Shown: piece after piece, positions 1 through 64,000 of the stretch
Position numbering within the stretch: position 1 is the first letter of the stretch
How the letters are laid out: each line of letters starts with the position of its first letter
Assembly: GCA_964620905.1 (NCBI GenBank)
Contig: CAZUKA010000001.1
Coordinates: 647,646-711,645 of the forward strand
DNA length: 64,000 nt
Direction of reading: 5' to 3'
Source: an uncultured Gammaproteobacteria bacterium
GTDB taxonomy: Bacteria > Patescibacteriota > Patescibacteriia > S139-126
Made by a program: the position numbers and the translations under genes
The notes under the pieces: model-generated
The model's database searches: none
What the model saw: only the letters and a program-made list of their open reading frames with translations
What the model was told of the DNA's origin: nothing

Positions 1-587
1 TTTGCCCCCAGCTTTTCTACCCAAAATAAAGTTTCTTCTTGAAAGGAATAACCATTGCTCTTTATTTTAGCAAACTGAATTTCAGCTAGAATTTGCCGAC
101 GGTAACAGCGAAATCCAGCTGTCACATCTTTGGTTTTTAGTCCTAAAAATAAACGAGCAAAAGTCATGGCCCCCCAACTCATAAATTTCCGCCACCAGTT
201 CCAACCAACAATTCGCCCACCAGCAATACGTCTTGAACCAATGGCCAAATCTGCTCCAGTTTCCAACGCTTGCACCAGTTTTGGTATATCAGCAGGATCG
301 TGTGATAAGTCAGCATCGATTTCCATGATAAAATCAGCATTTTTATCAAGCGCTTTTCTAAAACCGGCTATATAAGCACTACCCAAACCCATTTTGCCCG
401 AACGATGTAAAACTTCGAGTTTGTATTTTTTACTTAAATCACCAGCTATTTTACCAGTATTATCAGGAGAATTATCATCAACTACCAAGACCTCAATATT
501 CAATGGCAATAAAAAAATTTTCTCTACCAGTTTGGGTAAATTTTCCGCTTCATTGTAAGTTGGAATGACAATATAAACAAGTGACAT
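1..587 (-). CDS. Glycosyltransferase family 2, Dpm1-like polyprenol-phosphate glycosyltransferase (start codon at 585-587, 3' end runs off window)
   Basis: Minus-strand translation begins MSLVYIVIPTYNEAENL...VVDDNSPDNTG...EIDADLSHDP, the canonical GT2/DPM1 N-terminus with DXD. The track ORF 130..375(+) is antisense inside it. Confidence 0.7.
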   Translation of the reverse strand, partial: MSLVYIVIPTYNEAENLPKLVEKIFLLPLNIEVLVVDDNSPDNTGKIAGDLSKKYKLEVLHRSGKMGLGSAYIAGFRKALDKNADFIMEIDADLSHDPADIPKLVQALETGADLAIGSRRIAGGRIVGWNWWRKFMSWGAMTFARLFLGLKTKDVTAGFRCYRRQILAEIQFAKIKSNGYSFQEETLFWVEKLGA

Positions 588-592
588 AAATT

Positions 593-2134
593 TTATTCTG
601 CTAAATGAATAAATGTTTCCTTGTCAATATCAACATAATCGCTCAAATCATTGGCATAAATCAGCCGATCTTCTAGTAAAGATAGATCTTGCCCTAAGTA
701 TTGATTTAGAATCAGACGAAAAGTATTGACCGGTGAGATAGAATCATAAAGACTGCTGTAATTTCCGTCATAAAAATAATAAGCATTTAATATAGAAAAT
801 CTTTCATACAAATATTCTGGTGTCAACTGGTCAGTAAGAAAAACATAAGACGAAGCCGGTCCATGATCAGATTGAACTATGATTATGCTGGGACGATTTA
901 TCTTTTCTTTAAGTTCGGTTAAAGTTTTTTTTGTTAAATCTGATATAAATAGTAGTTGATTGCCGTAATATTTTATATAATCTTGTTGCAGACTTTGGTT
1001 GTCTGAATAACTTTTAATAACCATCAGATTATATACAAATTCATTACTAAACATTTGACCGTTTTGATCAAAAACGAACGGTTCGTGGGGCGAGGTTATA
1101 TGGCTAATAACATATTTAGGGCGATCTGGGTTATGATCTGCTATTTTCGGCAAATTGGCAAATGAATATAGAACCCTTTTCCTTTGTGAATCAAAAATGC
1201 TGTAAAAAAGAGCTTTATTTGGAACAATAAAAAAAGGGGTCATATTAATAAACTGATGATGAAAATCATTTAAAACAAATTTGGGTGATAAATAATAATC
1301 GCTTTTTCTCATTTCCGTACCCGGATAGCCAGTTGCAAAACTATAAGTTTCATAACCGCAATCTTTTAAAAATTTCATTATTTTATTTTCTGATAAATTA
1401 CTTATCAAGACTGAATTATCACGCGGAGAAAAATTAAAATTTTTATGGTAATCCAAATTTAAGGTTGATGATAAAGATAATAATGTACGTGGGTAATTGG
1501 TATAACTATTACTAGCTATATAAAAATTATTATCTTTTAAAAATTGAATAAAATTAGAATTATCCAAATTATAAAATTTATTCAAAATATCTTCGCGACC
1601 ATAAGCGTCTAAAACCAAATAATATATATCTGGCTTTATTGTCTCTGATCGGCAAAGCTCAATATCTAAATTTACATTAAATAATTCTTCGCTTGCTCGA
1701 CTATTTTTATTTAATAACTGCCAACCATTGAAACCCAACAAGGTTACTACCATAATGATAGTAAAGACAGATAACTTAGCTAACCAAATTCCTCTAATAA
1801 AGACGATAACAATATAAAGTAAAGGAAAAAAAGCAAAAGAAGCTGGGATTATCAATTTATTTATTGGTGCGGGGAAAGAATATGACTTTACAAAAATAAA
1901 ATCATAGCAAAAAAAATACAAAATAAAAAAAACAGTGGTTATCATAGCTTGCTCTTGGTTGTCTAATACCGACCAACTGACTAGCCAGACCAAAATAAAT
2001 GTAAATATAATAATCAAAGCAACAATATAAATGTCACTAAACTGTAAATAGCCGTAATTATGATTATAAATAAAAACAATCGGAAAAGAAGCCGCAGCAA
2101 AAACTATTAATAAATTTTTGATAGTCTTAAACAT
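593..2134 (-). CDS. Membrane-anchored alkaline-phosphatase-superfamily (sulfatase/LtaS/EptA-like) protein
   Basis: About 170 aa of N-terminal TM helices, then a soluble domain with LVLDAYGRED and a C-terminal IIIVQSDHGP motif typical of sulfatase-fold transferases. Its stop lies 6 nt from the GT2 start, so they are an operon. Confidence 0.5.
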   Translation of the reverse strand: MFKTIKNLLIVFAAASFPIVFIYNHNYGYLQFSDIYIVALIIIFTFILVWLVSWSVLDNQEQAMITTVFFILYFFCYDFIFVKSYSFPAPINKLIIPASFAFFPLLYIVIVFIRGIWLAKLSVFTIIMVVTLLGFNGWQLLNKNSRASEELFNVNLDIELCRSETIKPDIYYLVLDAYGREDILNKFYNLDNSNFIQFLKDNNFYIASNSYTNYPRTLLSLSSTLNLDYHKNFNFSPRDNSVLISNLSENKIMKFLKDCGYETYSFATGYPGTEMRKSDYYLSPKFVLNDFHHQFINMTPFFIVPNKALFYSIFDSQRKRVLYSFANLPKIADHNPDRPKYVISHITSPHEPFVFDQNGQMFSNEFVYNLMVIKSYSDNQSLQQDYIKYYGNQLLFISDLTKKTLTELKEKINRPSIIIVQSDHGPASSYVFLTDQLTPEYLYERFSILNAYYFYDGNYSSLYDSISPVNTFRLILNQYLGQDLSLLEDRLIYANDLSDYVDIDKETFIHLAE

Positions 2135-3512
2135 TTTTTTTCAATAAATATAACACGCGCTGACTGGAAGTGATTGTTTGTTTGGTTTGAATGGTGAAAT
2201 ATTTAGTAAAATATTTCTCAAAATTCATTTGATCATAGTCGGCAAATATATCCTGCCGATTGGTTAATAGTAGTTGCACTTGGGAATCTTCTTTGGGTAC
2301 ATATTCAACTATCAACCAATTACCAAGGAACGAAAAAAATTCGGCGATCTTGATCCAAGGTAAGTTGTTGCCAATCCGCAGATGATGAATAAGCGCCAAT
2401 CCTAATGCCAAATCTGCCTTAGCGCGTTGCAACCATGACTGTCGTTCTGTGTGTAGCCATCCCAAAGCTGGACTGGGATTATATAAATCAATCAACAAGG
2501 GCAAGATATTGTCTATCTTTTGTTTTTTCACCTCTTGATATAAACGATCAATACTGGTCTGATCACTATCAAATACCACCGTCTGGCAACCCTGACTGGC
2601 TACCAGTTTAGCAAAAGTGCCATCATTACCTCCAATATCCCAAACAACTTTGGGTTTGGGATTTATTTGAGAAAATAAATCCAGCAACAATTCTTTTTTG
2701 GACGCAAAAGCCTGATCGTTGTAGTTAGTAAAAGTATAATAGTCACCCCAAATAGTCTTTTTGTCTGGGGCTGGTAAACTCAAAATTGCTGTCCGTAAAC
2801 TTTCCACCAATCGCAGTAAACTTTGTTGATTGGTAAATTTATTACCGGATTGATTGACCTTTACTTTGTTAAACTGGCCAATCTTTGCTTGCAGATGTAA
2901 ATGCAAAGCCAGGGACAATTTAAACTTGGCAGAAGTTGGCAATAACTTTGTGGCTAAATCCAGCGGTACTCCATCTAAATAATGTTGCCATAATGGCTGC
3001 ATACGAACATCAACTAGTGACAACAAGGCTAGCGGCGCCAAAAAGTGACGACAAAATTGCCCATAAGCGTCCCAAAGTGACCCTGGTTTGTAGATACCCA
3101 AAGACAAAGTATCTATCAATATCGGCGCGCCCTGGGAAAATTGAATATTGTACGCACTGGCATCCCGTAAAATAAAACCATTCTGCAAAGCCAGCTCTTG
3201 CACTTGCAGCGTCAGAAGCGCCGCGTCTTTGAGTTGAGAAAAACTCCATTCATAAGGATAAGAAATGGTTGAAACCAATTCGGGTTCAATCACTTTGTAT
3301 ATTTCTTCATCAACTAGACCAATTTCTACCTCTTGATGACTAACTAATAACTTAGCTTTTATCAATTTATTGTAGAAAGCTGATTTGGTTAATTGATCAT
3401 AATCAGTCTGAAAACTTTTTCTAATGACACGATAAAGCTTACCTGCTTGAAAAAAAACATAACCAGCATGGTCGCGAAAGGAAGCAGGGTGTTTTGAAAT
3501 TTGATCAATCAT
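2127..3512 (-). CDS. Class I SAM-dependent methyltransferase domain protein
   Basis: VVWDIGGNDGTFAKLVASQGCQTVVFD is a SAM-binding motif I. It overlaps the downstream gene by 8 nt. Confidence 0.6.
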   Translation of the reverse strand: MIDQISKHPASFRDHAGYVFFQAGKLYRVIRKSFQTDYDQLTKSAFYNKLIKAKLLVSHQEVEIGLVDEEIYKVIEPELVSTISYPYEWSFSQLKDAALLTLQVQELALQNGFILRDASAYNIQFSQGAPILIDTLSLGIYKPGSLWDAYGQFCRHFLAPLALLSLVDVRMQPLWQHYLDGVPLDLATKLLPTSAKFKLSLALHLHLQAKIGQFNKVKVNQSGNKFTNQQSLLRLVESLRTAILSLPAPDKKTIWGDYYTFTNYNDQAFASKKELLLDLFSQINPKPKVVWDIGGNDGTFAKLVASQGCQTVVFDSDQTSIDRLYQEVKKQKIDNILPLLIDLYNPSPALGWLHTERQSWLQRAKADLALGLALIHHLRIGNNLPWIKIAEFFSFLGNWLIVEYVPKEDSQVQLLLTNRQDIFADYDQMNFEKYFTKYFTIQTKQTITSSQRVLYLLKKNV

Positions 3513-3721
3513 GAATGATTATTCGATCGTATTTTGGCTAGTATAGTCTTTGGTAATTTTTTCAAACTGTAATAGATCTTTCGCCAAAAACTTTTCAGTA
3601 TATAGGCTGCGCCTAAAAGAAAAGCGATTAGAATCTGTGCAATATAACTGCCACCCCCCGGATCAATATAAGCTAAACTTGGTAAAGGTAAAAACAAAGC
3701 AACTAGGATTAAAAACCACAT
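3509..3721 (-). CDS. Small membrane protein (70 aa), hypothetical
   Basis: Hydrophobic N-terminus; ATGA overlap with the methyltransferase start; first gene of a four-gene envelope operon. Confidence 0.4.
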   Translation of the reverse strand: MWFLILVALFLPLPSLAYIDPGGGSYIAQILIAFLLGAAYILKSFWRKIYYSLKKLPKTILAKIRSNNHS

Positions 3722-3798
3722 AAATTTTATTTATTTTATATTCTAATTATAATCTTTTTGCCGGAATAAATCTAATTAAACTTGCGAGAAAATATATT

Positions 3799-3830
3799 TT
3801 AAAATACCATCCAGCTGGATGGTATTTTAA
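3799..3830. terminator. Perfect 14-bp-arm palindrome between hppA stop and the next minus-strand operon
   Basis: ttaaaataccatccagctggatggtattttaa immediately downstream of the hppA stop. Confidence 0.45.
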
Positions 3831-3839
3831 TTGTTGATT

Positions 3840-5801
3840 TTATAATAGCGGTGCAATCACGATCGCAATAATCGCCATCAATTTAATCAAAATATTAAGA
3901 CTTGGTCCGGAAGTATCTTTGAAAGGATCACCCACAGTATCACCCACTACCGCTGCTTTGTGTACAGCACTTCCTTTACCACCAAGGTTACCTGCTTCTA
4001 CATATTTTTTAGCATTATCCCAAGCGCCACCAGCGTTGGCCATAATAACTGCCAGTAAAAATCCAGTGACAGTTGAACCAACCAACATACCAGCCAACGA
4101 AGTCTTACCTAAAATCAAACCAACCAACAATGGCATAACTACTGCTAAAACCCCTGGAACAATCATATGTTTTAGAGCACTGGCAGTAGAAATAGCAACA
4201 CAGCGAGCATAATCTGGCTTAGCAGAACCATCCATAATGCCAGCGATTTCTTTAAACTGTCGCCTTACTTCGTTCACCATTTCTTGAGCAGAAGTACCTA
4301 CTGATTTCATGGTTAGAGCGGAAAATACAACTGGTAACAGTGCCCCAATAAACAGACCGATCAAAACTTTTGGATCCAAAACATCAACTACATTTAAACC
4401 AACCACATGTCCATAGGTAATCAACAACACCAAGGCAGTCAAAGCAGCACTACCAATAGCAAAACCTTTACCAATTGCTGCTGTGGTATTACCAACCGCA
4501 TCCAAATTTTCAGCACGCTCTCTGGTTTCATGACCCAACCCGGCCATTTCAGCAATACCGGCTGCATTATCAGCTACTGGTCCATAAGTGTCTGTCGCTA
4601 AAGTAATACCCAAAGTTGCCAACATGCCAACTGCGGCAATAGCTATACCGTAGATACCAGCTTGAAAATATGCTACCCAAATAGCCACACACACTGCTAA
4701 TACAGGAATAATAGTGGACATTAACCCCAAAGCAAAACCGGCAATAATATTTGTCGCTGGTCCAGTTTGAGAAGCTTCGGCAATGCCACGCGTAGGTTTG
4801 TTTTTTTCCGAAGTATAAAATTCAGTCGCCAGTCCAATAACAATTCCTGAAACCAAACCGGCAATAATTGACCAATAAACACCCACGCTGCCGACAGTAT
4901 ATTTGACCAAAAAAAATGAAAATACCGCAACTACCAAAGCTGCTGACCAGATTCCAGCATTTAAAATACCGTGTAGACTTCCAGATTTTCTCATTTTAAT
5001 CACCACGTTTCCAATCAAGGAGGCAATCACCCCTAAACCAGCAACCAATAAAGGTAAAATTGTAGCTTGATCGCCCAATAAATAAGTTGCTGCCGCCCCT
5101 AGAGCCATAGCTGCAATCAATGAATCGCTGTATGATTCAAACAAATCAGCTCCCATACCAGCCACGTCACCAACATTATCACCAACATTGTCAGCAATGG
5201 TAGCCGGATTTCTTGGATCATCTTCAGGAATACCAGCTTCAACCTTTCCGACTAAATCAGCGCCCACATCTGCCGCTTTGGTATAAATACCACCGCCCAC
5301 TCTGGCAAATAGCGCCACGGAAGAGGCACCAAAACCAAAACTATATATAACATTTGGATCTTTGATCAAAGCATATAAAATACCAATAGCCACCAATGAT
5401 AAACCTGTAACCGAAAGTCCCATAACTGACCCAGAAGAAAATGCTACTTTCAAACCAGCAAATAAACTGTGCCTGGCAGCTTCAGCGGTACGTGAATTTG
5501 CCAAAGTAGCAATGCGCATACCAATATTGCCAGCCAAAGCTGAAATAAAAGCACCCAAAACAAAGCACGCTGCTTGCACCCAACCTAGAACCGAAAAACC
5601 CATCAGTAGTGCCACCACAATTATAAAAATTAATAAAATCTTATATTCTTTTTTCAAAAAAGCCATTGCCCCCTCATGGATAAAACCGGCAATTTCTTTT
5701 ACTTTTTCATCCTCCACCTTTGTTTTTTTGATTTTGTAGGCTAGCCAACCGGCATAAACTAGACCGATTGCTCCAGCTACCACACCATACATATAATGCA
5801 T
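3840..5801 (-). CDS. hppA: Membrane-bound proton/sodium-translocating pyrophosphatase
   Basis: [22 protein letters not shown] signature, multi-TM protein, 653 aa. Confidence 0.9.
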
Positions 5802-5834
5802 AGAAATGATGGTTAATTATTATTTAATTATTAA

Positions 5835-7148
5835 TTAATCTTTTTTTATTTCCGATTCAGTGGTCACATTTATATTTTCGTTTTCTTCTTTCGCTGGTGA
5901 ATCTATGTTTGTTTCAGATGGTTCTGATGCTACTTGTTCGTCTAACTTGTCGGCAACTGACGTTTCAACCAGTTCACCTTTGTCTGAAGCAATATCAATT
6001 TTCCAACCAGTCAACTTCGCTGCCAGTCTAACATTCTGGCCAGACTTACCAATAGCCAAAGACAACTGATCCTCTTTGACCGTAGCTACGGCTTGATGTT
6101 CAGCTTCTTTTAACTCAACCGTCAACACTTGAGCGGGTGACAGAGCATTGCTAATAAATTGGCGTGAATCTTCACTCCATTCAATAATATCAATTTTTTC
6201 TCCGTTTAACTCATTGATCACTGTCTGTACCCTGGTACCACGTTGTCCCACACAAGAACCAATTGGGTCAATATTTTCCTGATGCGCCACAACAGCGATT
6301 TTTGCTCTAGCTCCGGCTTCTCGGGCTACAGCTTTTATCTCTACTGTCTCGGCCATAATTTCCGGTACTTCCAAAGCAAATAATTTTTTCAAAATTTCCG
6401 GATGCGCGCGCGAAGCAATTATCTCTGGGCCTTTATTGCCACGAGCAACTGAAGCTATATATATTTTCAATCTCATGCCTGGTCGATACTGTTCAGTAGG
6501 AATTTGCTCGTCGTAAGGCAAAATCGCAAAAGCTTTTCCCAAATCAATGAAAATATTCCTGCCCTCAATCCGCTGAATAGTGCCATTGACCAATTCGCCT
6601 TCTCGGTTTTTGTAATCATTGAAAATAGTATCACGTTCCACTTCACGCAATTTTTGAATAATCACCTGTTTGGCAGTCTGAGCAGCCACACGTCCATATT
6701 CAGCTGGTACTTCTAGCTCTTGGGTTAAGACATCACCAATTTCAGCTTTTTTATTTATTTTTTTAGCTTCCGAGAGCATGATATCAGTCTTGGGGTTGTA
6801 TTTTTTTATGTCTGATATTTCCATGGGGTCTGGTTCATCAAATGCTTCATTTTTACTTTCCGCCTCTTTTTTGCGCGCTAACCAATCTTCTTTTTGCAAC
6901 CGCAACTCTTCCCGTTGTTTTTCAAGTTCTTCTAGATCAATATCTTCTACCACGGTTTTTTCATCAAACACCCTAGCCCCGCCAGTCTCGGGATTAAATT
7001 GAACTTTGATGTTTTGTTCTTTGTTGCCAAAATCTTTACGAAAAGCGGCCGCCAGTGCTGCTTCAATGGTTTCTATCACCAATTCTTTTTTTAGACCTTT
7101 TTCATCACAAATCTGCTGAATCGCGGCCATAATGGGATTAGTACTCAT
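5835..7148 (-). CDS. nusA: Transcription termination/antitermination factor NusA
   Basis: NusA N-terminal domain, an S1 domain (GELVNGTIQRIEGRNIFIDLG), two KH domains (LAIGKSGQNVRLAAKLTGWKIDI) and an acidic C-tail. Confidence 0.85.
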   Translation of the reverse strand: MSTNPIMAAIQQICDEKGLKKELVIETIEAALAAAFRKDFGNKEQNIKVQFNPETGGARVFDEKTVVEDIDLEELEKQREELRLQKEDWLARKKEAESKNEAFDEPDPMEISDIKKYNPKTDIMLSEAKKINKKAEIGDVLTQELEVPAEYGRVAAQTAKQVIIQKLREVERDTIFNDYKNREGELVNGTIQRIEGRNIFIDLGKAFAILPYDEQIPTEQYRPGMRLKIYIASVARGNKGPEIIASRAHPEILKKLFALEVPEIMAETVEIKAVAREAGARAKIAVVAHQENIDPIGSCVGQRGTRVQTVINELNGEKIDIIEWSEDSRQFISNALSPAQVLTVELKEAEHQAVATVKEDQLSLAIGKSGQNVRLAAKLTGWKIDIASDKGELVETSVADKLDEQVASEPSETNIDSPAKEENENINVTTESEIKKD

Positions 7149-7301
7149 ATAATAAATTTTAGAATAAAAAAAACTAGTATAAATACTAGCTTGATTTTAT
7201 GTTATCTTAATCCAACCAACTTGTCAATCCTTGACTTTTATAGATTTTCATGCTATTTTATTAAATTCAATAAAGTTTTTTAACAATCAAACGAGGTCAA
7301 A

Positions 7302-7793
7302 TTGGAAACATGGGTAAAATATATTGCCAAAAAATTAGCCCCTAAACAAAATTTCAGATTTATTATCTGGCCAAATTCGATCAACTCCATAGTTGAAATG
7401 CCAACTAATGGTCAACCAACTATATATATTGGTACCAAAAATAAAAATAAAAAAATACTTATTGGAGAAATTGCACATGAAATTAGTGAGATTATATTAG
7501 GCACTGAAAGGCTTGATAAAAAAAAATATTATAAAATAATTTTATCTATCACTAAATCATACGAATTAACCAATAAGTGGTCTTATTTGTTTGCTCTGCT
7601 GACAGGGCTTATTTATAATAATGAAACTAGAGCCGATCAATTGGCTTTAAAAATTATAAAAAAATCAGGTATTAATCAAAATTATATATTTGATTATCTA
7701 GTTTGGCTCAATAAACAAAATCACAATTTTCTTGTGAAAAGAATGATTAAAAAGAGATTAAAAATTATAAAACGCCTGCTAAAAATAAATTGA
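7302..7793 (+). CDS. Hypothetical protein (163 aa), Lys-rich
   Basis: ORF followed by a terminator hairpin. The HEISE segment is not a true HEXXH. No recognisable family. Confidence 0.4.
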   Translation: METWVKYIAKKLAPKQNFRFIIWPNSINSIVEMPTNGQPTIYIGTKNKNKKILIGEIAHEISEIILGTERLDKKKYYKIILSITKSYELTNKWSYLFALLTGLIYNNETRADQLALKIIKKSGINQNYIFDYLVWLNKQNHNFLVKRMIKKRLKIIKRLLKIN

Positions 7794-7820
7794 TTAGCAG
7801 GCTTTTTTTATTGACAAAAA
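7784..7820 (+). terminator. Rho-independent terminator
   Basis: gcctgctaaaaataaattgattagcaggc followed by ttttttt. Confidence 0.6.
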
Positions 7821-7872
7821 TAAAAAAACATGCTACAATAATATAATAAGTATTAAGTTTTAATAAAAAATT

Positions 7873-8070
7873 ATGTTAGAAAAAATGTCAAAATTTTTTA
7901 GCCCTGATCAATCTGGTAGTGGTTCAAATACAGGTGGGGGGAAAAATGAAAAAGAAAACAATGAAAAACCATTGGGTTATATTGAAGGTAGTGGCGGTGC
8001 CTTAACACCTTATTATTCAGAAGAAGAAAGACTTAGATTGTTAGAGGAAATTAGAGATAATCAAGATTAA
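7873..8070 (+). CDS. Small Gly-rich hypothetical protein (65 aa)
   Basis: ORF with a GSGSNTGGG segment and an acidic C-terminus; terminator hairpin directly after. Confidence 0.35.
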   Translation: MLEKMSKFFSPDQSGSGSNTGGGKNEKENNEKPLGYIEGSGGALTPYYSEEERLRLLEEIRDNQD

Positions 8071-8087
8071 ATAGATTACATTAAAAT

Positions 8088-8107
8088 AAGCTCTCAATTG
8101 AGAGCTT
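8088..8107. terminator. Bidirectional terminator hairpin overlapping the valS stop
   Basis: aagctctcaattgagagctt flanked by T/A-rich runs on both strands. Confidence 0.5.
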
Positions 8108-10739
8108 ATTTTAATTTGTTTAGTTTTTCTTTAGCTGCTGCTAATTTTTCTCTTTCCTTGGTGATAATCTCAAGCGGGGCTTTTTGTAGAAAATCTTTGT
8201 TAATTAATTTCTTTTCTAAAGAAACTATATATTCTTTCAACGCCTGTATTGTTTGGCTATGATCAATTTCGGTTGTTTTATTTTCCATCACCACAGTAAA
8301 CTCTGATTCTATCTGTTTATTTTTTGTCTCAAGCAAATCAGCTTTTGACCATTCAATTTTCACACGGGCTAATTTTTGAATCAGCTCTTGCTGCCCTTGA
8401 AAGAACGACAAGTATTTTTCTGAATAAATCTTAACTGGTATAAATTCAGCAACCGGCAATAGGTATTCGTTTTTTGTAGATCTTAGATTGATAATCAATT
8501 TTTGTAAAACTGTAAATAATTTTATTTCTTTAGTTGTTTCGACTTTATCTGCTGGTGGCCAAGTTTGGACCATCAGCAATAATTTATCTTGCTTTGATAG
8601 ATTATAAACCTCTGTCCAAATCGCTTCGCTGACAAAAGGTACAAAGGGGTGAATCAAAATCAAAAGCTTTTGTAAAATAAAATTCAATATTTCTGATTTA
8701 TTATTTTCAATCTTGGCAATCTCCAAATACCAGTCCGCCAATTTCCCCCAAACAAAATCATACAACAATTCTACAGCTGCAGAAAATTTATAATTATCGA
8801 GCTCAGTTGTTACTTGTTTAACCAATTGATTAAACTCAGACAAAATCCAATCATCAGCCAAAGTTTTCCCCTGCGGTCTTAGGTCGGTCAATTGTGGGTT
8901 AGGCAAATTCATCAATATAAAACGGGAGATGTTCCAAAGTTTATTGACAAAATTTCTGTACCCAGCAATTTTTTCTTCATACAAACTAAGATCATTACCA
9001 GGAGTCACACCAATTACCATAGATAGACGCAAGGCATCAGCCCCAAATTTATCAATCATAGCCAAAGGGTCTATACCATTACCTAAAGATTTACTCATTT
9101 TTTTACCATGACGGTCGCGTACCAGCCCGTGCAAATAAACTTTTTTAAAGGGAATCTCACCGGTAGCATAAGTGGTCATAATAATCATTCGAGCCACCCA
9201 GAAAAACAAAATATCATAGCCGGTTTCCAAAACTTGGGTAGGATGAAAACGTTTAAAGTCTTTGGCCTTAGGCCAACCTAAAGTCGAAAATGTCCACAAG
9301 GCAGAAGAAAACCAAGTGTCCAATGTATCTTCATCTTGTACCCAGCCCTTTCCTGTTGGCGGTTTGCTGCCAACATAAATTTCTACTTCTTCATCTGCTT
9401 GTTTCTTATTTTTTGCCTTTGACTGTTGCTGTTTATACCAAACCGGAATCCGATGTCCCCACCAGATCTGCCGGGAGATGCACCAGTCCCGCAAATTTTC
9501 CATCCAATGAAAATAAACTTTATGGAAACGTTCAGGAATAATTTCAATTTTTTTATCAACTTGTCCATCAAGTCCAGCTCGCACCGCATCTAAAGACAAT
9601 TCTTTTAAGGATTTTTTCAGTCGAGGGATTTCTTTATTAACATCAATAAACCACTGCCGAGAAGGCAAAGGTTCGATGGGTGTTTCACAACGATAACAAA
9701 CTGACAAATTGTGAACATAATCTTCGTCAATATGATCAACCAAACCTTGTGCTGCCATTTTGGCTACAATTTTTTTTCGAGCTTGATAAGCATTGCGCCC
9801 GGCAAATTCTCCCGCTTCTTCAGTCAAGTTTCCCTGTTCATCAATTATTTTTACTACTGATAAGTCATATTTTTGAGCTAGTTCAAAATCCACAAAACTA
9901 TGTGCTGGAGTGATGGTCATGGCTCCGGTACCAAGTTGGGGATCAGCAATTTCATCAGCAATAACTTGAGCCTCAATTTCTCCTTCTATCCATGGCACCA
10001 TGAATTTTTTGCCTACCAAATCTCGATAACGAACATCATCAGGGTGAACAATAATTACTTTGTCAGCAAATTTGGTTTCTGGTCTGGCAGTACCAATTAC
10101 CACTGGACCGTATTTAAAATAATAAAAAGGACTTTTTTGCTCTTTGTACTCCACTTCATCATCAGCCAAAGTGGAATGACAACGGGGACACCAATTGACA
10201 ATCCTGTTTCCCCGATAAATCAAACCGTCGTTATACATCTGTTCGAATACTTGATAAACAGTCTGAGAAATATCAGGATCCAGAGTATATTTTTCTCTCG
10301 ACCAATCAAGCGATGATCCCATTTTTCTTATCTGATTGCGAATAGTATTCTTTGATGCTGTAACATATTCTCTTACTGTTTGTAAAAATTTTTCTTGTCC
10401 TAAATCTTCTTTATTTTTTCCTTGACTGGCTAATATTTTTTCTACCTTAGTCTGGGTGGCAATAGCCGCGTGATCTGTGCCAGGCAACCATAAAGCCTGC
10501 TCACCACGCAAACGATGATAACGAATCAATAAATCCTCATAAGCCAACATGGCCGCGTGTCCCAAATGCAACTCACCAGTCACATTGGGTGGTGGTAATA
10601 CAATTGTAAAAGTAGGTGCTGTCTGGGAAGTTAGGCCACTTGCAATACAAACATCAGGGTTGAAAAATCCACTCTTTTCCCAGCGCTGATAGATTTCATC
10701 TTCATAATTTTTAGCTTCATAAGCTTTGGGTATATCCAT
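8106..10739 (-). CDS. valS: Valyl-tRNA synthetase
   Basis: HIGH-type motif PPPNVTGELHLGHA, KMSKSLGN, editing and anticodon-binding regions, C-terminal coiled coil. The track ORF extends to 10781, but MDIPKAYEAK (ATG at 10737-10739) is the conserved N-terminus. Confidence 0.9.
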   Translation of the reverse strand: MDIPKAYEAKNYEDEIYQRWEKSGFFNPDVCIASGLTSQTAPTFTIVLPPPNVTGELHLGHAAMLAYEDLLIRYHRLRGEQALWLPGTDHAAIATQTKVEKILASQGKNKEDLGQEKFLQTVREYVTASKNTIRNQIRKMGSSLDWSREKYTLDPDISQTVYQVFEQMYNDGLIYRGNRIVNWCPRCHSTLADDEVEYKEQKSPFYYFKYGPVVIGTARPETKFADKVIIVHPDDVRYRDLVGKKFMVPWIEGEIEAQVIADEIADPQLGTGAMTITPAHSFVDFELAQKYDLSVVKIIDEQGNLTEEAGEFAGRNAYQARKKIVAKMAAQGLVDHIDEDYVHNLSVCYRCETPIEPLPSRQWFIDVNKEIPRLKKSLKELSLDAVRAGLDGQVDKKIEIIPERFHKVYFHWMENLRDWCISRQIWWGHRIPVWYKQQQSKAKNKKQADEEVEIYVGSKPPTGKGWVQDEDTLDTWFSSALWTFSTLGWPKAKDFKRFHPTQVLETGYDILFFWVARMIIMTTYATGEIPFKKVYLHGLVRDRHGKKMSKSLGNGIDPLAMIDKFGADALRLSMVIGVTPGNDLSLYEEKIAGYRNFVNKLWNISRFILMNLPNPQLTDLRPQGKTLADDWILSEFNQLVKQVTTELDNYKFSAAVELLYDFVWGKLADWYLEIAKIENNKSEILNFILQKLLILIHPFVPFVSEAIWTEVYNLSKQDKLLLMVQTWPPADKVETTKEIKLFTVLQKLIINLRSTKNEYLLPVAEFIPVKIYSEKYLSFFQGQQELIQKLARVKIEWSKADLLETKNKQIESEFTVVMENKTTEIDHSQTIQALKEYIVSLEKKLINKDFLQKAPLEIITKEREKLAAAKEKLNKLK

Positions 10740-10990
10740 AATTACAGTATAAATGATTTGCAAAAATATCCAAAAAAACAAAACACCTTATTTGGTGTTT
10801 CAAGAACCCATAAAAATGGGTGGTACCATCTTGATTTCCTGAAAAATCAGGACACTTAATTTACTAGCTATCACGGGCTGATCCCGGGCAGATCTACTTA
10901 CCAAAAAGGTTTTCTGCTGCCAACTTGATTGAGTGACATTAACTCCCAATCATTGTTTTTTCTTTATCAATATTAATAAATTAATAAATA
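10740..10990 (-). promoter_or_regulatory. valS leader; candidate degenerate T-box-like attenuator
   Basis: Minus strand reads AAGA-UGGUACC-ACC...GGU-UCUU, a 7-nt UGGUACC bulge flanked by pairing arms as in a T-box antiterminator. Immediately 3' is the hairpin AACACCAAAUAAGGUGUU plus U-run. The 5' part has a hairpin GATTGGGAGT-taatgtc-ACTCAATC with GUC in the loop. Flanks deviate from the AGGGUGGNACCGCG consensus. Confidence 0.35.
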
Positions 10991-10995
10991 TCTAG

Positions 10996-11418
10996 CTAAA
11001 AGTCAATTGTTCTGACTGTTTCCTTATCCCCATAATCAAAATTAACTAATAAAGCATCGGCCGGCCAACTACCTAAAATTCTTTCCGGCCATTCTACTAC
11101 TACTAAACTTTTTTCATCAGCCAGATAGTCAGCAAGTCCCAACTCATCTGTATCTTGATTGAATTCAATACGGTAGAGATCAACGTGTATCAATCTCTCA
11201 AAGGACTGACCGGTCAATAAATATTCTTTCAATAAAACATAAGTCGGACTATTGACACTAGCCTGAACACCCAATTCCTCAGCTATCGCCTGCACGGTGA
11301 TGGTTTTACCTGTGCCCAGCTGCCCACTTAATAAAATAATGTGTCGCCTGCCCAATTGACGTAAAATTTCTCTGGCAATACGCCTGGTGTCTTGTACAGA
11401 ATAACTAGTGCGCATCAT
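10996..11418 (-). CDS. tsaE: tRNA t6A37 biosynthesis ATPase TsaE (YjeE)
   Basis: P-loop LSGQLGTGKT; 140 aa; 4-nt overlap with tsaD. Confidence 0.8.
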   Translation of the reverse strand: MMRTSYSVQDTRRIAREILRQLGRRHIILLSGQLGTGKTITVQAIAEELGVQASVNSPTYVLLKEYLLTGQSFERLIHVDLYRIEFNQDTDELGLADYLADEKSLVVVEWPERILGSWPADALLVNFDYGDKETVRTIDF

Positions 11419-12455
11419 ATGTTTAGATTTGGTTTAATAGCAAATTGCAAAAATTTTTTGGCCAAATTTTTTTTACCTAAATAATAATCCATCAGTCCTG
11501 CCAAAGCTATCATGGTGGCATTATCACCAGTATATGACATAAGAGGTAATCGTAACAGCAAGGAATTTTCTTTAGCGGCGGCAGTCATAACCTGACGTAA
11601 ATTCTGGTTGGCACTCACTCCACCAACCACCGTAACCATTTGGACTTGATTTATCAAAGCAGCCCGAATAGTCTTATCCACCAGTACTTCAACTACTGCT
11701 GCTTGAAAGCTGGCCGACAAATCATTAATTTGTTGGTCAGATAATTCAGCTAATTTTCTGATTTTATAAAGTACGGCGGTTTTCAAACCGGAAAAAGAAA
11801 AATTAAAATTCTTATCTTTGCTCATTGGTCTAGGAAATAAAAATGCTTTGGAATTACCCAAGCTTGCCCGCTTACTTAAAATTGGACCACCAGGATACCC
11901 TAAATTCATAATTTTTGCCACTTTATCAAATGCCTCACCAGCGGCATCATCATAGGTTTTGCCGATAACTTGATAACTATTACTACTTTTCACTAAAACC
12001 AATTCAGTGTGTCCCCCAGAAACAATTAGACTAATAAAGGGGAAAGAAGGGTTGATCAAATTTGACTCACCAACTGGTGGTAACAGAAACGACCACAAAT
12101 GACCAAGTAAATGGTTTACTTCATATAAAGGCTTTTTATGTAACCATGCCAAAGTTTTGGCAGTTTCCCAACCAACCATCAGCGCACCTGCCAGTCCCGG
12201 CCCGCGAGTGGCCGCTACTGCAGTGATATCTTCTATTTTTATTTTGGCTTGTCTGAGAGCTAAATTTATTACCGGTAATATATTTTTTATGTGTTGTCGA
12301 GCTGCAACTTCTGGCACCACACCGCCAAACTTACTGTGCAAATTAATTTGTGAATTTACCACTTGTGTCAAAACAAAAATTCGGTTTTTTTCATAACCAA
12401 GTACTGCAGCTGAAGTCTCATCACAAGAGGTTTCAATTCCTAATATATAAATCAT
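11415..12455 (-). CDS. tsaD: tRNA N6-adenosine threonylcarbamoyltransferase TsaD (Kae1/Gcp)
   Basis: MIYILGIETSCDETSAAV N-terminus and the GGVSANQNLR motif. Confidence 0.9.
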   Translation of the reverse strand: MIYILGIETSCDETSAAVLGYEKNRIFVLTQVVNSQINLHSKFGGVVPEVAARQHIKNILPVINLALRQAKIKIEDITAVAATRGPGLAGALMVGWETAKTLAWLHKKPLYEVNHLLGHLWSFLLPPVGESNLINPSFPFISLIVSGGHTELVLVKSSNSYQVIGKTYDDAAGEAFDKVAKIMNLGYPGGPILSKRASLGNSKAFLFPRPMSKDKNFNFSFSGLKTAVLYKIRKLAELSDQQINDLSASFQAAVVEVLVDKTIRAALINQVQMVTVVGGVSANQNLRQVMTAAAKENSLLLRLPLMSYTGDNATMIALAGLMDYYLGKKNLAKKFLQFAIKPNLNI

Positions 12456-12483
12456 ATAATAAAATTAGCACAACCTCTAAATC

Positions 12484-14052
12484 TTGACAAAATCAAAAAA
12501 ATATGCTAAACTTGATTGTTTGAGAATAAAATTTATGAAATTACTAAAAACAACAATTATAACACCTTTGATTTTCCTTATCTTAGCTACCGCCTATATC
12601 CAACCGATCCAAGCGGCAAATTTGGAATTTCTTAAAATTGAAATTGCAAACTTAGAAAACGATAAACTAACTATTCGGTGGGTTACCAATCAACCAGCCC
12701 AAGGTTGGTTGCAGGTTGGACAGGAACCGGGAAAATATTTATGGACCATTGCGGGTAATGAATTCAATACCAGTCATGAGGCAACGATTGTTTTGCCGAA
12801 AGAAAATATCACTTATCACTATCGCGTCATTGCTGAAAACAACGAACAGCAAAGAATAACCTCACTGGCCCAAAGCTATAAAGTGAAAAAATTTACCGAC
12901 AATAAACCCCCACAATTTTTATCAATACCAAAAATTCTTTATGTTGACAATCACAATGCTTTTTTGATTTGGCAAACCAATGAACGAACAACGGCCAAAG
13001 TTAAATTTAGTCAACAACCAGATTTATCACAAAGTCGATCAGCCACAGCTAATGCCGATAAAAATAAAAATTACCAAGCCAGAGTTCGTCTGACAAAATT
13101 ACAAGCCAATACTACCTATTATTATGAAGTAATTATTAGTGATGAAAATAAAAATTCTGCTAAAACTGCTGTCCTCAATTTTACCACTCGCTCGCAGGCT
13201 GATCTTGAACCATTGCGACTATTAAACCAAAAACCGCTTGCCAATGAAGATGCAAATATCACTAATTCCAGCATCAAAGCAACTTGGCAAACTAGCAGAC
13301 CAGCCAGCTGCAATTTTCTATACGGTGAGAAAAATAAATCCAAGAAAAAATTAACTGTCAACGAATTTGAAAGCTGGGATCATGAATTTTTGGTAGAAAA
13401 CTTGCGTCCCAATACTGAATATCAATACCAAATAATTTGTTCTGATATATTTGGAAAAAAATTAGATACCGGGAGTATAAATTTCCGTACCAGAGTGCCT
13501 GTGGTTTTAGGTTATGAATATCAAGTTGGTGGCCAACAAAATTTTTATGGTCAAAAATATCAACTGGTCAAAACCCCAACTAGTCCAAATATTTATATTT
13601 TAGTGAACAAACAAAAATATTTAGTAAAATCACCATCTATTTTCACTGCTTATGGTTTTCGCTGGTCAGAAGTAAAAATGATTAGTAAAAAAGAATTGGA
13701 TAAATATACCACCGCCACTTTGGTCAAAACTCCGGAAAGCCCAGCAGTATATTTTCTTTATCAAGGATTGAAAAGAAAAAAAGTTTTACTAACAGAAACG
13801 GCTTTCCGCTCCTACCGCCATAACTCTTTTAGCAAGGTTATTACTGTTAGCCCGCAAGACTTGCAACAATATCCTGATATTGTCTTAGTAAAGGAACCAA
13901 ACAAATCAACCGTTTATCTCTTGCAAGGTGCTAGTAAAAGACCAATCAAAAATATGGAAGCATTATACAAAAACAATCTAGCCTATCAGCCAATCGGCCT
14001 GGTCTCAACAAAAGATTTAAGCTCATATCAAACCGGTGATTTGTTGGAATAA
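12484..14052 (+). CDS. Secreted repeat protein: signal/TM, three Fn3/purple-acid-phosphatase-N-like modules, three ~50-aa C-terminal repeats
   Basis: Hydrophobic N-terminus. The internal repeats TNQPAQGWLQVG / TNERTTAKVKF / TSRPASCNFLYG each end with a YYY/HYRV-type motif. C-terminal triplicate VKTP(T/E)SP..Y.L. The start may instead be MKLLKTT at 12535. Confidence 0.6.
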   Translation: MTKSKKYAKLDCLRIKFMKLLKTTIITPLIFLILATAYIQPIQAANLEFLKIEIANLENDKLTIRWVTNQPAQGWLQVGQEPGKYLWTIAGNEFNTSHEATIVLPKENITYHYRVIAENNEQQRITSLAQSYKVKKFTDNKPPQFLSIPKILYVDNHNAFLIWQTNERTTAKVKFSQQPDLSQSRSATANADKNKNYQARVRLTKLQANTTYYYEVIISDENKNSAKTAVLNFTTRSQADLEPLRLLNQKPLANEDANITNSSIKATWQTSRPASCNFLYGEKNKSKKKLTVNEFESWDHEFLVENLRPNTEYQYQIICSDIFGKKLDTGSINFRTRVPVVLGYEYQVGGQQNFYGQKYQLVKTPTSPNIYILVNKQKYLVKSPSIFTAYGFRWSEVKMISKKELDKYTTATLVKTPESPAVYFLYQGLKRKKVLLTETAFRSYRHNSFSKVITVSPQDLQQYPDIVLVKEPNKSTVYLLQGASKRPIKNMEALYKNNLAYQPIGLVSTKDLSSYQTGDLLE

Positions 14053-14071
14053 TATTTTATTTGCTACTAAT

Positions 14072-14101
14072 AATCCCGCCAAATTTTGGCGGGATTTTTT
14101 T
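14072..14101. terminator. Bidirectional rho-independent terminator
   Basis: aatcccgccaaaatttggcgggatt followed by tttttt; serves the convergent genes on both sides. Confidence 0.65.
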
Positions 14102-14291
14102 AACAAGCGTGAGAGTTTGTATCTCTTACTCTCTCTAAAATTTTTTCAATCGCTTCTTTATTTTTATCCACCAATGTCTGGTGGTATTTTTGAGCACTGA
14201 TTCCTTGCCTAAACTCAGGTTTGGGCAGACGGGAAATAGAAGTGATTGGTTGATCGCTTGGATTGGTTTGGGTTTTTTCTTTTTCGGGCAT
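14100..14291 (-). CDS. Small charged protein (63 aa), sole gene downstream of the T-box riboswitch
   Basis: Strong SD AAAGGAGT, 5 nt, then ATG, lying immediately after the riboswitch terminator. No recognisable family. Confidence 0.45.
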   Translation of the reverse strand: MPEKEKTQTNPSDQPITSISRLPKPEFRQGISAQKYHQTLVDKNKEAIEKILERVRDTNSHAC

Positions 14292-14305
14292 AACTTACTC
14301 CTTTG

Positions 14306-14656
14306 ATTTTTGATTGTTAAATGAACAAAATAAAAAGCGCTCTTTGTCCTCAAATTCAAGATTTGACTTAAGGACGAAGAGCGCTTTTCCAAACGCTAAC
14401 CGCGGTACCACCTTAATTTTTCTGAAAAAATTTTCAGAACGCTTTCACATACTCAAAAAGAAATATGTTAGTCCTGTGACGGGAACACCCGTGATAACCT
14501 AATAAATTTTCAGTTATCCAGCTCCAGAGGGAACTTCCCAATTGTTTTATTTCAGGCCTATTCTCAATCACGCTAGGCCCTCCCTGTGAAATAATCACAA
14601 CGGTACTTTCCTCTTTCCATGCTTTTGGCAAATTAGAATGTACTTTACTTAAATAC
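14306..14656 (-). promoter_or_regulatory. T-box riboswitch (tRNA-sensing leader)
   Basis: Minus strand carries UUAAGGUGGUACCGCGG (plus 14400-14414), an exact T-box core. The antiterminator arms UUAAGG/CCUUAA and GCGG/UCGU pair with the 5' strand of a 15-bp terminator (plus 14333-14349 paired with 14372-14388) followed by UUUUUAUUUUGUU. Upstream stem-loops include a GGCCUA...UAGGCC distal hairpin with a GAGAAUAG AG-box-like loop. Confidence 0.8.
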
Positions 14657-14685
14657 TTTATACACTGACTTTAAAAATGTGTCAA
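14657..14685 (-). promoter_or_regulatory. Sigma-70 promoter driving the T-box leader
   Basis: Minus strand: TTGACA, 17-nt spacer, TATAAA. Confidence 0.65.
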
Positions 14686-14710
14686 TATTTACTAGTTCAA
14701 TTCCCTCTAG

Positions 14711-14756
14711 CGACCCCAAGCTAAGCTTGGGCATTGTCACGCTAAGCGTGACCCCA
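14711..14756. repeat. Paired-hairpin repeat element, copy A
   Basis: cgaccccAAGCTAAGCTTgggcattGTCACGCTAAGCGTGACccca: two palindromes with a shared TAA centre, followed by CCCCATTTTT. Confidence 0.6.
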
Positions 14757-14783
14757 TTTTTACATATTTTGACATAGAAAAAA

Positions 14784-14812
14784 CCACTCCGAGATGGGGC
14801 GGTTACATTATT
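14784..14812 (-). terminator. Terminator for the 14828..15232 gene
   Basis: Minus strand CCGCCCCATCTCGGAGTGG followed by TTTTTT (one mismatch in the stem). Sequence-similar to the terminator at 15833. Confidence 0.45.
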
Positions 14813-14827
14813 AACAAATTAAAACAA

Positions 14828-15232
14828 TCAATAATTAAATAGGTATACTAAAAAATAAATAATCAATACAATTATCGCTATATATAAAAACCTAAAAAAA
14901 GTAGATAGAATTAATCGTCTATGGCCCGTTGCTATAAACCTTTCAATCCTTTTTATAATATAAAGTGTTTTGTCTCTATAATAATCTGCTATAACAACTA
15001 GTATCACTAAAATTAAAGAGGGTAATAATATAAATGGCTTACTAATTATCAAATCATAATCCACCTCTCCGTGCCACACATTAGAAGCAACATAAACAAC
15101 AGCTAATATAATGGCCAATAAAATATTTGTGAGATAATAAAGAAAGCGTCCTATTTTGTCGCTCTTATACCATAAAAAAATTGCTATTAATACTCCGAAT
15201 AATGAAATAGCTATTTTTATATACTCACTCAT
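14828..15232 (-). CDS. Integral membrane protein (134 aa, ~4 TM), hypothetical
   Basis: Continuous hydrophobic segments; AT-rich cassette region. Confidence 0.5.
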   Translation of the reverse strand: MSEYIKIAISLFGVLIAIFLWYKSDKIGRFLYYLTNILLAIILAVVYVASNVWHGEVDYDLIISKPFILLPSLILVILVVIADYYRDKTLYIIKRIERFIATGHRRLILSTFFRFLYIAIIVLIIYFLVYLFNY

Positions 15233-15392
15233 ACACCAATTTTAACATAAAAAACGTATTTATGGCTCTTGCCCACTACAATCATAGTTATAATGTCTTC
15301 CACAAATTGCCACCCCATCTTACATAATTTGACAGTAGATTTAGATAAACAAACATCTTTATATAAAGGGGTTTTTTTGATATTATAATATT

Positions 15393-15806
15393 ATGAAAAG
15401 ACATCCTAAATACTTTTATAGTCTACTGACAGTTTTTATAATCCCAACTTTTATTTTTGGTTTCTTAGTTAGAGAAGAATTTACATTTTTAAAACTTTTT
15501 GTTTTTGCTTCCATTGTTATGATAGTAGGAGCTATCTGGGACACTTGGGCAACTCGTCACGGTTGGCGTGATAGTTTCTGGCTTTGGACTTTCAATAAAA
15601 AATATTTATTGGGACCTAGATATTTTGGTATACCCATAGAAGAATATGGGTTTTTCTTTTTTGGAGCAACTTTTACTGTTACTTTATGGGAATTGATATC
15701 TAAATGCCAATTAATACCAAGTAAACAAAACTTATTAGTATTAATAGTTATTTTTTTGTGGCTATTTGCCGCAGTTACTTTGCCTAAATTAAAAGATCCT
15801 GATTAA
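15393..15806 (+). CDS. Integral membrane protein (137 aa), hypothetical
   Basis: Four hydrophobic helices; terminator follows. Confidence 0.5.
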   Translation: MKRHPKYFYSLLTVFIIPTFIFGFLVREEFTFLKLFVFASIVMIVGAIWDTWATRHGWRDSFWLWTFNKKYLLGPRYFGIPIEEYGFFFFGATFTVTLWELISKCQLIPSKQNLLVLIVIFLWLFAAVTLPKLKDPD

Positions 15807-15832
15807 ATATTAATTTAATTTATTTAAAAAAA

Positions 15833-15860
15833 CTGCTCCGAGAGGGAGCGGTTTTATTTA
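15833..15860 (+). terminator. Rho-independent terminator (GAGA tetraloop)
   Basis: ctgctccGAGAgggagcgg followed by ttttattt. Confidence 0.6.
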
Positions 15861-15875
15861 GTAATAATTATTATA

Positions 15876-16115
15876 TTACCTTTTGATGCTAAGAAACATC
15901 ATAGCTACAATTACGAACAAACAACAAAGTACTACTTTACCAGCGATAGCTAAGATTAGAGCGCCTATTGAAAATAAAGTGGCATAAATACGATTTCTTT
16001 TATAAATGGTCACGACATTACTCCTTGAATAATTTGAAAATAACTTTAATTGATTATAATAATACTTTTTGTTTAAAAAGTCAATGCTAGCTTGCCATAT
16101 TCCACGAAAAGTCAT
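15876..16115 (-). CDS. Small membrane protein (79 aa), hypothetical
   Basis: C-terminal TM helix; partly overlaps the alternative ORF 16069..16251(+). Confidence 0.3.
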   Translation of the reverse strand: MTFRGIWQASIDFLNKKYYYNQLKLFSNYSRSNVVTIYKRNRIYATLFSIGALILAIAGKVVLCCLFVIVAMMFLSIKR

Positions 16116-16193
16116 CCCACTATCTGATAATTTTATCGCGAAGTATCTTCTTGATAAGATGAAGTTTTTTTATTGCGATGTTATAATTGAAAT

Positions 16194-16859
16194 ATGCCAA
16201 AACATGAAAATATTCCTCCAATTAGAAAATCAGAAATTCCTGAACTTTTAGAAAGAGGTTTATTTATATTAAATCGTTTGGGATTGAATATTGATGATCT
16301 AAAAGATAAAAAAATATTGGATATTGGTTCAGGTGAAGCTGCTGTAGAAAATTATTTAAAAAGGGCAGGTATTAATAGTATTATTTCAATAGATAAAAAA
16401 CTACCATGGATGTCACTTGATAAAAATATTAATCAAGTAAACGCTCTGGCAGAAAAGTTGCCACTTAAAGATAGTAGTATCGATCTAATTATTGCCCACG
16501 GTGGTCCGCCAACAACGAGTAATTATAAAAAATATTTTGAAAACTATAAAATACAAGATTATGAAGAAGAAAGAGTGGAATCGTATTTAAATGAATTTAG
16601 ACGAGTATTAACTGAAAATGGTGAGGCGAGAATTGCCCCACCCCGTTTATGGTTTATCTATATGAAAAATTTGCACGACCTATATTCTGATAAAAATGAC
16701 TTAACTCCTTCTGAAAAATTTAGTCTTGATTACCTAACAGAAAAACAATCATTGAATTATTTACAAAAAAAATACAATATTTCTCTGCACCAAAATGAAA
16801 TAAATGATAAAGACGATAGATTCAATAAATACTGGGTAATGAAAAAAAGTTATCAATAA
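16194..16859 (+). CDS. Class I SAM-dependent methyltransferase (type 11-like)
   Basis: ILDIGSGEAAVENYL motif I and DLIIAHGG motif; TGtTATAAT -10 element ends 6 nt before the ATG. Confidence 0.65.
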   Translation: MPKHENIPPIRKSEIPELLERGLFILNRLGLNIDDLKDKKILDIGSGEAAVENYLKRAGINSIISIDKKLPWMSLDKNINQVNALAEKLPLKDSSIDLIIAHGGPPTTSNYKKYFENYKIQDYEEERVESYLNEFRRVLTENGEARIAPPRLWFIYMKNLHDLYSDKNDLTPSEKFSLDYLTEKQSLNYLQKKYNISLHQNEINDKDDRFNKYWVMKKSYQ

Positions 16860-16876
16860 ATACCTATTTTTATTTC

Positions 16877-16912
16877 ATGCTAAGCTTGGATTGGGGTCAC
16901 GCTAAGCGTGAT
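16877..16912. repeat. Paired-hairpin repeat element, copy B
   Basis: catGCTAAGCTTGGattggGGTCACGCTAAGCGTGAt; shares the 11-mer gctaagcttgg and the 16-mer gtcacgctaagcgtga with copy A. Confidence 0.6.
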
Positions 16913-16952
16913 TGCAACCTTTGATTATTTTAAATAAGAAAAAACCGATCTA

Positions 16953-17261
16953 CTAAATCGGTTTTAAATTTGGATGACGAGGGATGCTTATTAAATATTG
17001 GTATGGTAATGGCTCAATTAAACTGGGTAAAAATATATCTGGTTTAGCTTTGGCTTGGGGATTACAATCGGGACAATAAGGACGATCAATCGTCACTGAT
17101 TTAACTTCAATTCCATAATCAACTTCCATATCAACACTAACAAATAAAATTGTTGCCTTAGTATGAAGGCAACGCCAAATCACACCTACTTCTTCATCAT
17201 CATCCAGACACATTTTTGCGTGTTCCTCCAAGCGATCAAAATCTGATTTTACTAGCAGCAT
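16953..17261 (-). CDS. Hypothetical acidic protein (102 aa) with CPDC motif
   Basis: ORF only; no family recognised. Confidence 0.35.
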   Translation of the reverse strand: MLLVKSDFDRLEEHAKMCLDDDEEVGVIWRCLHTKATILFVSVDMEVDYGIEVKSVTIDRPYCPDCNPQAKAKPDIFLPSLIEPLPYQYLISIPRHPNLKPI

Positions 17262-17429
17262 TTATTCACCTTTCAATTTTTAAAGAAATTTCAACTTAAA
17301 ATAACATTAAAATAATCCAACGTCAAGACCAAAAAAATATTGGCAATTTGATTTGACAAATTAGGATATACTTATTAAAATCCTATATTAATCAATTTCA
17401 TTAACAATTATTTTACAGGAGTTAACATT

Positions 17430-17586
17430 GAAAACAATTACTATCTTAAGTCTTATCGGTTTGTTCATTGGATTGTTCTTATTTTTTTACGGTTGGTTTG
17501 GCCCAATCAAAAAAATTGAAAATTCAATCTGGATAGAAATTATCGGGTTTTTTCTTATTATTGCTAGCCTTTCAATCATTGTCTGA
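17430..17586 (+). CDS. Small two-TM membrane peptide (~52 aa, TTG start)
   Basis: AGGAG SD 8 nt before TTG; strongly hydrophobic; good terminator after. Confidence 0.35.
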
Positions 17587-17600
17587 TGTTCAAATTTTAC

Positions 17601-17632
17601 ACTGCTGACTACTAAAGTCGGCAGTTTTTTAT
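17601..17632 (+). terminator. Rho-independent terminator
   Basis: actgctgactactaaagtcggcagt followed by ttttttatt. Confidence 0.6.
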
Positions 17633-17665
17633 TAAAAAAACATCTAAATTAAATTTAGTTGTTTT

Positions 17666-17686
17666 CTTGGTAGCGCCACGGGGAAT
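17666..17686 (-). repeat. Direct repeat of the tRNA-Glu 3' end (21/21 nt identical)
   Basis: cttggtagcgccacggggaat is identical to 17869-17889 (the 3' acceptor/T-arm side of tRNA-Glu), also preceded by ttttct. No matching 5' acceptor strand upstream. Confidence 0.6.
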
Positions 17687-17870
17687 TCCGCGTCCTGCCG
17701 ATGGCGGTACTTGCCCTGGGTGTCAAACAATCCTACACTTACTCGGATTGTTTGTCGCTCGCTGCGTCTCCCACGTTCACGGGATCCTTGCTTGCTCGCA
17801 CCCATTCGATTCCCCTCGATAACTCCAATAAAAAGAAAAGGACTTAATACAAAATTAAATCCTTTTCTCT

Positions 17871-17945
17871 TGGTAGCGCCACGGGGAATCGAACCCCGGT
17901 TACCAGGATGAAAACCTGGTGTCCTAACCCCTAGACGATGGCGCC
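17871..17945 (-). tRNA. tRNA-Glu (anticodon UUC), CCA encoded
   Basis: GGCGCCATCGTCTAGGGGTTAGGACACCAGGTTTTCATCCTGGTAACCGGGGTTCGATTCCCCGTGGCGCTACCA; cloverleaf with anticodon loop UUUUCAU. Confidence 0.85.
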
Positions 17946-18083
17946 ATGTTTATCTTTTTTTTACAATAACCTAATTATACTAGCAAAAACTACAAATAAA
18001 TCAACATCTGATTGTTTGTTTGCTTGTCAGACTTATATTTATTATAATATATATACATTTTTATTATCTAAATAACATATTTT

Positions 18084-18572
18084 ATGTCCAAAATCAAAAA
18101 TCTATTTATCAAGGCTAAAGAAGAAAATGATTTGGTTGACGAGCAAACTGAAATAAAGGCAAACGACAACCAAACTTCAAATATTTCCCAACCACAAAAC
18201 GCGGAAACAACAAACGAATGGCTAGACGACGAAGATGTAGAAGGTCAATTGTCTATTGATGTTTATCAGGATAAAGACAATATTGTTGTAAAATCGACTA
18301 TTGCCGGAGTGAAACCAGAAGATATTGATATTTCATTACAAAACGATCTGTTGACCGTCAAAGGGAAACGCCAAGCGGATATTACCATCAAGCAAGAAGA
18401 TTATTTTTTTCAAGAGTGTTATTGGGGTTCATTTTCTCGATCGATTATTTTACCGGTAGAAGTAAAACAAGACGAAACAAAAGCCGAGCTGAAAAATGGT
18501 ATCCTAACTATCGTTCTCCCCAAAGCTAAACCGATCAAAGCAGTATCTATTAAAGTAAAAGTTGATGATTGA
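18084..18572 (+). CDS. Hsp20/alpha-crystallin small heat-shock protein
   Basis: ACD region: QLSIDVYQDKDNIVVKSTIAGVKPEDIDISLQNDLLTVKG...GILTIVLPKAK. Confidence 0.8.
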   Translation: MSKIKNLFIKAKEENDLVDEQTEIKANDNQTSNISQPQNAETTNEWLDDEDVEGQLSIDVYQDKDNIVVKSTIAGVKPEDIDISLQNDLLTVKGKRQADITIKQEDYFFQECYWGSFSRSIILPVEVKQDETKAELKNGILTIVLPKAKPIKAVSIKVKVDD

Positions 18573-18777
18573 GGCACAAGTTATCAAAATTGAAGACACA
18601 CATGTAGTTCTCCAACTAGCTAATGGTGACGAAATTAATTTGGTAAAAAACTATTTACCCGACAATATCAAGGTGGGTGAAAAATTGATTATTGAAATTT
18701 CTACTTGGGAAAATTATCAAAACAAACAAAATCAAACTGCTCGAGAAGTATTAAATGAGATAATGACCCATGAATAA
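18562..18777 (+). CDS. Small hypothetical protein (71 aa) coupled to Hsp20 and VanW genes
   Basis: Overlaps both neighbours (ATGA-type coupling); no family recognised. Confidence 0.4.
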   Translation: MMIEAQVIKIEDTHVVLQLANGDEINLVKNYLPDNIKVGEKLIIEISTWENYQNKQNQTAREVLNEIMTHE

Positions 18778-20623
18778 AAAATCCAATCCGCTGAAATTAA
18801 GAAAAAACTTTGGGTTAATATTGGCATTAACCCTTTTTAGCATTTGTCTACTGTTTGTCTGGGGTGCTGGCTTGTATTTTGATTGGCGTTATCAAAATAA
18901 AATACTACCGCGCATAACAGTTGGTGGAGTAGAAGTTGGCGGATTGACAGAACGTGAGGCAATAAAAAAAATAAACCAACAAGCCGAACAAGTGCTCTCA
19001 CTAGGTTTGACTTTCTCTTACCAAAACCAAAAAATAACTGTCTACAATTCTTTACTTTCACTTGATGATCCGGATATGAACTTGGAATTGGTAGAATTTT
19101 ACCCCAAAGAATCTGCTAAGCAAGCTTTGGCAATTGGCCATCGACAAAACCCTTGGCAAAATTTATGGCAGGCCGCGAAACTATTAATGATTGGTTATGA
19201 TTTGCCGATTGTTTATGACTTGAATTTTCCAGAAATCAAAAACATCATCACTAGAGACATGGCTCATTTAATAACTTTTCCCAAAAATGCAAGTCTGGAA
19301 ATTACTGGCAATACTTTTACTATTCAACCAGATAATGACGGTCAAACCATAGACTGGTTGCTGACGGAAAAAGAAATACGACAACAATTGTCTGATTTAG
19401 AAAATGTAAACATAGCTCTGACTATCTCTAACCAATCAGCCAAAATTGATTATTTGGAAGCAAAATCAGTTGGGCCACAAATTGCTGAAATTATTAAACA
19501 AAAACCCAAACTTACTTTACGCTGGTCAGATAAAAATTGGGAAATTGATTGGGAAAAATTATCCACTTGGTTAGTTTTTTATAAAAACAATGATTTATTA
19601 GGGCTGGCGTTGGACCAAATAAAACTAGAAGATTATTTAGAAAGTGAGATTAAAAACAATATAGATCAACCTGCTCAAAATGCTAAATTTGAAATTCAAA
19701 ACGGCCGGGTAGTCGAATTTCAAGGCAGTCGGGACGGACAAATTTTAAATATCAACGAATCTATTCAAAAAATAAACAACAATTTTTTGAACAATGAGTA
19801 TGATACCGAACTAATAATCAGCCCAGACAAAGCCAAAGTCGCTACTAGTGATATAAACAGTTTTGGTATTACTGAAATTATCGGCGTGGGTAAATCAAAC
19901 TTTGCTGGCAGCCCCAACAACCGCCGCCACAATATCAAAGTAGGGGCTGATGCTTTAAACGGGCTACTGATCAAATCAGGCGAGGAATTTTCTTTGGTCA
20001 AGGCCTTGGGGCGGATTGATGCATCGACTGGTTATTTACCAGAACTGGTCATCAAGGGCAATCGTACTATACCAGAATATGGCGGTGGGCTTTGTCAAAT
20101 TGGCACCACTACTTTTCGTGCAACTTTAGCTTCTGGTTTACCTATTTTAGAAAGACGCAATCACTCTTACCGAGTAAGATACTATGAACCTGCCGGCACT
20201 GATGCAACTATTTATGATCCCAAACCTGACTATAAATTTTTGAACGACAGCCCCAACCATGTTTTAATCCAAACCAGAATTGAGGGCGATGATTTGATTT
20301 TTGAATTTTGGGGAACTAAAGATGGTCGGCAAATTGAGCAGAGTGAACCACTTATATTTAATATCACCGCTGCCCCGCCCACCACTTATATTGAAACCAC
20401 TGATCTTAAACCAGGTGAAAAAAAATGTACTGAAAGCGCGCACGCTGGTGCTGATGCTGAATTTACCTATACAGTAACCTATACTAACGGTGAGGTAAAA
20501 AAAGAAATATTCAAAAGCCATTATCGCCCCTGGGGAGCAGTTTGTCTGATAGGTGTAGAAGAAATATCTACTCCACAAACTGATGAACAAACTGCTACCA
20601 ATACTGATATAATTGTTAATTGA
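18770..20623 (+). CDS. VanW/YoaR-family protein with N-terminal TM anchor
   Basis: VanW-domain core GGGLCQIGTTTFRATLASGLPILERRNHSYRVRYYEP; N-terminal TM; extracellular repeats. Confidence 0.7.
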   Translation: MNKKSNPLKLRKNFGLILALTLFSICLLFVWGAGLYFDWRYQNKILPRITVGGVEVGGLTEREAIKKINQQAEQVLSLGLTFSYQNQKITVYNSLLSLDDPDMNLELVEFYPKESAKQALAIGHRQNPWQNLWQAAKLLMIGYDLPIVYDLNFPEIKNIITRDMAHLITFPKNASLEITGNTFTIQPDNDGQTIDWLLTEKEIRQQLSDLENVNIALTISNQSAKIDYLEAKSVGPQIAEIIKQKPKLTLRWSDKNWEIDWEKLSTWLVFYKNNDLLGLALDQIKLEDYLESEIKNNIDQPAQNAKFEIQNGRVVEFQGSRDGQILNINESIQKINNNFLNNEYDTELIISPDKAKVATSDINSFGITEIIGVGKSNFAGSPNNRRHNIKVGADALNGLLIKSGEEFSLVKALGRIDASTGYLPELVIKGNRTIPEYGGGLCQIGTTTFRATLASGLPILERRNHSYRVRYYEPAGTDATIYDPKPDYKFLNDSPNHVLIQTRIEGDDLIFEFWGTKDGRQIEQSEPLIFNITAAPPTTYIETTDLKPGEKKCTESAHAGADAEFTYTVTYTNGEVKKEIFKSHYRPWGAVCLIGVEEISTPQTDEQTATNTDIIVN

Positions 20624-20721
20624 TATTGATTTATTGACTATTTTGTTTTAATTGCTAAAATAAACTAGCTTTCAAAATTAATAAACGTTTGGCGGGCCTG
20701 CCCGCCGAATCATCAATGTAG

Positions 20722-20798
20722 GCGGGTGTAGTTCAGTTGGCTAGAACGTTTCCTTGCCAAGGAAAAGGTCGCCGGTTCGAATCCGGTCACCCGCTCCA
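20722..20798 (+). tRNA. tRNA-Gly (anticodon GCC), CCA encoded
   Basis: GCGGGTGTAGTTCAGTTGGCTAGAACGTTTCCTTGCCAAGGAAAAGGTCGCCGGTTCGAATCCGGTCACCCGCTCCA. Confidence 0.85.
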
Positions 20799-20935
20799 GT
20801 TATTTCAACCTTTCAAGATAAATTTTGGTAACGACCTGGAATCAAATAATAAACAGCAAGTATTTTTGCTGTTTTTTTATTTACTTGATTAAATATTTTT
20901 TTTTCATTAAACTATTATTGCCTACTTCAAAAACT

Positions 20936-21022
20936 GCCGGGATGGCGGAATTGGCAGACGCGTTGGACTTAAAATCCAATGAGAGCAATCTCGTGGGAGT
21001 TCGATTCTCCCTCCCGGCACCA
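20936..21022 (+). tRNA. tRNA-Leu (anticodon UAA), type II with long variable arm, CCA encoded
   Basis: GCCGGGATGGCGGAATTGGCAGACGCGTTGGACTTAAAATCCAATGAGAGCAATCTCGTGGGAGTTCGATTCTCCCTCCCGGCACCA. Confidence 0.85.
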
Positions 21023-21071
21023 CCTAACTTTGCTTGCTAATAATCAGTCAGATAATTAAATTTCAAATCAT

Positions 21072-21117
21072 GGGAAGCTAAGCTTCCCGCCAAAAAAAGT
21101 TGCGCTCCTAAGCGCGA
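21072..21117. repeat. Paired-hairpin repeat element, copy C (more diverged)
   Basis: GGGAAGCTAAGCTTCCCgccaaaaaaagttGCGCTCCTAAGCGCgag: same AAGCTAAGCTT palindrome plus a CGC..TAAGCG hairpin. Confidence 0.5.
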
Positions 21118-21196
21118 GAAAAATTTTTGTCGATCATCAGTACACTGAAAGTAAGACAATCTAGATTTGTCCTCTCAGTCTGACCGGCAGAGACAA

Positions 21197-21229
21197 GAGA
21201 AACCCCCGACAAAATAACGGGGGTTTCTC
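21197..21229. terminator. Strong hairpin downstream of the yggU-like gene
   Basis: gagaaacccccgacaaaataacgggggtttctc; weak U-tract. Confidence 0.4.
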
Positions 21230-21230
21230 T

Positions 21231-21503
21231 TTAGAAAATAGTTTTTTTTAATTTTTCAACTGCGTCAACTGGCAAACAAATTCTTTTTTTATTGGTGGTA
21301 AAACCTCTGACTATTTTCAACTCGCTCGTGGGTATAGACAAAAAATCAGCCAACAAATCAAGTAATTTTGTATTGGCTTGACCTTTTATGGGCGTAACAG
21401 CCAATTTTACTTTTAGAAAATCATTTTGCCAGCCAATAATCTCATTGCAACTTGATCTGGTAATTACTTTTACTGTCAAAAAATTATCTTTTTCTTTGCT
21501 CAT
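21231..21503 (-). CDS. DUF167/YggU family protein
   Basis: KVKLAVTPIKGQANTKLLDLLADFLSIPTSELKIVRGFTTNKKRI. Confidence 0.65.
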   Translation of the reverse strand: MSKEKDNFLTVKVITRSSCNEIIGWQNDFLKVKLAVTPIKGQANTKLLDLLADFLSIPTSELKIVRGFTTNKKRICLPVDAVEKLKKTIF

Positions 21504-22287
21504 TTAATAAACGTAATAGCCGATTATGAATCAAACCATTGGTGGCGATTATATCCGAACCAGTTAAATTCCAAGGTTGATTTTTAAAATCTGTCACCCG
21601 ACCACCAGCTTCTCTTACCAATAAAGCCCCAGCAGCTACATCCCAAGAATTAGCGCCGGGAATAACAATACTGTCAGCAATACCTCTGGCTACTCTAGCA
21701 AATTCTAAAGTGGCTGCTCCCAGCTGACGAATTTCATGTCCACTCATAAACATTTTTTGGTAATAGTTAATAGCTTGACTGGGAAATTTATCTTGGCTTG
21801 TACCATAACAATAGGTATGAAAACCTCGTTTTGGATCCCTTGTACCCGATACTCTGAGGCGATGATGATTATAAAAAGCGCCTTGACCTTTAATCGCTAC
21901 ATAAAGTTCTGCCAGCACCGGAGCATAAATCACGCCAATAACCACCTCATTTTTATAAACCATGGCCAAAGTTGTTGAAAATAAAGGATTTTTCATAACA
22001 AAATTAGTAGTTCCATCCAAGGGGTCAACAATCCACAAATAATCTGCGGCTTTTTTTACCAAACCCGCTTCTTCTGACAAAATACTATGATCAAAAAAAC
22101 TTTTTCGTAAGTGCTTAAAAATTATTTTCTCCGCTAATTTATCAGCTCTAGTCACAATTTGGTGTTTACTTTTTAAGCCAGAGTTAATTCTACCTGGACG
22201 ATTATAAATCTTTTTCAATTCCAACCCAGCCTCAGCCACAGCCGATAGAGCAACCCTTTTTGCTTGTTTGATAATCTTTGAATTCAT
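21484..22287 (-). CDS. Inositol monophosphatase family protein (SuhB-like)
   Basis: WIVDPLDGTTNFV and the downstream WDVAAG motif. Confidence 0.8.
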   Translation of the reverse strand: MNSKIIKQAKRVALSAVAEAGLELKKIYNRPGRINSGLKSKHQIVTRADKLAEKIIFKHLRKSFFDHSILSEEAGLVKKAADYLWIVDPLDGTTNFVMKNPLFSTTLAMVYKNEVVIGVIYAPVLAELYVAIKGQGAFYNHHRLRVSGTRDPKRGFHTYCYGTSQDKFPSQAINYYQKMFMSGHEIRQLGAATLEFARVARGIADSIVIPGANSWDVAAGALLVREAGGRVTDFKNQPWNLTGSDIIATNGLIHNRLLRLLNEQRKR

Positions 22288-22784
22288 AAATTTTCCAATA
22301 TTTTTAATGACAATTCACGAGTAGTGGTATCCAAAATCGCGAAAGTGGCTTTATTGAACATGCCGGCCAAAGTACCGGGGTTTGCTAGTACTGTTTGCCC
22401 AATAGTTTGTAACCAAGGTTTATGGTCATGACCATAAAAAACAAAATTATACTTACCACTAACAGCTAATTTTTTGGCTTCGTTGGGATAATGATTAATA
22501 GCAATATTTAATTCATCAATCATAAATTCTCCCTCGTCACCATAAAGTCTGACCGAGGGAAATTCTGCTACTACTTTGGGTAGAAGTTCTCGATCGGCTA
22601 CATTACCAAAAATCATATGCACTGGTCCTGTGAAACTAGGTATAATAACTTTCTTCAATGTTGCCGGCGCACACAAATCACCACAAAAAATCAGAGCGGC
22701 AAAATTGTTGTCTTTGGCATAATCCAAAAATTTTTGTAAATTTACTAAATTGTCATGAGAATCAGAAAAAATTCCTACCAACAT
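22284..22784 (-). CDS. Metallophosphoesterase (YfcE/MJ0936 family)
   Basis: MLVGIFSDSHDN, GNVADRE and GHDH motifs. Confidence 0.75.
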   Translation of the reverse strand: MLVGIFSDSHDNLVNLQKFLDYAKDNNFAALIFCGDLCAPATLKKVIIPSFTGPVHMIFGNVADRELLPKVVAEFPSVRLYGDEGEFMIDELNIAINHYPNEAKKLAVSGKYNFVFYGHDHKPWLQTIGQTVLANPGTLAGMFNKATFAILDTTTRELSLKILENL

Positions 22785-22847
22785 ATACTGGCTATTAATC
22801 TTTACTTATTCTAACAAAAAAAAGGAGGGGTATAAACCCTTCCCGCT

Positions 22848-23360
22848 TTAAGCGACCAATAACAATGGTTTAATAAGTTGGTTGTGAATCTCGGCGATCA
22901 AAGCTAGTAGAGCTTTTTTATTGTAAAATATTTTTTCTTTTGGTTTAGTTTTATAAAAAACTACTTGCAAATACTCAATAACCACGATAATCAACCTGCT
23001 GTTGAAAAGCGACTCATAATTTTTGCTTTTAACCACTTCGTGAAAAAGTGCTACTTTATTTTCATATACCAACGGCACGTGTCTAAACATTTTTTTATCT
23101 CTAGTAAACAACCAAATCCGTTTATCAGGGTGGTTGGAAAACAACCAAGTAAAAATATCGGCGTCGGTTTTTTCATCAAATTGATTGACTGCCAACTGTT
23201 GGTTTAAAAAAACATTCATAGTGGACAATATTTTTTCCACTTCCAGCATGGTTTGTTTGGTAAACCAAACATTTACATCAAAAAAAGCGATGTTGATCAT
23301 AACGGGCAAATAAATATTCGACTCAGTGTTACTTCTTTTAAGGTTATTGGCTGACGGCAT
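22848..23360 (-). CDS. Hypothetical protein (~170 aa)
   Basis: The track ORF extends to 23462, but that extension would encode the nfo terminator hairpin. Start most likely MPSANN at 23360. Confidence 0.4.
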   Translation of the reverse strand: MPSANNLKRSNTESNIYLPVMINIAFFDVNVWFTKQTMLEVEKILSTMNVFLNQQLAVNQFDEKTDADIFTWLFSNHPDKRIWLFTRDKKMFRHVPLVYENKVALFHEVVKSKNYESLFNSRLIIVVIEYLQVVFYKTKPKEKIFYNKKALLALIAEIHNQLIKPLLLVA

Positions 23361-23389
23361 AAACCCTCCTCTGGGATAAATGAAAAAAT

Positions 23390-23424
23390 TGTTAAAAAAC
23401 AAAAAACGGGCGCATGGGCCCGTT
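23390..23424 (-). terminator. Rho-independent terminator of nfo
   Basis: Minus strand AACGGGCCCATGCGCCCGTT followed by TTTTTGTTTTTT. Confidence 0.6.
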
Positions 23425-23502
23425 AGAAAAAAACTCTGACCTCCTTTCTTTGGTTTAGGCAACTTGGCATGGGGAATATTTTCTTGTCTTTATCTTAACA
23501 TA

Positions 23503-24357
23503 CTATTTTCTAGCGCGCAATTTTTTTAAACTGTGTAAATCTTTTTTTACAACTTTTTCATCTTTCCAAGGAGTTTCCAAAATAAAATTGATTTCCCTTA
23601 ATTTTGGATTGCTCATCAGTGCAGCAAAACCTGATTTGCCAATTTTACCTTGACCAATATTTTCATGTCTATCTTTGTGAGAATTAAAATCTGCTTTTGA
23701 ATCATTAGCGTGAACCAATACTAGACGGTCCAGCCCAATTATCCGATCGAACAATTTTAAAGTTTGACCAACACTCAGCTCGTTGCGTAAATCATACCCA
23801 GAAGCAAAAGCATGAGCTGTATCAAAACATACACCCAAACGATGATTTTTTATTTTCTGTTCTACCAAATTTATTAACCTAGCAATTTCTTCAAAACTCG
23901 CACCAATTATTTGCCCGCTACCGGCTGAAATTTCCAACAATAATCGGTTTTTCCCTGTAAAATTACGTAAAACAGCGATCAAACCATCAGCTACTAAATT
24001 TTGGGCTTGATTGATTGATACATCCTTAGCACTGCCTAAATGCGTCATAGTAGCAGTCACTCCCAAACTTTCCCCGCGCTCTAATTCTTGCCTTACTACT
24101 TCAATTGAGCCACGACGAATCTGACTGTTGGTTGATGCAAAATTTATGTAATAAGGAGTATGAATATAATATTCAGTCAAATTTAAATCTAAACAGCGTT
24201 GCTTGAACTCTTTGGCTATTTGGTTAGTTATTACTGGCGGGGTACCACCTCGGGGTGAACGAGAAAAAAATTGAAAAGTCTCACAATCTAATTTTTTGGC
24301 ATTGCTGGGAGCGTTGACTAAGCCACCAGCCGCTGAAACATGAATACCAATTTTCAT
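23503..24357 (-). CDS. nfo: Endonuclease IV (AP endonuclease family 2)
   Basis: TIM-barrel AP endonuclease motifs, e.g. HANDSKADFNSHKDRHENIGQGKIG. Confidence 0.85.
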   Translation of the reverse strand: MKIGIHVSAAGGLVNAPSNAKKLDCETFQFFSRSPRGGTPPVITNQIAKEFKQRCLDLNLTEYYIHTPYYINFASTNSQIRRGSIEVVRQELERGESLGVTATMTHLGSAKDVSINQAQNLVADGLIAVLRNFTGKNRLLLEISAGSGQIIGASFEEIARLINLVEQKIKNHRLGVCFDTAHAFASGYDLRNELSVGQTLKLFDRIIGLDRLVLVHANDSKADFNSHKDRHENIGQGKIGKSGFAALMSNPKLREINFILETPWKDEKVVKKDLHSLKKLRARK

Positions 24358-25640
24358 TTTTTTTGTCTGATTATACCTTTTAAATAATTTATAACTTTGC
24401 GATTGGTTAAGGTATGAAAAAGATAATCACGAAAATCATCACTACCTAAATTAGCTAGTATCTGGGGCTGTTGTTGATAATTCTGCTGTAAAGCTTCAAG
24501 TTCCTGATCAATTTCTTCCTTAGTTGCAGCAATTTGATTGTCAGTGGCCAATTGTTTAGCTAGTAAAGCTGTCTTGACCCGTTTTATTGCCGCTGGTCGC
24601 CAATCCTGTTTTAAAGCAGTTTGATCTTTACCTATACTTTGTAAATATTCGCTTAATTTTAATCCTTGGGCTTCTATTTTATCTTCTAATTCATGCAACA
24701 TGCGATGTAATTCGTTGTCAACCAATATTTCCGGAATTTCCCCAAAAGTAGAAATATTCATCAACTCTTCCAGTAGCTTAACTTCAAAGTTTTGATCAGC
24801 TTTTTGTTGTTTATCTAGTAAAATATTGTTTTTGACCTGTTTCTTCAAATCATCAAGATTTTTATAGTCACCTAATTTAGCAGCTAAAGAATCATCCACA
24901 GGAGGTAAAATTCTTTGGTAAATAGACTTAATCTCCACCTCAAAATCAGCTTCTTTACCCGCTAAGTCAACCTTATAATCTGAAGGAAAGTTCAACTTAA
25001 AATTAAGTTTGTCACCAGTTTTTTTACCTACTAACTGTTCTTCAAAACCGGGTATAAAAACTTTATCGCCAACTACCAATGGATAATCGCGTCCCTGTCC
25101 ACCTTCTATTACAATCCCTTGGACTTTAACCGTAAAATCAATTATTGCCTTATCCCCTAAATTGATAGGGTCTAGACTAATTTTTTCTTCAGCGCGCATT
25201 TTACGAACATCAGCTAACACTTCGGCTATTTCCTTATCCTCCACCTTTGCTTCTTCCGGTTTTGTTTGTAGATTGTTTACTTCCCCCACAACAACTGTGG
25301 GTAATAATGCGATGACAGCGGTATATTCAAAAACATCGCCCGGTACCATTTTTTTTATTTCAATTTTTGGCTGACCAACCACTGCTAATTTTTCTTTTTG
25401 CAAGAGATCATAATAACTTTTTTTTACTATTTCATCAGCTGCCTCTTCCAATAAAGCCATGGCACCAAATTTTTGCTCGACGATTTTTCTAGGTGCCTGT
25501 CCCGGTCGCCACCCAGGTAATGGTTGCTTTTTGCTTAAACGCTTGGCAGCTTGGTCTAAAAAATTATCTAAATATTCAGCTGACAAGGTTATGCTAATAT
25601 TTTTGACGCCAGCTCCTTTATCTTCAATAATATAGTCCAT
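24354..25640 (-). CDS. tig: Trigger factor
   Basis: N-terminal ribosome-binding domain, FKBP-like middle with GFEEQLVGKK, C-terminal helical domain. Confidence 0.85.
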   Translation of the reverse strand: MDYIIEDKGAGVKNISITLSAEYLDNFLDQAAKRLSKKQPLPGWRPGQAPRKIVEQKFGAMALLEEAADEIVKKSYYDLLQKEKLAVVGQPKIEIKKMVPGDVFEYTAVIALLPTVVVGEVNNLQTKPEEAKVEDKEIAEVLADVRKMRAEEKISLDPINLGDKAIIDFTVKVQGIVIEGGQGRDYPLVVGDKVFIPGFEEQLVGKKTGDKLNFKLNFPSDYKVDLAGKEADFEVEIKSIYQRILPPVDDSLAAKLGDYKNLDDLKKQVKNNILLDKQQKADQNFEVKLLEELMNISTFGEIPEILVDNELHRMLHELEDKIEAQGLKLSEYLQSIGKDQTALKQDWRPAAIKRVKTALLAKQLATDNQIAATKEEIDQELEALQQNYQQQPQILANLGSDDFRDYLFHTLTNRKVINYLKGIIRQKK

Positions 25641-25797
25641 GGTTTTTAAATAAATATTTAAAGTCGGGTAATATTTAGCTTACCTGATATAATATTTTTT
25701 GACAAAACCTGGCCTGTTTTATTGATTTTTTGAGTTATTTTTGTTATAATAAACATATCATTTTATTAATTTAACGCCATTTTTTGGGGTTTTTTTT

Positions 25798-26514
25798 ATG
25801 TCAGGTCATTCCAAATGGGCAACAACCAAAAGACAAAAAGCAGTGGCTGATGCCAAAAAAGCCAATGCTTTTACCAAATTAGCCAATAGCTTAGCGGTGG
25901 CAGCCAAAGAAGGCGGAGCTGATCCGGATACAAATTTTAAACTTAAAATTGCCATTGACCGGGCCAAAGCCGCCAATATGCCAAAAAACAATATTGATCG
26001 TGCCATTGCTCGCGCAAGTGGTAAGTCAGATGATATTCAGCTAGAACAACTCACTTATGAAGGACTCGGGCCAGAAAAAATAGCTGTGATTATTGAAGCT
26101 ATCACTGACAATCGCAACCGAACGGTTTCCAATCTAAAACATGCTTTCAATAAACATGGCGGCCAACTAGCCAGCAACGGTTCCTTACTATGGATGTTTG
26201 ATCGGCGCGGTGTGATTGTCTGTACTTTAAAACCAGCCGCTTTAAACGAAGAACTACAACTTAAAATGATTGAGGGTGGAGCTGAAGATTGGGAACAACA
26301 TCAAGAAAAATTGATTATTTATTGCCAACCTAACAATTTACAATCCCTCAATAACCACTTACAAACTCTAAATTTAAATATCATTTCTAGTGAATTGGAA
26401 TATCTACCAAAAGAAACCATCCAAATAAAAGAAAAAGATAAATGGGATTCATTTCTGGCTGAATTAGAGCAAGATGACGATATACAAAATTATTACACTA
26501 ATGCCGATGGCTAA
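25798..26514 (+). CDS. yebC: YebC/PmpR family DNA-binding regulator
   Basis: MSGHSKWATTKRQKAVADAKK N-terminus. Confidence 0.85.
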   Translation: MSGHSKWATTKRQKAVADAKKANAFTKLANSLAVAAKEGGADPDTNFKLKIAIDRAKAANMPKNNIDRAIARASGKSDDIQLEQLTYEGLGPEKIAVIIEAITDNRNRTVSNLKHAFNKHGGQLASNGSLLWMFDRRGVIVCTLKPAALNEELQLKMIEGGAEDWEQHQEKLIIYCQPNNLQSLNNHLQTLNLNIISSELEYLPKETIQIKEKDKWDSFLAELEQDDDIQNYYTNADG

Positions 26515-27013
26515 AAACTTTACTATCATGGGAATTGATCCTGGTTATGGCTTGGTCGGCTATGGCTTAGTTCAAAAACAAAACGACCAACTGCTCTATC
26601 TTACTCATGGTGTAATTAAAACTAAGCCTAATTCTGACTTTACCGCTCGTCTACTTAAAATCCATTTGGAATTAAAAAAAATCATAAATCAATATCAACC
26701 ACAAATTTTGGCTATTGAAAGTTTATTTTTTCACAATAACGCCAAAACTGCTTTGCAAGTAGGTGAAGCTAGAGGGGTTATCATCCTTACTGCCAGTCAA
26801 GCAAATTTATCAGTCTATAATATTACTCCTTTGCAGGTCAAACAAGCTCTGGTCGGTCACGGTCGAGCAGAAAAAAAGCAAATCCAGAAAATGGTGCAGC
26901 TGGTTTTTAAACTACCAAAACTACCACAACCAGACGACGCGGCTGATGCTTTGGCAGTCGCTTATTGCGGAGCCCAATCATTAACCACCTGGCAATTAAA
27001 TGAAAAGTTATAA
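26501..27013 (+). CDS. ruvC: Holliday junction resolvase RuvC
   Basis: IMGIDPGYGLVGYGL (catalytic Asp) and C-terminal DDAADALAVAYC. The track ORF starts at 26474; MPMAKNF chosen as start. Confidence 0.8.
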   Translation: MPMAKNFTIMGIDPGYGLVGYGLVQKQNDQLLYLTHGVIKTKPNSDFTARLLKIHLELKKIINQYQPQILAIESLFFHNNAKTALQVGEARGVIILTASQANLSVYNITPLQVKQALVGHGRAEKKQIQKMVQLVFKLPKLPQPDDAADALAVAYCGAQSLTTWQLNEKL

Positions 27014-28493
27014 ATCCAAACTAAAAATCATCTCCGTTTGTAGTGAAGTTGACCCTTTTGCCAAAACTGGTGGTATGGCTGACGTGGCAAAATCACTCCC
27101 TAAAGCCTTAAAAAAACAAGGACATTTACTTCGTTTGTTTATGCCTTTTTATGCTCAGCTTAATCCCTCGGAACACAAATTAAAATTGGTAGCAGACAAA
27201 ATTAATTTAGACCTAGATGAAAGTAAAAGTGTCAATTTTTCCATTTGGCAGGGCTGGTTAGAAGATGGGCTACCTATATATTTCATTTACGAACCAGAAT
27301 TTTTATCTAAAACCTACGATGATAGAGTTAAAGATAACACTATCTATTTTGGTGTTCCTGATAATTTACGTTTTTTAATTTTTGATTTGGCGGTTATAGA
27401 AAGTATTAAAATATTGGATATTAAACCTGATATTATTCAGTGTCACGACTGGCAAACAGGGCTCATACCTTATTTTTTAAAAAAACGTTTTGCTTCAGAA
27501 GAAAGGTTTGATGGAACTGCGACCATTTTTACTATTCACAATCTAACCTATCAGCTAGGTACTAACTGGTGGGAAATACCATCAGAAAAACGTGATGACG
27601 AAAGACAAGAACTTCCCTTATTTCAAGATACTGTCTCATGGCAAAAAATAAATTTTGCCAAACGGGGTATCGCCAATGCCGATTCTATCAATACTGTTTC
27701 AGAAAAATATGCAGAGGAAATTATGACCAAAAAATTTGGCAATGGCCTGCATGGTATTTTAAAACAAAAAAAACATCGGGTGTTTGGTATAGTCAATGGG
27801 ATTGATTATGCTGACTGGAATCCTTCCACTGATCCGGGTTTAGTTGCTAAATACGATTTTGACTCGCTAGTCAATAAAACAAAAAATAAATTACACTTAC
27901 AAGAATTGTTCGGCCTACCTAAAGATCCCAAAGTACCTTTGGTTGGCTGGACTTCACGACTGACAGAACAAAAAGGTATTGAACTAATTATTGAAATCAT
28001 TGAACCGTTATTGAGAATGGATATTCAAATGGTAATTTTGGGTGAAGGAGCAAAAAAATATACAGATTTTTTTCAAAAAATCAGTCGCCAACATCCAAAA
28101 AAAATTGCTGCTATTTTAGATTTTGACAATCAAAAAGAAACTATGGTGCTGGCTGGGGCAGACATCTTTCTACTACCCTCTCGCTTTGAACCGTGTGGAC
28201 TGGCTCAGCTGAAAAGCTTGCGTTATGGAGCTATTCCAGTAGTACACGCAGTAGGTGGGTTGGTAGACACCATTTCTGATTACAATCCCAAAACCGGCCG
28301 AGGTAATGGTTTTGTTTTTAAAAAATATGATTCGCGCGACCTGTTAATTGCTATCACCCGTGCTATTGTCAATCACCGTCACCGGGAAAGCTGGTTAAAA
28401 CTAGTCAGGCAAGCCATGCAACAGTCGTTTTCCTGGGAAATTCCAGCCCAAAAATATACTATGCTTTTCCGTCGAGCTTTAAGAAATAAATAA
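27000..28493 (+). CDS. glgA: Glycogen/starch synthase (GT5)
   Basis: KTGGMADVAKSLPKAL N-terminal motif and the C-terminal EPCGLAQL motif. Confidence 0.85.
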   Translation: MKSYKSKLKIISVCSEVDPFAKTGGMADVAKSLPKALKKQGHLLRLFMPFYAQLNPSEHKLKLVADKINLDLDESKSVNFSIWQGWLEDGLPIYFIYEPEFLSKTYDDRVKDNTIYFGVPDNLRFLIFDLAVIESIKILDIKPDIIQCHDWQTGLIPYFLKKRFASEERFDGTATIFTIHNLTYQLGTNWWEIPSEKRDDERQELPLFQDTVSWQKINFAKRGIANADSINTVSEKYAEEIMTKKFGNGLHGILKQKKHRVFGIVNGIDYADWNPSTDPGLVAKYDFDSLVNKTKNKLHLQELFGLPKDPKVPLVGWTSRLTEQKGIELIIEIIEPLLRMDIQMVILGEGAKKYTDFFQKISRQHPKKIAAILDFDNQKETMVLAGADIFLLPSRFEPCGLAQLKSLRYGAIPVVHAVGGLVDTISDYNPKTGRGNGFVFKKYDSRDLLIAITRAIVNHRHRESWLKLVRQAMQQSFSWEIPAQKYTMLFRRALRNK

Positions 28494-28502
28494 AATTTTT
28501 TT

Positions 28503-29654
28503 ATGTATTTTTGGGTAAATTTTTTACACTTTTATTTACCACCTACTACTGAAAAACAACAACTAGACGAAGCCGTGCAAAAAAGCTATGAGTGGATTTT
28601 ATTGATGGCAGAAAAATATCCCGATTGGCATTTTACTCTAAACATAACCGGTTGCCTAACAGAAGCTCTACATAAATATGGTTATAAAAAAATAGTTGAT
28701 CGTTTTTATGCTCTCATACAACGCGGTCAATTGGAATTAGTTGATTCTTTATCACACCACCCTATTGCTCCTTTGATTGAGACAAATATTATTCAGAGAC
28801 AAATAGAACAACAGCAAAAAATAAATGAAAATTTTTATGCAACTAAGCGCATGGGCTTTTTCCTACCAGAAATGGCTTACAACGAAAATGTTGGCAGATT
28901 GCTTGCTAAACAGAATTATGATTGGTTGATTTTAGATGAAATAAATTTCAAAGGTAAACTAAACAAAGTTGATTGGCAAAAAGCATATATTTTAAAAAAT
29001 AGTAATTTAAAAATTATTTTTCGCTCACGCGCATGGTCACTTGATTATCCACCCAGAAAAATTGCCAAGACTTTAGCTAAACACGACTTACCAAAATATA
29101 TAATCACCGCCACTGATGCTGAATTATACGGATTGCGCTTCAATGATTTTGAAGGTTGGCTAGGTCGAATCTTGGAAAACCCTAAAATTAAAACTCTTAC
29201 GGTCAGTCAGTACCTTCAGAAGCTGGCAACTTATAAATATATAAAACCACGAGCTGCTAATTGGGAAAGTCTAGAATTAGAATTAAAAAATAAATTCAAT
29301 TTTAGTCTGTGGCACGGTCAAAAAAATAAAATTCATAATCTACTTTGGCAATTAGCAAATTTGGCAACTTTAGAAATAAAAAAACATCCTAACGATGTAA
29401 ATTTTGACTGGGCTGTTAAACATTTAGACAATGGCTTGGCTAGTTGTACTTTTTGGTGGGCATCAAATAGAGATTTTAAACTGTTTGGCGCCCCAGCTTG
29501 GCACCCTGAAGAAGTAGAAAAGGGGGCATTAGAATTAATTAAAACTATCCGAACTCTCCAAACTAATAAAAGCACAAAATTAAAAGCAGAAAAAATTTAC
29601 CACCAATTAAAATACTTATTGTGGACAACTCACTGGCAAAAATATGGTCAATAA
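28503..29654 (+). CDS. Glycoside hydrolase family 57 protein
   Basis: WVNFLHFYLPP, GQLELVDSLSHHPIAPLI and GFFLPEMAYNENVG (catalytic Glu region) match GH57 blocks. Confidence 0.6.
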   Translation: MYFWVNFLHFYLPPTTEKQQLDEAVQKSYEWILLMAEKYPDWHFTLNITGCLTEALHKYGYKKIVDRFYALIQRGQLELVDSLSHHPIAPLIETNIIQRQIEQQQKINENFYATKRMGFFLPEMAYNENVGRLLAKQNYDWLILDEINFKGKLNKVDWQKAYILKNSNLKIIFRSRAWSLDYPPRKIAKTLAKHDLPKYIITATDAELYGLRFNDFEGWLGRILENPKIKTLTVSQYLQKLATYKYIKPRAANWESLELELKNKFNFSLWHGQKNKIHNLLWQLANLATLEIKKHPNDVNFDWAVKHLDNGLASCTFWWASNRDFKLFGAPAWHPEEVEKGALELIKTIRTLQTNKSTKLKAEKIYHQLKYLLWTTHWQKYGQ

Positions 29655-31701
29655 ATTTTCTTCTCAAATAATAAACTCGACCCTCCAAACAGTATTGATT
29701 AAGTATAATTTAAAACCTGGCTACCTAATGAGCACCAGTGGGGAATTTTTGGTTATGACCCTTAATCGCGGTCAGCAAAAATTTATTATCAAAATAATAT
29801 TAAATAAATCAGTAGCCGCCCAAAAAAAATTCAAAAATGAAGTTGCTATTTTAAAATTTTTACAAAATGTAAAAATTAGAGGTTTACTTACTCCTAAAAT
29901 TTATATCGCCAACACCAAAGTTTCTCCAAGCTATCTAATTTACAATTATATCAATGGTTATCCGTTAAATGATTTTTATATAAGTATTGGCCAACGTCTG
30001 ACCGAGAAATTTTTAGCAACTGATTTTATAAAAATACTAAATAATTTACAAAAAATAAAAATCCCCAAAAAAATTTCTTTACAAAAAAATTATCCCGCTG
30101 CCAATTTAAAAATGTTTAATACCAATTTACCTTATCTAAAAAAATATTTTAACCAAATATTCATTAAAAAAATTTATAGTTTACTTAGATTAAGAAAAAA
30201 ATTTTTAAACAGTCAACCTTTAAAATTGACTCACGGGGACATTAATCCCAAAAACCTAGTGTTAGATCAAAAAAATTTAGCTATAATCGATTGGTCAGAA
30301 GTTCATTTAAATAATCCTTTATTTGATTTGAGTAATTTGTATTTATTTGCTTGGAATAGACCAAATATTAGAGAGGTAATTAGACAATTTATTCTCAATG
30401 AATGTTTACACCTAACTAATCCTTATCACTTATTCTTATTGAACCGATTAATTCTACTGCCACGAAATATTCGGATTATGGAAAATTCTTTGTCTGGTCT
30501 GGCTTTAGACAAAAAAAATAAAAAAATCTTGCCAATCACAGAAAAAAAATTAAAAAAGGTTGCCAACTTAGCCATTCAAAATTATTTAGCTGAAATTAAT
30601 TGGTTGGTTGAATATCTAGAACTATGGCAAAAACCAAAGTCAATCGCTAAAACAATCGAAAAACTTTATCATTTGCCCACGGCTATCGAGTTTATGTTTT
30701 CACACCAAAAAAAAATGGGCTTGGGTAATGACTGGCAACTTAAAAAAATAACTACTCATCGTCTTACAGTTCGACGTGGTGATCAAAAATTTATTGCTGA
30801 ATTTACTTTTCAAAAAAGGAAAAAAATAAAAACAATAATGGGTAAAATACGCATGGAAAGAAACGACGACTTAGCTAGACAGTCATACCAAATAATAAAA
30901 ACTATTTGGGAAATACCTGCTGGAAAAAAACTGATCAGTCGTCCTTTGTATTATTTTTCAAAGGACCATTTGTACGTTTATGAAAAAACCTTAGGCCAGT
31001 CTTTGACCAATTTTATTGAGATTAAAACCAATCAAAACCAACTTTCCTTGTCACCACTAATAAAAAAATCTGCCAAGATTATGTCGCGTTTACACCAACT
31101 TCCCATAAATCATTTTGCCAAAGTAAAATTTTATAATAACTATGATTTAAATCAACAACTTTATTGGCTCGAAAAAAATATTAAAAAAAATAAAAAATTT
31201 TTTTCCTCAAAAAATATCAATTTTTTAAATAATCTAAAAAAATTACATGAAGACATCTCCCAACAAAGAGCCAATAAACGATCCTTTATTCACGGTGATT
31301 ACCAACTACAAAATCTTATCTTAGATCACCTGCGTCTGCGTCTAATAGACTTTGATAACGCTGAAATAAATGATCCGTTAATTGACGTGGGAAATTTTCT
31401 CAATCAAATAAACTATAAAAATTTGCTTTATAAAAATTCTCACTACCTACGTACCCTTTTTTTAAAAACTTATCTAGATTTAACCAAACAAAAACTTGAT
31501 GATGTTTTAATTCTTTGTATAAATTTTTATATAATTATGGGAACGGTCAAAAATATAAATTTAAACTTTTTGGAAAATAAACCTGACTTAGTGACTTATG
31601 ATATAAAAAAAATCCAATATTTATATCGTCATTTAAAGATTAATCCTTTGGATAATTTACGAAACGTAAAAATAATATTGACCAAATCTCTAAAAAATTA
31701 A
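29644..31701 (+). CDS. Tandem APH/choline-kinase-like phosphotransferase (two kinase domains)
   Basis: LTHGDINPKNLVLD...IIDWSEV and FIHGDYQLQNLILD...LIDFDNAE: two HGDxxxxN catalytic loops plus D-x-x/E. Confidence 0.6.
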   Translation: MVNKFSSQIINSTLQTVLIKYNLKPGYLMSTSGEFLVMTLNRGQQKFIIKIILNKSVAAQKKFKNEVAILKFLQNVKIRGLLTPKIYIANTKVSPSYLIYNYINGYPLNDFYISIGQRLTEKFLATDFIKILNNLQKIKIPKKISLQKNYPAANLKMFNTNLPYLKKYFNQIFIKKIYSLLRLRKKFLNSQPLKLTHGDINPKNLVLDQKNLAIIDWSEVHLNNPLFDLSNLYLFAWNRPNIREVIRQFILNECLHLTNPYHLFLLNRLILLPRNIRIMENSLSGLALDKKNKKILPITEKKLKKVANLAIQNYLAEINWLVEYLELWQKPKSIAKTIEKLYHLPTAIEFMFSHQKKMGLGNDWQLKKITTHRLTVRRGDQKFIAEFTFQKRKKIKTIMGKIRMERNDDLARQSYQIIKTIWEIPAGKKLISRPLYYFSKDHLYVYEKTLGQSLTNFIEIKTNQNQLSLSPLIKKSAKIMSRLHQLPINHFAKVKFYNNYDLNQQLYWLEKNIKKNKKFFSSKNINFLNNLKKLHEDISQQRANKRSFIHGDYQLQNLILDHLRLRLIDFDNAEINDPLIDVGNFLNQINYKNLLYKNSHYLRTLFLKTYLDLTKQKLDDVLILCINFYIIMGTVKNINLNFLENKPDLVTYDIKKIQYLYRHLKINPLDNLRNVKIILTKSLKN

Positions 31702-31710
31702 TCTTAAAGA

Positions 31711-32658
31711 ATGGTAAAAAACTTAGCCTGGTTAAAAAATTTTCTTTTAAGAAAAAAATTATTAAAAAATTACAAAATCAATCCCTTGGCAGTTGGTAAT
31801 AATTACTACGTTTTTACTGCCTGTCGACAAAATAAAAAATATACCATTAGAGTCGGGAAATCAACTGCTCCGAAAATAAATTTAACTCGTCAATTTGTTT
31901 TTTTGAGTTATTTACAAAATAAAAATATAAATTTTGCACCGGCGCCGCTTTATTTTAATAAAAAATACAATTTATTTATCTGCCAATTTATCACTGGAAA
32001 AAATTTGGTTCAAAAAAAAATAAATAAAAAAATTTTATACCAACTGGCGACAAAATTGGCAACCCTTCATCGGCTGACTTATCAAGATTTTAAAAATTTT
32101 TGTCTTTCAAATACGTTACCAGTTTTTCAATCAGAAAAACCCTGGGAAAATATAAATATTTACGGTTGGAAAAGATTTAGATATATTAAACTTCACTGTC
32201 CAGAAAAAAATTTTGTAAAATGGATTGAACCAAAACTAGAAAAAAGTAGCGAAGAGATTAAAAAAATTCCTTTAAATAAATATTCTGTTATTTTAGATCA
32301 TGGTGATATTAGCCGGGCCAATATTTTGCTTTACAAAAATAAAATGACTTTTATTGATTGGGCCAATGTGCGCTTCTTATATAGTCTTGACCACAAATTA
32401 ACTTATTTGTTTGAACATGCCTTTTTTTCACCTACTGAACAAAAACAGTTTCTCGATTGTTATCTCAATTTACTTCCTTTTATAAAACCAACTAAGTTGG
32501 AAATGCTAATTAAAAAAGAGAGGGCGGCATTAAGAATAAGGGATGTTATTTGGAGCACTTACATGTATACTAAAAGTGTTATCAATAAATCGCCTGACTT
32601 TAAAAAATACAAAAAAATGACCTTAAGTAGAATTAAAAATTATGAAAAAAACCTCTAA
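31711..32658 (+). CDS. APH-like phosphotransferase (third kinase domain)
   Basis: VILDHGDISRANILLY...FIDWANV. Confidence 0.6.
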   Translation: MVKNLAWLKNFLLRKKLLKNYKINPLAVGNNYYVFTACRQNKKYTIRVGKSTAPKINLTRQFVFLSYLQNKNINFAPAPLYFNKKYNLFICQFITGKNLVQKKINKKILYQLATKLATLHRLTYQDFKNFCLSNTLPVFQSEKPWENINIYGWKRFRYIKLHCPEKNFVKWIEPKLEKSSEEIKKIPLNKYSVILDHGDISRANILLYKNKMTFIDWANVRFLYSLDHKLTYLFEHAFFSPTEQKQFLDCYLNLLPFIKPTKLEMLIKKERAALRIRDVIWSTYMYTKSVINKSPDFKKYKKMTLSRIKNYEKNL

Positions 32659-33415
32659 AAAAAATGTTATTATTACTGGTTCGGAAGGTTTAATTGGTAA
32701 AATTTTATGCCAAGGGTTAGTAAATTATAATCTCTATAAACTAGATAAAATTAAAAAAAACGGATCAAACTATTATCAAACTGATATCGCCAATAAACAG
32801 CAGTTATTGAAAGCTATCGAAAAAATAAAAACAAAAATTAATTGTATAGTCCACCTGGCAGCTGCAAGTGGAATTTATTCATCTTGGCAACAAATTCTAA
32901 AGAGCAATATAATTGGAACAAATAATATTTATGAAATCGCTAAAGAAAAAGATATAAAAAAAATAGTTTTCTTTAGTACCAATCATATTACTGGCGGATA
33001 TGAAGGTAACCCTCGTTCCTTACATCTAAAAAAGAAAAAAAACTTAATTACCACAAAACACGCGATGCGCCCTGACAGTTATTATGCGGTGAGTAAAATT
33101 TTTGGTGAAGCTTTGGCGCGTATGTATTATGAACAATATCAAATTTCTACTATTTGTTTGAGAATTGGAAATGTTATTACAAATGATGATCCGCGTGATT
33201 ATTCTCGTTCGGAAAGCATCTGGCTTAGCCACCGCGATTTAATTTGTTTAACTGACCGAGCTATTAAGGCAGCTGTGGGATTTGGAATATATTATGGTAT
33301 TTCCAATAATACCAAAAAAATTTGGGAGATTAATAATACTATCAAAGAACTAGGTTATAAACCAAAAGACAATGCGAGTAAAAAAATTAACTATCTAAAT
33401 AAACATGAGCAATAA
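32642..33415 (+). CDS. NAD-dependent epimerase/dehydratase (short SDR)
   Basis: Rossmann ITGSEGLIGKIL and catalytic YAVSK. Confidence 0.7.
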   Translation: MKKTSKKNVIITGSEGLIGKILCQGLVNYNLYKLDKIKKNGSNYYQTDIANKQQLLKAIEKIKTKINCIVHLAAASGIYSSWQQILKSNIIGTNNIYEIAKEKDIKKIVFFSTNHITGGYEGNPRSLHLKKKKNLITTKHAMRPDSYYAVSKIFGEALARMYYEQYQISTICLRIGNVITNDDPRDYSRSESIWLSHRDLICLTDRAIKAAVGFGIYYGISNNTKKIWEINNTIKELGYKPKDNASKKINYLNKHEQ

Positions 33416-34841
33416 AAAAATTAAAATTCTCTTAACCGCAGCTGAATGTACGCCGTTTGCTAAGGTTGGGGGTTTAGCTGATGTGATTGGGTCACTACCC
33501 AAAGAAATATATAAACGAAGGTATAAAATTGATGTTATTCTCCCTTTATATGGAAATATTGATACAAAATTTTTTGCTATTCATAATAATCATAAATATT
33601 TTTTTATAAATTTTTCTAACCAAAAAGAAAAAATTGAAATTTTTACCTCTTATTTACCAAAAAGCAAAGTGCGAATATTATTTTTAAAAAACAATAAATT
33701 TTTATCAACCAATGAAGTATATATCAACACCAGTGGTACAGAAAATCAAAAAAGGTTTACTTTTTTTTCACTAGCAGTAAAAGAATTTATTAAGCAATTA
33801 AAAAATAAAAATATAATTTTACATTGCCACGATTGGCACACGGGTTTACTTCCTTACTTAATAAAAAACGACCGAGAGACTAGATCAATCAAAACTATAT
33901 TTACCATTCACAATATCGCCAATCAAGGAATCTGGGATACAAGAGATGCACAAAAATTTGGCCTTGACTTTGCCAATCGGTTTGAAGAAAAAATAAATTT
34001 TATGGAAATAGGTATAACTTTTGCTGATCATGTTACCACTGTCAGCCAAACCTATGCCAAAGAAATTATGACCAAAAAATTTGGTTATAATCTAGCGCCA
34101 TTACTGCGACGACAACGACAAAAAGTAAGTGGCGTCTTAAATGGTATTGATACGGATGAATTTAATCCTCAAACTGATCGTTTGATTTACAAAAATTTTA
34201 ATGCCACCTACCTAAACAACAAAACTTTCAATAAGTTAAAACTTCAACAAGACTTTGGCTGGAAAAAAAATACTAAAACACCTTTACTAGGTGTGATATC
34301 ACGTTTGTTTGAACAAAAAGGATTAGATTGGTTGGCTCAAATTATGCCAAAAATCGCTCAACACAATATACAGCTTGTAGTTTTGGGAACTGGCGATAGA
34401 CAATTGGAAAAAACTTTTAAACAATTGGAAAAAATATATCCAAATAAACTCCGTGCAATTATAGATTTTCAACCAATATTAGCACAAAAAATATATGCGG
34501 CTAGTGATATATTTTTAGTTCCTTCCCGTTTTGAACCGTGCGGATTAACTCAAATGATAGCCATGCGCTATGGCACTGTGCCAATTGTCAGATCGACCGG
34601 AGGTTTAAAAGATACAGTAAAACAATACCAAAAAAACAAAAATAAAATTACTGGTACGGGTTTTGTTTTTAAACAAGAAAAACCCCAAGCTTTATACCTA
34701 GCAATTGTCAAAGCTCTAAAAGTGTACAATAATAAAAATAACTGGGGCAGTTTACAAAAAAACTGTATGCGGCAAGATTTTTCCTGGAAAAAGTCTGCCC
34801 AAGAATACATTGCTCTCTATAAACAACTAATAAAAGAATAG
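33405..34841 (+). CDS. Second glycogen-synthase-like GT5 glycosyltransferase
   Basis: KVGGLADVIGSLPKEI and EPCGLTQM; paralogue of the upstream glgA. Confidence 0.8.
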   Translation: MSNKKIKILLTAAECTPFAKVGGLADVIGSLPKEIYKRRYKIDVILPLYGNIDTKFFAIHNNHKYFFINFSNQKEKIEIFTSYLPKSKVRILFLKNNKFLSTNEVYINTSGTENQKRFTFFSLAVKEFIKQLKNKNIILHCHDWHTGLLPYLIKNDRETRSIKTIFTIHNIANQGIWDTRDAQKFGLDFANRFEEKINFMEIGITFADHVTTVSQTYAKEIMTKKFGYNLAPLLRRQRQKVSGVLNGIDTDEFNPQTDRLIYKNFNATYLNNKTFNKLKLQQDFGWKKNTKTPLLGVISRLFEQKGLDWLAQIMPKIAQHNIQLVVLGTGDRQLEKTFKQLEKIYPNKLRAIIDFQPILAQKIYAASDIFLVPSRFEPCGLTQMIAMRYGTVPIVRSTGGLKDTVKQYQKNKNKITGTGFVFKQEKPQALYLAIVKALKVYNNKNNWGSLQKNCMRQDFSWKKSAQEYIALYKQLIKE

Positions 34842-34847
34842 TCTGCC

Positions 34848-35783
34848 ATGCCAATTGTTTACGATCATAAAACTCAAATTAGAAAAGATTATTTTTTAGA
34901 TCGCTATGTCATCATTACCCCGGCTCGTACTAAACGTCCACGCGATATTACCGAAACTTCACACCGCGAACCGGGTCAAGCTTGCGTATTGTGTCCTAAT
35001 ACGTTAGAAAAAAATCTAATAACCGATCGTCTAGGCGGCAAAAAAAACTGGCAAGTTATTTCTATACTAAATAAATTTCCTGCCGTGGCTCTTTCCAATC
35101 CTCAAGCTTATGGTCAACAAGAAGTAGTGGTGGAAACGCCTATTCACGGCCGTGAACTGGGTGACATGAGTCACCAGGAAATTCTAAAAATTCTTGAAAT
35201 GTATCGTCGTCGCACAAAAAAATTAAGCTCTCTTAAAGACGTTGATTATATTTTAATATTCAAAAATATGGGTGGGCCGGCTGGTGCTTCTTTGTTGCAT
35301 GCCCACTCACAAATCTTTGCCAGCAAAAAAACTCCACCCGACGTTTTTCATGAACTAGATAAAGCCCAAGAATACAAAATAAGACACGGACGAAGTGTTT
35401 ATGAAGATATTATTAAAAAAGAACAAAAATCTCCTCGCTTTGTTTGGAGCGACAAAAATGTTTTGGTATTTTGTCCTTTTGCCTCCTTATATCACTACGA
35501 AGCTTGGATTTTTCCTTTTAAACGACGAGATAATATTACCGAGTTAACTAAAAGTGAACTTGGGTCTTTAGCCAAAGCTTTGAAACTAATTTTGGGTAGG
35601 CTTAATAAATTCAACATCCCTTATAATTTTTTTATGCATCAATCAATCCCTGATCAAGGGCAACACTTTTATATAAAAATCCAACCTCGCGAATCAATCT
35701 GGGCAGGACTAGAGCTAGGTGCCGGGTTAGTAATCAATTCTATTTCCCCCGAAGCAGCCGCCCGCTTTTACAAGAAAAAATAA
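34848..35783 (+). CDS. galT: GalT-family hexose-1-phosphate nucleotidyltransferase (HIT superfamily)
   Basis: Zn site CVLCPN and active-site HAHSQIF (HxHxQ). Confidence 0.7.
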   Translation: MPIVYDHKTQIRKDYFLDRYVIITPARTKRPRDITETSHREPGQACVLCPNTLEKNLITDRLGGKKNWQVISILNKFPAVALSNPQAYGQQEVVVETPIHGRELGDMSHQEILKILEMYRRRTKKLSSLKDVDYILIFKNMGGPAGASLLHAHSQIFASKKTPPDVFHELDKAQEYKIRHGRSVYEDIIKKEQKSPRFVWSDKNVLVFCPFASLYHYEAWIFPFKRRDNITELTKSELGSLAKALKLILGRLNKFNIPYNFFMHQSIPDQGQHFYIKIQPRESIWAGLELGAGLVINSISPEAAARFYKKK

Positions 35784-35812
35784 TACCGGACTGATATAAA
35801 AAACCTCTCTGT

Positions 35813-36385
35813 TTAGAGAGGTTTGTTTTTTTCAGCCAAAATCTTGAAGCTGTAGTTTATTATGCAGGAAATATTTAGAACTAAAGTTACTAAAATAAGT
35901 ATGGTGTTTATTTGTTGGTCAAATTCAAATAATCGACTGGGGTTGTTTTCACTTGTAGTATAATAAAAACCTATTAATACCAATAAAGCAATTAAAGAAA
36001 TTCGACCAAGGTGGTCAGAGGCAGGCAGATAATCTACGTATAAATGAGATAAGCATGCACCCACGGTGAGGATTGAAAAATAAGCAATTACCCACCAAAA
36101 AGCATAGGTTGGTACATAGTCATGGTAAGAAAATATAATTAAAGTACTGAAAAAAATCAACTTGTCTCTGATAGTATCTAAGAGTCGTCTGCTATAATTT
36201 TCTTCATCCAAAAGAACTGCTAACCCACCATCTAACAAATCAACCAATACCGACAGGGTTGACCACAAATAAAAATCAAATTTACCAACGGTTTTTAAAA
36301 CCAGTGGCCAAAGTAAAAACCCTAACAGGGTAATAGCCGTGGAAATATTCCAGGGCAACTTTCTTATTTCGCCAATCAAGCTCAT
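35813..36385 (-). CDS. CDP-alcohol phosphatidyltransferase-like membrane protein
   Basis: Multi-TM with DLLDGGLAV...RRLLDTIRD, resembling the D-G-x2-A-R...D-x3-D motif (imperfect). Confidence 0.45.
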   Translation of the reverse strand: MSLIGEIRKLPWNISTAITLLGFLLWPLVLKTVGKFDFYLWSTLSVLVDLLDGGLAVLLDEENYSRRLLDTIRDKLIFFSTLIIFSYHDYVPTYAFWWVIAYFSILTVGACLSHLYVDYLPASDHLGRISLIALLVLIGFYYTTSENNPSRLFEFDQQINTILILVTLVLNISCIINYSFKILAEKNKPL

Positions 36386-36442
36386 TTCGCCTCCGTAATC
36401 TGTTTTAAAGAACTATTAATTAATCAAAAATTATAACAAAAA

Positions 36443-36835
36443 TTAGTTATTTGTCAAGTGATTACGAGAGTGTGCAATAATAAATACACCAGCACCAATC
36501 ATGTCCATCAATAAATCACCCATAGTATCTTTGATACTAAGTTGTAAAAAATTTAGATGGAAAAAGGTAGAAATCGTTTGGTCCCAAACAAATTCCCCCA
36601 ACTCCCAAACCACACCAAAAAAACATAAGACACAAAATACAAAAAAATACCTTGCCAGGCGCTGAGAGATGAGATGTCCTAAAATATCATAAATAATATA
36701 GCTTAAAAGCGCCCCCGTGCCAACATGCATGATAATGTCATAATTGGGGAAAATTTGATACAAAAAAATTACGCCCAGTAGATGAAACCAGGCGATACCT
36801 ACTAAAATATAATAATGTTTTGTTTTTATTTTCAT
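36443..36835 (-). CDS. Integral membrane protein (130 aa), hypothetical
   Basis: Four TM helices; ATGA overlap with tyrS. Confidence 0.45.
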   Translation of the reverse strand: MKIKTKHYYILVGIAWFHLLGVIFLYQIFPNYDIIMHVGTGALLSYIIYDILGHLISQRLARYFFVFCVLCFFGVVWELGEFVWDQTISTFFHLNFLQLSIKDTMGDLLMDMIGAGVFIIAHSRNHLTNN

Positions 36836-38031
36836 TTAATTTTGACAAAGGTTTTTTTACCAATCTGAATTAAATCGTTGGTTTTAAACTCCACTAGATC
36901 ATAAAGGTTGGTTATTTTCTCGCCATTTAACTTAACTGCCCCTTGTGACAACAATCGCCTGGCTTCACTTTTTGACGGACAAAGTTTATTGTCTGTCAAA
37001 AAATCAGGCCAGTTGTATTTCTTGTTTTTTAAAACTATCTCAGGTACGTCTAGGGGTATTTGTTTATGGGAAAAAACACTAATAAAATTTTTTGCTGCAC
37101 TTTCGGCTTTAGATTCACTATGGTACATGGTCACTACTGCTTTGGCTAATTCTATTTTTAAATCTCTGGGGTTGCGTCCACTGGACAATTCTGTTTTAAC
37201 TCGTTTCAAGTCCGTTTGTTTATACCTAGCAACTAATTCAAAATAAGACAACAACAATTCATCTGGAATAGACATAATTTTACCAAACTGTTCAGCTGCC
37301 GGGTCAGCTAAACCAATACTATTGCCTAAAGACTGACTCATTTTCATCTTGCCATCAGTACCTAATAATAACGGTACGGCTACAATATCCTGTGGCGCCT
37401 GGTTGTTATCTGTCTGTAAATTTCTAGCTTGCAATTCATTGAATTTTTGGTCTAAACCAATTACCGTAACGTCGCTTTTTAGTTCCACCGAGTCCCAACC
37501 CTGTAGCATAGGATACACCGGTTCATGATAATATATTTCTTTATTTTGTGCTTGCCGTTTTTGAAACATATCTCTTTCCAACATCCTAGCTACAGTAAAC
37601 TTGGATAAAAGTTTCAAACCTTGCTCAAAACTCCACTTATCATACCAATTACTGTTATCACGGATTTCTACTTTGCTGATATCTAAAATTTTTCCCAATT
37701 GTTGTAAATAATTTTTAGCAAGCCCCAATACTTCTTTTTTAGCACGCAAATCACGAGCTTTTTCTTTGTCAGCCGGATCACCAAAACGACCAGTGAATCC
37801 GCCAATCAAAAAAATGACCTGGTGCCCTAACTCCTGAAATTCTCGCAACTTGTGATAAACTACGCCATAACCTAAATGTAAATCTTTTGTCGTCGGGTCA
37901 ACGCCGTGTTTAACGCGTAATTTTTTACCGGATAACAATTTCTTTTTTAAATCATTCTTAACCACTACCTCAGCTACGCCGGTTGTCAAGAGTTCGTCTA
38001 TTCTTTTTTCGTCGGTTATAATTTTAATCAT
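36832..38031 (-). CDS. tyrS: Tyrosyl-tRNA synthetase
   Basis: GVDPTTKDLHLGY (HIGH), KMSQSLGN (KMSKS), C-terminal S4 domain. The track ORF extends to 38103; MIKIITDEK chosen as start. Confidence 0.8.
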   Translation of the reverse strand: MIKIITDEKRIDELLTTGVAEVVVKNDLKKKLLSGKKLRVKHGVDPTTKDLHLGYGVVYHKLREFQELGHQVIFLIGGFTGRFGDPADKEKARDLRAKKEVLGLAKNYLQQLGKILDISKVEIRDNSNWYDKWSFEQGLKLLSKFTVARMLERDMFQKRQAQNKEIYYHEPVYPMLQGWDSVELKSDVTVIGLDQKFNELQARNLQTDNNQAPQDIVAVPLLLGTDGKMKMSQSLGNSIGLADPAAEQFGKIMSIPDELLLSYFELVARYKQTDLKRVKTELSSGRNPRDLKIELAKAVVTMYHSESKAESAAKNFISVFSHKQIPLDVPEIVLKNKKYNWPDFLTDNKLCPSKSEARRLLSQGAVKLNGEKITNLYDLVEFKTNDLIQIGKKTFVKIK

Positions 38032-38082
38032 ATTGAGTGCTTTTTTATTATATCTAAATATTGATATAATAAAAAGAGGTTT

Positions 38083-40659
38083 ATGAAAAACACCAACAAA
38101 CACAACTTATACTCCCCTAAAAACTGGCAACAAAGAAAAAAGGGTATTTCGCGAAGAGAAAATTGGCGCCAACTTCCGGCTTTTTTTAGGCGCAAAAAGT
38201 TTTGGCGCTGGTTGGGTTTACTTTTAGTTGGGGCGATTGCCACTGGGGCTGTCGCTTCAGTAGTGGTTTTTGCTTGGGTTTCCCGGAATTTACCTGAACC
38301 AGGAAAACTACAACAGAGATTACTTCCGGAAAGCACCAAAATTTACGATCGTACTGGTGAAAACATTCTTTATGAAATACACGGCGACCAAAAAAGAACC
38401 TTGATTAAATTAGCTGACATTCCCGCTAATACTGTCAATGCTTTTATTGCTCTGGAAGATAAAAATTTTTTTGAACACAAGGGTTTATCTATAAAACACA
38501 TTATTAAAGCGGTTGCCCTTTATGGTTTTAAAAAAGTTGGTCTATACAATGGTTTAGTACCCGGTGGTTCAACTCTTACTCAACAATTTGTTAAAAATTC
38601 TATTTTAACAAATGAAAAAACCGCCATTAGAAAAATGAAAGAGTGGATTTTATCTTATCAGATAGAAAAAAAATATAGCAAAGAAGAAATTCTGGAAATG
38701 TATTTTAATGAAATTCCTTTTGGTTCCACAGCTTATGGGATTGAATCGGCCGCCCAAACTTATTTTGGCAAATCTGTCAAAGAACTAAATTTGTCAGAAA
38801 GTGCTATCTTGGCAGCCATGATTCAGGCCCCCACTTATTATTCCCCTTACGGCAATCATGTGGATGAGCTACTGGCTAGACAAAAATTTGTTTTGCAAGA
38901 AATGCTGGACATGAAATTTATCACGCCAGAAGAAGCGACTACCGCTGAAGAAACAAAGGTAGAATTTAAAAGATCACTGGGTAACATTACTGCTCCCCAC
39001 TTTGTCTTATATGTTAAAGAACTGTTGACACAAAAGTTTGGCGAACGTTTAGTGGAACAAGGTGGCTTAAAAGTTTATACTACCTTGGATTTATACAAAC
39101 AAAACATAGCTGAAGAAGTCATCAAAGAACAAGCCGAAAAAAATGCCACTAGTTGGAATGCCCAAAACGCTGCTCTGGTCTCAATTGATCCAAAAAACGG
39201 TGAGGTACTAGCTATGGTTGGTTCTAAAAATTTTTATGATGAATCTATTGATGGTCAGGTCAATGTGACGTTGCGTCCACGCCAACCAGGCTCATCTTTT
39301 AAGCCTATTGTTTATACTGCTGCCTGGGAAAAGGGTTATGTGCCAGAAACCGTTCTCTATGATGTTATTACCAAATTTAAAACCGACATGGGTAAAGACT
39401 ATGAACCAAAAAATTATGACAGTAAAGAACACGGGCCGGTATCACTTCGACAAGCTTTACAGGGATCTTTGAACATTCCTGCTGTTAAAACTTTATACCT
39501 AGTGGGTGTTCAATCCGCATTAGACCTAGCAGAAAAAATGGGGTATACCACTTTTGCCAATCGCTCTCGTTTTGGTTTGTCTTTAGTTCTGGGTGGAGGT
39601 GAAGTAAAACTACTTGAACACACCGCTGCTTTTGGAGCGCTAGCACGGGAAGGAAAAAAAGCTGAAACTGTCACTATCCTAAAAATTCTTGATAAAGACG
39701 GCCAGGTTCTGTTTGCTCACGAGCCAACCGAACCACAACAGGTAGTTGAGCAAAAAGCAGCCCGGATTACCAATTATGTTTTAGCTGACGATGAGGCGCG
39801 ATCTTTTATTTTCGGTCGCGGTAGTCTACTAACTTTACCTGATCGACCAGTAGCCGCCAAAACTGGCACAACCAATGATTATCGCGATGCTTGGACGGTT
39901 GGTTATACCCCCTCTCTAGTTACCGGGGTTTGGGTTGGAAATAATGATTTTTCAGAAATGAAGCGCGGTGCCGATGGTTCGATTGTTGCTGCTCCAATTT
40001 GGCACAATTTTATGAAACGCGTATTACAAAATACGCCTGTTGAAAGTTTCAATCAACTAACATATGACCTTCCTTCAAAACCTATGCTCAATGGCACAAC
40101 TGGAGCGGAATCGAAAGTGGTTGTTGATTCGCTGAGTGGTCTGTTGGCAACCGAATTTACCCCTGAACATTTGCGGGTTGAAAAAATTTTTCGGGAGGTT
40201 CATAATATTCTCTTTTTTGTAGATAAAAATAATCCTTTAGGTCCAATACCGGGTAAAAATTCAGTAGATCCACAATTTGAATCTTGGGAGGAGGCGGTGT
40301 TACGCTGGGCTAAAGCAAACAACATAACCACAGCTGAACTACCCCCAACTGAATTTGATAACCTACACACTTTAGAAAATAAGCCGATCTTAGATTTATT
40401 GGAGCCCTGGCCCGAACAAAATGTTGATACTAACTTTGTGGTGCGTATTTTTTGGCAGACTAAACAACCCCTAAAAAAGATCGAGGTTTTTATTGATGAT
40501 CAATTACAAAAAACCGCTACCAATATAGTAACGGCCAATTGGCAAACCTCTGTCTCACTACCAAATAATAGCTCTAGCAATGAACATTACTTGAAAGTGA
40601 TTGTTTATGATATTTACGACAACTCAAATTTAGCTTGGGTAAAAATATACCAACAATAA
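38083..40659 (+). CDS. Class A penicillin-binding protein (PBP1A: glycosyltransferase plus transpeptidase)
   Basis: GT51 motif FIALEDKNFFEHKGL; transpeptidase SSFKP, SLN and KTGTT motifs; N-terminal TM. Confidence 0.85.
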   Translation: MKNTNKHNLYSPKNWQQRKKGISRRENWRQLPAFFRRKKFWRWLGLLLVGAIATGAVASVVVFAWVSRNLPEPGKLQQRLLPESTKIYDRTGENILYEIHGDQKRTLIKLADIPANTVNAFIALEDKNFFEHKGLSIKHIIKAVALYGFKKVGLYNGLVPGGSTLTQQFVKNSILTNEKTAIRKMKEWILSYQIEKKYSKEEILEMYFNEIPFGSTAYGIESAAQTYFGKSVKELNLSESAILAAMIQAPTYYSPYGNHVDELLARQKFVLQEMLDMKFITPEEATTAEETKVEFKRSLGNITAPHFVLYVKELLTQKFGERLVEQGGLKVYTTLDLYKQNIAEEVIKEQAEKNATSWNAQNAALVSIDPKNGEVLAMVGSKNFYDESIDGQVNVTLRPRQPGSSFKPIVYTAAWEKGYVPETVLYDVITKFKTDMGKDYEPKNYDSKEHGPVSLRQALQGSLNIPAVKTLYLVGVQSALDLAEKMGYTTFANRSRFGLSLVLGGGEVKLLEHTAAFGALAREGKKAETVTILKILDKDGQVLFAHEPTEPQQVVEQKAARITNYVLADDEARSFIFGRGSLLTLPDRPVAAKTGTTNDYRDAWTVGYTPSLVTGVWVGNNDFSEMKRGADGSIVAAPIWHNFMKRVLQNTPVESFNQLTYDLPSKPMLNGTTGAESKVVVDSLSGLLATEFTPEHLRVEKIFREVHNILFFVDKNNPLGPIPGKNSVDPQFESWEEAVLRWAKANNITTAELPPTEFDNLHTLENKPILDLLEPWPEQNVDTNFVVRIFWQTKQPLKKIEVFIDDQLQKTATNIVTANWQTSVSLPNNSSSNEHYLKVIVYDIYDNSNLAWVKIYQQ

Positions 40660-40735
40660 AATAATTTAATGGGCCCCGTGTGTTTTTTGGTCTGAAGCTA
40701 GTATTTTGTAGTAATTTGGGGGTTGATTAATCTTT

Positions 40736-41839
40736 TTATTGTTTTATCGGCATGATGATATATAAATAATCATCTTTTTTTTCTGGAAGTATCATTCCGG
40801 GAAGACCCGGGTTGTTTATTTTGAATATAATTTCTTCTTCACTCAAAGCCCCTAATACATCCAATAAATAATGGTAGTTGAAAATTATTTGATTATTTTC
40901 GCCAGTAATTTTTGCTTCCACTGTGGTCTTGCTTTCACCCAACTGATCATTTAAAGCCTTAATATCTATTTGGTTGTCGTGAAAATAAAGATAAACATCG
41001 TTTATTCCTTGGCGACAAAACAAACTGGTGGCTTTTATGCTTTGTTGAAACTGACTTTTATTTACCAGTGCGTCGGTCTTACTTTCGGTGGGTATGATTT
41101 GTTTGTAGTCCGGGTATTCTCCTTCGGTGATACGAGAAATCATTGTGGTTGAATCGGTAACAAAACTTATTTGGTTGTCATTAAGATGCATTTTAATTTC
41201 TTGTCCTTTTTCTGTCTCCAACAACAAGCGATTTAATTCTTGCAAAGTAAAGGTGGGTATGATTATTTTTTTACTAAACTCGTCCGTGGTGGACGTATTT
41301 AATTTTTTTTCTGCCAGTCGATAGCTGTCGGTTGCTGCTAACACGGCCTGTTTTTTATTAAAATCAAACAATACGCCGCTTATTTCTGGCCGCGTGCTGT
41401 CATAAGCAGTAGCAAATAAAACTAAATTTAATGCGTTTTTAAGTTCTTCGACATTAAAGACAACTGTGTTTTTTTTATCTATTTCTGGAATCAAAGGGAA
41501 TTCTGAATAATCAGAGCCTTTTAAAATAGTGTGGGCGTTATCACACACTATTTCCAGGTTGTTTTTACTGGCGCTGATTTCGATTTTATCGGTTTTTATA
41601 TTTTGAATATAATCATTAAAAAGTCGGGCTGGTACGGCAAGCGAGCCCTCTTCCTCTACTTTTCCTCGCACTACACTTTTGATACCAATTTCTAAGTTGG
41701 TGGTAGATAAAATCATCCCTCCACCTTTTATTTCCACTAAAACGTTGTTTAGAATAGGCAGGTTTTGATTTTTTCCGGCTAAATGAGCGACTTGCGATAA
41801 ACCTTTTTTCAAATTGTCTTGCTTACAAATAAATTTCAT
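40736..41839 (-). CDS. dnaN: DNA polymerase III beta sliding clamp
   Basis: MKFICKQDNLKKGLSQVAHLAG...ILNNVLVE N-terminus; three-domain length. Confidence 0.85.
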   Translation of the reverse strand: MKFICKQDNLKKGLSQVAHLAGKNQNLPILNNVLVEIKGGGMILSTTNLEIGIKSVVRGKVEEEGSLAVPARLFNDYIQNIKTDKIEISASKNNLEIVCDNAHTILKGSDYSEFPLIPEIDKKNTVVFNVEELKNALNLVLFATAYDSTRPEISGVLFDFNKKQAVLAATDSYRLAEKKLNTSTTDEFSKKIIIPTFTLQELNRLLLETEKGQEIKMHLNDNQISFVTDSTTMISRITEGEYPDYKQIIPTESKTDALVNKSQFQQSIKATSLFCRQGINDVYLYFHDNQIDIKALNDQLGESKTTVEAKITGENNQIIFNYHYLLDVLGALSEEEIIFKINNPGLPGMILPEKKDDYLYIIMPIKQ

Positions 41840-42063
41840 ATATTTTTAATAAGTAGTATTAATAAGGGTTGTGTAAGGGGTGGAAAACTTTTTTTTCATT
41901 TTAAATATAAGCGAAAAAAATTTTATTTTTTTTAAAAACTATGTATAAAAAGAGCAAAAACTATTGACACAAAAAGTAAAAAATTTTTTTCTTGTTTTTA
42001 TCAACCAGATATTAAGAAGAAAACTTTTAATATAAGATAATTTATAAACAACTTATAAATAAA
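41840..42063. promoter_or_regulatory. AT-rich dnaA-dnaN intergenic region (candidate oriC/DUE segment)
   Basis: About 82% AT. Only degenerate DnaA-box-like 9-mers (GGTGGAAAA, TTATAAACA, TTATCAACC). Confidence 0.35.
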
Positions 42064-43428
42064 TTAATCGCTGTTATAAAGTTTTTGTTTTATCATTTCA
42101 ATGTCGCGAGAAATTTTTTCGTCATTCTCAATCTCCCTGCTTATTTTATTACAAGCATGCATGGCGGTAGTATGGTCGCGACCACCCAACTCTTGTCCAA
42201 TATTAGGATAGGAAGCATTCAATTCCTCCCGCATTAGAAACATTACAATTTGTCGGGGGACAACCAGTTCTTTTTTGCGGCTATTTCCAACCAAACCTTC
42301 ATTTTCAATATCAAAGTACTCGGCCACGGTATTAATAATTTTTTTCGGAGTAATATGCCCCCTCTTAGCACTAGCCGAAAGCGAAACAACAATAGACTTT
42401 ACACTTTCCTCAGTCGGAGGGGTGTTGTTTAGTTGATGAAAAGCAATAATTTTATTCAAAATTCCTTCCAATTCGCGAACATTATTTTGTACAGTGGTTG
42501 CTATAATTCTTACAATATTGTCGGACAAAGAAAGGTTTTTTTCTTTCATTTTTGAAATAATAATAGCCATTCTGGTTTCTAGATCCGGAGCGTTTACATC
42601 TACGATCATACCCCATTCAAAACGGGAAATTAATCTTTGTTCAAGCGCTGGGATGGCTTTGGGTGGACGGTCGGAAGAGATAATAATTTGTTTATTTTCT
42701 TGGTGTAAAGCATTGAAAGTATGAAAAAATTCTTCTTGAGTCTGTTCTTTACCGGCTAAAAATTGGATATCATCAACCAATAAAACATCAATCGAACGAT
42801 ATTTTTCTTTAAATTTTTTTGCTTCACCTTGTTGTACAAGTTGAATAAAATCATTGGTAAATTTTTCACTAGTAACATAAAGAACCTTTTTTTGTGGCGA
42901 GGTTTCTAAAATATAATTTCCCACAGCTTGCATTAAGTGAGTTTTTCCTAAACCAACACCACCATAAATAAAAAGCGGGTTATAAACCTCACCTGGTTTT
43001 TTGGCTACAGCCAAACAAGCGGCGTGAGCCAGCTCGTTTCCCTTGCCCACCACAAAGCTTTGGAAAGTATATTTTGGATTTAAGCCGACTTTATTGTTGG
43101 TGTTTTGCTGGCTTGTAACCTTGGTTTCCGAATGGTTAAATTGAATAGTTGGTTGATTAGCTGGTTGAACAGGTTTTTCTTTTGTTTCTACGACGTAGTT
43201 AACACGTGAATAATTTTTGTCAGTGACATTTTTTAAAGCATCAGTGATATATTTGTGATATTTTTTTTCTAACCAAGCTTTGGTAAATGCGTTAGGAACA
43301 GCCACCACTATCTCTTGCTCCTCAATTTGTAAGATAAAAGTATTTTTAAACCAGGTAGTGAAATTGGCCTTGCTTAAATTTAGTTCCAGTTCACCTAAGA
43401 TTGCTTCCCAAAGTTGTTTGGCGTCCAT
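42064..43428 (-). CDS. dnaA: Chromosomal replication initiator DnaA
   Basis: Walker A GGVGLGKTHL, AAA+ domain, C-terminal DNA-binding domain. Confidence 0.9.
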   Translation of the reverse strand: MDAKQLWEAILGELELNLSKANFTTWFKNTFILQIEEQEIVVAVPNAFTKAWLEKKYHKYITDALKNVTDKNYSRVNYVVETKEKPVQPANQPTIQFNHSETKVTSQQNTNNKVGLNPKYTFQSFVVGKGNELAHAACLAVAKKPGEVYNPLFIYGGVGLGKTHLMQAVGNYILETSPQKKVLYVTSEKFTNDFIQLVQQGEAKKFKEKYRSIDVLLVDDIQFLAGKEQTQEEFFHTFNALHQENKQIIISSDRPPKAIPALEQRLISRFEWGMIVDVNAPDLETRMAIIISKMKEKNLSLSDNIVRIIATTVQNNVRELEGILNKIIAFHQLNNTPPTEESVKSIVVSLSASAKRGHITPKKIINTVAEYFDIENEGLVGNSRKKELVVPRQIVMFLMREELNASYPNIGQELGGRDHTTAMHACNKISREIENDEKISRDIEMIKQKLYNSD

Positions 43429-43645
43429 ATTTATTTTTGATTAGATTGAGTAATATAATAACGCTTCACATTATAACATTAAAAATAGTTTTTCTAAACC
43501 ATCAGACAGATATAAATAGGTGATAAAGTGTTGAAAAGATGTGAAAAGAAAAAGTGGTTGCAATATTACTTACCCACAATTAAAATTTTTCACTTTGACC
43601 GAAAGATTAGTTCTTGCTATATTTATTTTATTAATAAATAAAACT
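43429..43645. promoter_or_regulatory. dnaA upstream / rpmH divergent intergenic region with a DnaA-box candidate
   Basis: TTACCCACA at 43570-43578 is one mismatch from TTATCCACA; divergent promoters expected. Confidence 0.4.
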
Positions 43646-43783
43646 ATGCCCAAAAGGACATACCAACCCAAAAAAAGAAAAAGAAAAAAAACCCACGGTT
43701 TTAGAAGGAGAAATTCAACCGCTAAAGGACGAAAGGTATTAAAAAGGAGAAGAGCAAAAGGAAGAAAAAAATTGACAGTCTAA
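43646..43783 (+). CDS. rpmH: 50S ribosomal protein L34
   Basis: [22 protein letters not shown]...AKGRKKLTV. The track ORF 43541..43783 is over-extended. Confidence 0.9.
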
Positions 43784-43788
43784 GATTT

Positions 43789-44121
43789 ATGCTGGCGAGC
43801 CAATATCGTCTGAGGAAAAAGAATGATTTTGCCAAAGTAGCTAAATACGGCAGAAAGAAACACTCGGCTTTTTTTATTTGTTATGAATATCGTAGCAACC
43901 AACAGCAAAAACTTCCTCGTTTTGGTATTGTAATTTCCCAAAAAATTTCAAAGAAAGCTACCATTAGAAATAAATTAAGGCGTTGGATAAAAAGTGATTT
44001 ATATAAGAAAACGAAGCTATTGTTGCCACACGACTATATGATATTGGTTAAAAAAGAAGCTGTTCTTAAAACACACGCAGAATTAACTATGGACTTAAAT
44101 AGGTTATGCTCAAAAAAATAA
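43789..44121 (+). CDS. rnpA: RNase P protein component
   Basis: Basic 110-aa protein directly after rpmH; KKNDFAKV...GRKKHSAFFI. Confidence 0.8.
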   Translation: MLASQYRLRKKNDFAKVAKYGRKKHSAFFICYEYRSNQQQKLPRFGIVISQKISKKATIRNKLRRWIKSDLYKKTKLLLPHDYMILVKKEAVLKTHAELTMDLNRLCSKK

Positions 44122-44375
44122 TAAAAATTCCAGGACAAGTGGCAATTTTGCTGATTAAACTTTACCAAAAAACACTTTCTTTAGATCACGGACCATTGCG
44201 TTTCTTTTATCAACGTGGTGCTTGTCGTTTTTATCCTACCTGTTCACAGTATGCAGTAGAATCAATCAGTAAAAACGGCCTAGTTATAGGTGGTTGGCAA
44301 ACACTTAACAGGTTGCGACGCTGTCACCCATTTAGTGTTGGCGGTTATGACCCAATAAATAAAAATAATCTATGA
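44106..44375 (+). CDS. yidD: Membrane protein insertion efficiency factor YidD
   Basis: YQKTLSLDHGPLRFFYQRGACRFYPTCSQYAVESI. Confidence 0.85.
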   Translation: MLKKIIKIPGQVAILLIKLYQKTLSLDHGPLRFFYQRGACRFYPTCSQYAVESISKNGLVIGGWQTLNRLRRCHPFSVGGYDPINKNNL

Positions 44376-45112
44376 TAGTAGAGTTTTTTAGTAAAATATT
44401 TTATATACCCCTTTTCAATCTACTGGTTTGGCTTTACAATGTTTTGCCGTGGCCAGACTTAGGTTTAGCGATTATATTGATCACCATAATAATTAAAATA
44501 ATTTTATATCCGTTAAATAAAAAAGCTATTGTTTCACAAAAAGCTTTACAAGATTTACAACCGAAGATTGAAGAAATCAGAAAAAAACACAGTCAAGACA
44601 AAGAGGCTCAAGCGCGTGCTACCATCGAACTTTATAAACAAGAAAAAATTAATCCCGCTTCTTCATGTCTGCCGATTTTAGTACAACTCCCCTTTTTGAT
44701 AGCTGTTTATCATATTTTTCGAACCGCTTTGACCAACGGTTCCTTGGATCTCTTATATCCTTTTATTCAGAACCCGGGTGAATTAAAAACTATTGCGTTT
44801 GGTTTTTTGGAGCTGTCTAAAAAGAGTATCTGGCTGGCTTTACTAGCAGGATTGGCTCAGTTCTGGCAAGGCAAGATGTTGGTAACCAAACGACCAGTGA
44901 TAAAATCACCCGAGTCGAAGGATGAAAATTTGGCAGCAATAATGAACAAACAAATGGTTTATGTTATGCCAATTTTTACTGTTTTTATTGGTATATCTTT
45001 TCCCGCGGGCCTTACTCTATATTGGTTTGTTAATACTTTGTTAACCGGTTTGCAGCAAATGCTGGTTTTTAAGAAAAAAGAAAATGACACTAACCACCAA
45101 ACAACTAATTAA
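44372..45112 (+). CDS. yidC: YidC/Oxa1 family membrane insertase (short form)
   Basis: Five-TM core, conserved NPxxxCLP-like segment; position after yidD. Confidence 0.8.
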   Translation: MIVEFFSKIFYIPLFNLLVWLYNVLPWPDLGLAIILITIIIKIILYPLNKKAIVSQKALQDLQPKIEEIRKKHSQDKEAQARATIELYKQEKINPASSCLPILVQLPFLIAVYHIFRTALTNGSLDLLYPFIQNPGELKTIAFGFLELSKKSIWLALLAGLAQFWQGKMLVTKRPVIKSPESKDENLAAIMNKQMVYVMPIFTVFIGISFPAGLTLYWFVNTLLTGLQQMLVFKKKENDTNHQTTN

Positions 45113-45395
45113 TCTGCCAGTTTTTACTGAATCAGGACAAAAAATAGGCAAAGTTTTTGTTTTAGAGGTTGATGAAAAAAATCACGTAATTGAAAAGTAT
45201 GTTGTTAAAACTAACAATTTTTTTAAATTTGTTCCCACAACTTTGTTGTTGTCGCCCCGCCAAATTGTTAGAATAAACGAAAAAGAAATGATCGTGACAG
45301 ATGCTACAATCAGGATATTGGAAAAAAAACAAATCAAAAAAAATCCTCCCTTAGAGGATCCGAGCGCAGTCGTTTATATACAACCGGAGAATTAA
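45084..45395 (+). CDS. Small PRC-barrel-like protein (YlmC/YmxH-like), hypothetical
   Basis: About 100 aa with a G-x-K-IG-x-V motif; not a Jag/KH protein, which is what usually follows yidC. Confidence 0.35.
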   Translation: MTLTTKQLINLPVFTESGQKIGKVFVLEVDEKNHVIEKYVVKTNNFFKFVPTTLLLSPRQIVRINEKEMIVTDATIRILEKKQIKKNPPLEDPSAVVYIQPEN

Positions 45396-46147
45396 ACAAA
45401 GATTCGGTTTTTGCCCATAATAACTTTTAATTTCTCCCCTGCCACTTCGACCAGAAGCGGCGTTTTCATAGTTTGCTGATTGTCAATTTTTACTTGAAGA
45501 GAAGAATTTTGGTGTTGAATAATTACTTTTTTGTTTTTTAAAACAGTAGGAAGTTTTTTCTGGTTGGTGATTTTACTAAGTAGTCGGGATTGTTGAGGAG
45601 TGATAATAGTCTCTAAATAACCATCAGTCGGATTGGCTAGGTGATTGTCTGACCAATAATTAAAATTATAAATATTTATATTTGATTTTTTATCAACCAA
45701 GATATTATAACTGTCGTCACACTCCAGTTTTATTTCTCCAGGTTGAATTTCCAACTGGGAAAGAAAGTAAAAATTTTTTACTTTACCCATATCAATTTTT
45801 TTTATAATTCGTGAGGCCAGAGCGTTACAAGCCTCTAGCGGACTGTTTAATCCTAAGGTGCGAGCGATTTTTAAATTCAAACCGATCGGGATTATACCCA
45901 AACAAACATCAGTGTAATATGCAATTACATTGACGACTTTACTAACAGTGGTATCATCACCCACCGCCACTATTGTTTTGGCACCTTTTTTTATTTCATC
46001 AACAATTAACTCTTGGGGATTGTTAAGTAAATTAAGCTTGCCAATTTTTCCTTTAATTTCCAAGTCAGTGAGTCGGTTTTCAATTTTTGCCAATAATGGT
46101 TCGTATTTTTTGTCAGACAAAAATTGATCATAAACATAATAATACAT
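45392..46147 (-). CDS. DAGK_cat-family lipid kinase (YegS/BmrU-like)
   Basis: IVAVGDDTTVSKVVNVIA resembles the GGDGT catalytic motif. Confidence 0.55.
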   Translation of the reverse strand: MYYYVYDQFLSDKKYEPLLAKIENRLTDLEIKGKIGKLNLLNNPQELIVDEIKKGAKTIVAVGDDTTVSKVVNVIAYYTDVCLGIIPIGLNLKIARTLGLNSPLEACNALASRIIKKIDMGKVKNFYFLSQLEIQPGEIKLECDDSYNILVDKKSNINIYNFNYWSDNHLANPTDGYLETIITPQQSRLLSKITNQKKLPTVLKNKKVIIQHQNSSLQVKIDNQQTMKTPLLVEVAGEKLKVIMGKNRIFV

Positions 46148-46151
46148 AAAA

Positions 46152-46514
46152 TTATTTTGTCGAATCTTGGGATTGATTGGTTTTTAACATTTGGCATTGG
46201 CCATTAAAAAAACTCCCAGCTTCAATTGACAGTGTTTCACAGGAAATATTACCTTCAATTCTTGCCGTTTTAGTGATTTCTAAATGCTTTTTTACTTTTA
46301 TTTCACCAGTTAAACGACCCGAGATGACTGCGCTCATAGCTTCAACATTTGCTTGAACATTGGCTTCTCGGCCCACTTTTAAGGAATGCTCGGTCTTAAT
46401 TGTTCCTTTAAGGTTGCCCTCAATAATTACATCGCCTTGGCCAGCAAAATTGCCCTCTACCTCAACCGCATGACCTATAATAGTTTGTGACTCTGTTGAA
46501 TTTTTATCTTTCAT
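46152..46514 (-). CDS. Bactofilin
   Basis: Beta-helical repeat pattern (IEGNLKGTI..., EANVQANVEA..., ISGRLTGEI..., ARIEGNI...). Confidence 0.7.
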   Translation of the reverse strand: MKDKNSTESQTIIGHAVEVEGNFAGQGDVIIEGNLKGTIKTEHSLKVGREANVQANVEAMSAVISGRLTGEIKVKKHLEITKTARIEGNISCETLSIEAGSFFNGQCQMLKTNQSQDSTK

Positions 46515-46678
46515 AAAATTAGTTAATGGTTAATAATCTAATTTTAGTGCTTTTTAGACAAAAACAAAAGGTTTTGAAACAATAGCCATAATTTTCTGAA
46601 CATGCTAAACTACTATTTAGCAAGAAATTATTCAAATATAATATTTTACGACACTTATTTTTATCTAATATTAGCCAA

Positions 46679-46753
46679 GACCCTATAGTTTAACGGATAA
46701 AACAAGAACCTCCTAAGTTCTAGATCCAGGTTCAATTCCTGGTGGGGTCACCA
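46679..46753 (+). tRNA. tRNA-Arg (anticodon CCU), CCA encoded
   Basis: GACCCTATAGTTTAACGGATAAAACAAGAACCTCCTAAGTTCTAGATCCAGGTTCAATTCCTGGTGGGGTCACCA. Confidence 0.8.
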
Positions 46754-46762
46754 ACTGCATTT

Positions 46763-46839
46763 GGGCCCGTAGCTCAGTTGGCCAGAGCGCTGCATTCGCA
46801 TTGCAGAGGTCAGGGGTTCAACTCCCCTCGGGTCCACCA
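46763..46839 (+). tRNA. tRNA-Ala (anticodon CGC), G3:U70, CCA encoded
   Basis: GGGCCCGTAGCTCAGTTGGCCAGAGCGCTGCATTCGCATTGCAGAGGTCAGGGGTTCAACTCCCCTCGGGTCCACCA. Confidence 0.85.
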
Positions 46840-46933
46840 GTAAACCACATTAAGCACGAAATAAGCTAAACTCTCAAAGCTTATAGTCATGCAGTTCAAT
46901 TTATATCTGATAAATCTAATTTTATTTTATTAA

Positions 46934-46951
46934 ATGTTCCACGTGGAACAA
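46934..46951. promoter_or_regulatory. Perfect palindrome copy 1 (TGTTCCACGTGGAACA core), 2 nt upstream of the alr ATG
   Basis: aTGTTCCACGTGGAACAa; identical core to the copies at 48081 and 48824. Confidence 0.5.
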
Positions 46952-46953
46952 TT

Positions 46954-48078
46954 ATGAAACAACTATTTAGAAAAATTAGAAAAAGTCATTATTCCTACCA
47001 AAACTTGATTGAAATCAATATTTTTAAAAGTAGTTTATTAAAAAATATTGAATATTTTTCTAAACTCACTGGTTTAAAAATTGCCCCTGTTTTAAAAAGT
47101 AATGCCTATGGGCACGGTTTAATTGGAACAGCAAAAGCAATAGACCACCTACAATTACCATTTTTCGTGGTTGATAGTTATTATGAAGCATTAATTTTGA
47201 AAAATGAAAATATAAAAAACACAATTCTTATTGCTGGATTTACTCATATTGAAAATATTACAAAATCCAACTTAAAAAACATCATTTATACCATTAGTTC
47301 AGTAGATCAAGTAGAAAAACTTGAAAAATTACAAAAACGAAAAGTTTTAGTAGCTCTAAAGTTTAATACCGGTATGAATAGACAAGGAATAAAGGTGAGT
47401 GACGCTGCTTATGTATTGAAGAAATTAATTAAACACAAAAATATAATAATTCACAGTATTTATTCACATTTAGCTGATCCTGAAAATGAAAACTTCTTGA
47501 ATAGCCAATTGGAGCAATGGCGGAAGTTATATGAAATTGTTGAATATCAACAAAAACCAAGACCGCTTTTTCACCTTGCTGCTACCAGTAGTTCATATCA
47601 TACAAATAAATTCAAATCAGATATTTTAAGACTTGGTATTGGTTTATTTGGTCTACATCCAATTTTAAAAGATCAAGAAAACCTTACCCCGAGCTTGGAG
47701 ATGTTTAGTTTATTAACAGAAGTAAAAAATGTTAAAAAAGGCGAGTATATTGGTTATAATGGCACTTATATCACCCAAGAAGACATAAAAGTTGGTATTG
47801 TACCAGCAGGGTATTATGAAGGAATAGATTTAAGGCTTTCCAACAAAGGATTTTTGTATTATCAGGACAAACCTTGCCAAATCTTAGGAAGAATAAGCAT
47901 GAATATGTCAGTAATCAACCTTAGTAACATTAATGCAAAAATAGGTGATAAAATTGAGATAATAAGTAAAGATATGCAAAAATTAAACTCTTTTTATCAA
48001 ATAGCGAAAAATTTTAAAATTATCCCCTATGAACTGATGGTAAAAATACCAAGCTCTATTAAAAGAAATTACATTTAG
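46954..48078 (+). CDS. alr: Alanine racemase
   Basis: PLP-lysine motif APVLKSNAYGHGL; two-domain length. Confidence 0.85.
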   Translation: MKQLFRKIRKSHYSYQNLIEINIFKSSLLKNIEYFSKLTGLKIAPVLKSNAYGHGLIGTAKAIDHLQLPFFVVDSYYEALILKNENIKNTILIAGFTHIENITKSNLKNIIYTISSVDQVEKLEKLQKRKVLVALKFNTGMNRQGIKVSDAAYVLKKLIKHKNIIIHSIYSHLADPENENFLNSQLEQWRKLYEIVEYQQKPRPLFHLAATSSSYHTNKFKSDILRLGIGLFGLHPILKDQENLTPSLEMFSLLTEVKNVKKGEYIGYNGTYITQEDIKVGIVPAGYYEGIDLRLSNKGFLYYQDKPCQILGRISMNMSVINLSNINAKIGDKIEIISKDMQKLNSFYQIAKNFKIIPYELMVKIPSSIKRNYI

Positions 48079-48080
48079 TA

Positions 48081-48102
48081 AATTGTTCCACGTGGAACAA
48101 TT
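48081..48102. promoter_or_regulatory. Perfect palindrome copy 2 (22 bp: AATTGTTCCACGTGGAACAATT)
   Basis: Directly after the alr stop and upstream of tRNA-Ala(GGC). Confidence 0.5.
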
Positions 48103-48153
48103 GCAAAGTTTTGACAATATTTAATTGCAAAGTATAATTAATTCTGTGAATTT

Positions 48154-48230
<77 letters not shown>

Positions 48231-48255
48231 TAAAATATAAGCAATAAAGATTTGT

Positions 48256-48678
48256 ATGAATGCCAGCTACCAGTGTTTTCCTGTTGGTATAAACATATTT
48301 GTTAATATAAATAGTAAATTACTTTTGGGTAAAAGAAAAGATGTTTTTGGTGCAGGTAATTGGGGTTTACCAGGTGGTCATCTTGAAAAAGGAGAATCAA
48401 TTATTGAAGCCGCCGCTAGAGAATTAAGAGAGGAAACTGGATTACAGGCAAAAAGATTTGATTTTTCAAATCTTGTTAATGACCGAAGCGGGACACAACA
48501 CTATTTACAGATTGGATTGGAAGCTTTTGAGGTAGAGGGGGAACTAATTCTAAAAGAACCAAACAAGTGTTCTGAATGGGAGTGGTTTGATGTAAATAAA
48601 TTGCCTCAAAATTTATTTATACCTCATATTAAACAAATTCATAATTACTTAAAGAAAAATAAATTTTTTGATATTTAA
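48256..48678 (+). CDS. NUDIX hydrolase
   Basis: Nudix box GLPGGHLEKGESIIEAAARELREETGL. Confidence 0.8.
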   Translation: MNASYQCFPVGINIFVNINSKLLLGKRKDVFGAGNWGLPGGHLEKGESIIEAAARELREETGLQAKRFDFSNLVNDRSGTQHYLQIGLEAFEVEGELILKEPNKCSEWEWFDVNKLPQNLFIPHIKQIHNYLKKNKFFDI

Positions 48679-48764
48679 ATTACTTTGTTTGAGTTTAAAA
48701 ATAAAATAATTTATTTTATACACTTGCTAAATAATAAATAAAAGACTAAAATAAACACGATAAG

Positions 48765-48795
48765 ATCAGGGGTCCGCCCCTGATTTTGTCTTTTT
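48765..48795 (+). terminator. Rho-independent terminator
   Basis: atcaggggtccgcccctgat followed by tttgtcttttt. Confidence 0.6.
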
Positions 48796-48823
48796 AGTTA
48801 CTAAATTAAAATTAAATATTGTA

Positions 48824-48845
48824 TTTTGTTCCACGTGGAACAAAA
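48824..48845. promoter_or_regulatory. Perfect palindrome copy 3 (22 bp: TTTTGTTCCACGTGGAACAAAA)
   Basis: About 60 nt upstream of the CorC/CNNM gene. Confidence 0.5.
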
Positions 48846-48906
48846 TATTAAGTGTCGTAAAATATTAAACATTATTTTGTTTTTCATGATAAGATAAGAT
48901 AGTTCT

Positions 48907-49881
48907 ATGATTTATATTATTTTTATAATTTTGATTGTTTTATCTGGATTTTTTTCAGCAGCGGAAATTGCTTTGTTTTCCCTAACTGACGCCCAAGTTA
49001 GATTACTTTTGGAAAAAAAACAAAAACATTCACGTTTGATTGCCAAATTGAAAAAACGACCTCAAATTACTTTAATTACAATTTTAGTTGGGAATAATGT
49101 TGTTAATGTTTTTACAGCATCTTTAGCAACTTATATATCTTTGAAATTTTTTGGTAGTTTAGGAATTGGTATTGCTACTGGAATTGTCACCTTATTTATC
49201 TTGATTTTTGGTGAAATAGTACCCAAGTCATTTGGTCAAAAAAACAATATAAAAATTTCACAGATTTTATCGCCCTTACTTTATTTTTTTACGATTATTT
49301 TTTTTCCTTTAGCTTGGTTATTACGCGAGTTTAATTTTACAATTTTAAGAATTTTTAAGACCAAGGAAAATAAATTTTTGACCGAAGAAGAGATAAGATC
49401 GTTATCACGATTGGGGCTAGAAAGTGGTCATATTGATTTTCACGAGCACGAGTATATTGAAAAAATTTTTTCCTTGAATGATATCATTGTAAAAAATATC
49501 ATGACCCCCAAATATAAAATTGTTTTTCTCAATGGTGAAGTGCCAATTGATAGTATTGCTTATTTTGTGGCTCAAGCCGGTTATTCGCGTTTCCCGGTTT
49601 ATCTGGATAGTGAAAATAAAGTCATTGGTTATGTTCATGTTCATGATATTATGAAAATATTAAATAGCGATGATCGTGAACAACCGTTGGTAAAAATTGT
49701 TCGACCGATTCCTCATTTTTTTGAAAGTGAAACCTTGGAGGTTGTTTTGAAAAAAATGATAAAAAGAAGAGAGCATATTGCTTTGGTAAAAAGAAAATCC
49801 ACACTGGAAATTATAGGCTTGGTGTCTTTGGAAGACGTGTTGGAGCATTTGGTCGGGGAGATTGAGGATGAAGCTGACTAG
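48907..49881 (+). CDS. CNNM/CorC-family transporter (DUF21 TM domain plus CBS pair)
   Basis: Four N-terminal TM helices, then tandem CBS domains. Confidence 0.7.
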   Translation: MIYIIFIILIVLSGFFSAAEIALFSLTDAQVRLLLEKKQKHSRLIAKLKKRPQITLITILVGNNVVNVFTASLATYISLKFFGSLGIGIATGIVTLFILIFGEIVPKSFGQKNNIKISQILSPLLYFFTIIFFPLAWLLREFNFTILRIFKTKENKFLTEEEIRSLSRLGLESGHIDFHEHEYIEKIFSLNDIIVKNIMTPKYKIVFLNGEVPIDSIAYFVAQAGYSRFPVYLDSENKVIGYVHVHDIMKILNSDDREQPLVKIVRPIPHFFESETLEVVLKKMIKRREHIALVKRKSTLEIIGLVSLEDVLEHLVGEIEDEAD

Positions 49882-49927
49882 TTATACTTGACAAATTTAT
49901 TAATTACTATATACTAGTATATAGTAT

Positions 49928-50188
49928 ATGCAAAAAACCTGTGATAAAAACTATATTTGCCACAGCTTGCGTAGAATTTTAGGGCAGATGCAAGGTGTGG
50001 AAAAAATGATCAATGAAGATCGTGACGTAGCTGAAGTATTACAACAATTGGCGGCGGCTAGTTCTGGATTAAGGGCAGTGGCCAAGCTGGTATTGGTAAA
50101 TTATGCCAATGGTTGCTTTAATGCTGGTAAAAAATTTTCCCAGAAAGATTTGGAAAAATTAATAAATCAAATGTTTAAAAATTTATAA
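49928..50188 (+). CDS. CsoR/RcnR/FrmR-family metal-sensing transcriptional repressor
   Basis: 86 aa; conserved Cys..His..Cys positions (CHSLRR ... NGC). Confidence 0.6.
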   Translation: MQKTCDKNYICHSLRRILGQMQGVEKMINEDRDVAEVLQQLAAASSGLRAVAKLVLVNYANGCFNAGKKFSQKDLEKLINQMFKNL

Positions 50189-50201
50189 TTAAATAAAATT
50201 T

Positions 50202-50522
50202 ATGTCCGAAGTATTATTGACCGATCAAAATTTCGAGCAAGAAGTATTACAATCACCGCAAGCGGTCTTGGTTGATTTTTGGGCGCCGTGGTGTGGACCA
50301 TGTCGTATTGTCGGACCGATTGTTGAACAAATTGCCCAGGAGTATAGTGGTAAAGCAAAAGTCGGCAAACTGAATGTAGATGAAAATCCACTAACCGCAC
50401 AAAAGTACGGGATTATGAGCATTCCGTCTTTACTAATTTTTAAAAATGGTCAAGTGGTTGATCAAATGATTGGCGCTCATCCCAAAGAGACAATTGCTGG
50501 TAAATTGGATCAGGCAATTTAA
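50202..50522 (+). CDS. trxA: Thioredoxin
   Basis: WAPWCGPCR active site. Confidence 0.9.
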
Positions 50523-50531
50523 ATAAATTTA

Positions 50532-51521
50532 TTGGAAAAAAATATGGAAAACAATTCTCAAATGCCAGAATATTTTGATGTAGTTATTATTGGCGCGGGA
50601 GCGGCTGGTTTGACGGCGGCTATTTATACTTCACGTCGGGCCTTGAAGACTTTGATAATTTCCAAAGACGTTGGAGGTCAAGCGGCTTTGACTACCGAAA
50701 TTGAAAATTATCCCGGAGTCGGTTTGGTTGATGGTTTTGATTTGATGAACCGTTTTTTAAATGATGCCAAAAAATTTGGTGCCGTTGTTAAATCAGAAGA
50801 AGCTAGAAAGATTGAAACAAACAATGATGATTTTTTAGTCACCACCACCAGCCAAGTTTATAAGGCCGCCTCTGTTATTTTGGCTTTTGGTTTAACGCCG
50901 CGTGATTTGGGTGTACCAGGTGAAGAGGAACTAAAAGGTAAGGGTGTTTCTTATTGTGCTACTTGTGATGGACCGTTGTTTAAACAAAAAACCGTGGCGG
51001 TAATTGGCGGCGGTAACAGTGCACTTGATGCGGCTGAATATATTTCTCGTTTGGCTAGTAAGGTTTATTTAATTCATCGTCGCGATCAGTTTAGGGGTGA
51101 TGAAATATTAGTCAGTCGTGTACAGCGGATAGACAATATTGAAATAATGTTGAACACTAATATAGCCGCCATCAAGGGTAGCAATAAGGTGGAATCGATT
51201 GATTTGATTGATGTTAACAATCAGCCGTTACAAAATTTAACTGTGGATGGAGTCTTTGTGGAAATTGGACACGTAGCAAAAACTGCTTGGGTAGACGACT
51301 TGGTAGAGTATGACGATCATAAGCAGATTAGAGTAAACAAGAATTGTGAAACAAAAACTCCCGGCTTGTTTGCTGCCGGTGATGTAACTGACATTGCTTA
51401 TAAGCAGATAATTATTTCTGGTGGTGAAGGTGCCAAAGCCGCTTTGCAGGCTTATAAATATTTACAAGCAACCAAAGGTATTAAAGGAACAAATATTGAC
51501 TGGGGGGTAGCTAAAAAATAA
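50532..51521 (+). CDS. trxB: Thioredoxin-disulfide reductase
   Basis: FAD site GAGAAGLTAA, redox CATCDG, NADPH site GGGNSA. Confidence 0.9.
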   Translation: MEKNMENNSQMPEYFDVVIIGAGAAGLTAAIYTSRRALKTLIISKDVGGQAALTTEIENYPGVGLVDGFDLMNRFLNDAKKFGAVVKSEEARKIETNNDDFLVTTTSQVYKAASVILAFGLTPRDLGVPGEEELKGKGVSYCATCDGPLFKQKTVAVIGGGNSALDAAEYISRLASKVYLIHRRDQFRGDEILVSRVQRIDNIEIMLNTNIAAIKGSNKVESIDLIDVNNQPLQNLTVDGVFVEIGHVAKTAWVDDLVEYDDHKQIRVNKNCETKTPGLFAAGDVTDIAYKQIIISGGEGAKAALQAYKYLQATKGIKGTNIDWGVAKK

Positions 51522-51531
51522 CTAGAAAAAA

Positions 51532-52797
51532 ATGGCCAATTTATTTAAAAATGCATTACAACAACTAGAAAATATTGAAGATTATTTAACCATATCTCAA
51601 AGCGTGAAGGAACAATTAAAACAGCCACAGCGCATTTTGGAAGCAGCTATTCCAGTTTTACTGGACAATGGTGAGATCAAAGTGTTTACTGGGTTTAGGG
51701 TACAATATAACAACGCTCGCGGTCCATTTAAGGGCGGTATAAGGTTTCATCCCCAGACAGATTTAAATGAAGTAAAGGCTTTGTCTTTTTGGATGTCTAT
51801 TAAAACAGCTGTAGTTAATATTCCATTGGGTGGAGCTAAAGGTGGGGTGATAGTTGATCCAAAAAAACTTTCTCGCGCTGAACTAGAAAGACTGTCACGC
51901 GGTTATTTGCGTGCCTTTCATGATTTTATTGGTCCAGAAATTGACATTCCAGCTCCAGATGTAAATACCAATCCACAGATTATGGCCTGGTTAGCTGACG
52001 AGTATGAGCAGTTGCACGGACCTGGTAAATTGGGAGTGGTAACTGGCAAACCATTGGAATTAGGAGGTTCTTTGGGAAGAACCGAAGCTACCGGAGAAGG
52101 TGGATCATACATTTTGGAGGCCTTAGCTAACAAAATAAAATTGATTCCTAAACAAACGACCGTAGCTATACAGGGTTTTGGGAACGTTGGTTATTATCTA
52201 GCAAAATTTTTACATCAAGCAGGCTATCGAGTAGTAGCTGTGTCTGATTCGCAAGGTGGAATATTTGATAAAAAAATGAAAGGCATGGATCCTGATCATT
52301 TACAAAAGCAAAAAATGGAAAAAGGTTTTTTTGATGGCTGTTATTGTGTGGGTAGCGTTTGTGATTGTGATCATTATTCCTCTATTGATCGACAAAAAAT
52401 ATTGGAATTACCAGTTGATATAGTAGTACCGGCGGCATTGGAAAATGCTATTAATGAAAAAAATGTAAGTCGGATAAAAGCCAAAATTATTTTAGAAATG
52501 GCCAATGGTGGTATAGTCCCAGTAGCTGAGAAAAAGTTATTGAAAAAGAAAAAAATAATAATCCCAGACGTGCTCGCTAATGCCGGCGGGGTAGCCGTGT
52601 CTTATTTTGAGTGGCTACAAAACAAACAAAACTATTATTGGTCAGAACAAGAGGTTAAGGGAAAATTAGCTAAATTGATGAAAGAAGCTTTTTTAGCGGT
52701 TTGGCAAATTCACGATCAAAAAAGAATTGATTTTAGACAAGCTGCTTTTGTTTTGGCAGTACAAAGAATTGTTGACAGTATGAAAATCAGGAAATGA
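51532..52797 (+). CDS. gdhA: Glutamate (Glu/Leu/Phe/Val-family) dehydrogenase
   Basis: GGAKGGV and KGGIRFHP motifs. Confidence 0.8.
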   Translation: MANLFKNALQQLENIEDYLTISQSVKEQLKQPQRILEAAIPVLLDNGEIKVFTGFRVQYNNARGPFKGGIRFHPQTDLNEVKALSFWMSIKTAVVNIPLGGAKGGVIVDPKKLSRAELERLSRGYLRAFHDFIGPEIDIPAPDVNTNPQIMAWLADEYEQLHGPGKLGVVTGKPLELGGSLGRTEATGEGGSYILEALANKIKLIPKQTTVAIQGFGNVGYYLAKFLHQAGYRVVAVSDSQGGIFDKKMKGMDPDHLQKQKMEKGFFDGCYCVGSVCDCDHYSSIDRQKILELPVDIVVPAALENAINEKNVSRIKAKIILEMANGGIVPVAEKKLLKKKKIIIPDVLANAGGVAVSYFEWLQNKQNYYWSEQEVKGKLAKLMKEAFLAVWQIHDQKRIDFRQAAFVLAVQRIVDSMKIRK

Positions 52798-52817
52798 TTA
52801 ATCAAAAAAATGAAAAT

Positions 52818-52841
52818 CCGCCCCGATCGGGCGGTTTTTTT
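52818..52841 (+). terminator. Rho-independent terminator of gdh
   Basis: ccgccccgatcgggcgg followed by ttttttt. Confidence 0.7.
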
Positions 52842-53359
52842 AAAAACAAAAAACAGGGCTAGAGTGCATTTTTATTCCCCATGCTTGTTGCCCTGCTTTT
52901 TGTTCAAACTCTTATGACTACTTGCTCTGGCTCATGCCAAACCAAAGACATTTAGCCACAAGGGCTTGTTATTTTTTTATATTTGATGACGAACGTTGCC
53001 AATACCAAGGCATTTGTTGATAAGAACCTTTTTGTTTCCAGGAAAAATATTGATTCATAGGCCCAGTAGTTTTAGTTTTTTTCATTTGCAGGCGAAAGGA
53101 CCTAAGGTGTTGTTTTATTTGTCGTCGCCAGACAAACAGCAATTTAAAGTGTTTTTTAAATCTCATAAAAAAATATATTTCTCCACCTTTACTTTAAAAA
53201 GAGAAGAAACAAAGGTCAATAGAATTTTTTTATTTAATTTTAGCTAAAAAAACGTAAAGTCCAGTTATTTTCAGCTTGTACACCATTATCTTTATTTTTT
53301 GCATAAGTTATTATTAATTTATTGAGAGGTTATGAACAATTTATTGACAAAACTAATGT

Positions 53360-53977
53360 ATGAATTTAAGTTATGAAAAAAAATTAAAACCAAAAGGTTA
53401 TTTTAGAATTGCTGGTTTAGACGAAGCGGGACGGGGGTCTTTGGCTGGACCGTTGGTGGCTGGTTGCGTTATGGTTGATAATAGGTTTAGTTTTCGATCA
53501 AAAAAACTTTCTGATATATCTATGGTTGATGATTCAAAAAAACTTTCCCCTGCCATCAGACAAAAATTATTTAGTTTGATAAGCAAAAATTTTGTTTGGT
53601 CAGTTGGTATAGTAACAGTTGTAGAAATAAACCGTCTAGGTATCAATCAGGCCAATCGTTTGGCTATGTTTAGAGCTTATTGCCGTCTTAAGAGAAAAGC
53701 GGATTTTGTTTTGATTGATTTTCTGCCAAATTTGAATTTACCAGTGCCTCATAAAAGCTACCCGCAAGCTGATGGCAGGTTTTTCGTAGTGGCGGCTGCT
53801 TCGATTGTGGCTAAAGTCTATCGTGATCAACTGATGATCAGGTTAGAAAAAGAAAACAGTTCATGGCATTTTAGTCAACATAAAGGTTATGGCACCAAAC
53901 TACATCAACAAGAAATAAAAAAATATGGTTTGTCTGCTCAGCACCGGTTAAGCTTTTGTAAAAATATATTGCTATGA
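53360..53977 (+). CDS. rnhB: Ribonuclease HII
   Basis: IAGLDEAGRGSLAGPLVAGCV. Confidence 0.85.
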   Translation: MNLSYEKKLKPKGYFRIAGLDEAGRGSLAGPLVAGCVMVDNRFSFRSKKLSDISMVDDSKKLSPAIRQKLFSLISKNFVWSVGIVTVVEINRLGINQANRLAMFRAYCRLKRKADFVLIDFLPNLNLPVPHKSYPQADGRFFVVAAASIVAKVYRDQLMIRLEKENSSWHFSQHKGYGTKLHQQEIKKYGLSAQHRLSFCKNILL

Positions 53978-54021
53978 ATATTTTCTTTTTTTTGTTAAAA
54001 TGAAGTTACTAAACATCATTT

Positions 54022-54576
54022 ATGAATACCGTTGCCACTGGTAAAAAATTATTAAATCCCCAGGAAATTTTACACCAAGCTGGTTTAGAAGCTGGGATGA
54101 AAGTTGCCGATTTGGGGTGTGGTAATGGTTATTTTTCTTTGACCGCGGCACAAATTGTGGGAGGGCACGGGCAAGTTTATGCGGTGGATATTATGAAATC
54201 TTGTCTGGAGACAGTTAAACGAGAGGCTGAGCGTCATCATTTGTTAAATATAAAAAACGTATGGTCAAATATAGAAATTTTTGGTGCCACCAAGGTACCC
54301 GCTGAACTGATTGATTATGTTTTAGTGGTTCATGCTCTCTATCAATCACAACAAAGACACAACTTTTTAAAAGAAGCTGTTCGTTTACTGAAAGTTGGTG
54401 GGAAATTGTTGATTATTGATTGGAAAAAAAACAATTCTCCTCTGGGACCACCATTAGAACAGAGGGTGAGCATAGAAGAGATAAAATCGCTTTTGACAGT
54501 TGTTGGTTCAATGAAATTAATCAGTCAATTTGATCCCGGACAGTTTCATTACGGTTTAATATATGAAAAAGCGTAA
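54022..54576 (+). CDS. Class I SAM-dependent methyltransferase
   Basis: VADLGCGNGYFSL motif I and the LLIIDW motif. Confidence 0.7.
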   Translation: MNTVATGKKLLNPQEILHQAGLEAGMKVADLGCGNGYFSLTAAQIVGGHGQVYAVDIMKSCLETVKREAERHHLLNIKNVWSNIEIFGATKVPAELIDYVLVVHALYQSQQRHNFLKEAVRLLKVGGKLLIIDWKKNNSPLGPPLEQRVSIEEIKSLLTVVGSMKLISQFDPGQFHYGLIYEKA

Positions 54577-54586
54577 CTAATAAATT

Positions 54587-54988
54587 ATGAGTCAATATTT
54601 TAGTTTTGGTTATTGGTTTGATCTTTATCCTAATTCTTGGCAACAGGCAGGAAAGATTTTTATTTATTTAAATTTGTTTTTTTTGGTGGTTGGTCTGTTG
54701 ATAAAAATTTATTTCCTAATTAAAAGCATTAAAGGCGTTTGGCGCAAAACCGGACAGAAACTAAGTACATTATTTATTACTCTTTCAATTATAGGGATTG
54801 GCTATTGGTTTATGAGAGAACAACTGGTACCGTTTTTTTCTTCGCGCTTTTGGTTGCTGTTGTTGATCATTACTCTAAGCTTATGGCTTAGTTTAATTGT
54901 TAGATATTTTTTTAAGAAGTTACGTGAAGAAAAACAAAATTTGGAGCGCGCAGCCATTTATGGTAAATACTTACCCGGTCAAAAATGA
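54587..54988 (+). CDS. Integral membrane protein (133 aa), hypothetical
   Basis: Three or four TM helices. Confidence 0.4.
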   Translation: MSQYFSFGYWFDLYPNSWQQAGKIFIYLNLFFLVVGLLIKIYFLIKSIKGVWRKTGQKLSTLFITLSIIGIGYWFMREQLVPFFSSRFWLLLLIITLSLWLSLIVRYFFKKLREEKQNLERAAIYGKYLPGQK

Positions 54989-55431
54989 TTAGTAACCAAT
55001 CCAATGATCATCAGCCCAGTTTTCACTTGGCTGATTTTTTGTCACCGGCCGATTTTGCTCAATTGAATTATCGTCAACAATTAGGTCTTTACGGTCAACA
55101 GGCTGCTAAGTTTTATCTCATGCAAAAAGGTTTTGAAATAATAGCGGAAAATTTTTATACCAGACAAGGGGAGATTGATTTAGTAGCCAGAAAAGATGGC
55201 AGGATAAGAATAGTTGAAGTCAAGACCAGAACCAACCGCAATTATGGTGAACCTTATGAAGCAGTACATAAATATAAATTTCAAGCACTAAATTTAAGTG
55301 CCGAGGTATTTATGCAAAGTAAGGGTTGGCTCTCGCAAATACCATATCAGATCGATATTTGTAGTATTTGGTTGGACAAAAAGGAACAAAAAGTAAAAAT
55401 TGTTTATTTAGAAAATGTTAGTTTGGAATAG
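54985..55431 (+). CDS. yraN: YraN-family (UPF0102) endonuclease
   Basis: GEIDLVARKDGRIRIVEVKTR; occurs near rnhB as in many genomes. Confidence 0.7.
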   Translation: MISNQSNDHQPSFHLADFLSPADFAQLNYRQQLGLYGQQAAKFYLMQKGFEIIAENFYTRQGEIDLVARKDGRIRIVEVKTRTNRNYGEPYEAVHKYKFQALNLSAEVFMQSKGWLSQIPYQIDICSIWLDKKEQKVKIVYLENVSLE

Positions 55432-55516
55432 AACTCACAGTTTTTCAACATTTTTTCTACTTGCCGTAGTATTTTAAAAAAATTACAATTCATAAATAAT
55501 TGTTAATTTTTCTCAA

Positions 55517-56539
55517 TTGTTTATGAAAAGAAATTATTTAATAATTTTCTTACCATTGTGGTTAGTTGGTCTGTTTTTTGTCGGCCATGAAGTTTTGGCC
55601 AAGGTGCCGACACCACAAATTTATAATGTTGTGCATTCAACTGACAATTCTTATCGTCCTTGGGTAATCGGTTGGACACCCAATGAAGTAGAGGTAGAGA
55701 TCCTGCTGGATGATGTTTCGCAGGGATTGGCGAAAGTAGTAAAAGACAAATCAGGAACCGCCAGTTTTGGTTGGTCACCTCAGTACGACTTACCTTTGGG
55801 TTGGCACGAATTTAGAGTGAGAGGTAAATACAATAACCAATATTCAGAACCCGGTGGAATTATTGGTTATCAAGTTAGTCCGCCAACACCAGCACCGACT
55901 TTATTTGAACCAGAAGATATGTCAGATTATATTTTAATTAAAGGACTGATTAAAAACGATTCCGTAGTGCAGATATATATTGATGATTTATTGGCAGCTG
56001 ATTTTTCTGTACCAAACCATCCTTCAGGCACCACTAATTTTTGGTTTAAAGCTCGGGGACTTTTAAATGGTGTTCATGAGGTCTATGCGGTGGCCATTGA
56101 TAATACAGGTAAACCAAGTAAAAAAAGTAAATTAATAAGTTTTAAAACCGAACAACAGAAAATAACTAGTGGTGAAAGTAGTGCAGAAATTACCTCACAA
56201 GTAAAAACAGATGATACAACAAGTACTGGAAGGGTGATTGATGAACCTTTACCAGGTAGTGTCAAAGTTAATGATTTTGAAACTGAGGGTGAGGTAAAAA
56301 TTGAAAATTTGCCTAGTGAGACGGAACGGATTATTAACATTGGTGAAAGTGCTACGACAGGAGAAATATCTAGTGTAAGTGAAGATTTAAGTGAAGATCT
56401 AATAACAACTACTAGTCAGGCAACAGAGCGGGAGACAGAGAATCGTTGGCGAGGGTTGGTATTGTTGGGTATAGTAACGATTATCTTGTATGCTTGGTAT
56501 TTTTACGAAATTAAAAAAGCCAAGCAGAAAAAAGAATAA
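55517..56539 (+). CDS. Surface protein: signal peptide, Ig-like beta domains, PTPAPT linker, C-terminal TM anchor
   Basis: N-terminal hydrophobic leader and a C-terminal WRGLVLLGIVTIILYAWYF anchor. Confidence 0.5.
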   Translation: MFMKRNYLIIFLPLWLVGLFFVGHEVLAKVPTPQIYNVVHSTDNSYRPWVIGWTPNEVEVEILLDDVSQGLAKVVKDKSGTASFGWSPQYDLPLGWHEFRVRGKYNNQYSEPGGIIGYQVSPPTPAPTLFEPEDMSDYILIKGLIKNDSVVQIYIDDLLAADFSVPNHPSGTTNFWFKARGLLNGVHEVYAVAIDNTGKPSKKSKLISFKTEQQKITSGESSAEITSQVKTDDTTSTGRVIDEPLPGSVKVNDFETEGEVKIENLPSETERIINIGESATTGEISSVSEDLSEDLITTTSQATERETENRWRGLVLLGIVTIILYAWYFYEIKKAKQKKE

Positions 56540-56549
56540 GATCAAAAAG

Positions 56550-56572
56550 CCCGCTGAACCAGCGGGTTTTTT
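56550..56572 (+). terminator. Rho-independent terminator
   Basis: cccgctgaaccagcggg followed by ttttttg. Confidence 0.7.
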
Positions 56573-56632
56573 GACAAAGTAGCTATTTTTTTGCTATCTT
56601 AATGAATAGTTTTAATAAATAAATTATTTTTT

Positions 56633-56839
56633 ATGAGTGTTCCTGCTAAAAGATTGTCGCGCAGTAAAGGGCGTCGCCGGCGATCACAACAAAGAAAAAA
56701 AACATTGATTTTTGGCAAGTGTAGTCAGTGTGGTCAGCCAATCCTGCCACACCGGGTTTGTGGTAATTGTGGTTATTATAAAGGAAAAGAAGTTACCAAA
56801 ATCAGTCTTTCTAAGTCTAAGACCAAAGCCAAGACCTAA
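56633..56839 (+). CDS. rpmF: 50S ribosomal protein L32
   Basis: MSVPAKRLSRSKGRRRRSQQ...CSQCGQ...CGNCGYY zinc ribbon. Confidence 0.85.
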   Translation: MSVPAKRLSRSKGRRRRSQQRKKTLIFGKCSQCGQPILPHRVCGNCGYYKGKEVTKISLSKSKTKAKT

Positions 56840-56850
56840 GTATAATATTT

Positions 56851-57729
56851 ATGTCCAATCGTCATTTAGCTCGTACCATAGCACTACAAACATTATTTGA
56901 ATGGGATTTTCATGGTATGCCCCAGGAGGGATTGGATAAAATACTAGAATATAATTTTCGTGAATTCGCCCCTGATTTTGATGATCAAGGGTTTGCAGAA
57001 AATTTGTTGCGAGGTACAATTGAACATCTCAAGGAAATTGATGATTTGATTGTGCGTTATGCACCCGAATGGCCACTTGATCAAATTACTGGTATCGATC
57101 GGAACGTATTACGGTTGGGTATTTATGAGTTAAAATTTTCTCCTCAAATTCCACCTAAGGTAGCTATCAACGAGTCGATAGAACTGGCAAAAAGTTTTGG
57201 CAGTGATTCCTCTGGTAAATTCATCAACGGTGTATTGGGCTCAATCTATAAAGCCATGCAAGAAAAAGGGGAAAAACAAGGTATGGATCAGCCGGTATTA
57301 GGCGAAAGACAATATTCTGCCGGTGGAGTGGTTTGGCATCGTTTTATTGATGGTGAAGTTAAAATAGCCTTGATTTTGGACGGTCATGGACGTTGGACTT
57401 TTTCTAAAGGAAGAATCAAAACTGACGAAAATCCCGAAGCTGCAGTTAAACGCGAGATTGGTGAGGAACTAGGGTTAAAACAGTTGGTAGTAGGAGAGAA
57501 AATAGGTGAGTTGGAATTGGTAGTGCGGGAGCCAAATATTCAACCTTATCCTAAGACAGTTTATATGTATATTATTGAAGCAAAAGACAAGGATCTTAGA
57601 CCTGCCCAAAACGTGGGTGAAATGAAAGACGCTCAGTGGTATGACTTAAAAGAAGTGGAAGGAGTATTGGGTTATGATCAGGCCAAAGAATTATGGCAAC
57701 AAGCAAAAAAAATTTTAATTAACCAATGA
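56851..57729 (+). CDS. nusB: NusB antitermination factor fused to a C-terminal NUDIX hydrolase domain
   Basis: Residues 1-~140 are NusB (ends FINGVLGSIYK); residues ~150-292 carry a Nudix box GRIKTDENPEAAVKREIGEELGL. Confidence 0.7.
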   Translation: MSNRHLARTIALQTLFEWDFHGMPQEGLDKILEYNFREFAPDFDDQGFAENLLRGTIEHLKEIDDLIVRYAPEWPLDQITGIDRNVLRLGIYELKFSPQIPPKVAINESIELAKSFGSDSSGKFINGVLGSIYKAMQEKGEKQGMDQPVLGERQYSAGGVVWHRFIDGEVKIALILDGHGRWTFSKGRIKTDENPEAAVKREIGEELGLKQLVVGEKIGELELVVREPNIQPYPKTVYMYIIEAKDKDLRPAQNVGEMKDAQWYDLKEVEGVLGYDQAKELWQQAKKILINQ

Positions 57730-57807
57730 CCTTTTGCTTGGTAAATGCGTCTGACTTTTGTGGTTTAGACATATTTACCAATCAATCTGGTCTCAATTAT
57801 AGGCAAT

Positions 57808-58497
57808 ATGCGCGAACTTGATTCGCTGGAAAAAAATTTAAATACCAAATTTATCAATCAAGAATTGTTGCAGCAAGCTGTAGTGCACCGTTCTTATTTA
57901 AATGAACACCCAAAATTTCATTTGCCGCACAATGAACGCTTAGAATTTTTGGGAGATGCGGTTTTAGAATTGGTAGTGACTGATTATTTGTATCACAATT
58001 TTGAAAATCCAGAAGGCGAACTGACAAATTGGCGTGCCAGTTTAGTAAATGCTACACGCTGTGCGGAAGTGGCAAGAGAGTTGCAATTGGAGGATTATTT
58101 ATATTTATCAAAAGGCGAGGCCAAAGATAAAAGTAGCAAAGCTAGAAATTTTATTTTAGCCAATGCCCTGGAAGCTATCATCGGCGCGATTTATTTGGAT
58201 CGTGGTTATGAAGCAGCCGCCAAATTTGTGACTCAACATATTATCAGCCGGTTGGACTATATTTTAGCCAACGATTTATATATTGATCCCAAGACTCGTT
58301 TTCAAGAAATGATTCAGGAAAAAATTGGTGTGACGCCACAGTATAAAGTCCTGCGGGAAGAAGGACCGGATCACAATAAATTATTTGAGGTCGGTGTTTA
58401 TGTTGACGGTGAGCTTAGGGCTACTGGCCGTGGCCACAGTAAACAGGAGGCGCAAGTAGCAGCGGCTCAGCTGGCCTTAGTAAAAGAAAGCGAATAA
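57808..58497 (+). CDS. rnc: Ribonuclease III
   Basis: ERLEFLGDAVLELVVTDYLY catalytic signature and a C-terminal dsRBD. Confidence 0.9.
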   Translation: MRELDSLEKNLNTKFINQELLQQAVVHRSYLNEHPKFHLPHNERLEFLGDAVLELVVTDYLYHNFENPEGELTNWRASLVNATRCAEVARELQLEDYLYLSKGEAKDKSSKARNFILANALEAIIGAIYLDRGYEAAAKFVTQHIISRLDYILANDLYIDPKTRFQEMIQEKIGVTPQYKVLREEGPDHNKLFEVGVYVDGELRATGRGHSKQEAQVAAAQLALVKESE

Positions 58498-58500
58498 TTT

Positions 58501-58983
58501 ATGGAACTCTTTTTTATTTTAATAGCATTGGCTGTTATGGTGGTAGGGTTGGTTGGTATTATTGTACCGTTTGTGCCGGGATTGCCTTTGATGTATTTGA
58601 GTTATTTACTCTATGGTTTTGTTTCGGGCTGGGAAAAAGTCACACTTAGTTCAATTGTTTTATTTGGTATTATTACTCTGGCCAGTTTATTTATTGATAT
58701 CAGCGCTGGGGCATTGGGCGCTAAAAAATATGGCGCTTCAAAATCAGGATTTTGGGGAGCAATTCTGGGAGTGCTATTTGGTTCGGTAATCTTTGGTTTT
58801 TTTGGTTTATTTATTGGACCAATTTTAGGTGCTTTTATTGGAGAATTGATTGATGGTAAACCTCATCCATTAGCTGCGCGAGCTACCTGGGGGACGGTGG
58901 TGGGTTTACTGGCAGGTTCCTTTGTAAAATTAATCGTCGGTGTTTGTTTAGTGGGGGTTTTTTTATGGCAAGTTATTAGTTGA
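58501..58983 (+). CDS. DUF456-like small membrane protein
   Basis: Four TM helices, Gly-rich. Confidence 0.45.
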   Translation: MELFFILIALAVMVVGLVGIIVPFVPGLPLMYLSYLLYGFVSGWEKVTLSSIVLFGIITLASLFIDISAGALGAKKYGASKSGFWGAILGVLFGSVIFGFFGLFIGPILGAFIGELIDGKPHPLAARATWGTVVGLLAGSFVKLIVGVCLVGVFLWQVIS

Positions 58984-58989
58984 GAAGCA

Positions 58990-61653
58990 ATGTTTTTAGA
59001 AAAATTACAACTCAATGGCTTTAAATCATTTGCGCAAAATGTAGAATTGAAATTTGTTCGCGGTATCACTGCAATTGTCGGTCCTAATGGTAGCGGTAAA
59101 TCAAATATTGCCGATGCTATAAGGTGGGTACTAGGTGAACAGTCAATCAAGTCAATACGGGGTAAAAAATCCGCGGATGTAATTTTTGCTGGATCTGACA
59201 AAAAAGCGCGCTTAGGCCTGGCGGAAGTGATGTTGTATTTCAACAATGAAGACAGCACCGCGCCAATTGACTATTCTGAATTGGTGATTGGGCGAAGATT
59301 TTATCGTTCCGGTGAAGGCGAATATTTAATCAACAACAACCGCACTCGTTTGACGGACATACAACTATTGATGGCCAAAGCCAATGTTGGTCATCGGACT
59401 TATTCAGTGATTGGACAAGGGCAAATCGATGCGGTCTTAGTGGCAACCCCTGCGGAAAGAAAGGATTTTTTTGATGAAGCTACTGGCGTCAAACAATATC
59501 AATTGAAAAGAGACCAAGCACTAAACAAATTAGAGCACGCTTTCGTCAACTTAAAACAGGGTAAATTGATGCTGCACGAAATGGAACCACATTTGAAGAT
59601 GTTGACTAAGCAAGTCAGAAGATTAGAACAGAAAGAATTAGTTGAAAAGGATTTATTGGTTTATCAAAATTATTTATATTACCATCGTTGGCACGAGAGC
59701 GAGCAAATACAAATTTCATTATCTGATCAAATTGTGGTTTTGGAAAAGGAGCTGTCAGTTTTGACTGTCAGAAGCGAATCATTAGCCACTGAGTTGCAGG
59801 CAGAGGGGCTTAATTCTTCTCGCGAAGATGAATATGCCAAGTTGCAAGAAAAATACGAAAAATTGCAAAAGCAAAGACAAGAATACCAGCGTCAGCTAGC
59901 TATTTTTGCTGGTCAAAAAGATCTAAAATTGGCTAGCCAAAAAGGTCATGATGCCGTTTGGGCCAGAAGAAAAATCCAAGAACTTGATGACAAAATCAAA
60001 ACAACTGATCAAAAATTAGTAGAGAAAGGAAAAAAATTAGAAGATCTAAAAAAGCAATTAGTACAAAAAATCGCACAACAAGCGGAGTTGGCAGCTAGCT
60101 TTAGTGATTTTGAGAAAAAAATTATGGCGGCTGGAAAAGTTGATAGTTTTGATCAAAAAATTAAACAACAGCTCAGTCAAATTTTGTTACAAATAAAAAA
60201 TTTAAAAAAACAGTGGCAAAACAAATCCACCATCAGTACCACCGAAGCGCTTGAAGCACTGGTTGTTTGGGAAGAACAGATTGATGTTTTGTTGCAAACC
60301 AGTTCATCTAGCTCTGACACAGAAAAATTCAAACAAACAATTGTTGATTTAAAAAATAGTTTACAACAAGCCAGTTTCAACCGTGACAACTTGGTAAATG
60401 AGATAGGTGAACTGCGCGCGGAGATTAGAGCCAGTGAGACTGATCTCAATCATTTACGTCAGCAATCGCAAGATTGGGCAGGAGAAAAAGATCAATTAAG
60501 TAGTCTGGCCGCATTTGGCGATCAGAAAACTGACGTATCGGCTGCGGAGGAAAAAGTACACACCCAACTTCAAGTTGCGACTGAACAGATTGATCAGATC
60601 AATTTATCTTTGAAGGATTTCAATAAAAAAGAACAAGCCAAAAAAGATGAACTTTTAAAAAAACAAGCTCACCTGCAAACTATTCAGCAATCTATTCAAC
60701 ATCACCAAAAAGAATTGAGCGATTTGACTGCGCAAAGAGCGCGCTTTGAAGCTAAAGAAGAAGATTTAGCTTTGGAAATACACCGAGAGCTAGGAAAATA
60801 TTTGGCCGAACTGGTAGATGATTGGAAAAAGCAGGTGCCAAGTTTAGAAATGGGGATGTCTGATGAGGAATTATTAGTAAAGATTGATCAGTTGAAAAAG
60901 AAACGGGAGATGATCGGTGGTATTGAACCGGAAGCAATCACGGAATATCAGCAGGTGCGGGAGAAATATGATTTTCTTACCACTCAAGTTGATGATTTGA
61001 CTTCAGCTTTGAATAAACTCAAAGACACTATTGTAGAGCTGGATGAAATTATTAGTCGTCAGTTTAGTGATAATTTCAAAAAAATTGGTGAATTGTTCAA
61101 TACCTATTTTCGCATGTTGTTTAGCGGTGGCCGAGCTGAGCTTGTGCTATTGGCAGGTGAAACAGACAAAACTGAAGACAGTTTGGATACTGAAGAAATT
61201 ACGGCGGCTGAAGAAAATATTGATCAGTTTGATAGAGAGCTATCTCAGGAAGAGGATGAATTGAAAAAGTTTTATCAAAGTAAAAAATTTATTCAAGGGA
61301 TTGATATCAAAGCTACTCCACCAGGAAAGAAAATGAAAGGTATTGCTATGTTGTCAGGAGGCGAACGAGCGCTCACTTCTATTGCTTTGATTTGTGCTAT
61401 GATCGCCAATAATCCCTCACCGTTTGTGGTGTTGGATGAAGTGGATGCGGCTTTGGATGAAGCAAACTCATTGCGTTTTGCTGAGATTGTGGCTGAACTG
61501 TCAAAACAAACCCAATTTGTCATTATCACTCACAACCGAGCGACTATGGAAAAGGCAGATATTTTGTACGGCGTGACTATGGGCGCAGATGGTGTGTCGG
61601 ATTTGTTGTCAGTGAAATTTGAGGAAGCGCAGGAATACGCGAATAGATATTAA
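58990..61653 (+). CDS. smc: SMC-family chromosome segregation ATPase, short (887 aa), no evident hinge domain
   Basis: N-terminal Walker A GPNGSGKSNI, C-terminal signature LSGGERALTSIAL and Walker B VVLDEVDAALD. The middle is continuous coiled coil with no globular hinge and no CxxC hook. Confidence 0.75.
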   Translation: MFLEKLQLNGFKSFAQNVELKFVRGITAIVGPNGSGKSNIADAIRWVLGEQSIKSIRGKKSADVIFAGSDKKARLGLAEVMLYFNNEDSTAPIDYSELVIGRRFYRSGEGEYLINNNRTRLTDIQLLMAKANVGHRTYSVIGQGQIDAVLVATPAERKDFFDEATGVKQYQLKRDQALNKLEHAFVNLKQGKLMLHEMEPHLKMLTKQVRRLEQKELVEKDLLVYQNYLYYHRWHESEQIQISLSDQIVVLEKELSVLTVRSESLATELQAEGLNSSREDEYAKLQEKYEKLQKQRQEYQRQLAIFAGQKDLKLASQKGHDAVWARRKIQELDDKIKTTDQKLVEKGKKLEDLKKQLVQKIAQQAELAASFSDFEKKIMAAGKVDSFDQKIKQQLSQILLQIKNLKKQWQNKSTISTTEALEALVVWEEQIDVLLQTSSSSSDTEKFKQTIVDLKNSLQQASFNRDNLVNEIGELRAEIRASETDLNHLRQQSQDWAGEKDQLSSLAAFGDQKTDVSAAEEKVHTQLQVATEQIDQINLSLKDFNKKEQAKKDELLKKQAHLQTIQQSIQHHQKELSDLTAQRARFEAKEEDLALEIHRELGKYLAELVDDWKKQVPSLEMGMSDEELLVKIDQLKKKREMIGGIEPEAITEYQQVREKYDFLTTQVDDLTSALNKLKDTIVELDEIISRQFSDNFKKIGELFNTYFRMLFSGGRAELVLLAGETDKTEDSLDTEEITAAEENIDQFDRELSQEEDELKKFYQSKKFIQGIDIKATPPGKKMKGIAMLSGGERALTSIALICAMIANNPSPFVVLDEVDAALDEANSLRFAEIVAELSKQTQFVIITHNRATMEKADILYGVTMGADGVSDLLSVKFEEAQEYANRY

Positions 61654-61875
61654 GATAGAATTATAGATCAATTTTTAAATTTTTAATTTTAAAAAAATTT
61701 AGATTTATTTAAAAATTCAAAAATTACAAAATTAAAAATTAATTTTCATTCCTTAGATTTAGGCTGGTCCTGACAAATTAAATAATACTTGACAATCAAT
61801 ATACATCTGTTTATACTATCTAACATTGACCGTCAAACTGCTCTCAAATTTTGACGATTAATTTTTTATAAAATT

Positions 61876-62262
61876 ATGTTAACCATTAGATTAAGTCGAG
61901 TTGGCAAGAAAAAACAATCAGAATACCGGCTGATCATCAATGAAAAAACCAAAGATCCTTGGGGGGACGTGTTGGAGTATTTGGGTTATTTCAATCCGCG
62001 TACCCAGCCACCCACTGTTAAATTGGAGGTGGAACGCATTAAATATTGGTTGTCTAAGGGTGCACAAGTTTCTGATACCGTGAAAAATATTTTGATAGAA
62101 CAAAAGATTATCAACGAGAAAAAATTAAAACCTCGGGGAATAAAAAATAAAAAAGCCGAAGCAAAACCCGAAGATAAAAATCAACCTGTCGAAGCTAAAT
62201 CAGACAAAAGTGATACCCCGAAGGATAATACTCCCGCTCCAGCCGAGACAGAAAAAAAATAA
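61876..62262 (+). CDS. rpsP: 30S ribosomal protein S16 with a Lys/Glu-rich C-terminal extension
   Basis: MLTIRLSRVGKKKQSEYRLII...GYFNP. Confidence 0.85.
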   Translation: MLTIRLSRVGKKKQSEYRLIINEKTKDPWGDVLEYLGYFNPRTQPPTVKLEVERIKYWLSKGAQVSDTVKNILIEQKIINEKKLKPRGIKNKKAEAKPEDKNQPVEAKSDKSDTPKDNTPAPAETEKK

Positions 62263-62274
62263 TTTTACTAAAAA

Positions 62275-62303
62275 AACACCGCCCAGTAAGGGCGGTGTTT
62301 TAA
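62275..62303. terminator. Bidirectional rho-independent terminator
   Basis: aacaccgcccagtaagggcggtgtt with T-runs on both strands. Confidence 0.6.
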
Positions 62304-62313
62304 ATATGTAAAT

Positions 62314-63858
62314 CTACCTACAAGGTTGTGTTTCTGTTGTATTACCACGCGGTTCCATCCATAGACAGTTATATGGTCTTGAACCACTACAATAAAGCGG
62401 ATTTCCATTGTTTAGATCTTCTCCACAAAATCCATCACCATTGGTGTAACAGATATTTGCCATTATTCCTTGATGTCCACAATCTGGAGCCGGACTATCT
62501 TTCCAACCAGGAGTTAGAAACTGATTACAACTGCTATAACATCCATTATAACAACCTTGGGGCGCATAACCACAACTGGCTATAGTTGTAAATTGTTTGG
62601 TAATACTAAGATCACAGTTATAGTCAAAACTGCCACCGCCACGTGGTATTTCACAAAAAACAGTTGAACCTTCATGGGCATATTGTGATCCCTCATCGCA
62701 ATCTTTTAATGATTCATTACCATTAAATATATAACGCCGAACAGCATAAACCGCAGTGGTTGGACCACAAATCTCTGCCGATAGAGTTGGTTGTGGTTTA
62801 AATAGTTTTACTACTCTTTGTAGAAGATTGTTAAAACCACCTCCACCACCTCCACCACAAGCTGGTTTTGTATCTTGAGCATAAATGGTTCCAATTTGAC
62901 CAGTGGGTGTATAGCCATCACCATCTGTATCACAATACCACATAGAGGTTTTTTTGATTTGGCCATTTTCCCAAATTGATATTTTTGACCCATCTTTTGC
63001 TGTTAAATCAATTTTTTTACCAGAATTAAATACAAAAGTACCATCAACAGTAAGTGTTCCACCACCACCTATAATTACATCACCTCTTTCAATACCATCA
63101 AGTTGTCCTACTGAGACAGTACAACTACCGATTTCTTCTAGCTTCCAAGCCCCATCCTTATAGTCTCCATTTATGGGTATGCCACACAAATCAGACCAAG
63201 CCAGAGTTAGGGTATTGGTGAGCCCGGCATTGTCTTCCACCACAAAAGTAGTTTTATAAGTGGTGTTGTGGGTATCATGTACTATCCAAGAATTTTCCCA
63301 TTTTTCTTTTTCCCCATCTTGAGCGCTCGCTTTGGAAAAAAATGATTTTTTTTCCGCAGCTATTTTTTGGCCATGTAATTTTTTGGCTTGTTTGGTTGAT
63401 AAAATTTCTAGAACACCGTTTTTTACAAGGTATTTATTTGGTATCATATCAAGATATGAAACTGAACCCACTTTGTTTAAAGGTAATTCTTTGATGCCAG
63501 TATCAGTTTCAATATGCGCTGTTACTTGTTTGATGCCAGCAGATGATTGGACTATTACCCTGAGCCACTGGGTATCTCCCACATGCACATCAGGTGGATC
63601 TATTTCTCCTTCTAGAAAAATAGGACCTTCGTTGGTTGCTGCTTGGGCGATAACAAAATTATATTTACCCAAAGGTAGATTCCACTGCTCGCCTTTTTTG
63701 TTGATAAAGGTTTTAAATTGTACAATTGGTAATTGGCTAGAAAAATCTTTTTGCATTAGCTTCATGGTTTGTATAGAGAAAACAAATATACTCAAACCCA
63801 AGCCAACAATTCCAATATATAAAGCTCCTAGAAAGTATTTTTCTCTGTTTATTTTCAT
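62314..63858 (-). CDS. Secreted Cys-rich protein with a poly-Gly linker (514 aa), hypothetical
   Basis: N-terminal signal/TM; beta-rich middle; a GGGGGGG tract; C-terminal ~130 aa with more than 20 Cys. Confidence 0.5.
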   Translation of the reverse strand: MKINREKYFLGALYIGIVGLGLSIFVFSIQTMKLMQKDFSSQLPIVQFKTFINKKGEQWNLPLGKYNFVIAQAATNEGPIFLEGEIDPPDVHVGDTQWLRVIVQSSAGIKQVTAHIETDTGIKELPLNKVGSVSYLDMIPNKYLVKNGVLEILSTKQAKKLHGQKIAAEKKSFFSKASAQDGEKEKWENSWIVHDTHNTTYKTTFVVEDNAGLTNTLTLAWSDLCGIPINGDYKDGAWKLEEIGSCTVSVGQLDGIERGDVIIGGGGTLTVDGTFVFNSGKKIDLTAKDGSKISIWENGQIKKTSMWYCDTDGDGYTPTGQIGTIYAQDTKPACGGGGGGGFNNLLQRVVKLFKPQPTLSAEICGPTTAVYAVRRYIFNGNESLKDCDEGSQYAHEGSTVFCEIPRGGGSFDYNCDLSITKQFTTIASCGYAPQGCYNGCYSSCNQFLTPGWKDSPAPDCGHQGIMANICYTNGDGFCGEDLNNGNPLYCSGSRPYNCLWMEPRGNTTETQPCR

Positions 63859-64000
63859 ATTTTTAGATTAATTTATGTGTTTATTATACCACAAAATTAA
63901 TTTTTCAAGGATTTATTAAGCCAATAAACCATCAGCTAACAAACTAAAACCTAGGACCGTCACCTGAACTTACTTGTCTTGCTTAGCGGTGATTTCAAGG

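Follow-up and report, generated by a model that had tools for sequence, protein, structure and literature searches.

A Patescibacteria T-box leader that probably serves a single small, lineage-specific protein gene

T-box riboswitches nearly always control genes that charge, make or import the amino acid whose tRNA they sense, and for this reason they can be used to predict the function of the genes behind them. What, then, does a T-box do when the only thing behind it is a 63-aa open reading frame? This situation arises in the 64-kb stretch of Patescibacteria DNA analysed here (the window), where a T-box that is canonical throughout and under strong conservation appears to be given over to a tiny protein without enzymatic or transport features. 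An earlier note on this DNA had left two explanations side by side: either the switch controls a new class of tRNA-regulated small protein, or gene loss has left the T-box an orphan. Judging from the sequence comparisons below, we consider it likely that the leader is a working transcriptional T-box riboswitch and that a small lineage-specific protein is all that it regulates.

The leader is a member of the T-box family. The RF00230 covariance search that the earlier note had called for returned 110 bits across the full model (1-219; gathering score 93, E 2e-23, cmscan), and the orthologous T-boxes score 104-126 bits wherever the upstream DNA is long enough to cover the full model. All the domains are in place, namely stem I with its K-turn, specifier loop and distal platform, stem II with an S-turn, stem IIA/B, stem III and the antiterminator, and the leader folds with a z of -5.1. 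The T-box core that had been described as exact was found, and AAUUAAGGUGGUACCGCG indeed includes the 7-nt bulge (consensus UGGNACC) between helices A1 and A2; it is invariant except for a single G-to-A change in one lineage (L002). Upstream, the proposed promoter can be read directly in the sequence, and neither of its hexamers varies across seven orthologous leaders (alignment A3). It is missing from the list of a generic scanner because the scanner demands a T at position 6 of the -10 hexamer, which is an A here. At the other end of the leader, 17 of 17 terminator pairs are 100% paired in nine orthologues. Since the 5′ arm of the terminator (14387-14361) includes the 3′ arms of A1, A2 and a hairpin inserted within A2, terminator and antiterminator are mutually exclusive, so that both the folds and the conserved pairs agree with what had been claimed for these arms.

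To call the element a textbook T-box is fair with regard to its canonical domains, but it overlooks three lineage-specific oddities: the specifier is followed by C where a purine is otherwise conserved, the linker holds an additional hairpin, and a hairpin of 19-20 nt is inserted in the antiterminator. The linker hairpin is present in the minimum-free-energy fold and adds 22-28 nt that the Rfam model lacks; even in the divergent L108 leader, by-eye reading suggests that its pairing is possible despite many substitutions. In the A2 insert 99% of the pairing is preserved, and such changes as occur are one-sided. Two other open reading frames overlap the leader, one of 85 aa (14135-14392) and one of 65 aa (14434-14631); both sit within the RNA element, and from this position we regard them as spurious.

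Table 1. Positions of the switch, its small gene and the neighbouring elements within the window.
Feature	Position	Strand	Details
Sigma-70-type promoter	14657..14685	-	TTGACA 14685-14680, 17-nt spacer, TATAAA 14662-14657
T-box leader, transcriptional class	14367..14628	-	Rfam RF00230
Specifier loop 3′ strand, GAA-G-UUC-C-CUCU	14526..14537	-	Candidates UUC 14533-14531 (Phe) and GUU 14534-14532 (Val)
Extra linker hairpin (ACAUAUU/AGUAUGU)	14447..14468	-	Between stem IIA/B and stem III; lineage-specific
T-box core AAUUAAGGUGGUACCGCG	14401..14418	-	UGGU bulge at 14410-14407
19-20 nt hairpin (AGCGUUU-GGAA-AAGCGCU) inside antiterminator helix A2	14380..14397	-	Marked by cmscan as an insertion of 19
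Intrinsic terminator of the T-box	14322..14387	-	Stem of ~17 bp at 14387-14334, then U-run UUUUUAUUUUG
Shine-Dalgarno AAAGGAGU	14297..14304	-	6 nt before the ATG
Gene for the 63-aa protein, sole cargo of the T-box	14100..14291	-	ATG at 14291
Hairpin common to the small gene and the fn3-type gene	14072..14096		Terminator scan and sequence
Gene for a secreted 522-aa protein (fn3-type), convergent	12484..14052	+	Pfam: Pur_ac_phosph_N/fn3 domains and C-terminal repeats
Atypical T-box directly upstream of valS	10799..10962	-	Rfam 47.5 bits, E 3e-8, below the gathering score
valS	8106-10781	-	3.6 kb downstream of the small-gene locus

Comparison among lineages revealed that the structure of the switch, and not only its sequence, is conserved. 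In nine orthologues, standard pairs occupy 98.8-99.4% of the pair cells, and 11 pairs in stems I, II and III display compensatory two-sided changes. These pairing values were reached by none of 500 shuffles, and slid controls gave only 0-3 pairs with two-sided change. The antiterminator helices A1 and A2 are themselves 96-99% paired in the same nine orthologues.

The strong Shine-Dalgarno site and the 63-aa reading frame are present as described, and this frame is the sole gene that the T-box controls. The protein has a disordered N-terminus, a PEFRQG motif, one long helix and a C-terminal SHAC; the motif, the helix and an invariant C-terminal (S/C)HAC recur in all orthologues. An AlphaFold2 model places the helix at residues 33-60 with a pLDDT of 85-95, and its pTM of 0.40 conveys moderate confidence only. 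Searches of Pfam, NCBIfam and PHROGs gave insignificant matches only, and among PDB sequences the best profile match had an E of 0.1. No match came from plasmids or phages by tblastn, nor from the PDB by Foldseek of the model, which is unsurprising for a lone helix. When the profile was run against 1.84 billion representatives, it returned only further members of the same family and one doubtful match, a 593-aa repeat protein with an E of 3e-5. The cargo, the sole downstream gene and one without a family match, is thus not a synthetase, amino-acid biosynthesis or transport gene; this is a departure from the usual regulon and leaves membership of the RNA family untouched. We also considered a remnant of ValRS; alignment of the family profile with the ValRS of the window (hhalign, probability 0.2%) led us to reject this origin.

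If the T-box had lost or seen displaced an original synthetase or transporter cargo, the 63-aa frame would be spurious or a decaying fragment. The rarity with which T-boxes control other cargo lends this explanation some appeal, as does the missing family match; a survey of 897 T-boxes found 17 downstream genes without an apparent link to amino-acid metabolism (PMC2494555). The orthologues, however, speak strongly against it. Proteins of 58-70 aa are encoded in the same frame in at least 11 further lineages of a narrow Patescibacteria clade near Komeilibacteria, and the same T-box lies upstream in 10 of the 10 further lineages whose upstream DNA could be inspected (11 of 11 with the window). 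At least 12 lineages keep the Shine-Dalgarno site, ATG, stop and frame, with no variation in AGGAG or ATG, and all indels in the frame are multiples of three. In every pair pN is lower than pS, with dN/dS of 0.2-0.8, as expected under purifying selection, and with synonymous sites close to saturation (pS 0.3-0.8). How far the clade has diverged can be seen from TsaD (62-70% identical) and ValRS (69-83%). The PEFRQG motif and the C-terminal HAC do not vary, and the ORF bears no similarity to ValRS. Nor did the synteny comparison proposed in the earlier note reveal a displaced cargo: the ORF is intact and no synthetase or transporter occupies the orthologous position in any of the 11 further lineages, none of the relatives compared has a larger gene at the site, and in Komeilibacteria, the next outgroup, both T-box and ORF are absent. 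Since the family is limited to one narrow clade, the conserved synteny in part reflects a short divergence time. By its conservation the 63-aa ORF is a real gene, and its linkage to the T-box is exclusive in every orthologous lineage with inspectable upstream DNA. Therefore, on the strength of synteny and purifying selection, a tRNA-regulated small protein is supported, and gene loss, the other option that had been raised, is contradicted and to our minds highly improbable.

Past the small ORF there is, in every locus, the convergent fn3-type gene alone, which makes it a constant neighbour throughout the clade. The hairpin between the two genes had been called a bidirectional terminator. It is indeed shared and makes a strong terminator on the plus strand, but on the minus strand its U-tract is weak in the window. 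One could imagine from this arrangement that the main output of the switch is RNA, such that read-through transcription would enter the fn3-type gene from its 3′ end, thereby tuning the secreted protein, with the ORF being secondary. Retention of the convergent pairing in all lineages is consistent with this idea, as is the scanner's call of a plus-strand terminator only. Yet selection acts on the protein and its translation start is invariant; in addition, the hairpin of one lineage (L004) has a good U-tract on the strand of the small ORF, so that leaky termination is not a conserved feature, and Komeilibacteria have no T-box yet retain a remote fn3-like homologue that is 23-26% identical to the window protein. 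We therefore find an RNA-level output very unlikely and continue with the protein as the product of the switch.

Which tRNA, then, might the switch sense? The specifier loop GAAGUUCC is invariant in every orthologue where it can be read, even in the most divergent member, which puts its frame beyond the reach of covariation. The register of the model is informative nonetheless: stem I has the AGUA/GAA S-turn, and in the cmscan alignment model columns 91-93 are occupied by UUC, with C next to it in column 94. As a control, the Clostridium ilvA T-box has its Ile codon AUC and the purine A in the same RF00230 columns 91-94. The default frame of TBDB, nucleotides 2-4 counted from the bulge's 3′ end (PMC7778990), likewise yields UUC when applied here, and UUC accounts for 99% of the Phe specifiers in that database (PMC7778990). 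Hence the specifier, which the earlier note could not assign by eye, is assignable by this ilvA-calibrated register, with UUC the best candidate and tRNA-Phe probably the sensed tRNA. A purine is normally conserved after the specifier of T-boxes (PMC2879506); here the base following UUC is a C in all orthologues, which may pair with the opposite G. In either frame, the C after the specifier counts against the standard specifier pattern.

The main alternative, to which we give a much smaller chance, is tRNA-Val, read through GUU one base upstream. In its full form, which we rate slightly lower still, the architecture would be the same and the small protein would form a valine-limitation response together with the nearby valS. 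GUU would come directly after the GAA of the S-turn, as in tyrS and glyQS. A G (14599)-C (14530) pair, invariant and energetically expected, would lengthen the lower helix to AGAGG/CCUCU and leave a loop reading GAA-GUU-C, with the 4-nt spacing seen in tyrS (PMC2879506). Wherever the contig of a lineage extends that far, valS lies 3.6 kb from the locus. The UGGU bulge would suit this tRNA as well, since its pairing with the tRNA 3′ end ACCA implies discriminator base A73; bacterial tRNA-Val and tRNA-Phe alike carry A73. Against these points, GUU makes up 8% of Val specifiers in TBDB (PMC7778990) and lacks the C that is preferred at the third position, even though the leader does have a stem II S-turn, and the calibrated register favours UUC. 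Furthermore, valS has its own T-box, which in the same genomes reads GUC followed by a purine, so that the tRNA-Val it reads would meet GUU by G-U wobble only. The two T-boxes differ in architecture and are therefore not recent duplicates, and because valS is thus provided for, the long T-box does not serve valS; that it is a displaced valS leader can be ruled out on the same grounds. Neither the window nor the clade loci examined contain a gene for tRNA-Phe or tRNA-Val. An exact 19-mer scan of metagenome contigs found no paralogous T-box with the same specifier loop, for example upstream of pheS: of its nine matches two are T-boxes, and both are orthologues of the small-protein locus. Similarly, nhmmer over 1.4 Mb of CPR valS neighbourhoods turned up nothing beyond the loci already known and three valS T-boxes of the short type. 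Matches to the T-box core on Lactococcus plasmids were set aside, being 20 nt only and without an Rfam T-box.

Taking tRNA-Phe as the preferred ligand, the switch may be pictured as follows. Transcription would start ~7 nt past the TATAAA box. With the cognate tRNA charged, the terminator stem would form and stop transcription ahead of the ORF. With the cognate tRNA uncharged, its anticodon (most likely the GAA of tRNA-Phe) would pair with the stem I specifier, and its free ACCA end would pair with the UGGU bulge and stabilise the antiterminator, allowing RNA polymerase to continue. The small protein would then be translated from its strong Shine-Dalgarno site, and the transcript would end at the hairpin common to the two convergent genes. 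Patescibacteria must import all amino acids, and in such an organism the protein would signal the shortage of one of them.

Because no homologue has a characterised function, and given the pTM of the model, what the protein does is a guess. Ours is that starvation induces it and that it acts by binding or regulation, much as anti-TRAP does; the features cited for such a role are the disordered tail, the amphipathic helix and the invariant C-terminal His-Ala-Cys. More tentatively, this HAC-tailed helical protein could be a dedicated effector of uncharged tRNA that alters growth, translation or host exploitation, the riboswitch turning a lack of one imported amino acid, probably Phe, straight into a regulatory protein. 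If so, it would represent a minimal alternative to a stringent-type response in a genome-reduced bacterium without amino-acid synthesis, and a second, independent case of the logic of anti-TRAP. A starvation effector of this kind would also show how ultrasmall symbiotic bacteria link amino-acid supply to physiology and would be a functional counterpart of anti-TRAP outside Bacillus.

To our knowledge, anti-TRAP is the sole established precedent for a T-box that drives a very small non-enzymatic protein, and because of this Bacillus precedent the phrase "new class" overstates what is otherwise a sound description of the locus as encoding a tRNA-regulated small protein. In B. subtilis, rtpA (yczA) encodes anti-TRAP, a 53-aa zinc-binding protein induced via a tRNA-Trp T-box (PMC10327191; PMC2494555). 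The two systems have in common an uncharged-tRNA T-box and a very small non-enzymatic product, a likeness of logic and not of ancestry. Indeed, the small protein matched anti-TRAP neither in Pfam, NCBIfam and PDB sequences nor by Foldseek, and its model is one long helix as opposed to a zinc-ribbon trimer. Anti-TRAP has a cysteine-rich zinc site, whereas the window protein has a single Cys, located in the C-terminal HAC motif, and members of its family have three at most. Finally, rtpA is in an operon with ycbK after it, whereas the small gene stands alone.

With regard to the RNA, the leader resembles the transcriptional T-boxes of Bacillota, such as those of B. subtilis tyrS and pheS, in its full domain set and in scoring above the RF00230 threshold. 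It differs from them in its Patescibacteria/CPR host, in its 63-aa orphan cargo and in the three oddities described above. A parallel for one of these is provided by staphylococcal glyS T-boxes, which have a lineage-specific "stem Sa" in the antiterminator/terminator domain (PMC9177973); in both cases a lineage-specific hairpin is inserted in this region of an otherwise canonical T-box, and sequence, host and cargo all differ. Our literature search found no paper that treats T-boxes together with Patescibacteria. Inducible genetic tools are wanted in these bacteria (PMC11665869), and the locus offers a compact, testable, putatively tRNA-responsive switch that is native to them.

The T-box of valS, which is absent from the earlier note, is of a different build. 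It has an ultrashort stem I with GUC (10937-10935) and an A in its terminal loop, and after this short hairpin come a stem II with an S-turn, stem IIA/B, stem III and the UGGU bulge. It is conserved in the L002, L004, L084, L085/L086 and L092/L093 lineages with the loop UAAUGUC[A/G], and a hairpin with a U-run after it suggests transcriptional control. Ultrashort stems I are also described for actinobacterial ileS-type T-boxes (Sherwood et al. 2015, cited in PMC7583486); the valS leader resembles these in presenting its specifier (GUC and A) in the loop that caps a short hairpin, and differs in its U-run hairpin, its CPR host and its gene, valS. These short-stem valS T-boxes show that Patescibacteria have variants of the T-box which fall below the Rfam gathering threshold and so escape it.

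The elements that an earlier note had described on the minus strand (promoter, T-box, terminator, Shine-Dalgarno sequence, ORF and hairpin) were all confirmed, and the Rfam search that it had proposed returned a full-length match to the T-box family RF00230. This long T-box includes a K-turn, a specifier loop with an AGUA/GAA S-turn, a distal platform, a stem II with S-turn, stem IIA/B, stem III and the core AAUUAAGGUGGUACCGCG with its UGGU bulge, and is followed 3′ of the core by a terminator of ~17 bp. Because the 5′ arm of the terminator includes the 3′ arms of the antiterminator, the two structures are mutually exclusive. Compared with shuffled sequence, the leader also folds much better (z = -5.1).

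Features of the T-box loci (window coordinates unless a locus is named)
Feature	Position	Strand	Remarks
Promoter TTGACA-17-TATAAA	14685-14680 and 14662-14657	-	sequence read directly
Leader, ~360 nt	between promoter and ORF	-	
Long T-box	14628-14367	-	RF00230, 110 bits (gathering score 93), E 2e-23, full-length model
Lineage-specific 7-bp linker hairpin	14468-14447	-	between stem IIA/B and stem III
Lineage-specific 7-bp hairpin, 19-20 nt	14397-14380	-	inside antiterminator helix A2
Strong Shine-Dalgarno AAAGGAGU	14304-14297	-	
63-aa ORF	14291-14100	-	
Hairpin	14096-14072		common to small ORF and convergent gene
Convergent gene, 522-aa secreted protein	12484-14052	+	
Atypical T-box	10962-10799	-	directly upstream of valS; Rfam relaxed threshold, 47.5 bits, E 3e-8
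Same T-box, other lineages	L002 ~4040-4260; L004 ~9760-9980		also L084, L085, L086, L092, L093
valS (ValRS)	8106-10781	-	tsaE and tsaD also downstream, same strand

Selection has acted on this switch, and both of its alternative folds are conserved. Identity of the leader across lineages is ~86-88% while synonymous sites are near saturation, and in an alignment of nine sequences 98.8% of pair cells in the antiterminator form and 99.4% in the terminator form hold standard pairs, with changes on both sides of 11 pairs in stems I, II and III. None of 500 shuffles matched the observed pairing, and sliding the structures by 1-3 columns left only 0-3 such pairs. The long T-box is a canonical transcriptional T-box, a regular representative of an established family in an unusual phylum; in the literature collection searched, no paper treats the T-box together with Patescibacteria or CPR. 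Three of its features are lineage-specific: the linker hairpin, which by our reading can apparently still pair in the divergent L108 leader despite many substitutions; the helix A2 hairpin, whose 3′ arm doubles as terminator sequence and which is alike in concept to the staphylococcal 'stem Sa' insertion; and a C in place of the conserved purine after the specifier.

What is unusual is the cargo, the 63-aa small protein. The host is taken to be a genome-reduced CPR bacterium: the named genomes closest by ValRS belong to Komeilibacteria and to other Patescibacteria MAGs (at most 58% identity), the MAG CAZBLW01 reaches 71%, the remaining ValRS matches are also CPR MAGs, and the contigs on which the small protein is recorded measure at most 716.8 kb. 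The same arrangement recurs at each recovered locus encoding the protein (L002/3, L004, L084, L085-89, L090/91, L092/93, L094/95, L096-98, L100, L104, L108 and L109), namely a variable upstream gene, the T-box, the small ORF, the hairpin and a convergent fn3/Pur_ac_phosph_N secreted protein of 504-522 aa, followed on sufficiently long contigs by tsaD-tsaE-valS-...-nusA-H+-PPase. Wherever upstream DNA suffices for the full model the RF00230 score is 104-126 bits; the core and specifier loop were recognised by reading the sequence in L100, L104 and the truncated L109, and the L091 contig carries no DNA upstream of the ORF. Across the clade, identity to the window is 62-70% for TsaD, 69-83% for ValRS and 86-91% for NusA, and only 38-76% for the small protein.

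Judged by its conservation, the small ORF is a genuine gene, and at the recovered loci with upstream DNA it is always preceded by the long T-box. Each of nine lineages retains the reading frame, the start, the stop and the Shine-Dalgarno site, and indel lengths are multiples of three; pS is 0.3-0.8 (near saturation), pN is 0.12-0.52, and dN/dS is 0.2-0.8 in all comparisons where computable. The sole cargo of the T-box is a gene that looks translated and evolves under purifying selection, as expected under one alternative of the earlier note, a tRNA-regulated small protein. Its other alternative, a T-box orphaned by gene loss before a spurious ORF, is rejected, since no synthetase, biosynthetic or transport gene occupies the site at any orthologous locus, and the outgroup agrees. 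In this next outgroup, Komeilibacteria (L005-L007), no T-box was found within 10 kb of valS. Two of its loci, L005 and L006, have a distant fn3-like gene upstream of tsaD (23-26% identity to the window protein), with no small ORF at that site in L006. One rival reading is that read-through serves mainly as antisense to the convergent fn3-type gene, but the selection on the small protein sequence and the good terminator on the small-ORF strand in L004 both argue against it.

The convergent gene is itself a constant neighbour of the small gene. Its 522-aa product has N-terminal Pur_ac_phosph_N/fn3-type domains and a C-terminal part that looks like three ~55-residue repeats (LVK.P.S..VY.L...K..I.S...F..Y.F); the Komeilibacteria homologue occurs without T-box or small ORF. 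The region immediately upstream of the T-box is variable and is marked by a recurring tRNA-Glu(UUC) gene (window 17871-17945, minus strand; L093 1055-1129; L094 2472-2546; L004 4444-4518), which in several lineages lies a few hundred bases to a few kb upstream, with a membrane protein, lycopene-cyclase-domain protein, methyltransferase or NUDIX gene variously between. Two neighbouring palindromes centred on GCTTAGC, GTCACGCTTAGCGTGAC and CCCAAGCTTAGCTTGGG (14712-14755), precede the -35 box of the T-box promoter by ~30-75 nt in the window and the identical contig L001, whereas the L002 and L004 orthologues lack them; a site bound by a protein and a small inserted repeat are both conceivable.

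For the protein, word-indexed searches and exhaustive profile searches returned only one small family, of 58-70 aa (P0001-P0010, P0012-P0015). Pfam, NCBIfam, PHROGs, the PDB (by sequence and by structure), plasmids and phages yielded no match. The family is invariant at E26 and Q29 (within PEFRQG), L40, I48, L52 and the C-terminal H61-A62-C63. The AlphaFold2 model has 25 disordered N-terminal residues and a single long helix at 33-60 (pLDDT 85-95; pTM 0.40). Because it is too small and simple for an enzyme or transporter, the protein most likely acts by binding some partner, and the His-x-Cys end could be a metal or thiol site within an oligomer. A repeat-rich 593-aa protein from the library of representative sequences, P0011, gave three matches to the helix (E 3e-5; for example, GPAVKYQQTLVHKAANTLRKILQITKNT versus SAQKYHQTLVDKNKEAIEKILERVRDT), which may reflect chance helix resemblance or distant relationship.

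Bacterial tRNA-Phe and tRNA-Val share discriminator base A73, the base that the UGGU bulge implies, and therefore the specifier frame decides which tRNA is sensed. The 3′ strand of the specifier loop, GAA-G-U-U-C-C-CUCU, is invariant in every readable orthologue, L108 included. The specifier, which the earlier note could not assign by eye, is most likely UUC, for tRNA-Phe. For example, cmscan places UUC in RF00230 model columns 91-93 and the next C in column 94 with maximal posterior probability, and in a register control, the T-box that precedes ilvA on a Clostridium estertheticum plasmid (131 bits), the expected Ile codon AUC and following A likewise occupy columns 91-94, immediately above the 4-bp helix that surmounts the K-turn. 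The TBDB default rule (nucleotides 2-4, counted from the bulge's 3′ end) also yields UUC, which makes up 99% of Phe specifiers (PMC7778990). Also counted in favour of UUC are the stem II S-turn, which imposes a C preference at the third specifier position (PMC7583486), and the GUC plus purine of the valS leader in the same genomes. A GUU frame, for tRNA-Val, is rather unlikely: the invariant G (14599) could pair with the opposite C (14530), leaving GAA-GUU-C with the spacing of tyrS (PMC2879506), and valS is only 3.6 kb away, but GUU is rare, at 8% of Val specifiers in TBDB (PMC7778990). Other readings, such as UCC (Ser), are highly improbable. Neither a tRNA-Phe nor a tRNA-Val gene was found in the window or clade loci, nor a paralogous T-box with the same specifier loop among metagenome contigs and CPR valS neighbourhoods.

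Uncharged tRNA, probably tRNA-Phe, would stabilise the antiterminator and switch on the small protein. The only precedent for a T-box-driven small non-enzymatic protein is B. subtilis anti-TRAP (PMC10327191; PMC2494555), which shares this T-box logic but is not homologous. The phenomenon is genuine, clear-cut and open to experimental test, though limited to a narrow clade.

The valS gene has a T-box of its own, so the long T-box is not required for valS and was not recently copied from the valS leader. Scoring below the gathering score, the valS T-box would be missed by standard annotation. Its ultrashort stem I carries GUC (10937-10935), then A, in the terminal loop, and is followed by a stem II with S-turn, stem IIA/B, stem III, a AGAUGGUACC bulge and a hairpin with U-run that suggests transcriptional control. 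It is kept in the L002, L004, L084, L085/86 and L092/93 lineages with the loop UAAUGUC[A/G]; L094 lacks it, with a tsaE to valS gap of 39 nt. Other CPR likewise have short leaders that resemble T-boxes and contain the core AAGGUGGUACCGUC, all below the gathering score; they lie directly upstream of valS in L016 (9790-9975, a Nomurabacteria MAG; hairpin loop AUUUAAUGUCC, with GUC within) and L023 (1-170) and ~1.2 kb upstream in L013 (8560-8800). Short-stem valS T-boxes may be widespread and under-detected in Patescibacteria. Finally, Lactococcus cremoris plasmid pNZ4000 (L111, 2501-2520) and 16 other Lactococcus plasmids match 20 nt of the T-box core exactly. The match adjoins an IS982 element and precedes the gene for an HTH regulator within an EPS cluster; Rfam finds no T-box there at E <= 0.001, and it may be a truncated T-box remnant on dairy plasmids.

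Follow-up and report, generated by a model that had tools for sequence, protein, structure and literature searches.

The window, by which we mean the whole 64-kb stretch of DNA that was analysed, shows three copies (A, B and C) of a paired-hairpin motif and, at 14.8-16.9 kb, a variable gene slot with a GC content of 27-30%, which a GC check places below the 35-40% of the flanks (Table 1). Copy A lies at a tRNA fragment of 23 nt which lacks the tRNA body, upstream of a divergent T-box promoter; the right edge of the window-specific segment is 5-11 nt beyond copy B, and copy C follows tRNA-Leu, the place already given by the initial annotation. Among the slot ORFs, the one for which a SAM methyltransferase had been predicted shows a match to Methyltransf_11, and two have no match in Pfam. 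No recombinase, integrase or transposase domain was found in the slot proteins by Pfam. This methyltransferase shows a weak N-terminal similarity (33% over 81 aa) to a methyltransferase ORF beside the element of another locus, L045. Terminator-like hairpins are present at both places where GAGA-loop terminators had been proposed for the segment (about 14784-14810 and 15826-15860). Promoter-like sites number 22, versus 18.6 expected; both TGTTATAAT (16179-16187) and TGATATTAT (15378-15386) have an ATG 7 nt after their end. The TsaD encoded in the window has its closest named homologues in Patescibacteria, and the placement of the window in that group is based on their names.

Table 1. Position and supporting evidence of the features at the variable slot and at the three element copies.
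Feature	Position	Strand	Evidence or remark
tRNA 3'-end-like fragment	14696..14718	+	layout 7+5+7+1+3 nt read from the sequence
Left GACCCCA (target duplication)	14712..14718	+	last 7 nt of the tRNA-3'-end-like fragment
Copy A, 31 inserted bases	14719..14749	+	empty-site comparison, covariance model 61 bits, DNA fold
Right GACCCCA (target-site duplication)	14750..14756	+	single in relatives, double in the window
Spacer TTTTTACATATTTTGACATAG and bidirectional GAGA-loop terminator	14757..14810	.	repeat family D13, motif search, BLAST
Window-specific low-GC variable slot	14805..16923	.	not alignable to L033, L035, L046
Slot ORF	14828-15232	-	
Slot ORF, Lycopene_cyc domain	15393-15806	+	Pfam
Slot ORF	15876-16115	-	
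Slot ORF, class I SAM methyltransferase (Methyltransf_11)	16194-16859	+	Pfam
Copy B	16879..16912	+	covariance model 32.7 bits; exact 16-mer and 11-mer in common with A
tRNA-Leu(UAA)	20936..21022	+	ARAGORN and Rfam; copy C 50 nt downstream
Copy C	21072..21115	+	covariance model 15.7 bits; same place in L033 and L046

A covariance model made from 14 copies and searched with the filters off recovers A, B and C in the 64-kb window and nothing else, with scores of 61, 33 (32.7) and 16 (15.7) bits, respectively, which supports the three paired-hairpin copies of the initial annotation as real. In 60 kb of the relatives, no match of the model exceeds 14 bits. Folded as DNA, copies A, B and C show z-scores of -4.9, -2.9 and -4.0. 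Copy A contains two perfect 17-nt palindromes, CCCAAGCtaaGCTTGGG (14715-14731) and GTCACGCtaaGCGTGAC (14736-14752), and its fold reaches -14.1 kcal/mol. Copy B, at the edge of the hypervariable gene slot, is a truncated one: its hairpin 1 has no 5' arm (GCTAAGCTTGG, 16879-16889), its hairpin 2 (TCACGCTAAGCGTGA, 16897-16911) is intact and G.U-extended on the + strand, and its internal TGG-ATT-GGGGTC retains complementarity to GACCCC..CCA. Copies A and B have in common an identical 11-mer and, as had been noticed before, the exact 16-mer GTCACGCTAAGCGTGA, for which 0.1 chance matches are expected at up to three mismatches. Copy C shows one hairpin, GGGAAGCtaaGCTTCCC (21072-21088), and a weaker, degenerate one, GCGCTcctaAGCGC (21102-21115). 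It is an old copy, conserved with compensatory change downstream of tRNA-Leu(UAA): across the window, L033 and L046 hairpin 1 has GGGA/TCCC, GGGA/TCTC and GAGA/TCTC, and hairpin 2 in L033 and L046 has GCGCA..TGCGC instead. One tRNA-Leu(UAA) from Berkelbacteria likewise has an element downstream of it. Rfam 15 shows no match to A, B or C at the gathering score, and nothing meaningful on copy A at E<=10 or on the loci L021, L031 and L032. The three copies are not an assembly artefact, because L054, assembled independently from a different run (SRR10807626), contains all of them in 14,370 bp of 100% identity to the window.

Copy A is a recent insertion into the tRNA-3'-end-like fragment. Three syntenic relatives (L035, L033 and L046) show an empty site, in which 38 nt are absent: BLAST homology to them stops at 14718 and restarts at 14750, and the excess of the window consists of 31 bases plus a 7-nt target duplication, GACCCCA, which has one copy in the relatives and two in the window. 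The inserted bases contain, in this order, core 1 (AGCTAAGCT), TGGG-CATT-GTC and core 2 (ACGCTAAGCGT), and TGGG-CATT-GTC corresponds to the target in reverse complement, with a spacer that divides it 4+3. The earlier suggestion of a mobile REP/MITE-like repeat is borne out by this insertion, which has a 7-nt duplication and is missing from the three relatives. The element offers a strain-level marker of insertion polymorphism. The fragment that received it occurs once in the window; L035 and L033 retain it with substitutions, and in L046 it is degenerate. It contains a T-loop (TTCAATT), the 3' strand of a T-stem (CCCTC), the 3' strand of an acceptor stem (TAGCGAC), the discriminator C and CCA. 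Neither ARAGORN nor Rfam calls a tRNA at this fragment because its 23 nt are too few; it is read as a tRNA end from its layout and from the analogy with L008, L021 and L045.

The initial annotation had also proposed that A and B flank the 2.1-kb cassette and that the cassette may be an insertion. The cassette is absent from the relatives and of low GC, and we infer that it is an independent gain in a variable slot; A and B, which lie on either side of it, neither define nor deliver it. In L033, L035 and L046 the slot contains other genes or almost none, always without copy A, and homology to these relatives restarts between copy A and the cassette (14750/14758-14804, 47-55 nt). The cassette was also rejected as cargo of the element, for which the weak similarity of its methyltransferase to the one in L045 had been noted. 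The variable genes are bounded by spacer-plus-terminator repeats, not by the hairpin element: further instances of this module are present at 15311-15339 (spacer only), at 16913-16965 and in the relatives, with BLAST matches at L033 12185-12230 and at L035 12178-12210 and 13608-13654. At the other end, homology to L033 restarts at 16924, 3' of copy B, and L033 shows no clear counterpart of copy B, perhaps only a decayed remnant.

It is very improbable that A and B are att- or attC-like recombination sites between which the cassette entered by site-specific recombination. The two copies are in direct orientation around a low-GC segment absent from the relatives, but the spacer and terminator shared with those relatives separate A from the left breakpoint. 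Copy B is within about 10 nt of the right breakpoint, its hairpin 1 is cut exactly at the core and its internal arm is complementary to the target of A; however, copy A has its own perfect 7-nt duplication and is therefore an independent event, and in all genomes the slot is bounded by the repeated spacer/terminator modules. The cassette contains no integrase or recombinase domain, and L035, L033 and L046 have other cassettes or none, all without copy A. The element resembles attC and the att sites of tRNA-targeting integrases in that structured palindromic sites are found beside variable gene cassettes, and tRNA 3' ends serve as insertion points and are duplicated. It differs in having two separate 7-bp hairpins and neither the R''/L''-L'/R' long hairpin nor the GTTRRRY core, in the absence of an integrase from the cassette, in breakpoints versus the relatives which do not coincide with copy A, in a duplication of 5-11 nt and in an insert of only 31 nt.

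Copies A, B and C probably belong to a family of double-hairpin insertion elements of about 30 nt in CPR/Patescibacteria genomes. Pattern scans of public genomes and metagenomes gave about 20 further copies, for which the named hosts belong to CPR groups: Berkelbacteria, Minisyncoccia and Beckwithbacteria. The genome scan gave 15 matches, approximately the chance number, at least four of which (L008, L009, L012 and L014) show extended palindromes with differing, compensating outer stems; of the 16 loci from the metagenome scan, about 11 are true copies. Almost all the further copies adjoin the end of a tRNA or tmRNA gene. In the ARAGORN annotation, the element is found directly at the ends of tRNA genes for Phe, Ala, Glu, Asp, His, Met, Leu, Ser, Tyr and Thr, and it is also present at tmRNA 3' ends. 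The copies share the form T - (A)GCTNAGC(T) - rc(T), split by an A/T-rich spacer of 2-5 nt - (AC)GCTNAGC(GT) - T, where T is 5-11 nt of the local target, single in empty sites and double after insertion. The constant part is limited to the two short palindromic cores, and the outer stem arms are inverted copies of the target. The preferred targets appear to be tRNA and tmRNA gene termini or remnants of them. In most cases this is the 3' end with the discriminator and CCA, in some the 5' end, and both orientations occur.

Fourteen copies fitting the strict pattern show standard pairs in 97.4% of the pair cells, and eight pairs change on both sides. None of 500 shuffles reaches the observed value on four of the five measures of this covariation test, one of 500 reaches the number of pairs with a change on either side, and pairing in slid controls is 19-37%. 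A flanking direct repeat of at least 6 nt is present in 14 of 22 elements, versus 21 of 456 mismatched flank pairs, and some distal target copies match only in part (L019, L014 and L020). In the motif-selected loci the cores were imposed by the search patterns, and their invariance there is built in; loci selected by the nuclease gene only, described below, contain the cores GCTCAGC, GCTTAGC and GCTAAGC, and since these were chosen independently, the GCTNAGC core is not an artefact of the search patterns. Several other identities were rejected: a phage origin (zero matches in viral contigs), a transcription-factor operator (the outer arms covary and the centre alone is fixed) and avoidance of GCTNAGC as a restriction site (not depleted, 16 found versus 7.4 expected). 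The abundant generic terminator that the initial annotation had allowed for does not fit either, as the motif has no U-tract as a rule and separate canonical terminators follow the copies; hairpin 2 of copy A alone happens to precede CCCCATTTTTA, and the other copies have no T-run.

CPR/Patescibacteria genomes are held to be streamlined and repeat-poor. In several of their candidate phyla, tRNA and tmRNA gene ends are marked by a dispersed mobile repeat, and the motif accounts for the short duplications and the GC-rich palindromes seen beside tRNA genes in CPR assemblies. No description of the family was found in the literature on GIY-YIG, tRNA and Patescibacteria, on the motif itself, on double-hairpin elements or on MITEs with tRNA.

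The hairpins could also be primarily functional RNA or single-strand structures of tRNA transcription units, as stem-loops of a 3' trailer or a 5' leader, kept by selection and not spread by transposition, with roles such as sequestering the CCA end, guiding or blocking processing, or stabilising the mRNA of a downstream GIY-YIG gene. Most copies are on the transcribed unit, in the interval from a tRNA or tmRNA end to the following terminator or ORF, and hairpin 2 with the distal target copy resembles a minihelix of 7-8 bp followed by discriminator-CCA; but either orientation relative to the tRNA is found, and copy A is at a 23-nt fragment without a tRNA body and is missing in three relatives. 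G.U-type pairs are present in some stems, and copy C keeps the same place in three genomes while GGGA/TCCC passes to GAGA/TCTC via a G.T intermediate. The conservation of copy C, the G.U-type intermediates and the usual position between tRNA and terminator are as compatible with selection for an RNA or structural role as with a selfish one. Against such a role, the loop centres are TAA, TTA, TCA or TGA, mixed even inside one element, the flanking duplications are longer than the hairpins require, tandem arrays exist in which the same T is reused (L022 and L032), and no Rfam family matches. Overall, we consider this explanation quite unlikely for the family. Within the insertion-element reading, transcribed copies (in tRNA trailers or before a nuclease ORF) may secondarily act as RNA stem-loops.

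A gene encoding a stand-alone GIY-YIG nuclease of 90 aa adjoins the element in three of the 13 motif-selected loci. In L014 and L017 GIY-YIG ORFs are at most 40 nt from the element, and in L032 the ORF is about 65 nt from the last repeat of the array. All six loci selected by the nuclease only carry model matches of 21-44 bits beside the GIY-YIG ORF; an element is found beside the 90-aa gene wherever this gene was sampled. The gene beside the repeats is PF01541 GIY-YIG in nine loci, and the ORF is located between tRNA-Tyr and tRNA-Thr or after tmRNA. L033 differs from the window at the 5' end of tRNA-Glu, where it contains a GIY-YIG insertion, accompanied by a duplication of 16 nt, which the window does not have. 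No GIY-YIG gene is present in the 64-kb window, so the trans-acting enzyme for copy A remains putative.

By analogy with RAYT, which serves REP/REPIN, the GIY-YIG nuclease may mobilise the element in trans, a tentative assignment to which we give slightly less than an even chance. The comparison with REP/REPIN-RAYT comes from short GC-rich extragenic palindromes, often paired, in dispersed non-autonomous copies, and from the presence of copies on either side of a gene for a small single-domain nuclease, presumed to mobilise the repeats in trans. The enzyme differs, being GIY-YIG and not an HUH/Y1 transposase, and so does the element, which has the core GCTNAGC and no GTAG-type tetranucleotide, is constant only in cores of 7-11 nt with arms that copy the target, makes a duplication of 5-11 nt and is found at tRNA and tmRNA termini rather than in generic intergenic DNA. 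REP-like repeats have many copies per genome, and the window contains three in 64 kb.

For the origin of the arms, the palindromic cores might fold back at a staggered break and prime the copying of the single-stranded target, which would give target-derived arms; we regard this step as unlikely. The wider proposal, a target-templated transposition driven by the 90-aa GIY-YIG protein without a transposase of a known family, in which two cores of 7-11 nt would be the only heritable part, is possible but doubtful. The remainder of the element would then be rewritten at each hop as an inverted copy of a tRNA or tmRNA terminus and, if this were true, the element would represent a new class of mobile DNA. 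A point against the insertion-element reading is that the duplication is of variable length (5-11 nt), unlike that of classical transposases. Known GIY-YIG homing enzymes make staggers of 2 nt rather than of 7-8 nt. Guide-directed targeting as in the IS200/IS605 family is an unlikely candidate: it would need a 7-nt retargeting at each hop, because the arms match their own target at different tRNAs within one contig (L021, L031 and L032).

Another source of inverted flank copies would be repair: breaks at tRNA ends, made by a homing nuclease or by the excision of a larger element, could have been healed by snap-back templated synthesis, and the elements would be repair scars or excision footprints. 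Hairpin-forming transposases leave palindromic P-nucleotide footprints, and the layout T - palindrome - rc(T) ... rc(T) - palindrome - T fits hairpin opening and snap-back on both sides, but random repair is not expected to yield the same GCTNAGC cores across phyla and tRNAs. The spacer is variable and A/T-rich, whereas the arms are of regular length, from about 4+3 to 7+4 nt. A duplication of 16-23 nt of tRNA sequence is also seen with other insertions at these tRNA ends, and GIY-YIG genes are adjacent; however, at the site of copy A three relatives show no trace of a former larger element, and we judge a repair origin very unlikely.

Taken as an insertion element, the motif belongs to the small palindromic mobile repeats, which are REP/REPIN-, MITE- or mitochondrial double-hairpin-like. 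It resembles MITEs such as Correia, RPEs and Nezha in being non-coding, with TIR-like ends (A-GCTAAGC... / ...GCTTAGC-GT), a target duplication and filled and empty alleles: copy A has the inverted-repeat-like ends AGCTAAGC / GCTTAGCGT, the 7-nt GACCCCA and empty sites in L035, L033 and L046. Its 31 nt are several-fold below typical MITEs, its interior is the reverse complement of the target and its duplication is of variable length. No parent IS with the ends of the element was seen among the loci read. Hairpin repeats of mitochondria, such as the Allomyces double-hairpins, the sponge RHEs and the yeast GC clusters (GC42) (PMC4478555, PMC2800124) and, according to a paper citing Yin et al. 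(1981), the GC-rich PstI palindromes which flank tRNA genes in Neurospora, are similar in several respects. They are GC-rich single or double hairpins of small AT-rich genomes and show insertion polymorphism, a short target duplication (AG for GC42), tandem arrays and a frequent position beside tRNA genes. A double hairpin, insertion polymorphism and a short duplication are all found in the CPR element, in a likeness of kind only. It differs in its host, its GCTNAGC core, its longer duplication (5-11 nt), its target-covarying stems, its insertion exactly at CCA or at the 5' terminus and its consistent GIY-YIG neighbour. The element is unusually small and its stems copy each target; as the mechanisms of REP, MITEs and integrons do not predict target-copied stems, this is indicative of an insertion chemistry not yet explored.

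The insertion may involve a structure-specific GIY-YIG nuclease, and the element is a candidate substrate for the very abundant family of 'hypothetical' 90-aa GIY-YIG proteins. In phage T4, the gene encoding SegB is a small GIY-YIG gene between tRNA genes, presumably inherited via cleavage of alleles which lack it (PMC2330249). The CPR genes likewise sit among tRNA genes, but their proteins consist of the 90-aa catalytic domain without a DNA-binding extension, and the gene is accompanied by a dispersed hairpin repeat that also inserts alone. A palindrome, CTCGACGCTAAGCGTCGAG, is also present in frame inside a GIY-YIG gene.

The three paired-hairpin sites of the initial annotation, copies A (14712-14756), B (16879-16912) and C (21072-21115), are present as claimed when sequence and coordinates are rechecked. 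Copy C lies 50 nt 3' of tRNA-Leu(UAA). The shared 16-mer is far above chance (0.1 matches expected at ≤3 mismatches), and folding as DNA gives stable structures (z-score -4.9 for copy A, -2.9 for B and -4.0 for C). An independent second assembly (L054, run SRR10807626) shows 100% identity over 14.4 kb spanning the three copies. A covariance model of the double-hairpin motif built from 14 copies (R1) finds, with filters off, nothing in the window beyond these copies, and nothing above 14 bits in 60 kb of relatives; its background is essentially nil. The window has a GC content of 35%, and the nearest named homologues of its TsaD belong to Patescibacteria/CPR.

Coordinates of the repeat copies and of other features in the window and in the comparison loci (L-numbers)
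Feature	Location	Strand	Remarks
Copy A hairpin 1	window 14715-14731		perfect 17-nt palindrome CCCAAGCtaaGCTTGGG
Copy A hairpin 2	window 14736-14752		perfect 17-nt palindrome GTCACGCtaaGCGTGAC
Copy B hairpin 1 remnant	window 16879-16889		GCTAAGCTTGG, lacks 5' arm
Copy B hairpin 2	window 16897-16911		TCACGCTAAGCGTGA
Copy C hairpin 1	window 21072-21088		GGGAAGCtaaGCTTCCC
Copy C hairpin 2	window 21102-21115		GCGCTcctaAGCGC, weaker than hairpin 1
Tandem array	L032 106-280 and 620-860		units bounded by same short target; between tRNA-Tyr, GIY-YIG gene and tRNA-Thr
Tandem array	L022 13-104		units bounded by same short target; adjoins tRNA-Leu
LDAKRRE codon palindrome	L014 3391-3409; L050 and L051 ~1666-1684		inside GIY-YIG ORF
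81-aa GIY-YIG gene and GC-rich hairpins	L033 13764-14122 vs window 17946-17990		inserted at tRNA-Glu 5' end
~100-170-nt insertions	L008 5660-5780; L021 291-447 and 905-1050; L033 13520-13686
SAM-methyltransferase-like ORFs	window 16194-16859; L045 506-1102; L021 1259-1954
Full-length T-box leader	window 14367-14628	-	110 bits
Conserved 58-64-aa ORF after T-box	window 14100-14291	-	ends ...(S/C)HAC
Perfect palindrome TGTTCCACGTGGAACA	window 46935-46950; 48084-48099; 48827-48842		three intergenic copies

Syntenic relatives were located via the 522-aa protein encoded at 12484-14052 and its homologues, and share with the window the gene order ValRS, TsaE, TsaD, a 504-507-aa protein and a T-box leader, which continues with tRNA-Glu, HSP20, VanW, tRNA-Gly and tRNA-Leu in L033/L034 and L046, and not in the L035 group. 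In the alignment of filled and empty sites (A2), L035 shows the empty site, TTCAACTCCCTCTAACGACCCCA directly followed by TTTTTACATATTTTGACATAG, and the window shows TTCAATTCCCTCTAGCGACCCCA, then AGCTAAGCTTGGGCATTGTCACGCTAAGCGT GACCCCA, and then TTTTTACATATTTTGACATAG. The site is also empty in L033 and L046, and BLAST homology with L033, L035 and L037 ends at 14718 and restarts at 14750/14758. From this comparison, copy A is an insertion of 31 bases accompanied by duplication of the 7-nt GACCCCA, which upholds for this copy the earlier idea of a mobile repeat. Its interior, TGGG-CATT-GTC, is the reverse complement of the target (TGGGGTC), split 4+3 by the spacer. Left of copy A, a 23-nt stretch (14696-14718) is arranged exactly as the 3' end of a tRNA would be (T-loop of 7, T-stem of 5, acceptor of 7, discriminator of 1, and CCA), with no tRNA body. 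The tRNA programs call no tRNA there, but this layout suggests that the stretch may be a tRNA 3'-end-like fragment.

A genome scan with AAGCTAAGCTT..CGCTAAGCG gave 15 matches, about the chance number, at least four of which (L008, L009, L012 and L014) have palindromes lengthened by differing, mutually compensating outer stems, with spacers of 2-5 nt. Among these hosts, L008 belongs to Berkelbacteria, L009 to a low-GC MAG and L014 to Minisyncoccia. A fifth match, in an archaeal MAG (L015), is ambiguous; GCTAAGC recurs several times in it. This Thermofilaceae contig (L015/L024) contains, at L015 ~5154-5206, a cluster of AAGCTCAGCTT, AAGCTAAGCTT, ACGCTAAGCGT and AAGCTAAGCT repeats with a 22-bit model match, which may be the same family, chance or a binning error. 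A metagenome scan with the pattern AGCTAAGCT N6-20 ACGCTAAGCGT, in which the arms were left free, gave 16 loci, of which about 11 are true copies; no copies were found in the viral contigs scanned, and R1 found additional copies and arrays in the fetched loci.

The same layout is shown by 22 elements: the target (T, 5-11 nt), a GCTNAGC core, the reverse complement of T with an A/T-rich spacer of 2-5 nt inside it, a second GCTNAGC core, and T again. Examples of T are GACCCCA in copy A, GACCACCA in L009, GACTGCCA in L021, (GGA)CTCACCTC in L040 and CCCACC in L051. A direct repeat of at least 6 nt flanks 14 of the 22 elements, against 21 of 456 mismatched flank pairs. In the alignment of 14 copies, 97.4% of the pair cells are standard and both sides change at eight of the 14 pairs; the search itself fixed the six innermost pairs, but not the outer ones. 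None of 500 shuffles matches the observed values on four of five measures, and one does so for the number of pairs in which both sides change; slid controls show 19-37% pairing. All four bases occur as loop centres, mixed even within single elements (TAA and TTA in L051, TCA and TAA in L040), and therefore the core is the symmetric GCTNAGC. Arrays use a single T over and over (GGTGCC four times in L022; four to six units in L032), which fits repeated insertion into a target regenerated by each insertion.

Positions relative to tRNA genes were determined with ARAGORN. Elements are located directly 3' of same-strand tRNAs (Phe, Ala, Glu, Asp, His and Tyr), 3' of opposite-strand tRNAs with one base in common (Met, Leu-CAG, Leu-GAG and Ser), directly 5' of tRNA-Thr in L032 and L050 and of a truncated tRNA in L009, and, for Leu-UAA in L008 and Glu in L021, behind a second copy of the tRNA 3' end. 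The 5' arm of the tRNA-proximal hairpin consists of the terminal nucleotides of the gene, e.g. ACCA-AGC taa GCT-TGGT. In L021, L031 and L032, different tRNAs of one contig bear elements whose arms match each own end, which argues that the arms are written from the target at insertion and not carried as a fixed guide. Small insertions of another type, ~100-170 nt long and some sharing AAACCGTGGGTTT, also occur 3' of tRNA genes and terminate in a repeated 19-23 nt of the tRNA 3' end. The window tRNA-Glu lacks the one found in L033.

In L014 and L017, a 90-aa ORF made up of a GIY-YIG catalytic domain (PF01541) begins 18-26 nt beyond the element; in L032 it begins ~65 nt past the final repeat of the array. 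This family is widespread, and its sources name Roizmanbacteria, Yanofskybacteria, Pacebacteria and Beckwithbacteria. In an independent test, six members were picked by protein alone (L040, CP011210.1; L043, L045, L049, L050 and L051), and all six loci show R1 matches of 21-44 bits beside the ORF. These elements abut tRNA-Tyr, tRNA-Thr, a tRNA-Glu-like fragment or a tmRNA, the last at its 3' end. In three of nine 90-aa genes, LDAKRRE is encoded by the codons CTCGACGCTAAGCGTCG(A/G)G. In L014 and L051 these codons form a perfect palindrome of 19 nt, which in L050 has one mismatch, in the outermost pair; since it includes the second core of the element (ACGCTAAGCGT), the nuclease gene itself bears the motif. 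A search for a GIY-YIG gene in the 64-kb window found none. The 81-aa GIY-YIG gene of L033 differs from the 90-aa family; its insertion, which has a 16-nt duplication (TTATGGCGCCATCGTC), is absent from the window.

The element combines insertion with duplication, target-complementary arms, a preference for tRNA and tmRNA ends and adjacency to a nuclease gene. The relation between RAYT proteins and REP sequences offers a model for the GIY-YIG protein, which by analogy may act on the element or on its target. In a tentative model, a staggered break would let the palindromic cores snap back and act as primers on the single-stranded target, so that the reverse complement of T is copied at either side; the duplication would come from gap repair. 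The fold-back priming step is weakened because the duplication length varies and because GIY-YIG enzymes are not known to make a 7-8 nt stagger, and the reading of the elements as repair scars or excision footprints remains a rival to insertion. That the insertion chemistry is new is less likely than not, but a serious possibility.

Closest in kind to the inserted element are REP/REPIN-RAYT systems, bacterial MITEs, free-standing GIY-YIG genes of the tRNA clusters in phages (PMC2330249) and the hairpin repeats of mitochondria. The mitochondrial repeats comprise double-hairpin elements, sponge RHEs, yeast GC42, which has a duplicated AG target, and palindromes next to tRNA genes on either side in Neurospora (PMC4478555, PMC2800124). 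The element lacks the defining features of REP/RAYT and of integron attC sites, and has the features of a MITE except a known parent IS. It fits no Rfam family, and the CPR literature searched gave no description of it. The defining features of an intrinsic terminator are likewise absent.

Copy C is found at the same position in L033 and L046, with GGGA/TCCC, GGGA/TCTC and GAGA/TCTC variants of hairpin 1 and, in both relatives, another sequence with kept pairing in hairpin 2. Old copies can thus persist under structural constraint, so that transcribed copies may have a role at the RNA level, and hairpins acting as RNA structures remain a rival to the mobile-element reading. The ~65 nt 3' of copy C (21128-21192; TGTCGATCATCAGTACACTGAAAGTAAGACAAT...CAGTCTGACCGGCAGA) are much better conserved than the nearby spacer among the window, L033 and L046, and precede a terminator at ~21200-21232; this stretch may represent a small RNA transcribed together with tRNA-Leu.

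The initial annotation had also placed between copies A and B a 2.1-kb cassette that may be an insertion. This segment has low GC and is absent from the relatives, the window-specific DNA relative to L033 being 14805-16923, but it is not bounded by copy A: 47-55 nt common to all relatives, comprising a spacer and a GAGA-loop terminator, lie between copy A and the left breakpoint. The corresponding slot contains a single 96-aa ORF in L033, a 60-aa ORF in L046 and six unrelated genes in L035 (NUDIX, EamA and others). The spacer recurs at 15311-15339, diverged at 16913-16965, and twice in L035; since these modules recur and the contents differ, the slot is a hypervariable islet between repeated terminator/spacer modules and small paralogous minus-strand ORFs. 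No recombinase was found in the segment. Copy A was inserted later, beside the slot. Copy B, at the right edge, has lost the left arm precisely at the core, and L033 shows no clear counterpart of this copy; the junction may owe its form to breakage or recombination there. In three unrelated loci, small class I SAM-methyltransferase-like ORFs adjoin tRNA ends and the element; the proteins of the window and of L045 show 33% identity over 81 aa. L035 has, at 13548-13605, a different GC-rich hairpin insertion (CCTACGCTAACCTGCCTGCAGTTAGGCAAGGCAGGCAG...) flanked by CCAT, which occupies a CCCCAT site whose homologue in the window is 15311-15318; there is thus more than one hairpin-insertion family in these genomes.

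The T-box leader of the window is followed by a 58-64-aa ORF and not by an aminoacyl-tRNA synthetase or transporter gene, an arrangement also present in L033 and L035 (T-box scored) and in L046 (by eye only), and an apparent TTGACA-17-TATAAA promoter is located at 14685-14657. The copies of TGTTCCACGTGGAACA surround tRNA-Arg/Ala and tRNA-Ala genes, and this palindrome looks like a putative operator for a dimeric regulator.

Follow-up and report, generated by a model that had tools for sequence, protein, structure and literature searches.

A GH57-like gene and an APH-fold kinase gene form a conserved unit with glycogen-synthase-type genes in CPR bacteria

Results

Organization of the gene cluster

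The stretch of DNA analyzed here, hereafter referred to as the window, is 64 kb (64,000 nucleotides) long. An ORF check of the window revealed seven ORFs, all on the + strand, at positions 27000–35783, with intergenic gaps of −17 to +9 bp, as listed in an earlier reading made from sequence only. The seven genes are part of a nine-gene unit that extends from yebC (25798–26514, +) to galT. Pfam and NCBIfam matches identified yebC and ruvC (26474–27013, +); the latter and glgA1 overlap by 14 bp. A consensus scan 5′ of yebC gave a promoter-like site (25722–25750, +), TTGATT-17-TATAAT with TG, which is a consensus match only. Given this site and the ruvC/glgA1 overlap, the transcription unit is predicted to start most likely upstream, at yebC/ruvC, and not at glgA1. 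The yebC-ruvC-glgA1 order is kept in almost all related loci. At the other end of the unit, a bidirectional hairpin terminator with a 10-bp stem and T-runs on both strands (35801–35824) separates the convergent galT and a CDP-alcohol phosphatidyltransferase gene.

Matches to TIGR02095, PF03065 and PF01636 confirmed the proposed alpha-glucan cluster with two GT5 genes, a GH57 gene and APH-fold kinases. The reported lack of glgC in the cluster was also borne out by sequence check. No nucleotidyltransferase signature or Pfam match was found in the whole 64-kb window, and a glgC-like signature was detected neither in the window nor in 1.34 Mb of CPR loci.

Predicted glucan-handling enzymes

The first gene, glgA1 (27000–28493, +), codes for a 497-aa GT5 glucosyltransferase of the glycogen/starch-synthase type (TIGR02095, 494.5 bits against a cut-off of 328.45) with K-T-G-G-M (27063–27077) and FEPCG (28185–28199) motifs that are kept in eight orthologues. 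A second protein of this type, GlgA2 (478 aa; 33405–34841, +), scores 549.6 bits against the same cut-off, is 37% identical to GlgA1 and contains KVGGL (33462–33476), HCHDW (33822–33836) and FEPCG (34530–34544). Since KxGG(L/M), FEPCG and GGLxDT are retained in both proteins, the two paralogues are, judged by motif, probably catalytically intact.

Between them, at 28503–29654 (+), lies a gene for a 383-aa GH57-like protein (PF03065, 82.5 bits) that consists of the catalytic barrel only, with no N-terminal extension ahead of it. All five GH57 conserved regions are invariant. The best profile match is 1k1w, the T. litoralis 4-alpha-glucanotransferase (5e-16, residues 5–268). The candidate nucleophile E123 (28869–28871) and the candidate acid/base D205 (29115–29117) align with 1k1w positions 123 and 214. 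The protein thus appears to be 4-alpha-glucanotransferase-like; branching enzyme and amylase are possible alternatives.

A conserved kinase is coupled to GH57

The next gene (29644–31701, +) codes for a 685-aa protein with two APH (PF01636) stretches. The first, hereafter the N-type domain, occupies 29644–30648 (+) and contains the motif HGDINPKN (30232–30255). The second, the C-type domain (30649–31701, +), contains HGDYQLQN (31291–31314) and IDFD (31345–31356). Both halves keep the HGDxxxxN motif and the downstream (I)D metal-binding motif, which are invariant in 12 homologues.

The cluster was compared with 80 metagenome loci (71 distinct at 90% GH57 identity, 41 at 70%) and about 10 genome loci, all from CPR where a taxon is named; by taxon and synteny, the relatives include Ca. 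Paceibacter, Falkowbacteria, Kuenenbacteria and Patescibacteria MAGs. The glgA1 gene is directly 5′ of the GH57 gene in 64 of 66 loci, and a kinase gene is immediately 3′ of it in 60 of 62, with a median gap of 6 bp. The kinase is present in all 40 loci that have 4 kb or more of flank, and 26 of 31 loci have a second GT5 gene no more than 8 kb from GH57. The constant unit across CPR is, therefore, glgA1, a GH57-like gene and one APH-fold kinase gene, with a second GT5 being usual.

The kinase of the constant unit is C-type and CPR-wide conserved: single-domain orthologues of 335–364 aa are encoded directly 3′ of GH57 in 55 loci, and the family has 102 representatives at E<=1e-30. In one locus, L092, GH57 and APH are fused in frame in a 741-aa ORF with no stop or N. 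Two further fusions, P0177 (735 aa) and P0178 (753 aa), contain both Pfam domains, and such proteins recur in several independent assemblies (e.g. HPT08493.1, MAF24795.1). With only 35% identity between lineages, the GH57-kinase fusion exists in at least two old lineages. The adjacency in 60 of 62 loci and the in-frame fusions indicate that the kinases are very probably carbohydrate-related.

The kinase adjacency extends to GH57 proteins that are only about 40% identical, while the genes 3′ of the kinase all vary between loci. In 18 of 40 loci the kinase gene is followed directly by one for a PHP phosphoesterase, a protein that matches nucleotide-type phosphatase families best, with scores far under the cut-off. 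The same slot, which lies between the core genes and the second GT5 gene, contains genes for a SAM methyltransferase (10/40), a P-loop protein (9/40), GT4 (5/40), GH100/GDE_C (3/40), a pyruvyl transferase (3/40) and ROK (2/40), and so shows a carbohydrate theme. Neither PHP nor methyltransferase genes are present in the window or in many of the loci, and treS was seen in none.

The nearest solved relatives of the kinases, by family profile and fold, are APH(2''), APH(3'), macrolide, choline, psilocybin-pathway and MTR kinases (11–19% identity), which act on aminoglycosides, macrolides, choline, 4-hydroxy acids and methylthioribose. An AF2 model of the C-type kinase (pLDDT 87) gave APH-fold small-molecule kinases as every top fold match in Foldseek. 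The sequence-only reading had likened the domains to the sugar kinases Mak and NahK. This analogy was not upheld: neither was found among 30 PDB matches at E<=1 to the tandem-kinase profile, among the best 60 of 68 matches at E<=10 to the C-type profile, or in the Foldseek top 50. Among the profile and Foldseek matches listed, the conserved kinase has no homology to known glucokinase, maltokinase or NahK, and its substrate is thus assigned from context alone.

Lineage-specific kinases and a sugar dehydrogenase

The N-type domain is a lineage-specific addition. Outside tandem proteins it occurs only in two loci, L011 and L140, where a single-domain gene codes for it, and its best PDB match is the choline kinase LicA (4r77, 1.5e-6). 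Every N-type locus with enough flank also has galT, and in L011 the single N-type kinase gene is directly 3′ of a glgA2 and overlaps galT by 14 bp. A third APH-fold domain is encoded by kin1x (315 aa; 31711–32658, +; PF01636 26.5 bits, cut-off 23.2; motif HGDISRAN at 32299–32322), a type that, of about 90 loci, only the window and L003/L009 have (31% identity). APH proteins with two or even three domains are recurrent in the kinase family. The array of three kinase domains, previously called unusual, is real in number: one is the conserved C-type kinase, the N-type domain fused to it is lineage-specific, and kin1x is a rare accessory kinase.

The following gene (32642–33415, +) codes for a 257-aa short extended SDR with GSEGLIG (32678–32698) and YAVSK (33083–33097) motifs. 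It is not the epimerase it had been taken to be: it scores 36.8 against 262.3 for the galE model, and its PDB matches are uronate dehydrogenases (6mfh, 2e-30; 3rft, 1e-27). Its full-length match to NF041293 (Azf) scores 182 bits (cut-off 400), and we consider it a uronate-dehydrogenase/Azf-like sugar dehydrogenase. Its 90% cluster has only three members and no homologue was found in any of ~90 related loci; the SDR belongs to the window's lineage alone.

The GalT-like gene is a positional neighbour

The last gene of the unit (34848–35783, +) codes for a 311-aa class I GalT-family HIT nucleotidyltransferase/phosphorylase (GalP_UDP_transf, 54.7 bits) with a Zn-site CVLC (34983–34994) and a catalytic HAHSQ (35298–35312). 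Full-length PDB matches are 1z84 (8e-37), the ADP-glucose phosphorylase At5g18200, which is the closest solved relative, and PaGalT (6k5z, 7e-35). The family has more than 1,483 clusters, from CPR wherever the source names an organism. The gene sits in a fixed origin-proximal block, galT-PBP1-dnaN-dnaA, and has no glgA or kinase neighbour in four of four other lineages (L060–L063). Of 29 cluster loci, only six have it directly 3′ of glgA2; in all of these the cluster borders on the tyrS/PBP1/yidC origin block, so that position and a spread over about three lineages confound the association. The gene is co-transcribed here because the whole cluster abuts the origin-proximal block, yet in comparative terms it is a positional neighbour, and its proposed membership of the pathway is not sustained.

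Discussion

The sequence-only interpretation is partly supported. Its central proposal was that a kinase and a GalT-like enzyme supply NDP-sugar to the synthases without GlgC. In the form of this proposal that is viable, the N-type kinase would make glucose-1-phosphate or another hexose-1-phosphate, from which the GalT-like enzyme would make NDP-glucose for GlgA1/2. The 6-bp gap and shared terminator of galT, its phosphorylase relative, the N-type/galT co-occurrence and the lack of a glgC-like signature speak for this. A GalT-type transferase, however, merely swaps hexose-1-phosphates, with no net NDP-glucose for an NDP-releasing synthase; net NDP-glucose is possible only via a phosphorylase-type reverse reaction. 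The scheme would need ADP-glucose phosphorylase in reverse (G1P + ADP -> ADP-Glc + Pi), the ADP being recycled by the synthase, or a swap with a UDP-hexose pool. McCoy et al., in 2006, reportedly placed the phosphorylase equilibrium towards phosphorolysis, with a Keq of about 5–40. With galT widely conserved in CPR at its fixed position, no Mak/NahK similarity among the kinase matches listed, and the "epimerase" being a dehydrogenase unique to the window's lineage, we regard this supply route as quite unlikely. The kinases could instead lie outside glucan metabolism, as antibiotic, choline, lipid-head-group or GlgA-regulating protein kinases held in place by frozen synteny. By sequence and fold they match antibiotic and choline kinases best, CPR generally keep the gene order around yebC-ruvC, and a CDP-alcohol phosphatidyltransferase gene adjoins the cluster. 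The fusions in diverged lineages and the overlapping or near-zero gaps that persist while downstream genes vary argue against this, and by fold the matches are to kinases of small molecules and not of proteins; we consider it very improbable.

Two other schemes place the kinase within glucan metabolism, and each seems rather unlikely. The kinase may be a maltokinase analogue making maltose-1-phosphate or another alpha-glycosyl phosphate, from which a retaining GH57 would extend alpha-glucan, with the GT5 enzymes priming the chain or supplying it in parallel. GlgE, which uses a glycosyl phosphate donor as GH57 would here, is a GH13 enzyme. The GH57-kinase fusions and adjacency resemble the TreS-Mak(Pep2) fusion or complex and Mak-GlgE logic (PMC11046441). 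The APH fold is common to Mak and the conserved kinase, and the GH57 catalytic pair is intact; but none of the matches listed at E<=10 or of the Foldseek top 50 is Mak, treS was seen in no locus, and two GT5 synthases already cover polymerisation. We know of no GH57 enzyme that uses sugar phosphates. The second scheme is reversible glucan phosphorylation, in which the kinase would act on a non-anomeric hydroxyl of a malto-oligosaccharide or glucan, the PHP phosphoesterase would remove the phosphate, and methyl and pyruvyl transferases would add further decorations, the product being a modified alpha-glucan and not plain glycogen. Among the nearest solved relatives, which target ring hydroxyls of glycosides, APH(2'') and APH(3') phosphorylate aminoglycoside sugar rings and offer a model for such action, and the accessory genes 3′ of the kinase are in keeping with it. 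Starch is reversibly phosphorylated by GWD/PWD with SEX4/LSF2, and the mycobacterial MGLP cluster, comprising a methyltransferase, GH57 and a glucosyltransferase, is a precedent for a modified glucan. Against it, the kinase is universal while the PHP and methyltransferase genes are often missing, the PHP protein's family matches are poor, and polymer-acting APH-fold kinases are unknown.

The reading we favour, to which we give about an even chance, is that the region is a local version of an intracellular alpha-glucan operon widespread in CPR/Patescibacteria, and that its kinase has as substrate a small gluco-saccharide handled by GH57. It builds on the observed gene content, intact catalytic motifs, conservation, adjacency and fusions; we infer the substrates, the position of phosphorylation and the direction of flux. 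Judging from family membership, GlgA1 and GlgA2 would convert NDP-glucose to an alpha-1,4-glucan polymer, and the 4-alpha-glucanotransferase-type barrel of GH57 would cut or disproportionate the chains they make. The C-type kinase would act on glucose, maltose or a short malto-oligosaccharide, one step ahead of GH57 or one step behind it; we prefer the latter direction, with the kinase capturing the GH57-released sugar as sugar phosphate. In the window's lineage the conserved kinase has acquired the fused N-type domain, and the variable slot is occupied by the third APH kinase and the Udh/Azf-like dehydrogenase. ROK-family kinases in a few loci would be odd if the APH kinase were already a glucokinase, and PHP 3′ of the kinase fits the logic of a phosphorylated intermediate or of reversible glucan phosphorylation at least as well.

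The GH57-coupled kinase points to an undescribed phosphorylation step in the handling of glucose polymers by CPR bacteria. According to the favoured reading, the GH57-kinase couple would replace hexokinase/glucokinase, generally missing in CPR, and would be similar to the two-step MalQ+Glk and TreS-Mak systems.

Organization and host of the alpha-glucan cluster

Seven open reading frames occupy positions 27000-35783 at the coordinates proposed in the sequence-only reading, all on the plus strand, with intergenic gaps of -17 to +9 bp. Pfam and NCBIfam assign to them a GT5 synthase (glgA1, 27000-28493), a GH57 protein (28503-29654), a 685-aa protein with two APH domains (29644-31701, hereafter referred to as kin2x), a 315-aa protein with one APH domain (31711-32658, kin1x), a 257-aa extended SDR (32642-33415), a second GT5 synthase (glgA2, 33405-34841) and a 311-aa GalT-family protein (34848-35783). 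The two databases agree that two GT5 enzymes, a GH57 enzyme and APH-domain proteins share one alpha-glucan cluster, as had been proposed. Every component comes from a known family; the cluster as a whole is a variant form of the glycogen-type operon. The transcription unit is probably longer than the seven genes recognized earlier and begins upstream with yebC and ruvC, which lie directly 5′ of glgA1 on the same strand, ruvC and glgA1 overlapping by 14 bp. A promoter-like site spans 25722-25750; 3′ of galT, a strong bidirectional hairpin terminator occupies 35801-35824.

The host is a small-genome CPR bacterium in which the cluster is origin-proximal, ~5-8 kb from dnaN/dnaA. Sequences related to the tandem kinase belong to 'Ca. 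Paceibacter', Falkowbacteria and unclassified Patescibacteria MAGs, and other members of the kinase family are labelled Kuenenbacteria or Patescibacteria group. The GC content of the kinase and SDR genes (29644-33415) is 27-30%, compared to 35% in the window and 36-39% in glgA1, galT and yebC. Recent transfer as the source of the dip in the kinase genes (27% vs 35%) is disfavoured: GC3 varies little along the operon (0.23-0.32), and the kinase shows vertical conservation throughout CPR. For these reasons the low GC is read as probably a property of AT-rich, fast-evolving coding sequence and not as a mark of insertion.

Conservation of a glgA1-GH57-kinase core

Three genes served as anchors for the comparative analysis, those of the tandem kinase, the GalT-like protein and the GH57-like protein, and ORFs in the related loci were classified by HMMs made from the cluster's own proteins. 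With the tandem-kinase anchor, the order glgA1-GH57-kinase-slot-glgA2-galT was found in nine species-level loci, the slot being the variable set of genes between the GH57-adjacent kinase and glgA2. The GH57 anchor has more than 341 metagenome relatives; 80 loci were retrieved, 71 of them distinct at 90% and 41 at 70% GH57 identity. The metagenome loci come without taxonomy, and counts based on them are only partly independent (71/80 distinct at 90% identity).

The gene immediately 5′ of GH57 is glgA1 in 64 of 66 loci. An APH-fold kinase is the next gene 3′ of GH57 in 60 of 62 loci, with a median gap of 6 bp, and of the 40 loci whose flank reaches 4 kb or more, every one has a kinase. A second GT5 gene occurs no more than 8 kb away in 26/31 loci, and galT is next after glgA2 in 6/29. 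Several loci stop directly after the kinase gene. Together with the linkage counts, this defines glgA1-GH57-kinase as the minimal recurrent unit. Outside the galT cases, genes 3′ of glgA2 are smc-, comM- or ftsK-like by the look of their sequence.

The kinase next to GH57 is a one-domain protein of 335-364 aa in 55 loci, where it corresponds to the C-terminal half of kin2x (C-type). The N-terminal half (N-type) is restricted to tandem proteins and to loci L011 and L140, where a gene codes for it alone, while the kin1x type was found only in the window and in loci L003/L009 (31% identity). The array of three kinase domains singled out earlier as unusual is indeed present; multi-APH proteins are not, however, confined to the window, and the array resolves into one CPR-wide kinase, a lineage-specific fused domain and a rare accessory.

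L011 is a variant locus devoid of GH57, glgA1 and the C-type kinase; downstream of yebC-ruvC (3846-11912) it carries a PKD/7TM-transglutaminase-like gene, a sugar-transfer-associated ATP-grasp gene, GT4, glgA2, the N-type kinase and galT. In locus L010, from a low-coverage MAG contig, the tandem kinase (7096-9116) is split into two ORFs of 155 and 478 aa and glgA2 (about 10005-11423) includes a stretch of masked or unknown residues, probably due to assembly error or pseudogene formation.

The kinase family

Word-indexed searching detects these AT-rich, fast-evolving kinases poorly (12 and 17 matches); the survey relies instead on locus scans and exhaustive HMMER. A search of 1.84 billion representatives for the C-type family returned 102 proteins at E≤1e-30 and 577 at E≤1e-10. 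The family includes ~14 tandem proteins and a 1,054-aa protein (P0269, on an ENA contig of 25,245 bp) with three APH domains of the family in one polypeptide; P0272 (910 aa) and P0280 (861 aa) each have two APH domains and extra sequence. Source annotations of family members are limited to 'phosphotransferase', 'aminoglycoside phosphotransferase family protein', 'thiamine kinase-like enzyme' and 'hypothetical protein'.

The Pfam model PF01636 matches kin2x with 89 bits over two stretches, kin1x with 26.5 bits (cut-off 23.2) and 40/40 C-type kinases. Both halves of kin2x have the HGDxxxxN motif and, further along, the metal-binding Asp, all invariant in 12 homologues; kin1x carries HGDISRAN...IDW. 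Whether the query was a single sequence or a profile of 12 or 40 sequences, the PDB relatives were APH(2''), APH(3'), the kinases of macrolides, amicoumacin, spectinomycin and choline (LicA), the kinase domain of ACAD11 and, with a weak match, 5-methylthioribose kinase. Neither maltokinase (Mak/Pep2) nor N-acetylhexosamine 1-kinase (NahK) was among the PDB matches listed at E≤10 in these single-sequence and profile searches, or in the Foldseek top 50 for a confident AF2 model of the kinase (pLDDT 87, pTM 0.79). The Foldseek list is a flat one of small-molecule APH-fold kinases (PsiK, corramycin kinase, APH(2''), LicA, MtnK) at E ~1e-7 and 11-19% identity, and for this reason comparison of folds cannot assign the substrate. 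The likeness to Mak and NahK drawn in the sequence-only reading fails on homology, the relatives being antibiotic and choline kinases, which is the outcome by which that reading had itself proposed to be judged. At such a distance, homology would leave the substrate undefined either way.

A minimal GH57 enzyme, sometimes fused to the kinase

The GH57-like protein matches PF03065 with 82.5 bits (gathering score 21.2), and the five conserved regions of the family, LHFY(L/Q)PP, GQLELV, LPEMAY, TDAELYG and SCTFWWAS, are kept in 8 orthologues. The best profile match is T. litoralis 4-alpha-glucanotransferase (1k1w, 5e-16), aligned over a contiguous barrel (query 5-268 vs 4-284). E123 of LPEMAY and D205 of TDAELYG align with 1k1w positions 123 and 214, which we take to be the nucleophile and the acid/base. 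The protein consists of the barrel only: it begins directly at the first conserved region and ends at 383 aa, the C-terminal beta-sandwich of the 659-aa T. litoralis enzyme being absent. A GH57 branching enzyme, for which ~520-560 aa, an E-to-D spacing of ~170 residues and a C-terminal helical domain are expected, is disfavoured by the length of 383 aa and the spacing of 82, by the fragmentary alignments of 1ufa, 3n8t and 5wu7, and by the score against NF041566 (29 bits vs 920).

Since the protein is barrel-only and starts at the first conserved region, we read it as a putative cytoplasmic enzyme. In CAZy-style surveys (PMC9868632, PMC12153355), GH57 genes of CPR are counted among the amylases that degrade starch; a cytoplasmic location would not fit the role of a secreted amylase for starch degradation that such tallies of CPR genomes imply.

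In locus L092, GH57 and the kinase form one in-frame 741-aa protein (GH57 2-388, kinase 397-740) with no stop codon or N. The same GH57 and APH Pfam domains are found in P0177 (735 aa) and P0178 (753 aa). Two fusion lineages share 35% identity only, and fusions are present in several independent assemblies, e.g., HPT08493.1 and MAF24795.1. Gene fusion and immediate adjacency are a classic sign of consecutive steps or of a physical complex. The fusion and the immediate adjacency in 60/62 loci argue for one of these relations between the kinase and GH57, and the fusion is the strongest evidence that the conserved kinase acts on carbohydrate. The obvious precedent is TreS-Mak, as described in a review (PMC11046441).

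GT5 synthases and the supply of NDP-glucose

Both GT5 proteins exceed the cut-off of the glgA subfamily model TIGR02095 (494.5 bits for glgA1 and 549.6 for glgA2 vs 328.45), and all species-level equivalog models score below their own cut-offs. The paralogues are 37% identical and, like 17/17 aligned orthologues, contain KxGGL, FEPCG (the catalytic Glu region) and GGLxDT. The earlier observation that the cluster has no glgC holds, and extends to the whole 64-kb window, where nothing similar to GlgC, GalU, PGM or GlgP was detected. Among the CPR loci (1.34 Mb), a regex search for signatures of the GlgC/GalU type gave two ManC-like matches only, a result that is suggestive and is not proof of absence. 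A membrane H+-translocating pyrophosphatase is encoded at 3840-5801 on the minus strand (PF03030, 880 bits); it points to a PPi-based energy economy and bears on the cost of GlgC-type, PPi-releasing activation.

The GalT-like gene

Judged by its sequence, the GalT-like protein is a genuine member of the class I GalT family of HIT enzymes: it has the Zn CxxC motif (CVLC, aa 46-49), the HIT HxHxQ motif (HAHSQ, aa 151-155) and a two-HIT-domain fold. It aligns over its full length with 1z84 (8e-37) and 6k5z (7e-35), whose identities as the Arabidopsis ADP-glucose phosphorylase At5g18200 and an archaeal GalT were confirmed, and is about equidistant from them, 1z84 being marginally closer. Because of this near-equal distance from ADP-glucose phosphorylase and true GalT, nucleotide and acceptor specificity is not assignable. 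Scores are below the galT equivalog cut-offs (TIGR00209, 86.3 vs 102.1; NF008724, 101.8 vs 448). The family comprises more than 1,483 clusters at E≤1e-20, with more than 50% identity among the 120 best listed, and is from CPR wherever the source names an organism.

In 4/4 long contigs of other lineages (L060-L063), the GalT-like gene has neither glgA nor a kinase as a neighbour. In every case where galT follows glgA2, the cluster abuts tyrS/PBP1 or yidC, i.e., the origin block. Here the GalT-like gene is co-transcribed with glgA2; comparatively, it is a widely conserved CPR gene at a fixed chromosomal position. The block itself, GalT-like -> PBP1 (transglycosylase/transpeptidase) -> dnaN <- dnaA, is origin-proximal in diverse CPR (8001-14665 in L060, 34848-43428 in the window), with a galT-PBP1 gap of 4 bp in L060. 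This places a near-universal GalT-family enzyme beside a peptidoglycan synthase in CPR.

The SDR and the variable slot

The short SDR had been called an epimerase. At 257 aa, it is shorter than GalE-type enzymes (~310-340 aa), scores 36.8 against TIGR01179 (cut-off 262.3), and does not support that name. Its best full-length matches are uronate dehydrogenase 6mfh (2e-30) and the Azf model NF041293 (182 bits; residues 7-246 of 257 vs 3-250 of 252); the latter score is below the equivalog cut-off of 400, which makes the protein a family-level relative only. It would probably use NAD(P) to oxidise C1 of a hexose derivative. No SDR homologue was found in any related locus (0/40). The notion of a conserved Leloir-like module of kinase, GalT and epimerase must be given up accordingly: SDR is present in 0/40 loci and galT in 6/40, against 40/40 for the kinase, which is tied to GH57.

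The slot content of the window, kin1x and the SDR, is unique to it. Elsewhere the slot holds a PHP phosphoesterase (18/40 loci), a SAM methyltransferase (10/40), a ~190-aa Walker-A protein (9/40), GT4 (5/40), a GH100/GDE_C-like hydrolase (3/40), a polysaccharide pyruvyl transferase (3/40), a ROK kinase (2/40) and a RimK-type ATP-grasp protein (2/40; the genes lie inside the cluster in L141 and L143). The ~190-aa protein (12048-12629 in L001, 7459-8034 in L004, and many of L064-L143) has the Walker-A sequence LIFEGAELTGKS. Searches of Pfam and PDB gave no match, and the one weak similarity is to dTMP kinase (E 1.4e-3). A diverged methyltransferase or a kinase fragment was ruled out by lack of similarity to the slot methyltransferase and to kin1x. 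The protein could be an unrelated P-loop kinase in the slot that kin1x fills in the window.

Other features of the window

A full-length T-box leader (RF00230, 110 bits, E 2e-25) lies at 14367-14628 on the minus strand, with no aminoacyl-tRNA synthetase gene directly downstream on its own strand. The next long minus-strand ORFs past it code for TsaD (11415-12455) and ValRS (8106-10781), and a plus-strand ORF for a 522-aa purple-acid-phosphatase-like protein (12484-14052) intervenes. This may be an orphan or a long-range T-box in a CPR genome. A plus-strand ORF at 56851-57729 codes for a 292-aa protein combining a NusB domain (7-134) with a NUDIX hydrolase domain (178-280).

Proposed role of the cluster and alternatives

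We give about an even chance to an intracellular alpha-glucan operon in which two GT5 enzymes build, GH57 transfers or cleaves, and the conserved kinase acts on a small gluco-saccharide adjacent to the GH57 step, all substrates being inferred. The two GT5 enzymes would make alpha-1,4 chains, which the minimal GH57 enzyme would cleave or transfer. The kinase would work on a small gluco-saccharide immediately before or after that step, most likely capturing freed glucose, maltose or malto-oligosaccharide as a sugar phosphate. Hexokinase/glucokinase is reported to be almost universally lacking in CPR (PMC7304191), and on the proposed mechanism the kinase would supply sugar phosphorylation in such organisms.

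The adjacency of kinase and GH57 could also reflect a GlgE-like route, in which the kinase produces a glycosyl-phosphate donor for GH57; we consider this unlikely. Reversible phosphorylation or decoration of the glucan itself, hinted at by the PHP, methyl and pyruvyl genes of the slot and by the ring-OH chemistry of the nearest kinase relatives, is likewise improbable. The model put forward in the sequence-only reading was a bypass of GlgC, which would require the GalT-like enzyme to make ADP-glucose. A GalT-type transferase can do no more than swap hexose-1-phosphates within a pre-existing pool of NDP-hexose, and NDP is what GlgA gives off; to take the place of GlgC, the enzyme would have to run the phosphorylase reaction in reverse (G1P + ADP -> ADP-Glc + Pi). 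In favour of the bypass, the N-type kinase overlaps galT in L011 and co-occurs with galT in all N-type loci with enough flank. That co-occurrence is confounded by position and by the small number of lineages (~3), so we did not accept the two genes as a functional pair and keep the pairing as a minority rival. McCoy et al. 2006 are reported to have found that the equilibrium of ADP-glucose phosphorylase favours phosphorolysis, which also speaks against the bypass, and we regard it as very doubtful. Given the fusion with GH57, that the kinases are unrelated to glucan metabolism appears most improbable.

A more far-reaching version of the preferred scheme, rather unlikely as a whole, is that of a new CPR carbohydrate kinase which, in one unit and sometimes one polypeptide with a minimal GH57, would move glucose units between alpha-glucan and sugar phosphates without hexokinase, as a substitute for phosphorylase/hexokinase or as a GH57-based analogue of Mak-GlgE. 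In the window's lineage, the fused second kinase domain and the GalT-like protein, acting as a reversible ADP-glucose phosphorylase, would add ADP-recycling, GlgC-independent ADP-glucose for both synthases.

A large part of bacterial diversity belongs to CPR/Patescibacteria, whose route of sugar activation and storage is unclear. The GH57-linked kinase is a concrete, cloneable candidate for a missing sugar-phosphorylation step, and the cluster may represent a new kinase-dependent branch of alpha-glucan metabolism. Unlike in the survey view, the common CPR GH57 is a minimal, probably cytoplasmic enzyme, tied through its operon to genes of the glycogen-synthase type and to a kinase family of its own. 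The naming of the SDR as an 'epimerase' and the counting of GalT as a member of the pathway, both easy annotation mistakes to make, are corrected. Literature searches on the cluster, on GH57 in CPR and on glgC in Patescibacteria found no description of the cluster. No account of the obligatory pairing of GH57 with an APH kinase, occasionally as a fusion, or of its spread across CPR lineages was present in the accessible portions of the literature searched, including those of a 2024 Chemical Reviews survey of prokaryotic alpha-glucan enzymes, where maltokinase is the only pathway kinase named and CPR are not mentioned (PMC11046441).

Comparison with known systems

Like the classical GlgC-GlgA-GlgB operon (with GlgP/GlgX), the cluster combines GT5 enzymes with intact motifs and an adjoining alpha-glucan-active enzyme, presumably in the cytoplasm. 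It differs in that GlgC, GH13 GlgB, GlgP and GlgX are absent from cluster and window, the two GT5 proteins are diverged (37%), the GH57 partner is of the short glucanotransferase type, and the obligatory APH-fold kinase has no classical counterpart. For GH57, the T. litoralis glucanotransferase is the best structural-family match, with agreement in all five regions and a Glu/Asp spacing of 91 (82 here), although the CPR protein lacks its beta-sandwich.

The Leloir and GNB/LNB pathways (GalK or NahK, GalT, GalE) resemble the cluster in that, in this lineage, a kinase and a GalT-family HIT enzyme share one transcription unit. Here, however, the SDR is Udh/Azf-like and there is no GalE-type epimerase, no similarity to NahK/GalK and no galactoside-related gene, and the pairing of kinase and GalT is not conserved across the distribution of the cluster. 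The GalT-like protein shares full-length alignment, Zn CxxC and HxHxQ with At5g18200 and with the Pyrobaculum aerophilum class I GalT (6k5z). The SDR shares full-length alignment, the Rossmann GxxGxxG and the catalytic YxxxK with Udh (3rft/6mfh) and haloarchaeal Azf, enzymes that oxidise C1 of a pyranose; unlike them, it is under the Azf cut-off, and it occurs in the cluster of the window's lineage only.

In the actinobacterial TreS-Mak(Pep2) and GlgE system (PMC11046441), an APH-fold kinase is likewise coupled or fused to an alpha-glucan-active enzyme of a glycoside hydrolase family. The partner here is GH57 and not GH13, no sequence similarity to Mak was detected, and treS and glgE are absent. 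E. coli MalQ with Glk differs in having a ROK/Glk rather than an APH-fold kinase, and no maltodextrin phosphorylase was seen here; it nevertheless provides a functional analogue, in which a transferase frees a small sugar and a kinase captures it.
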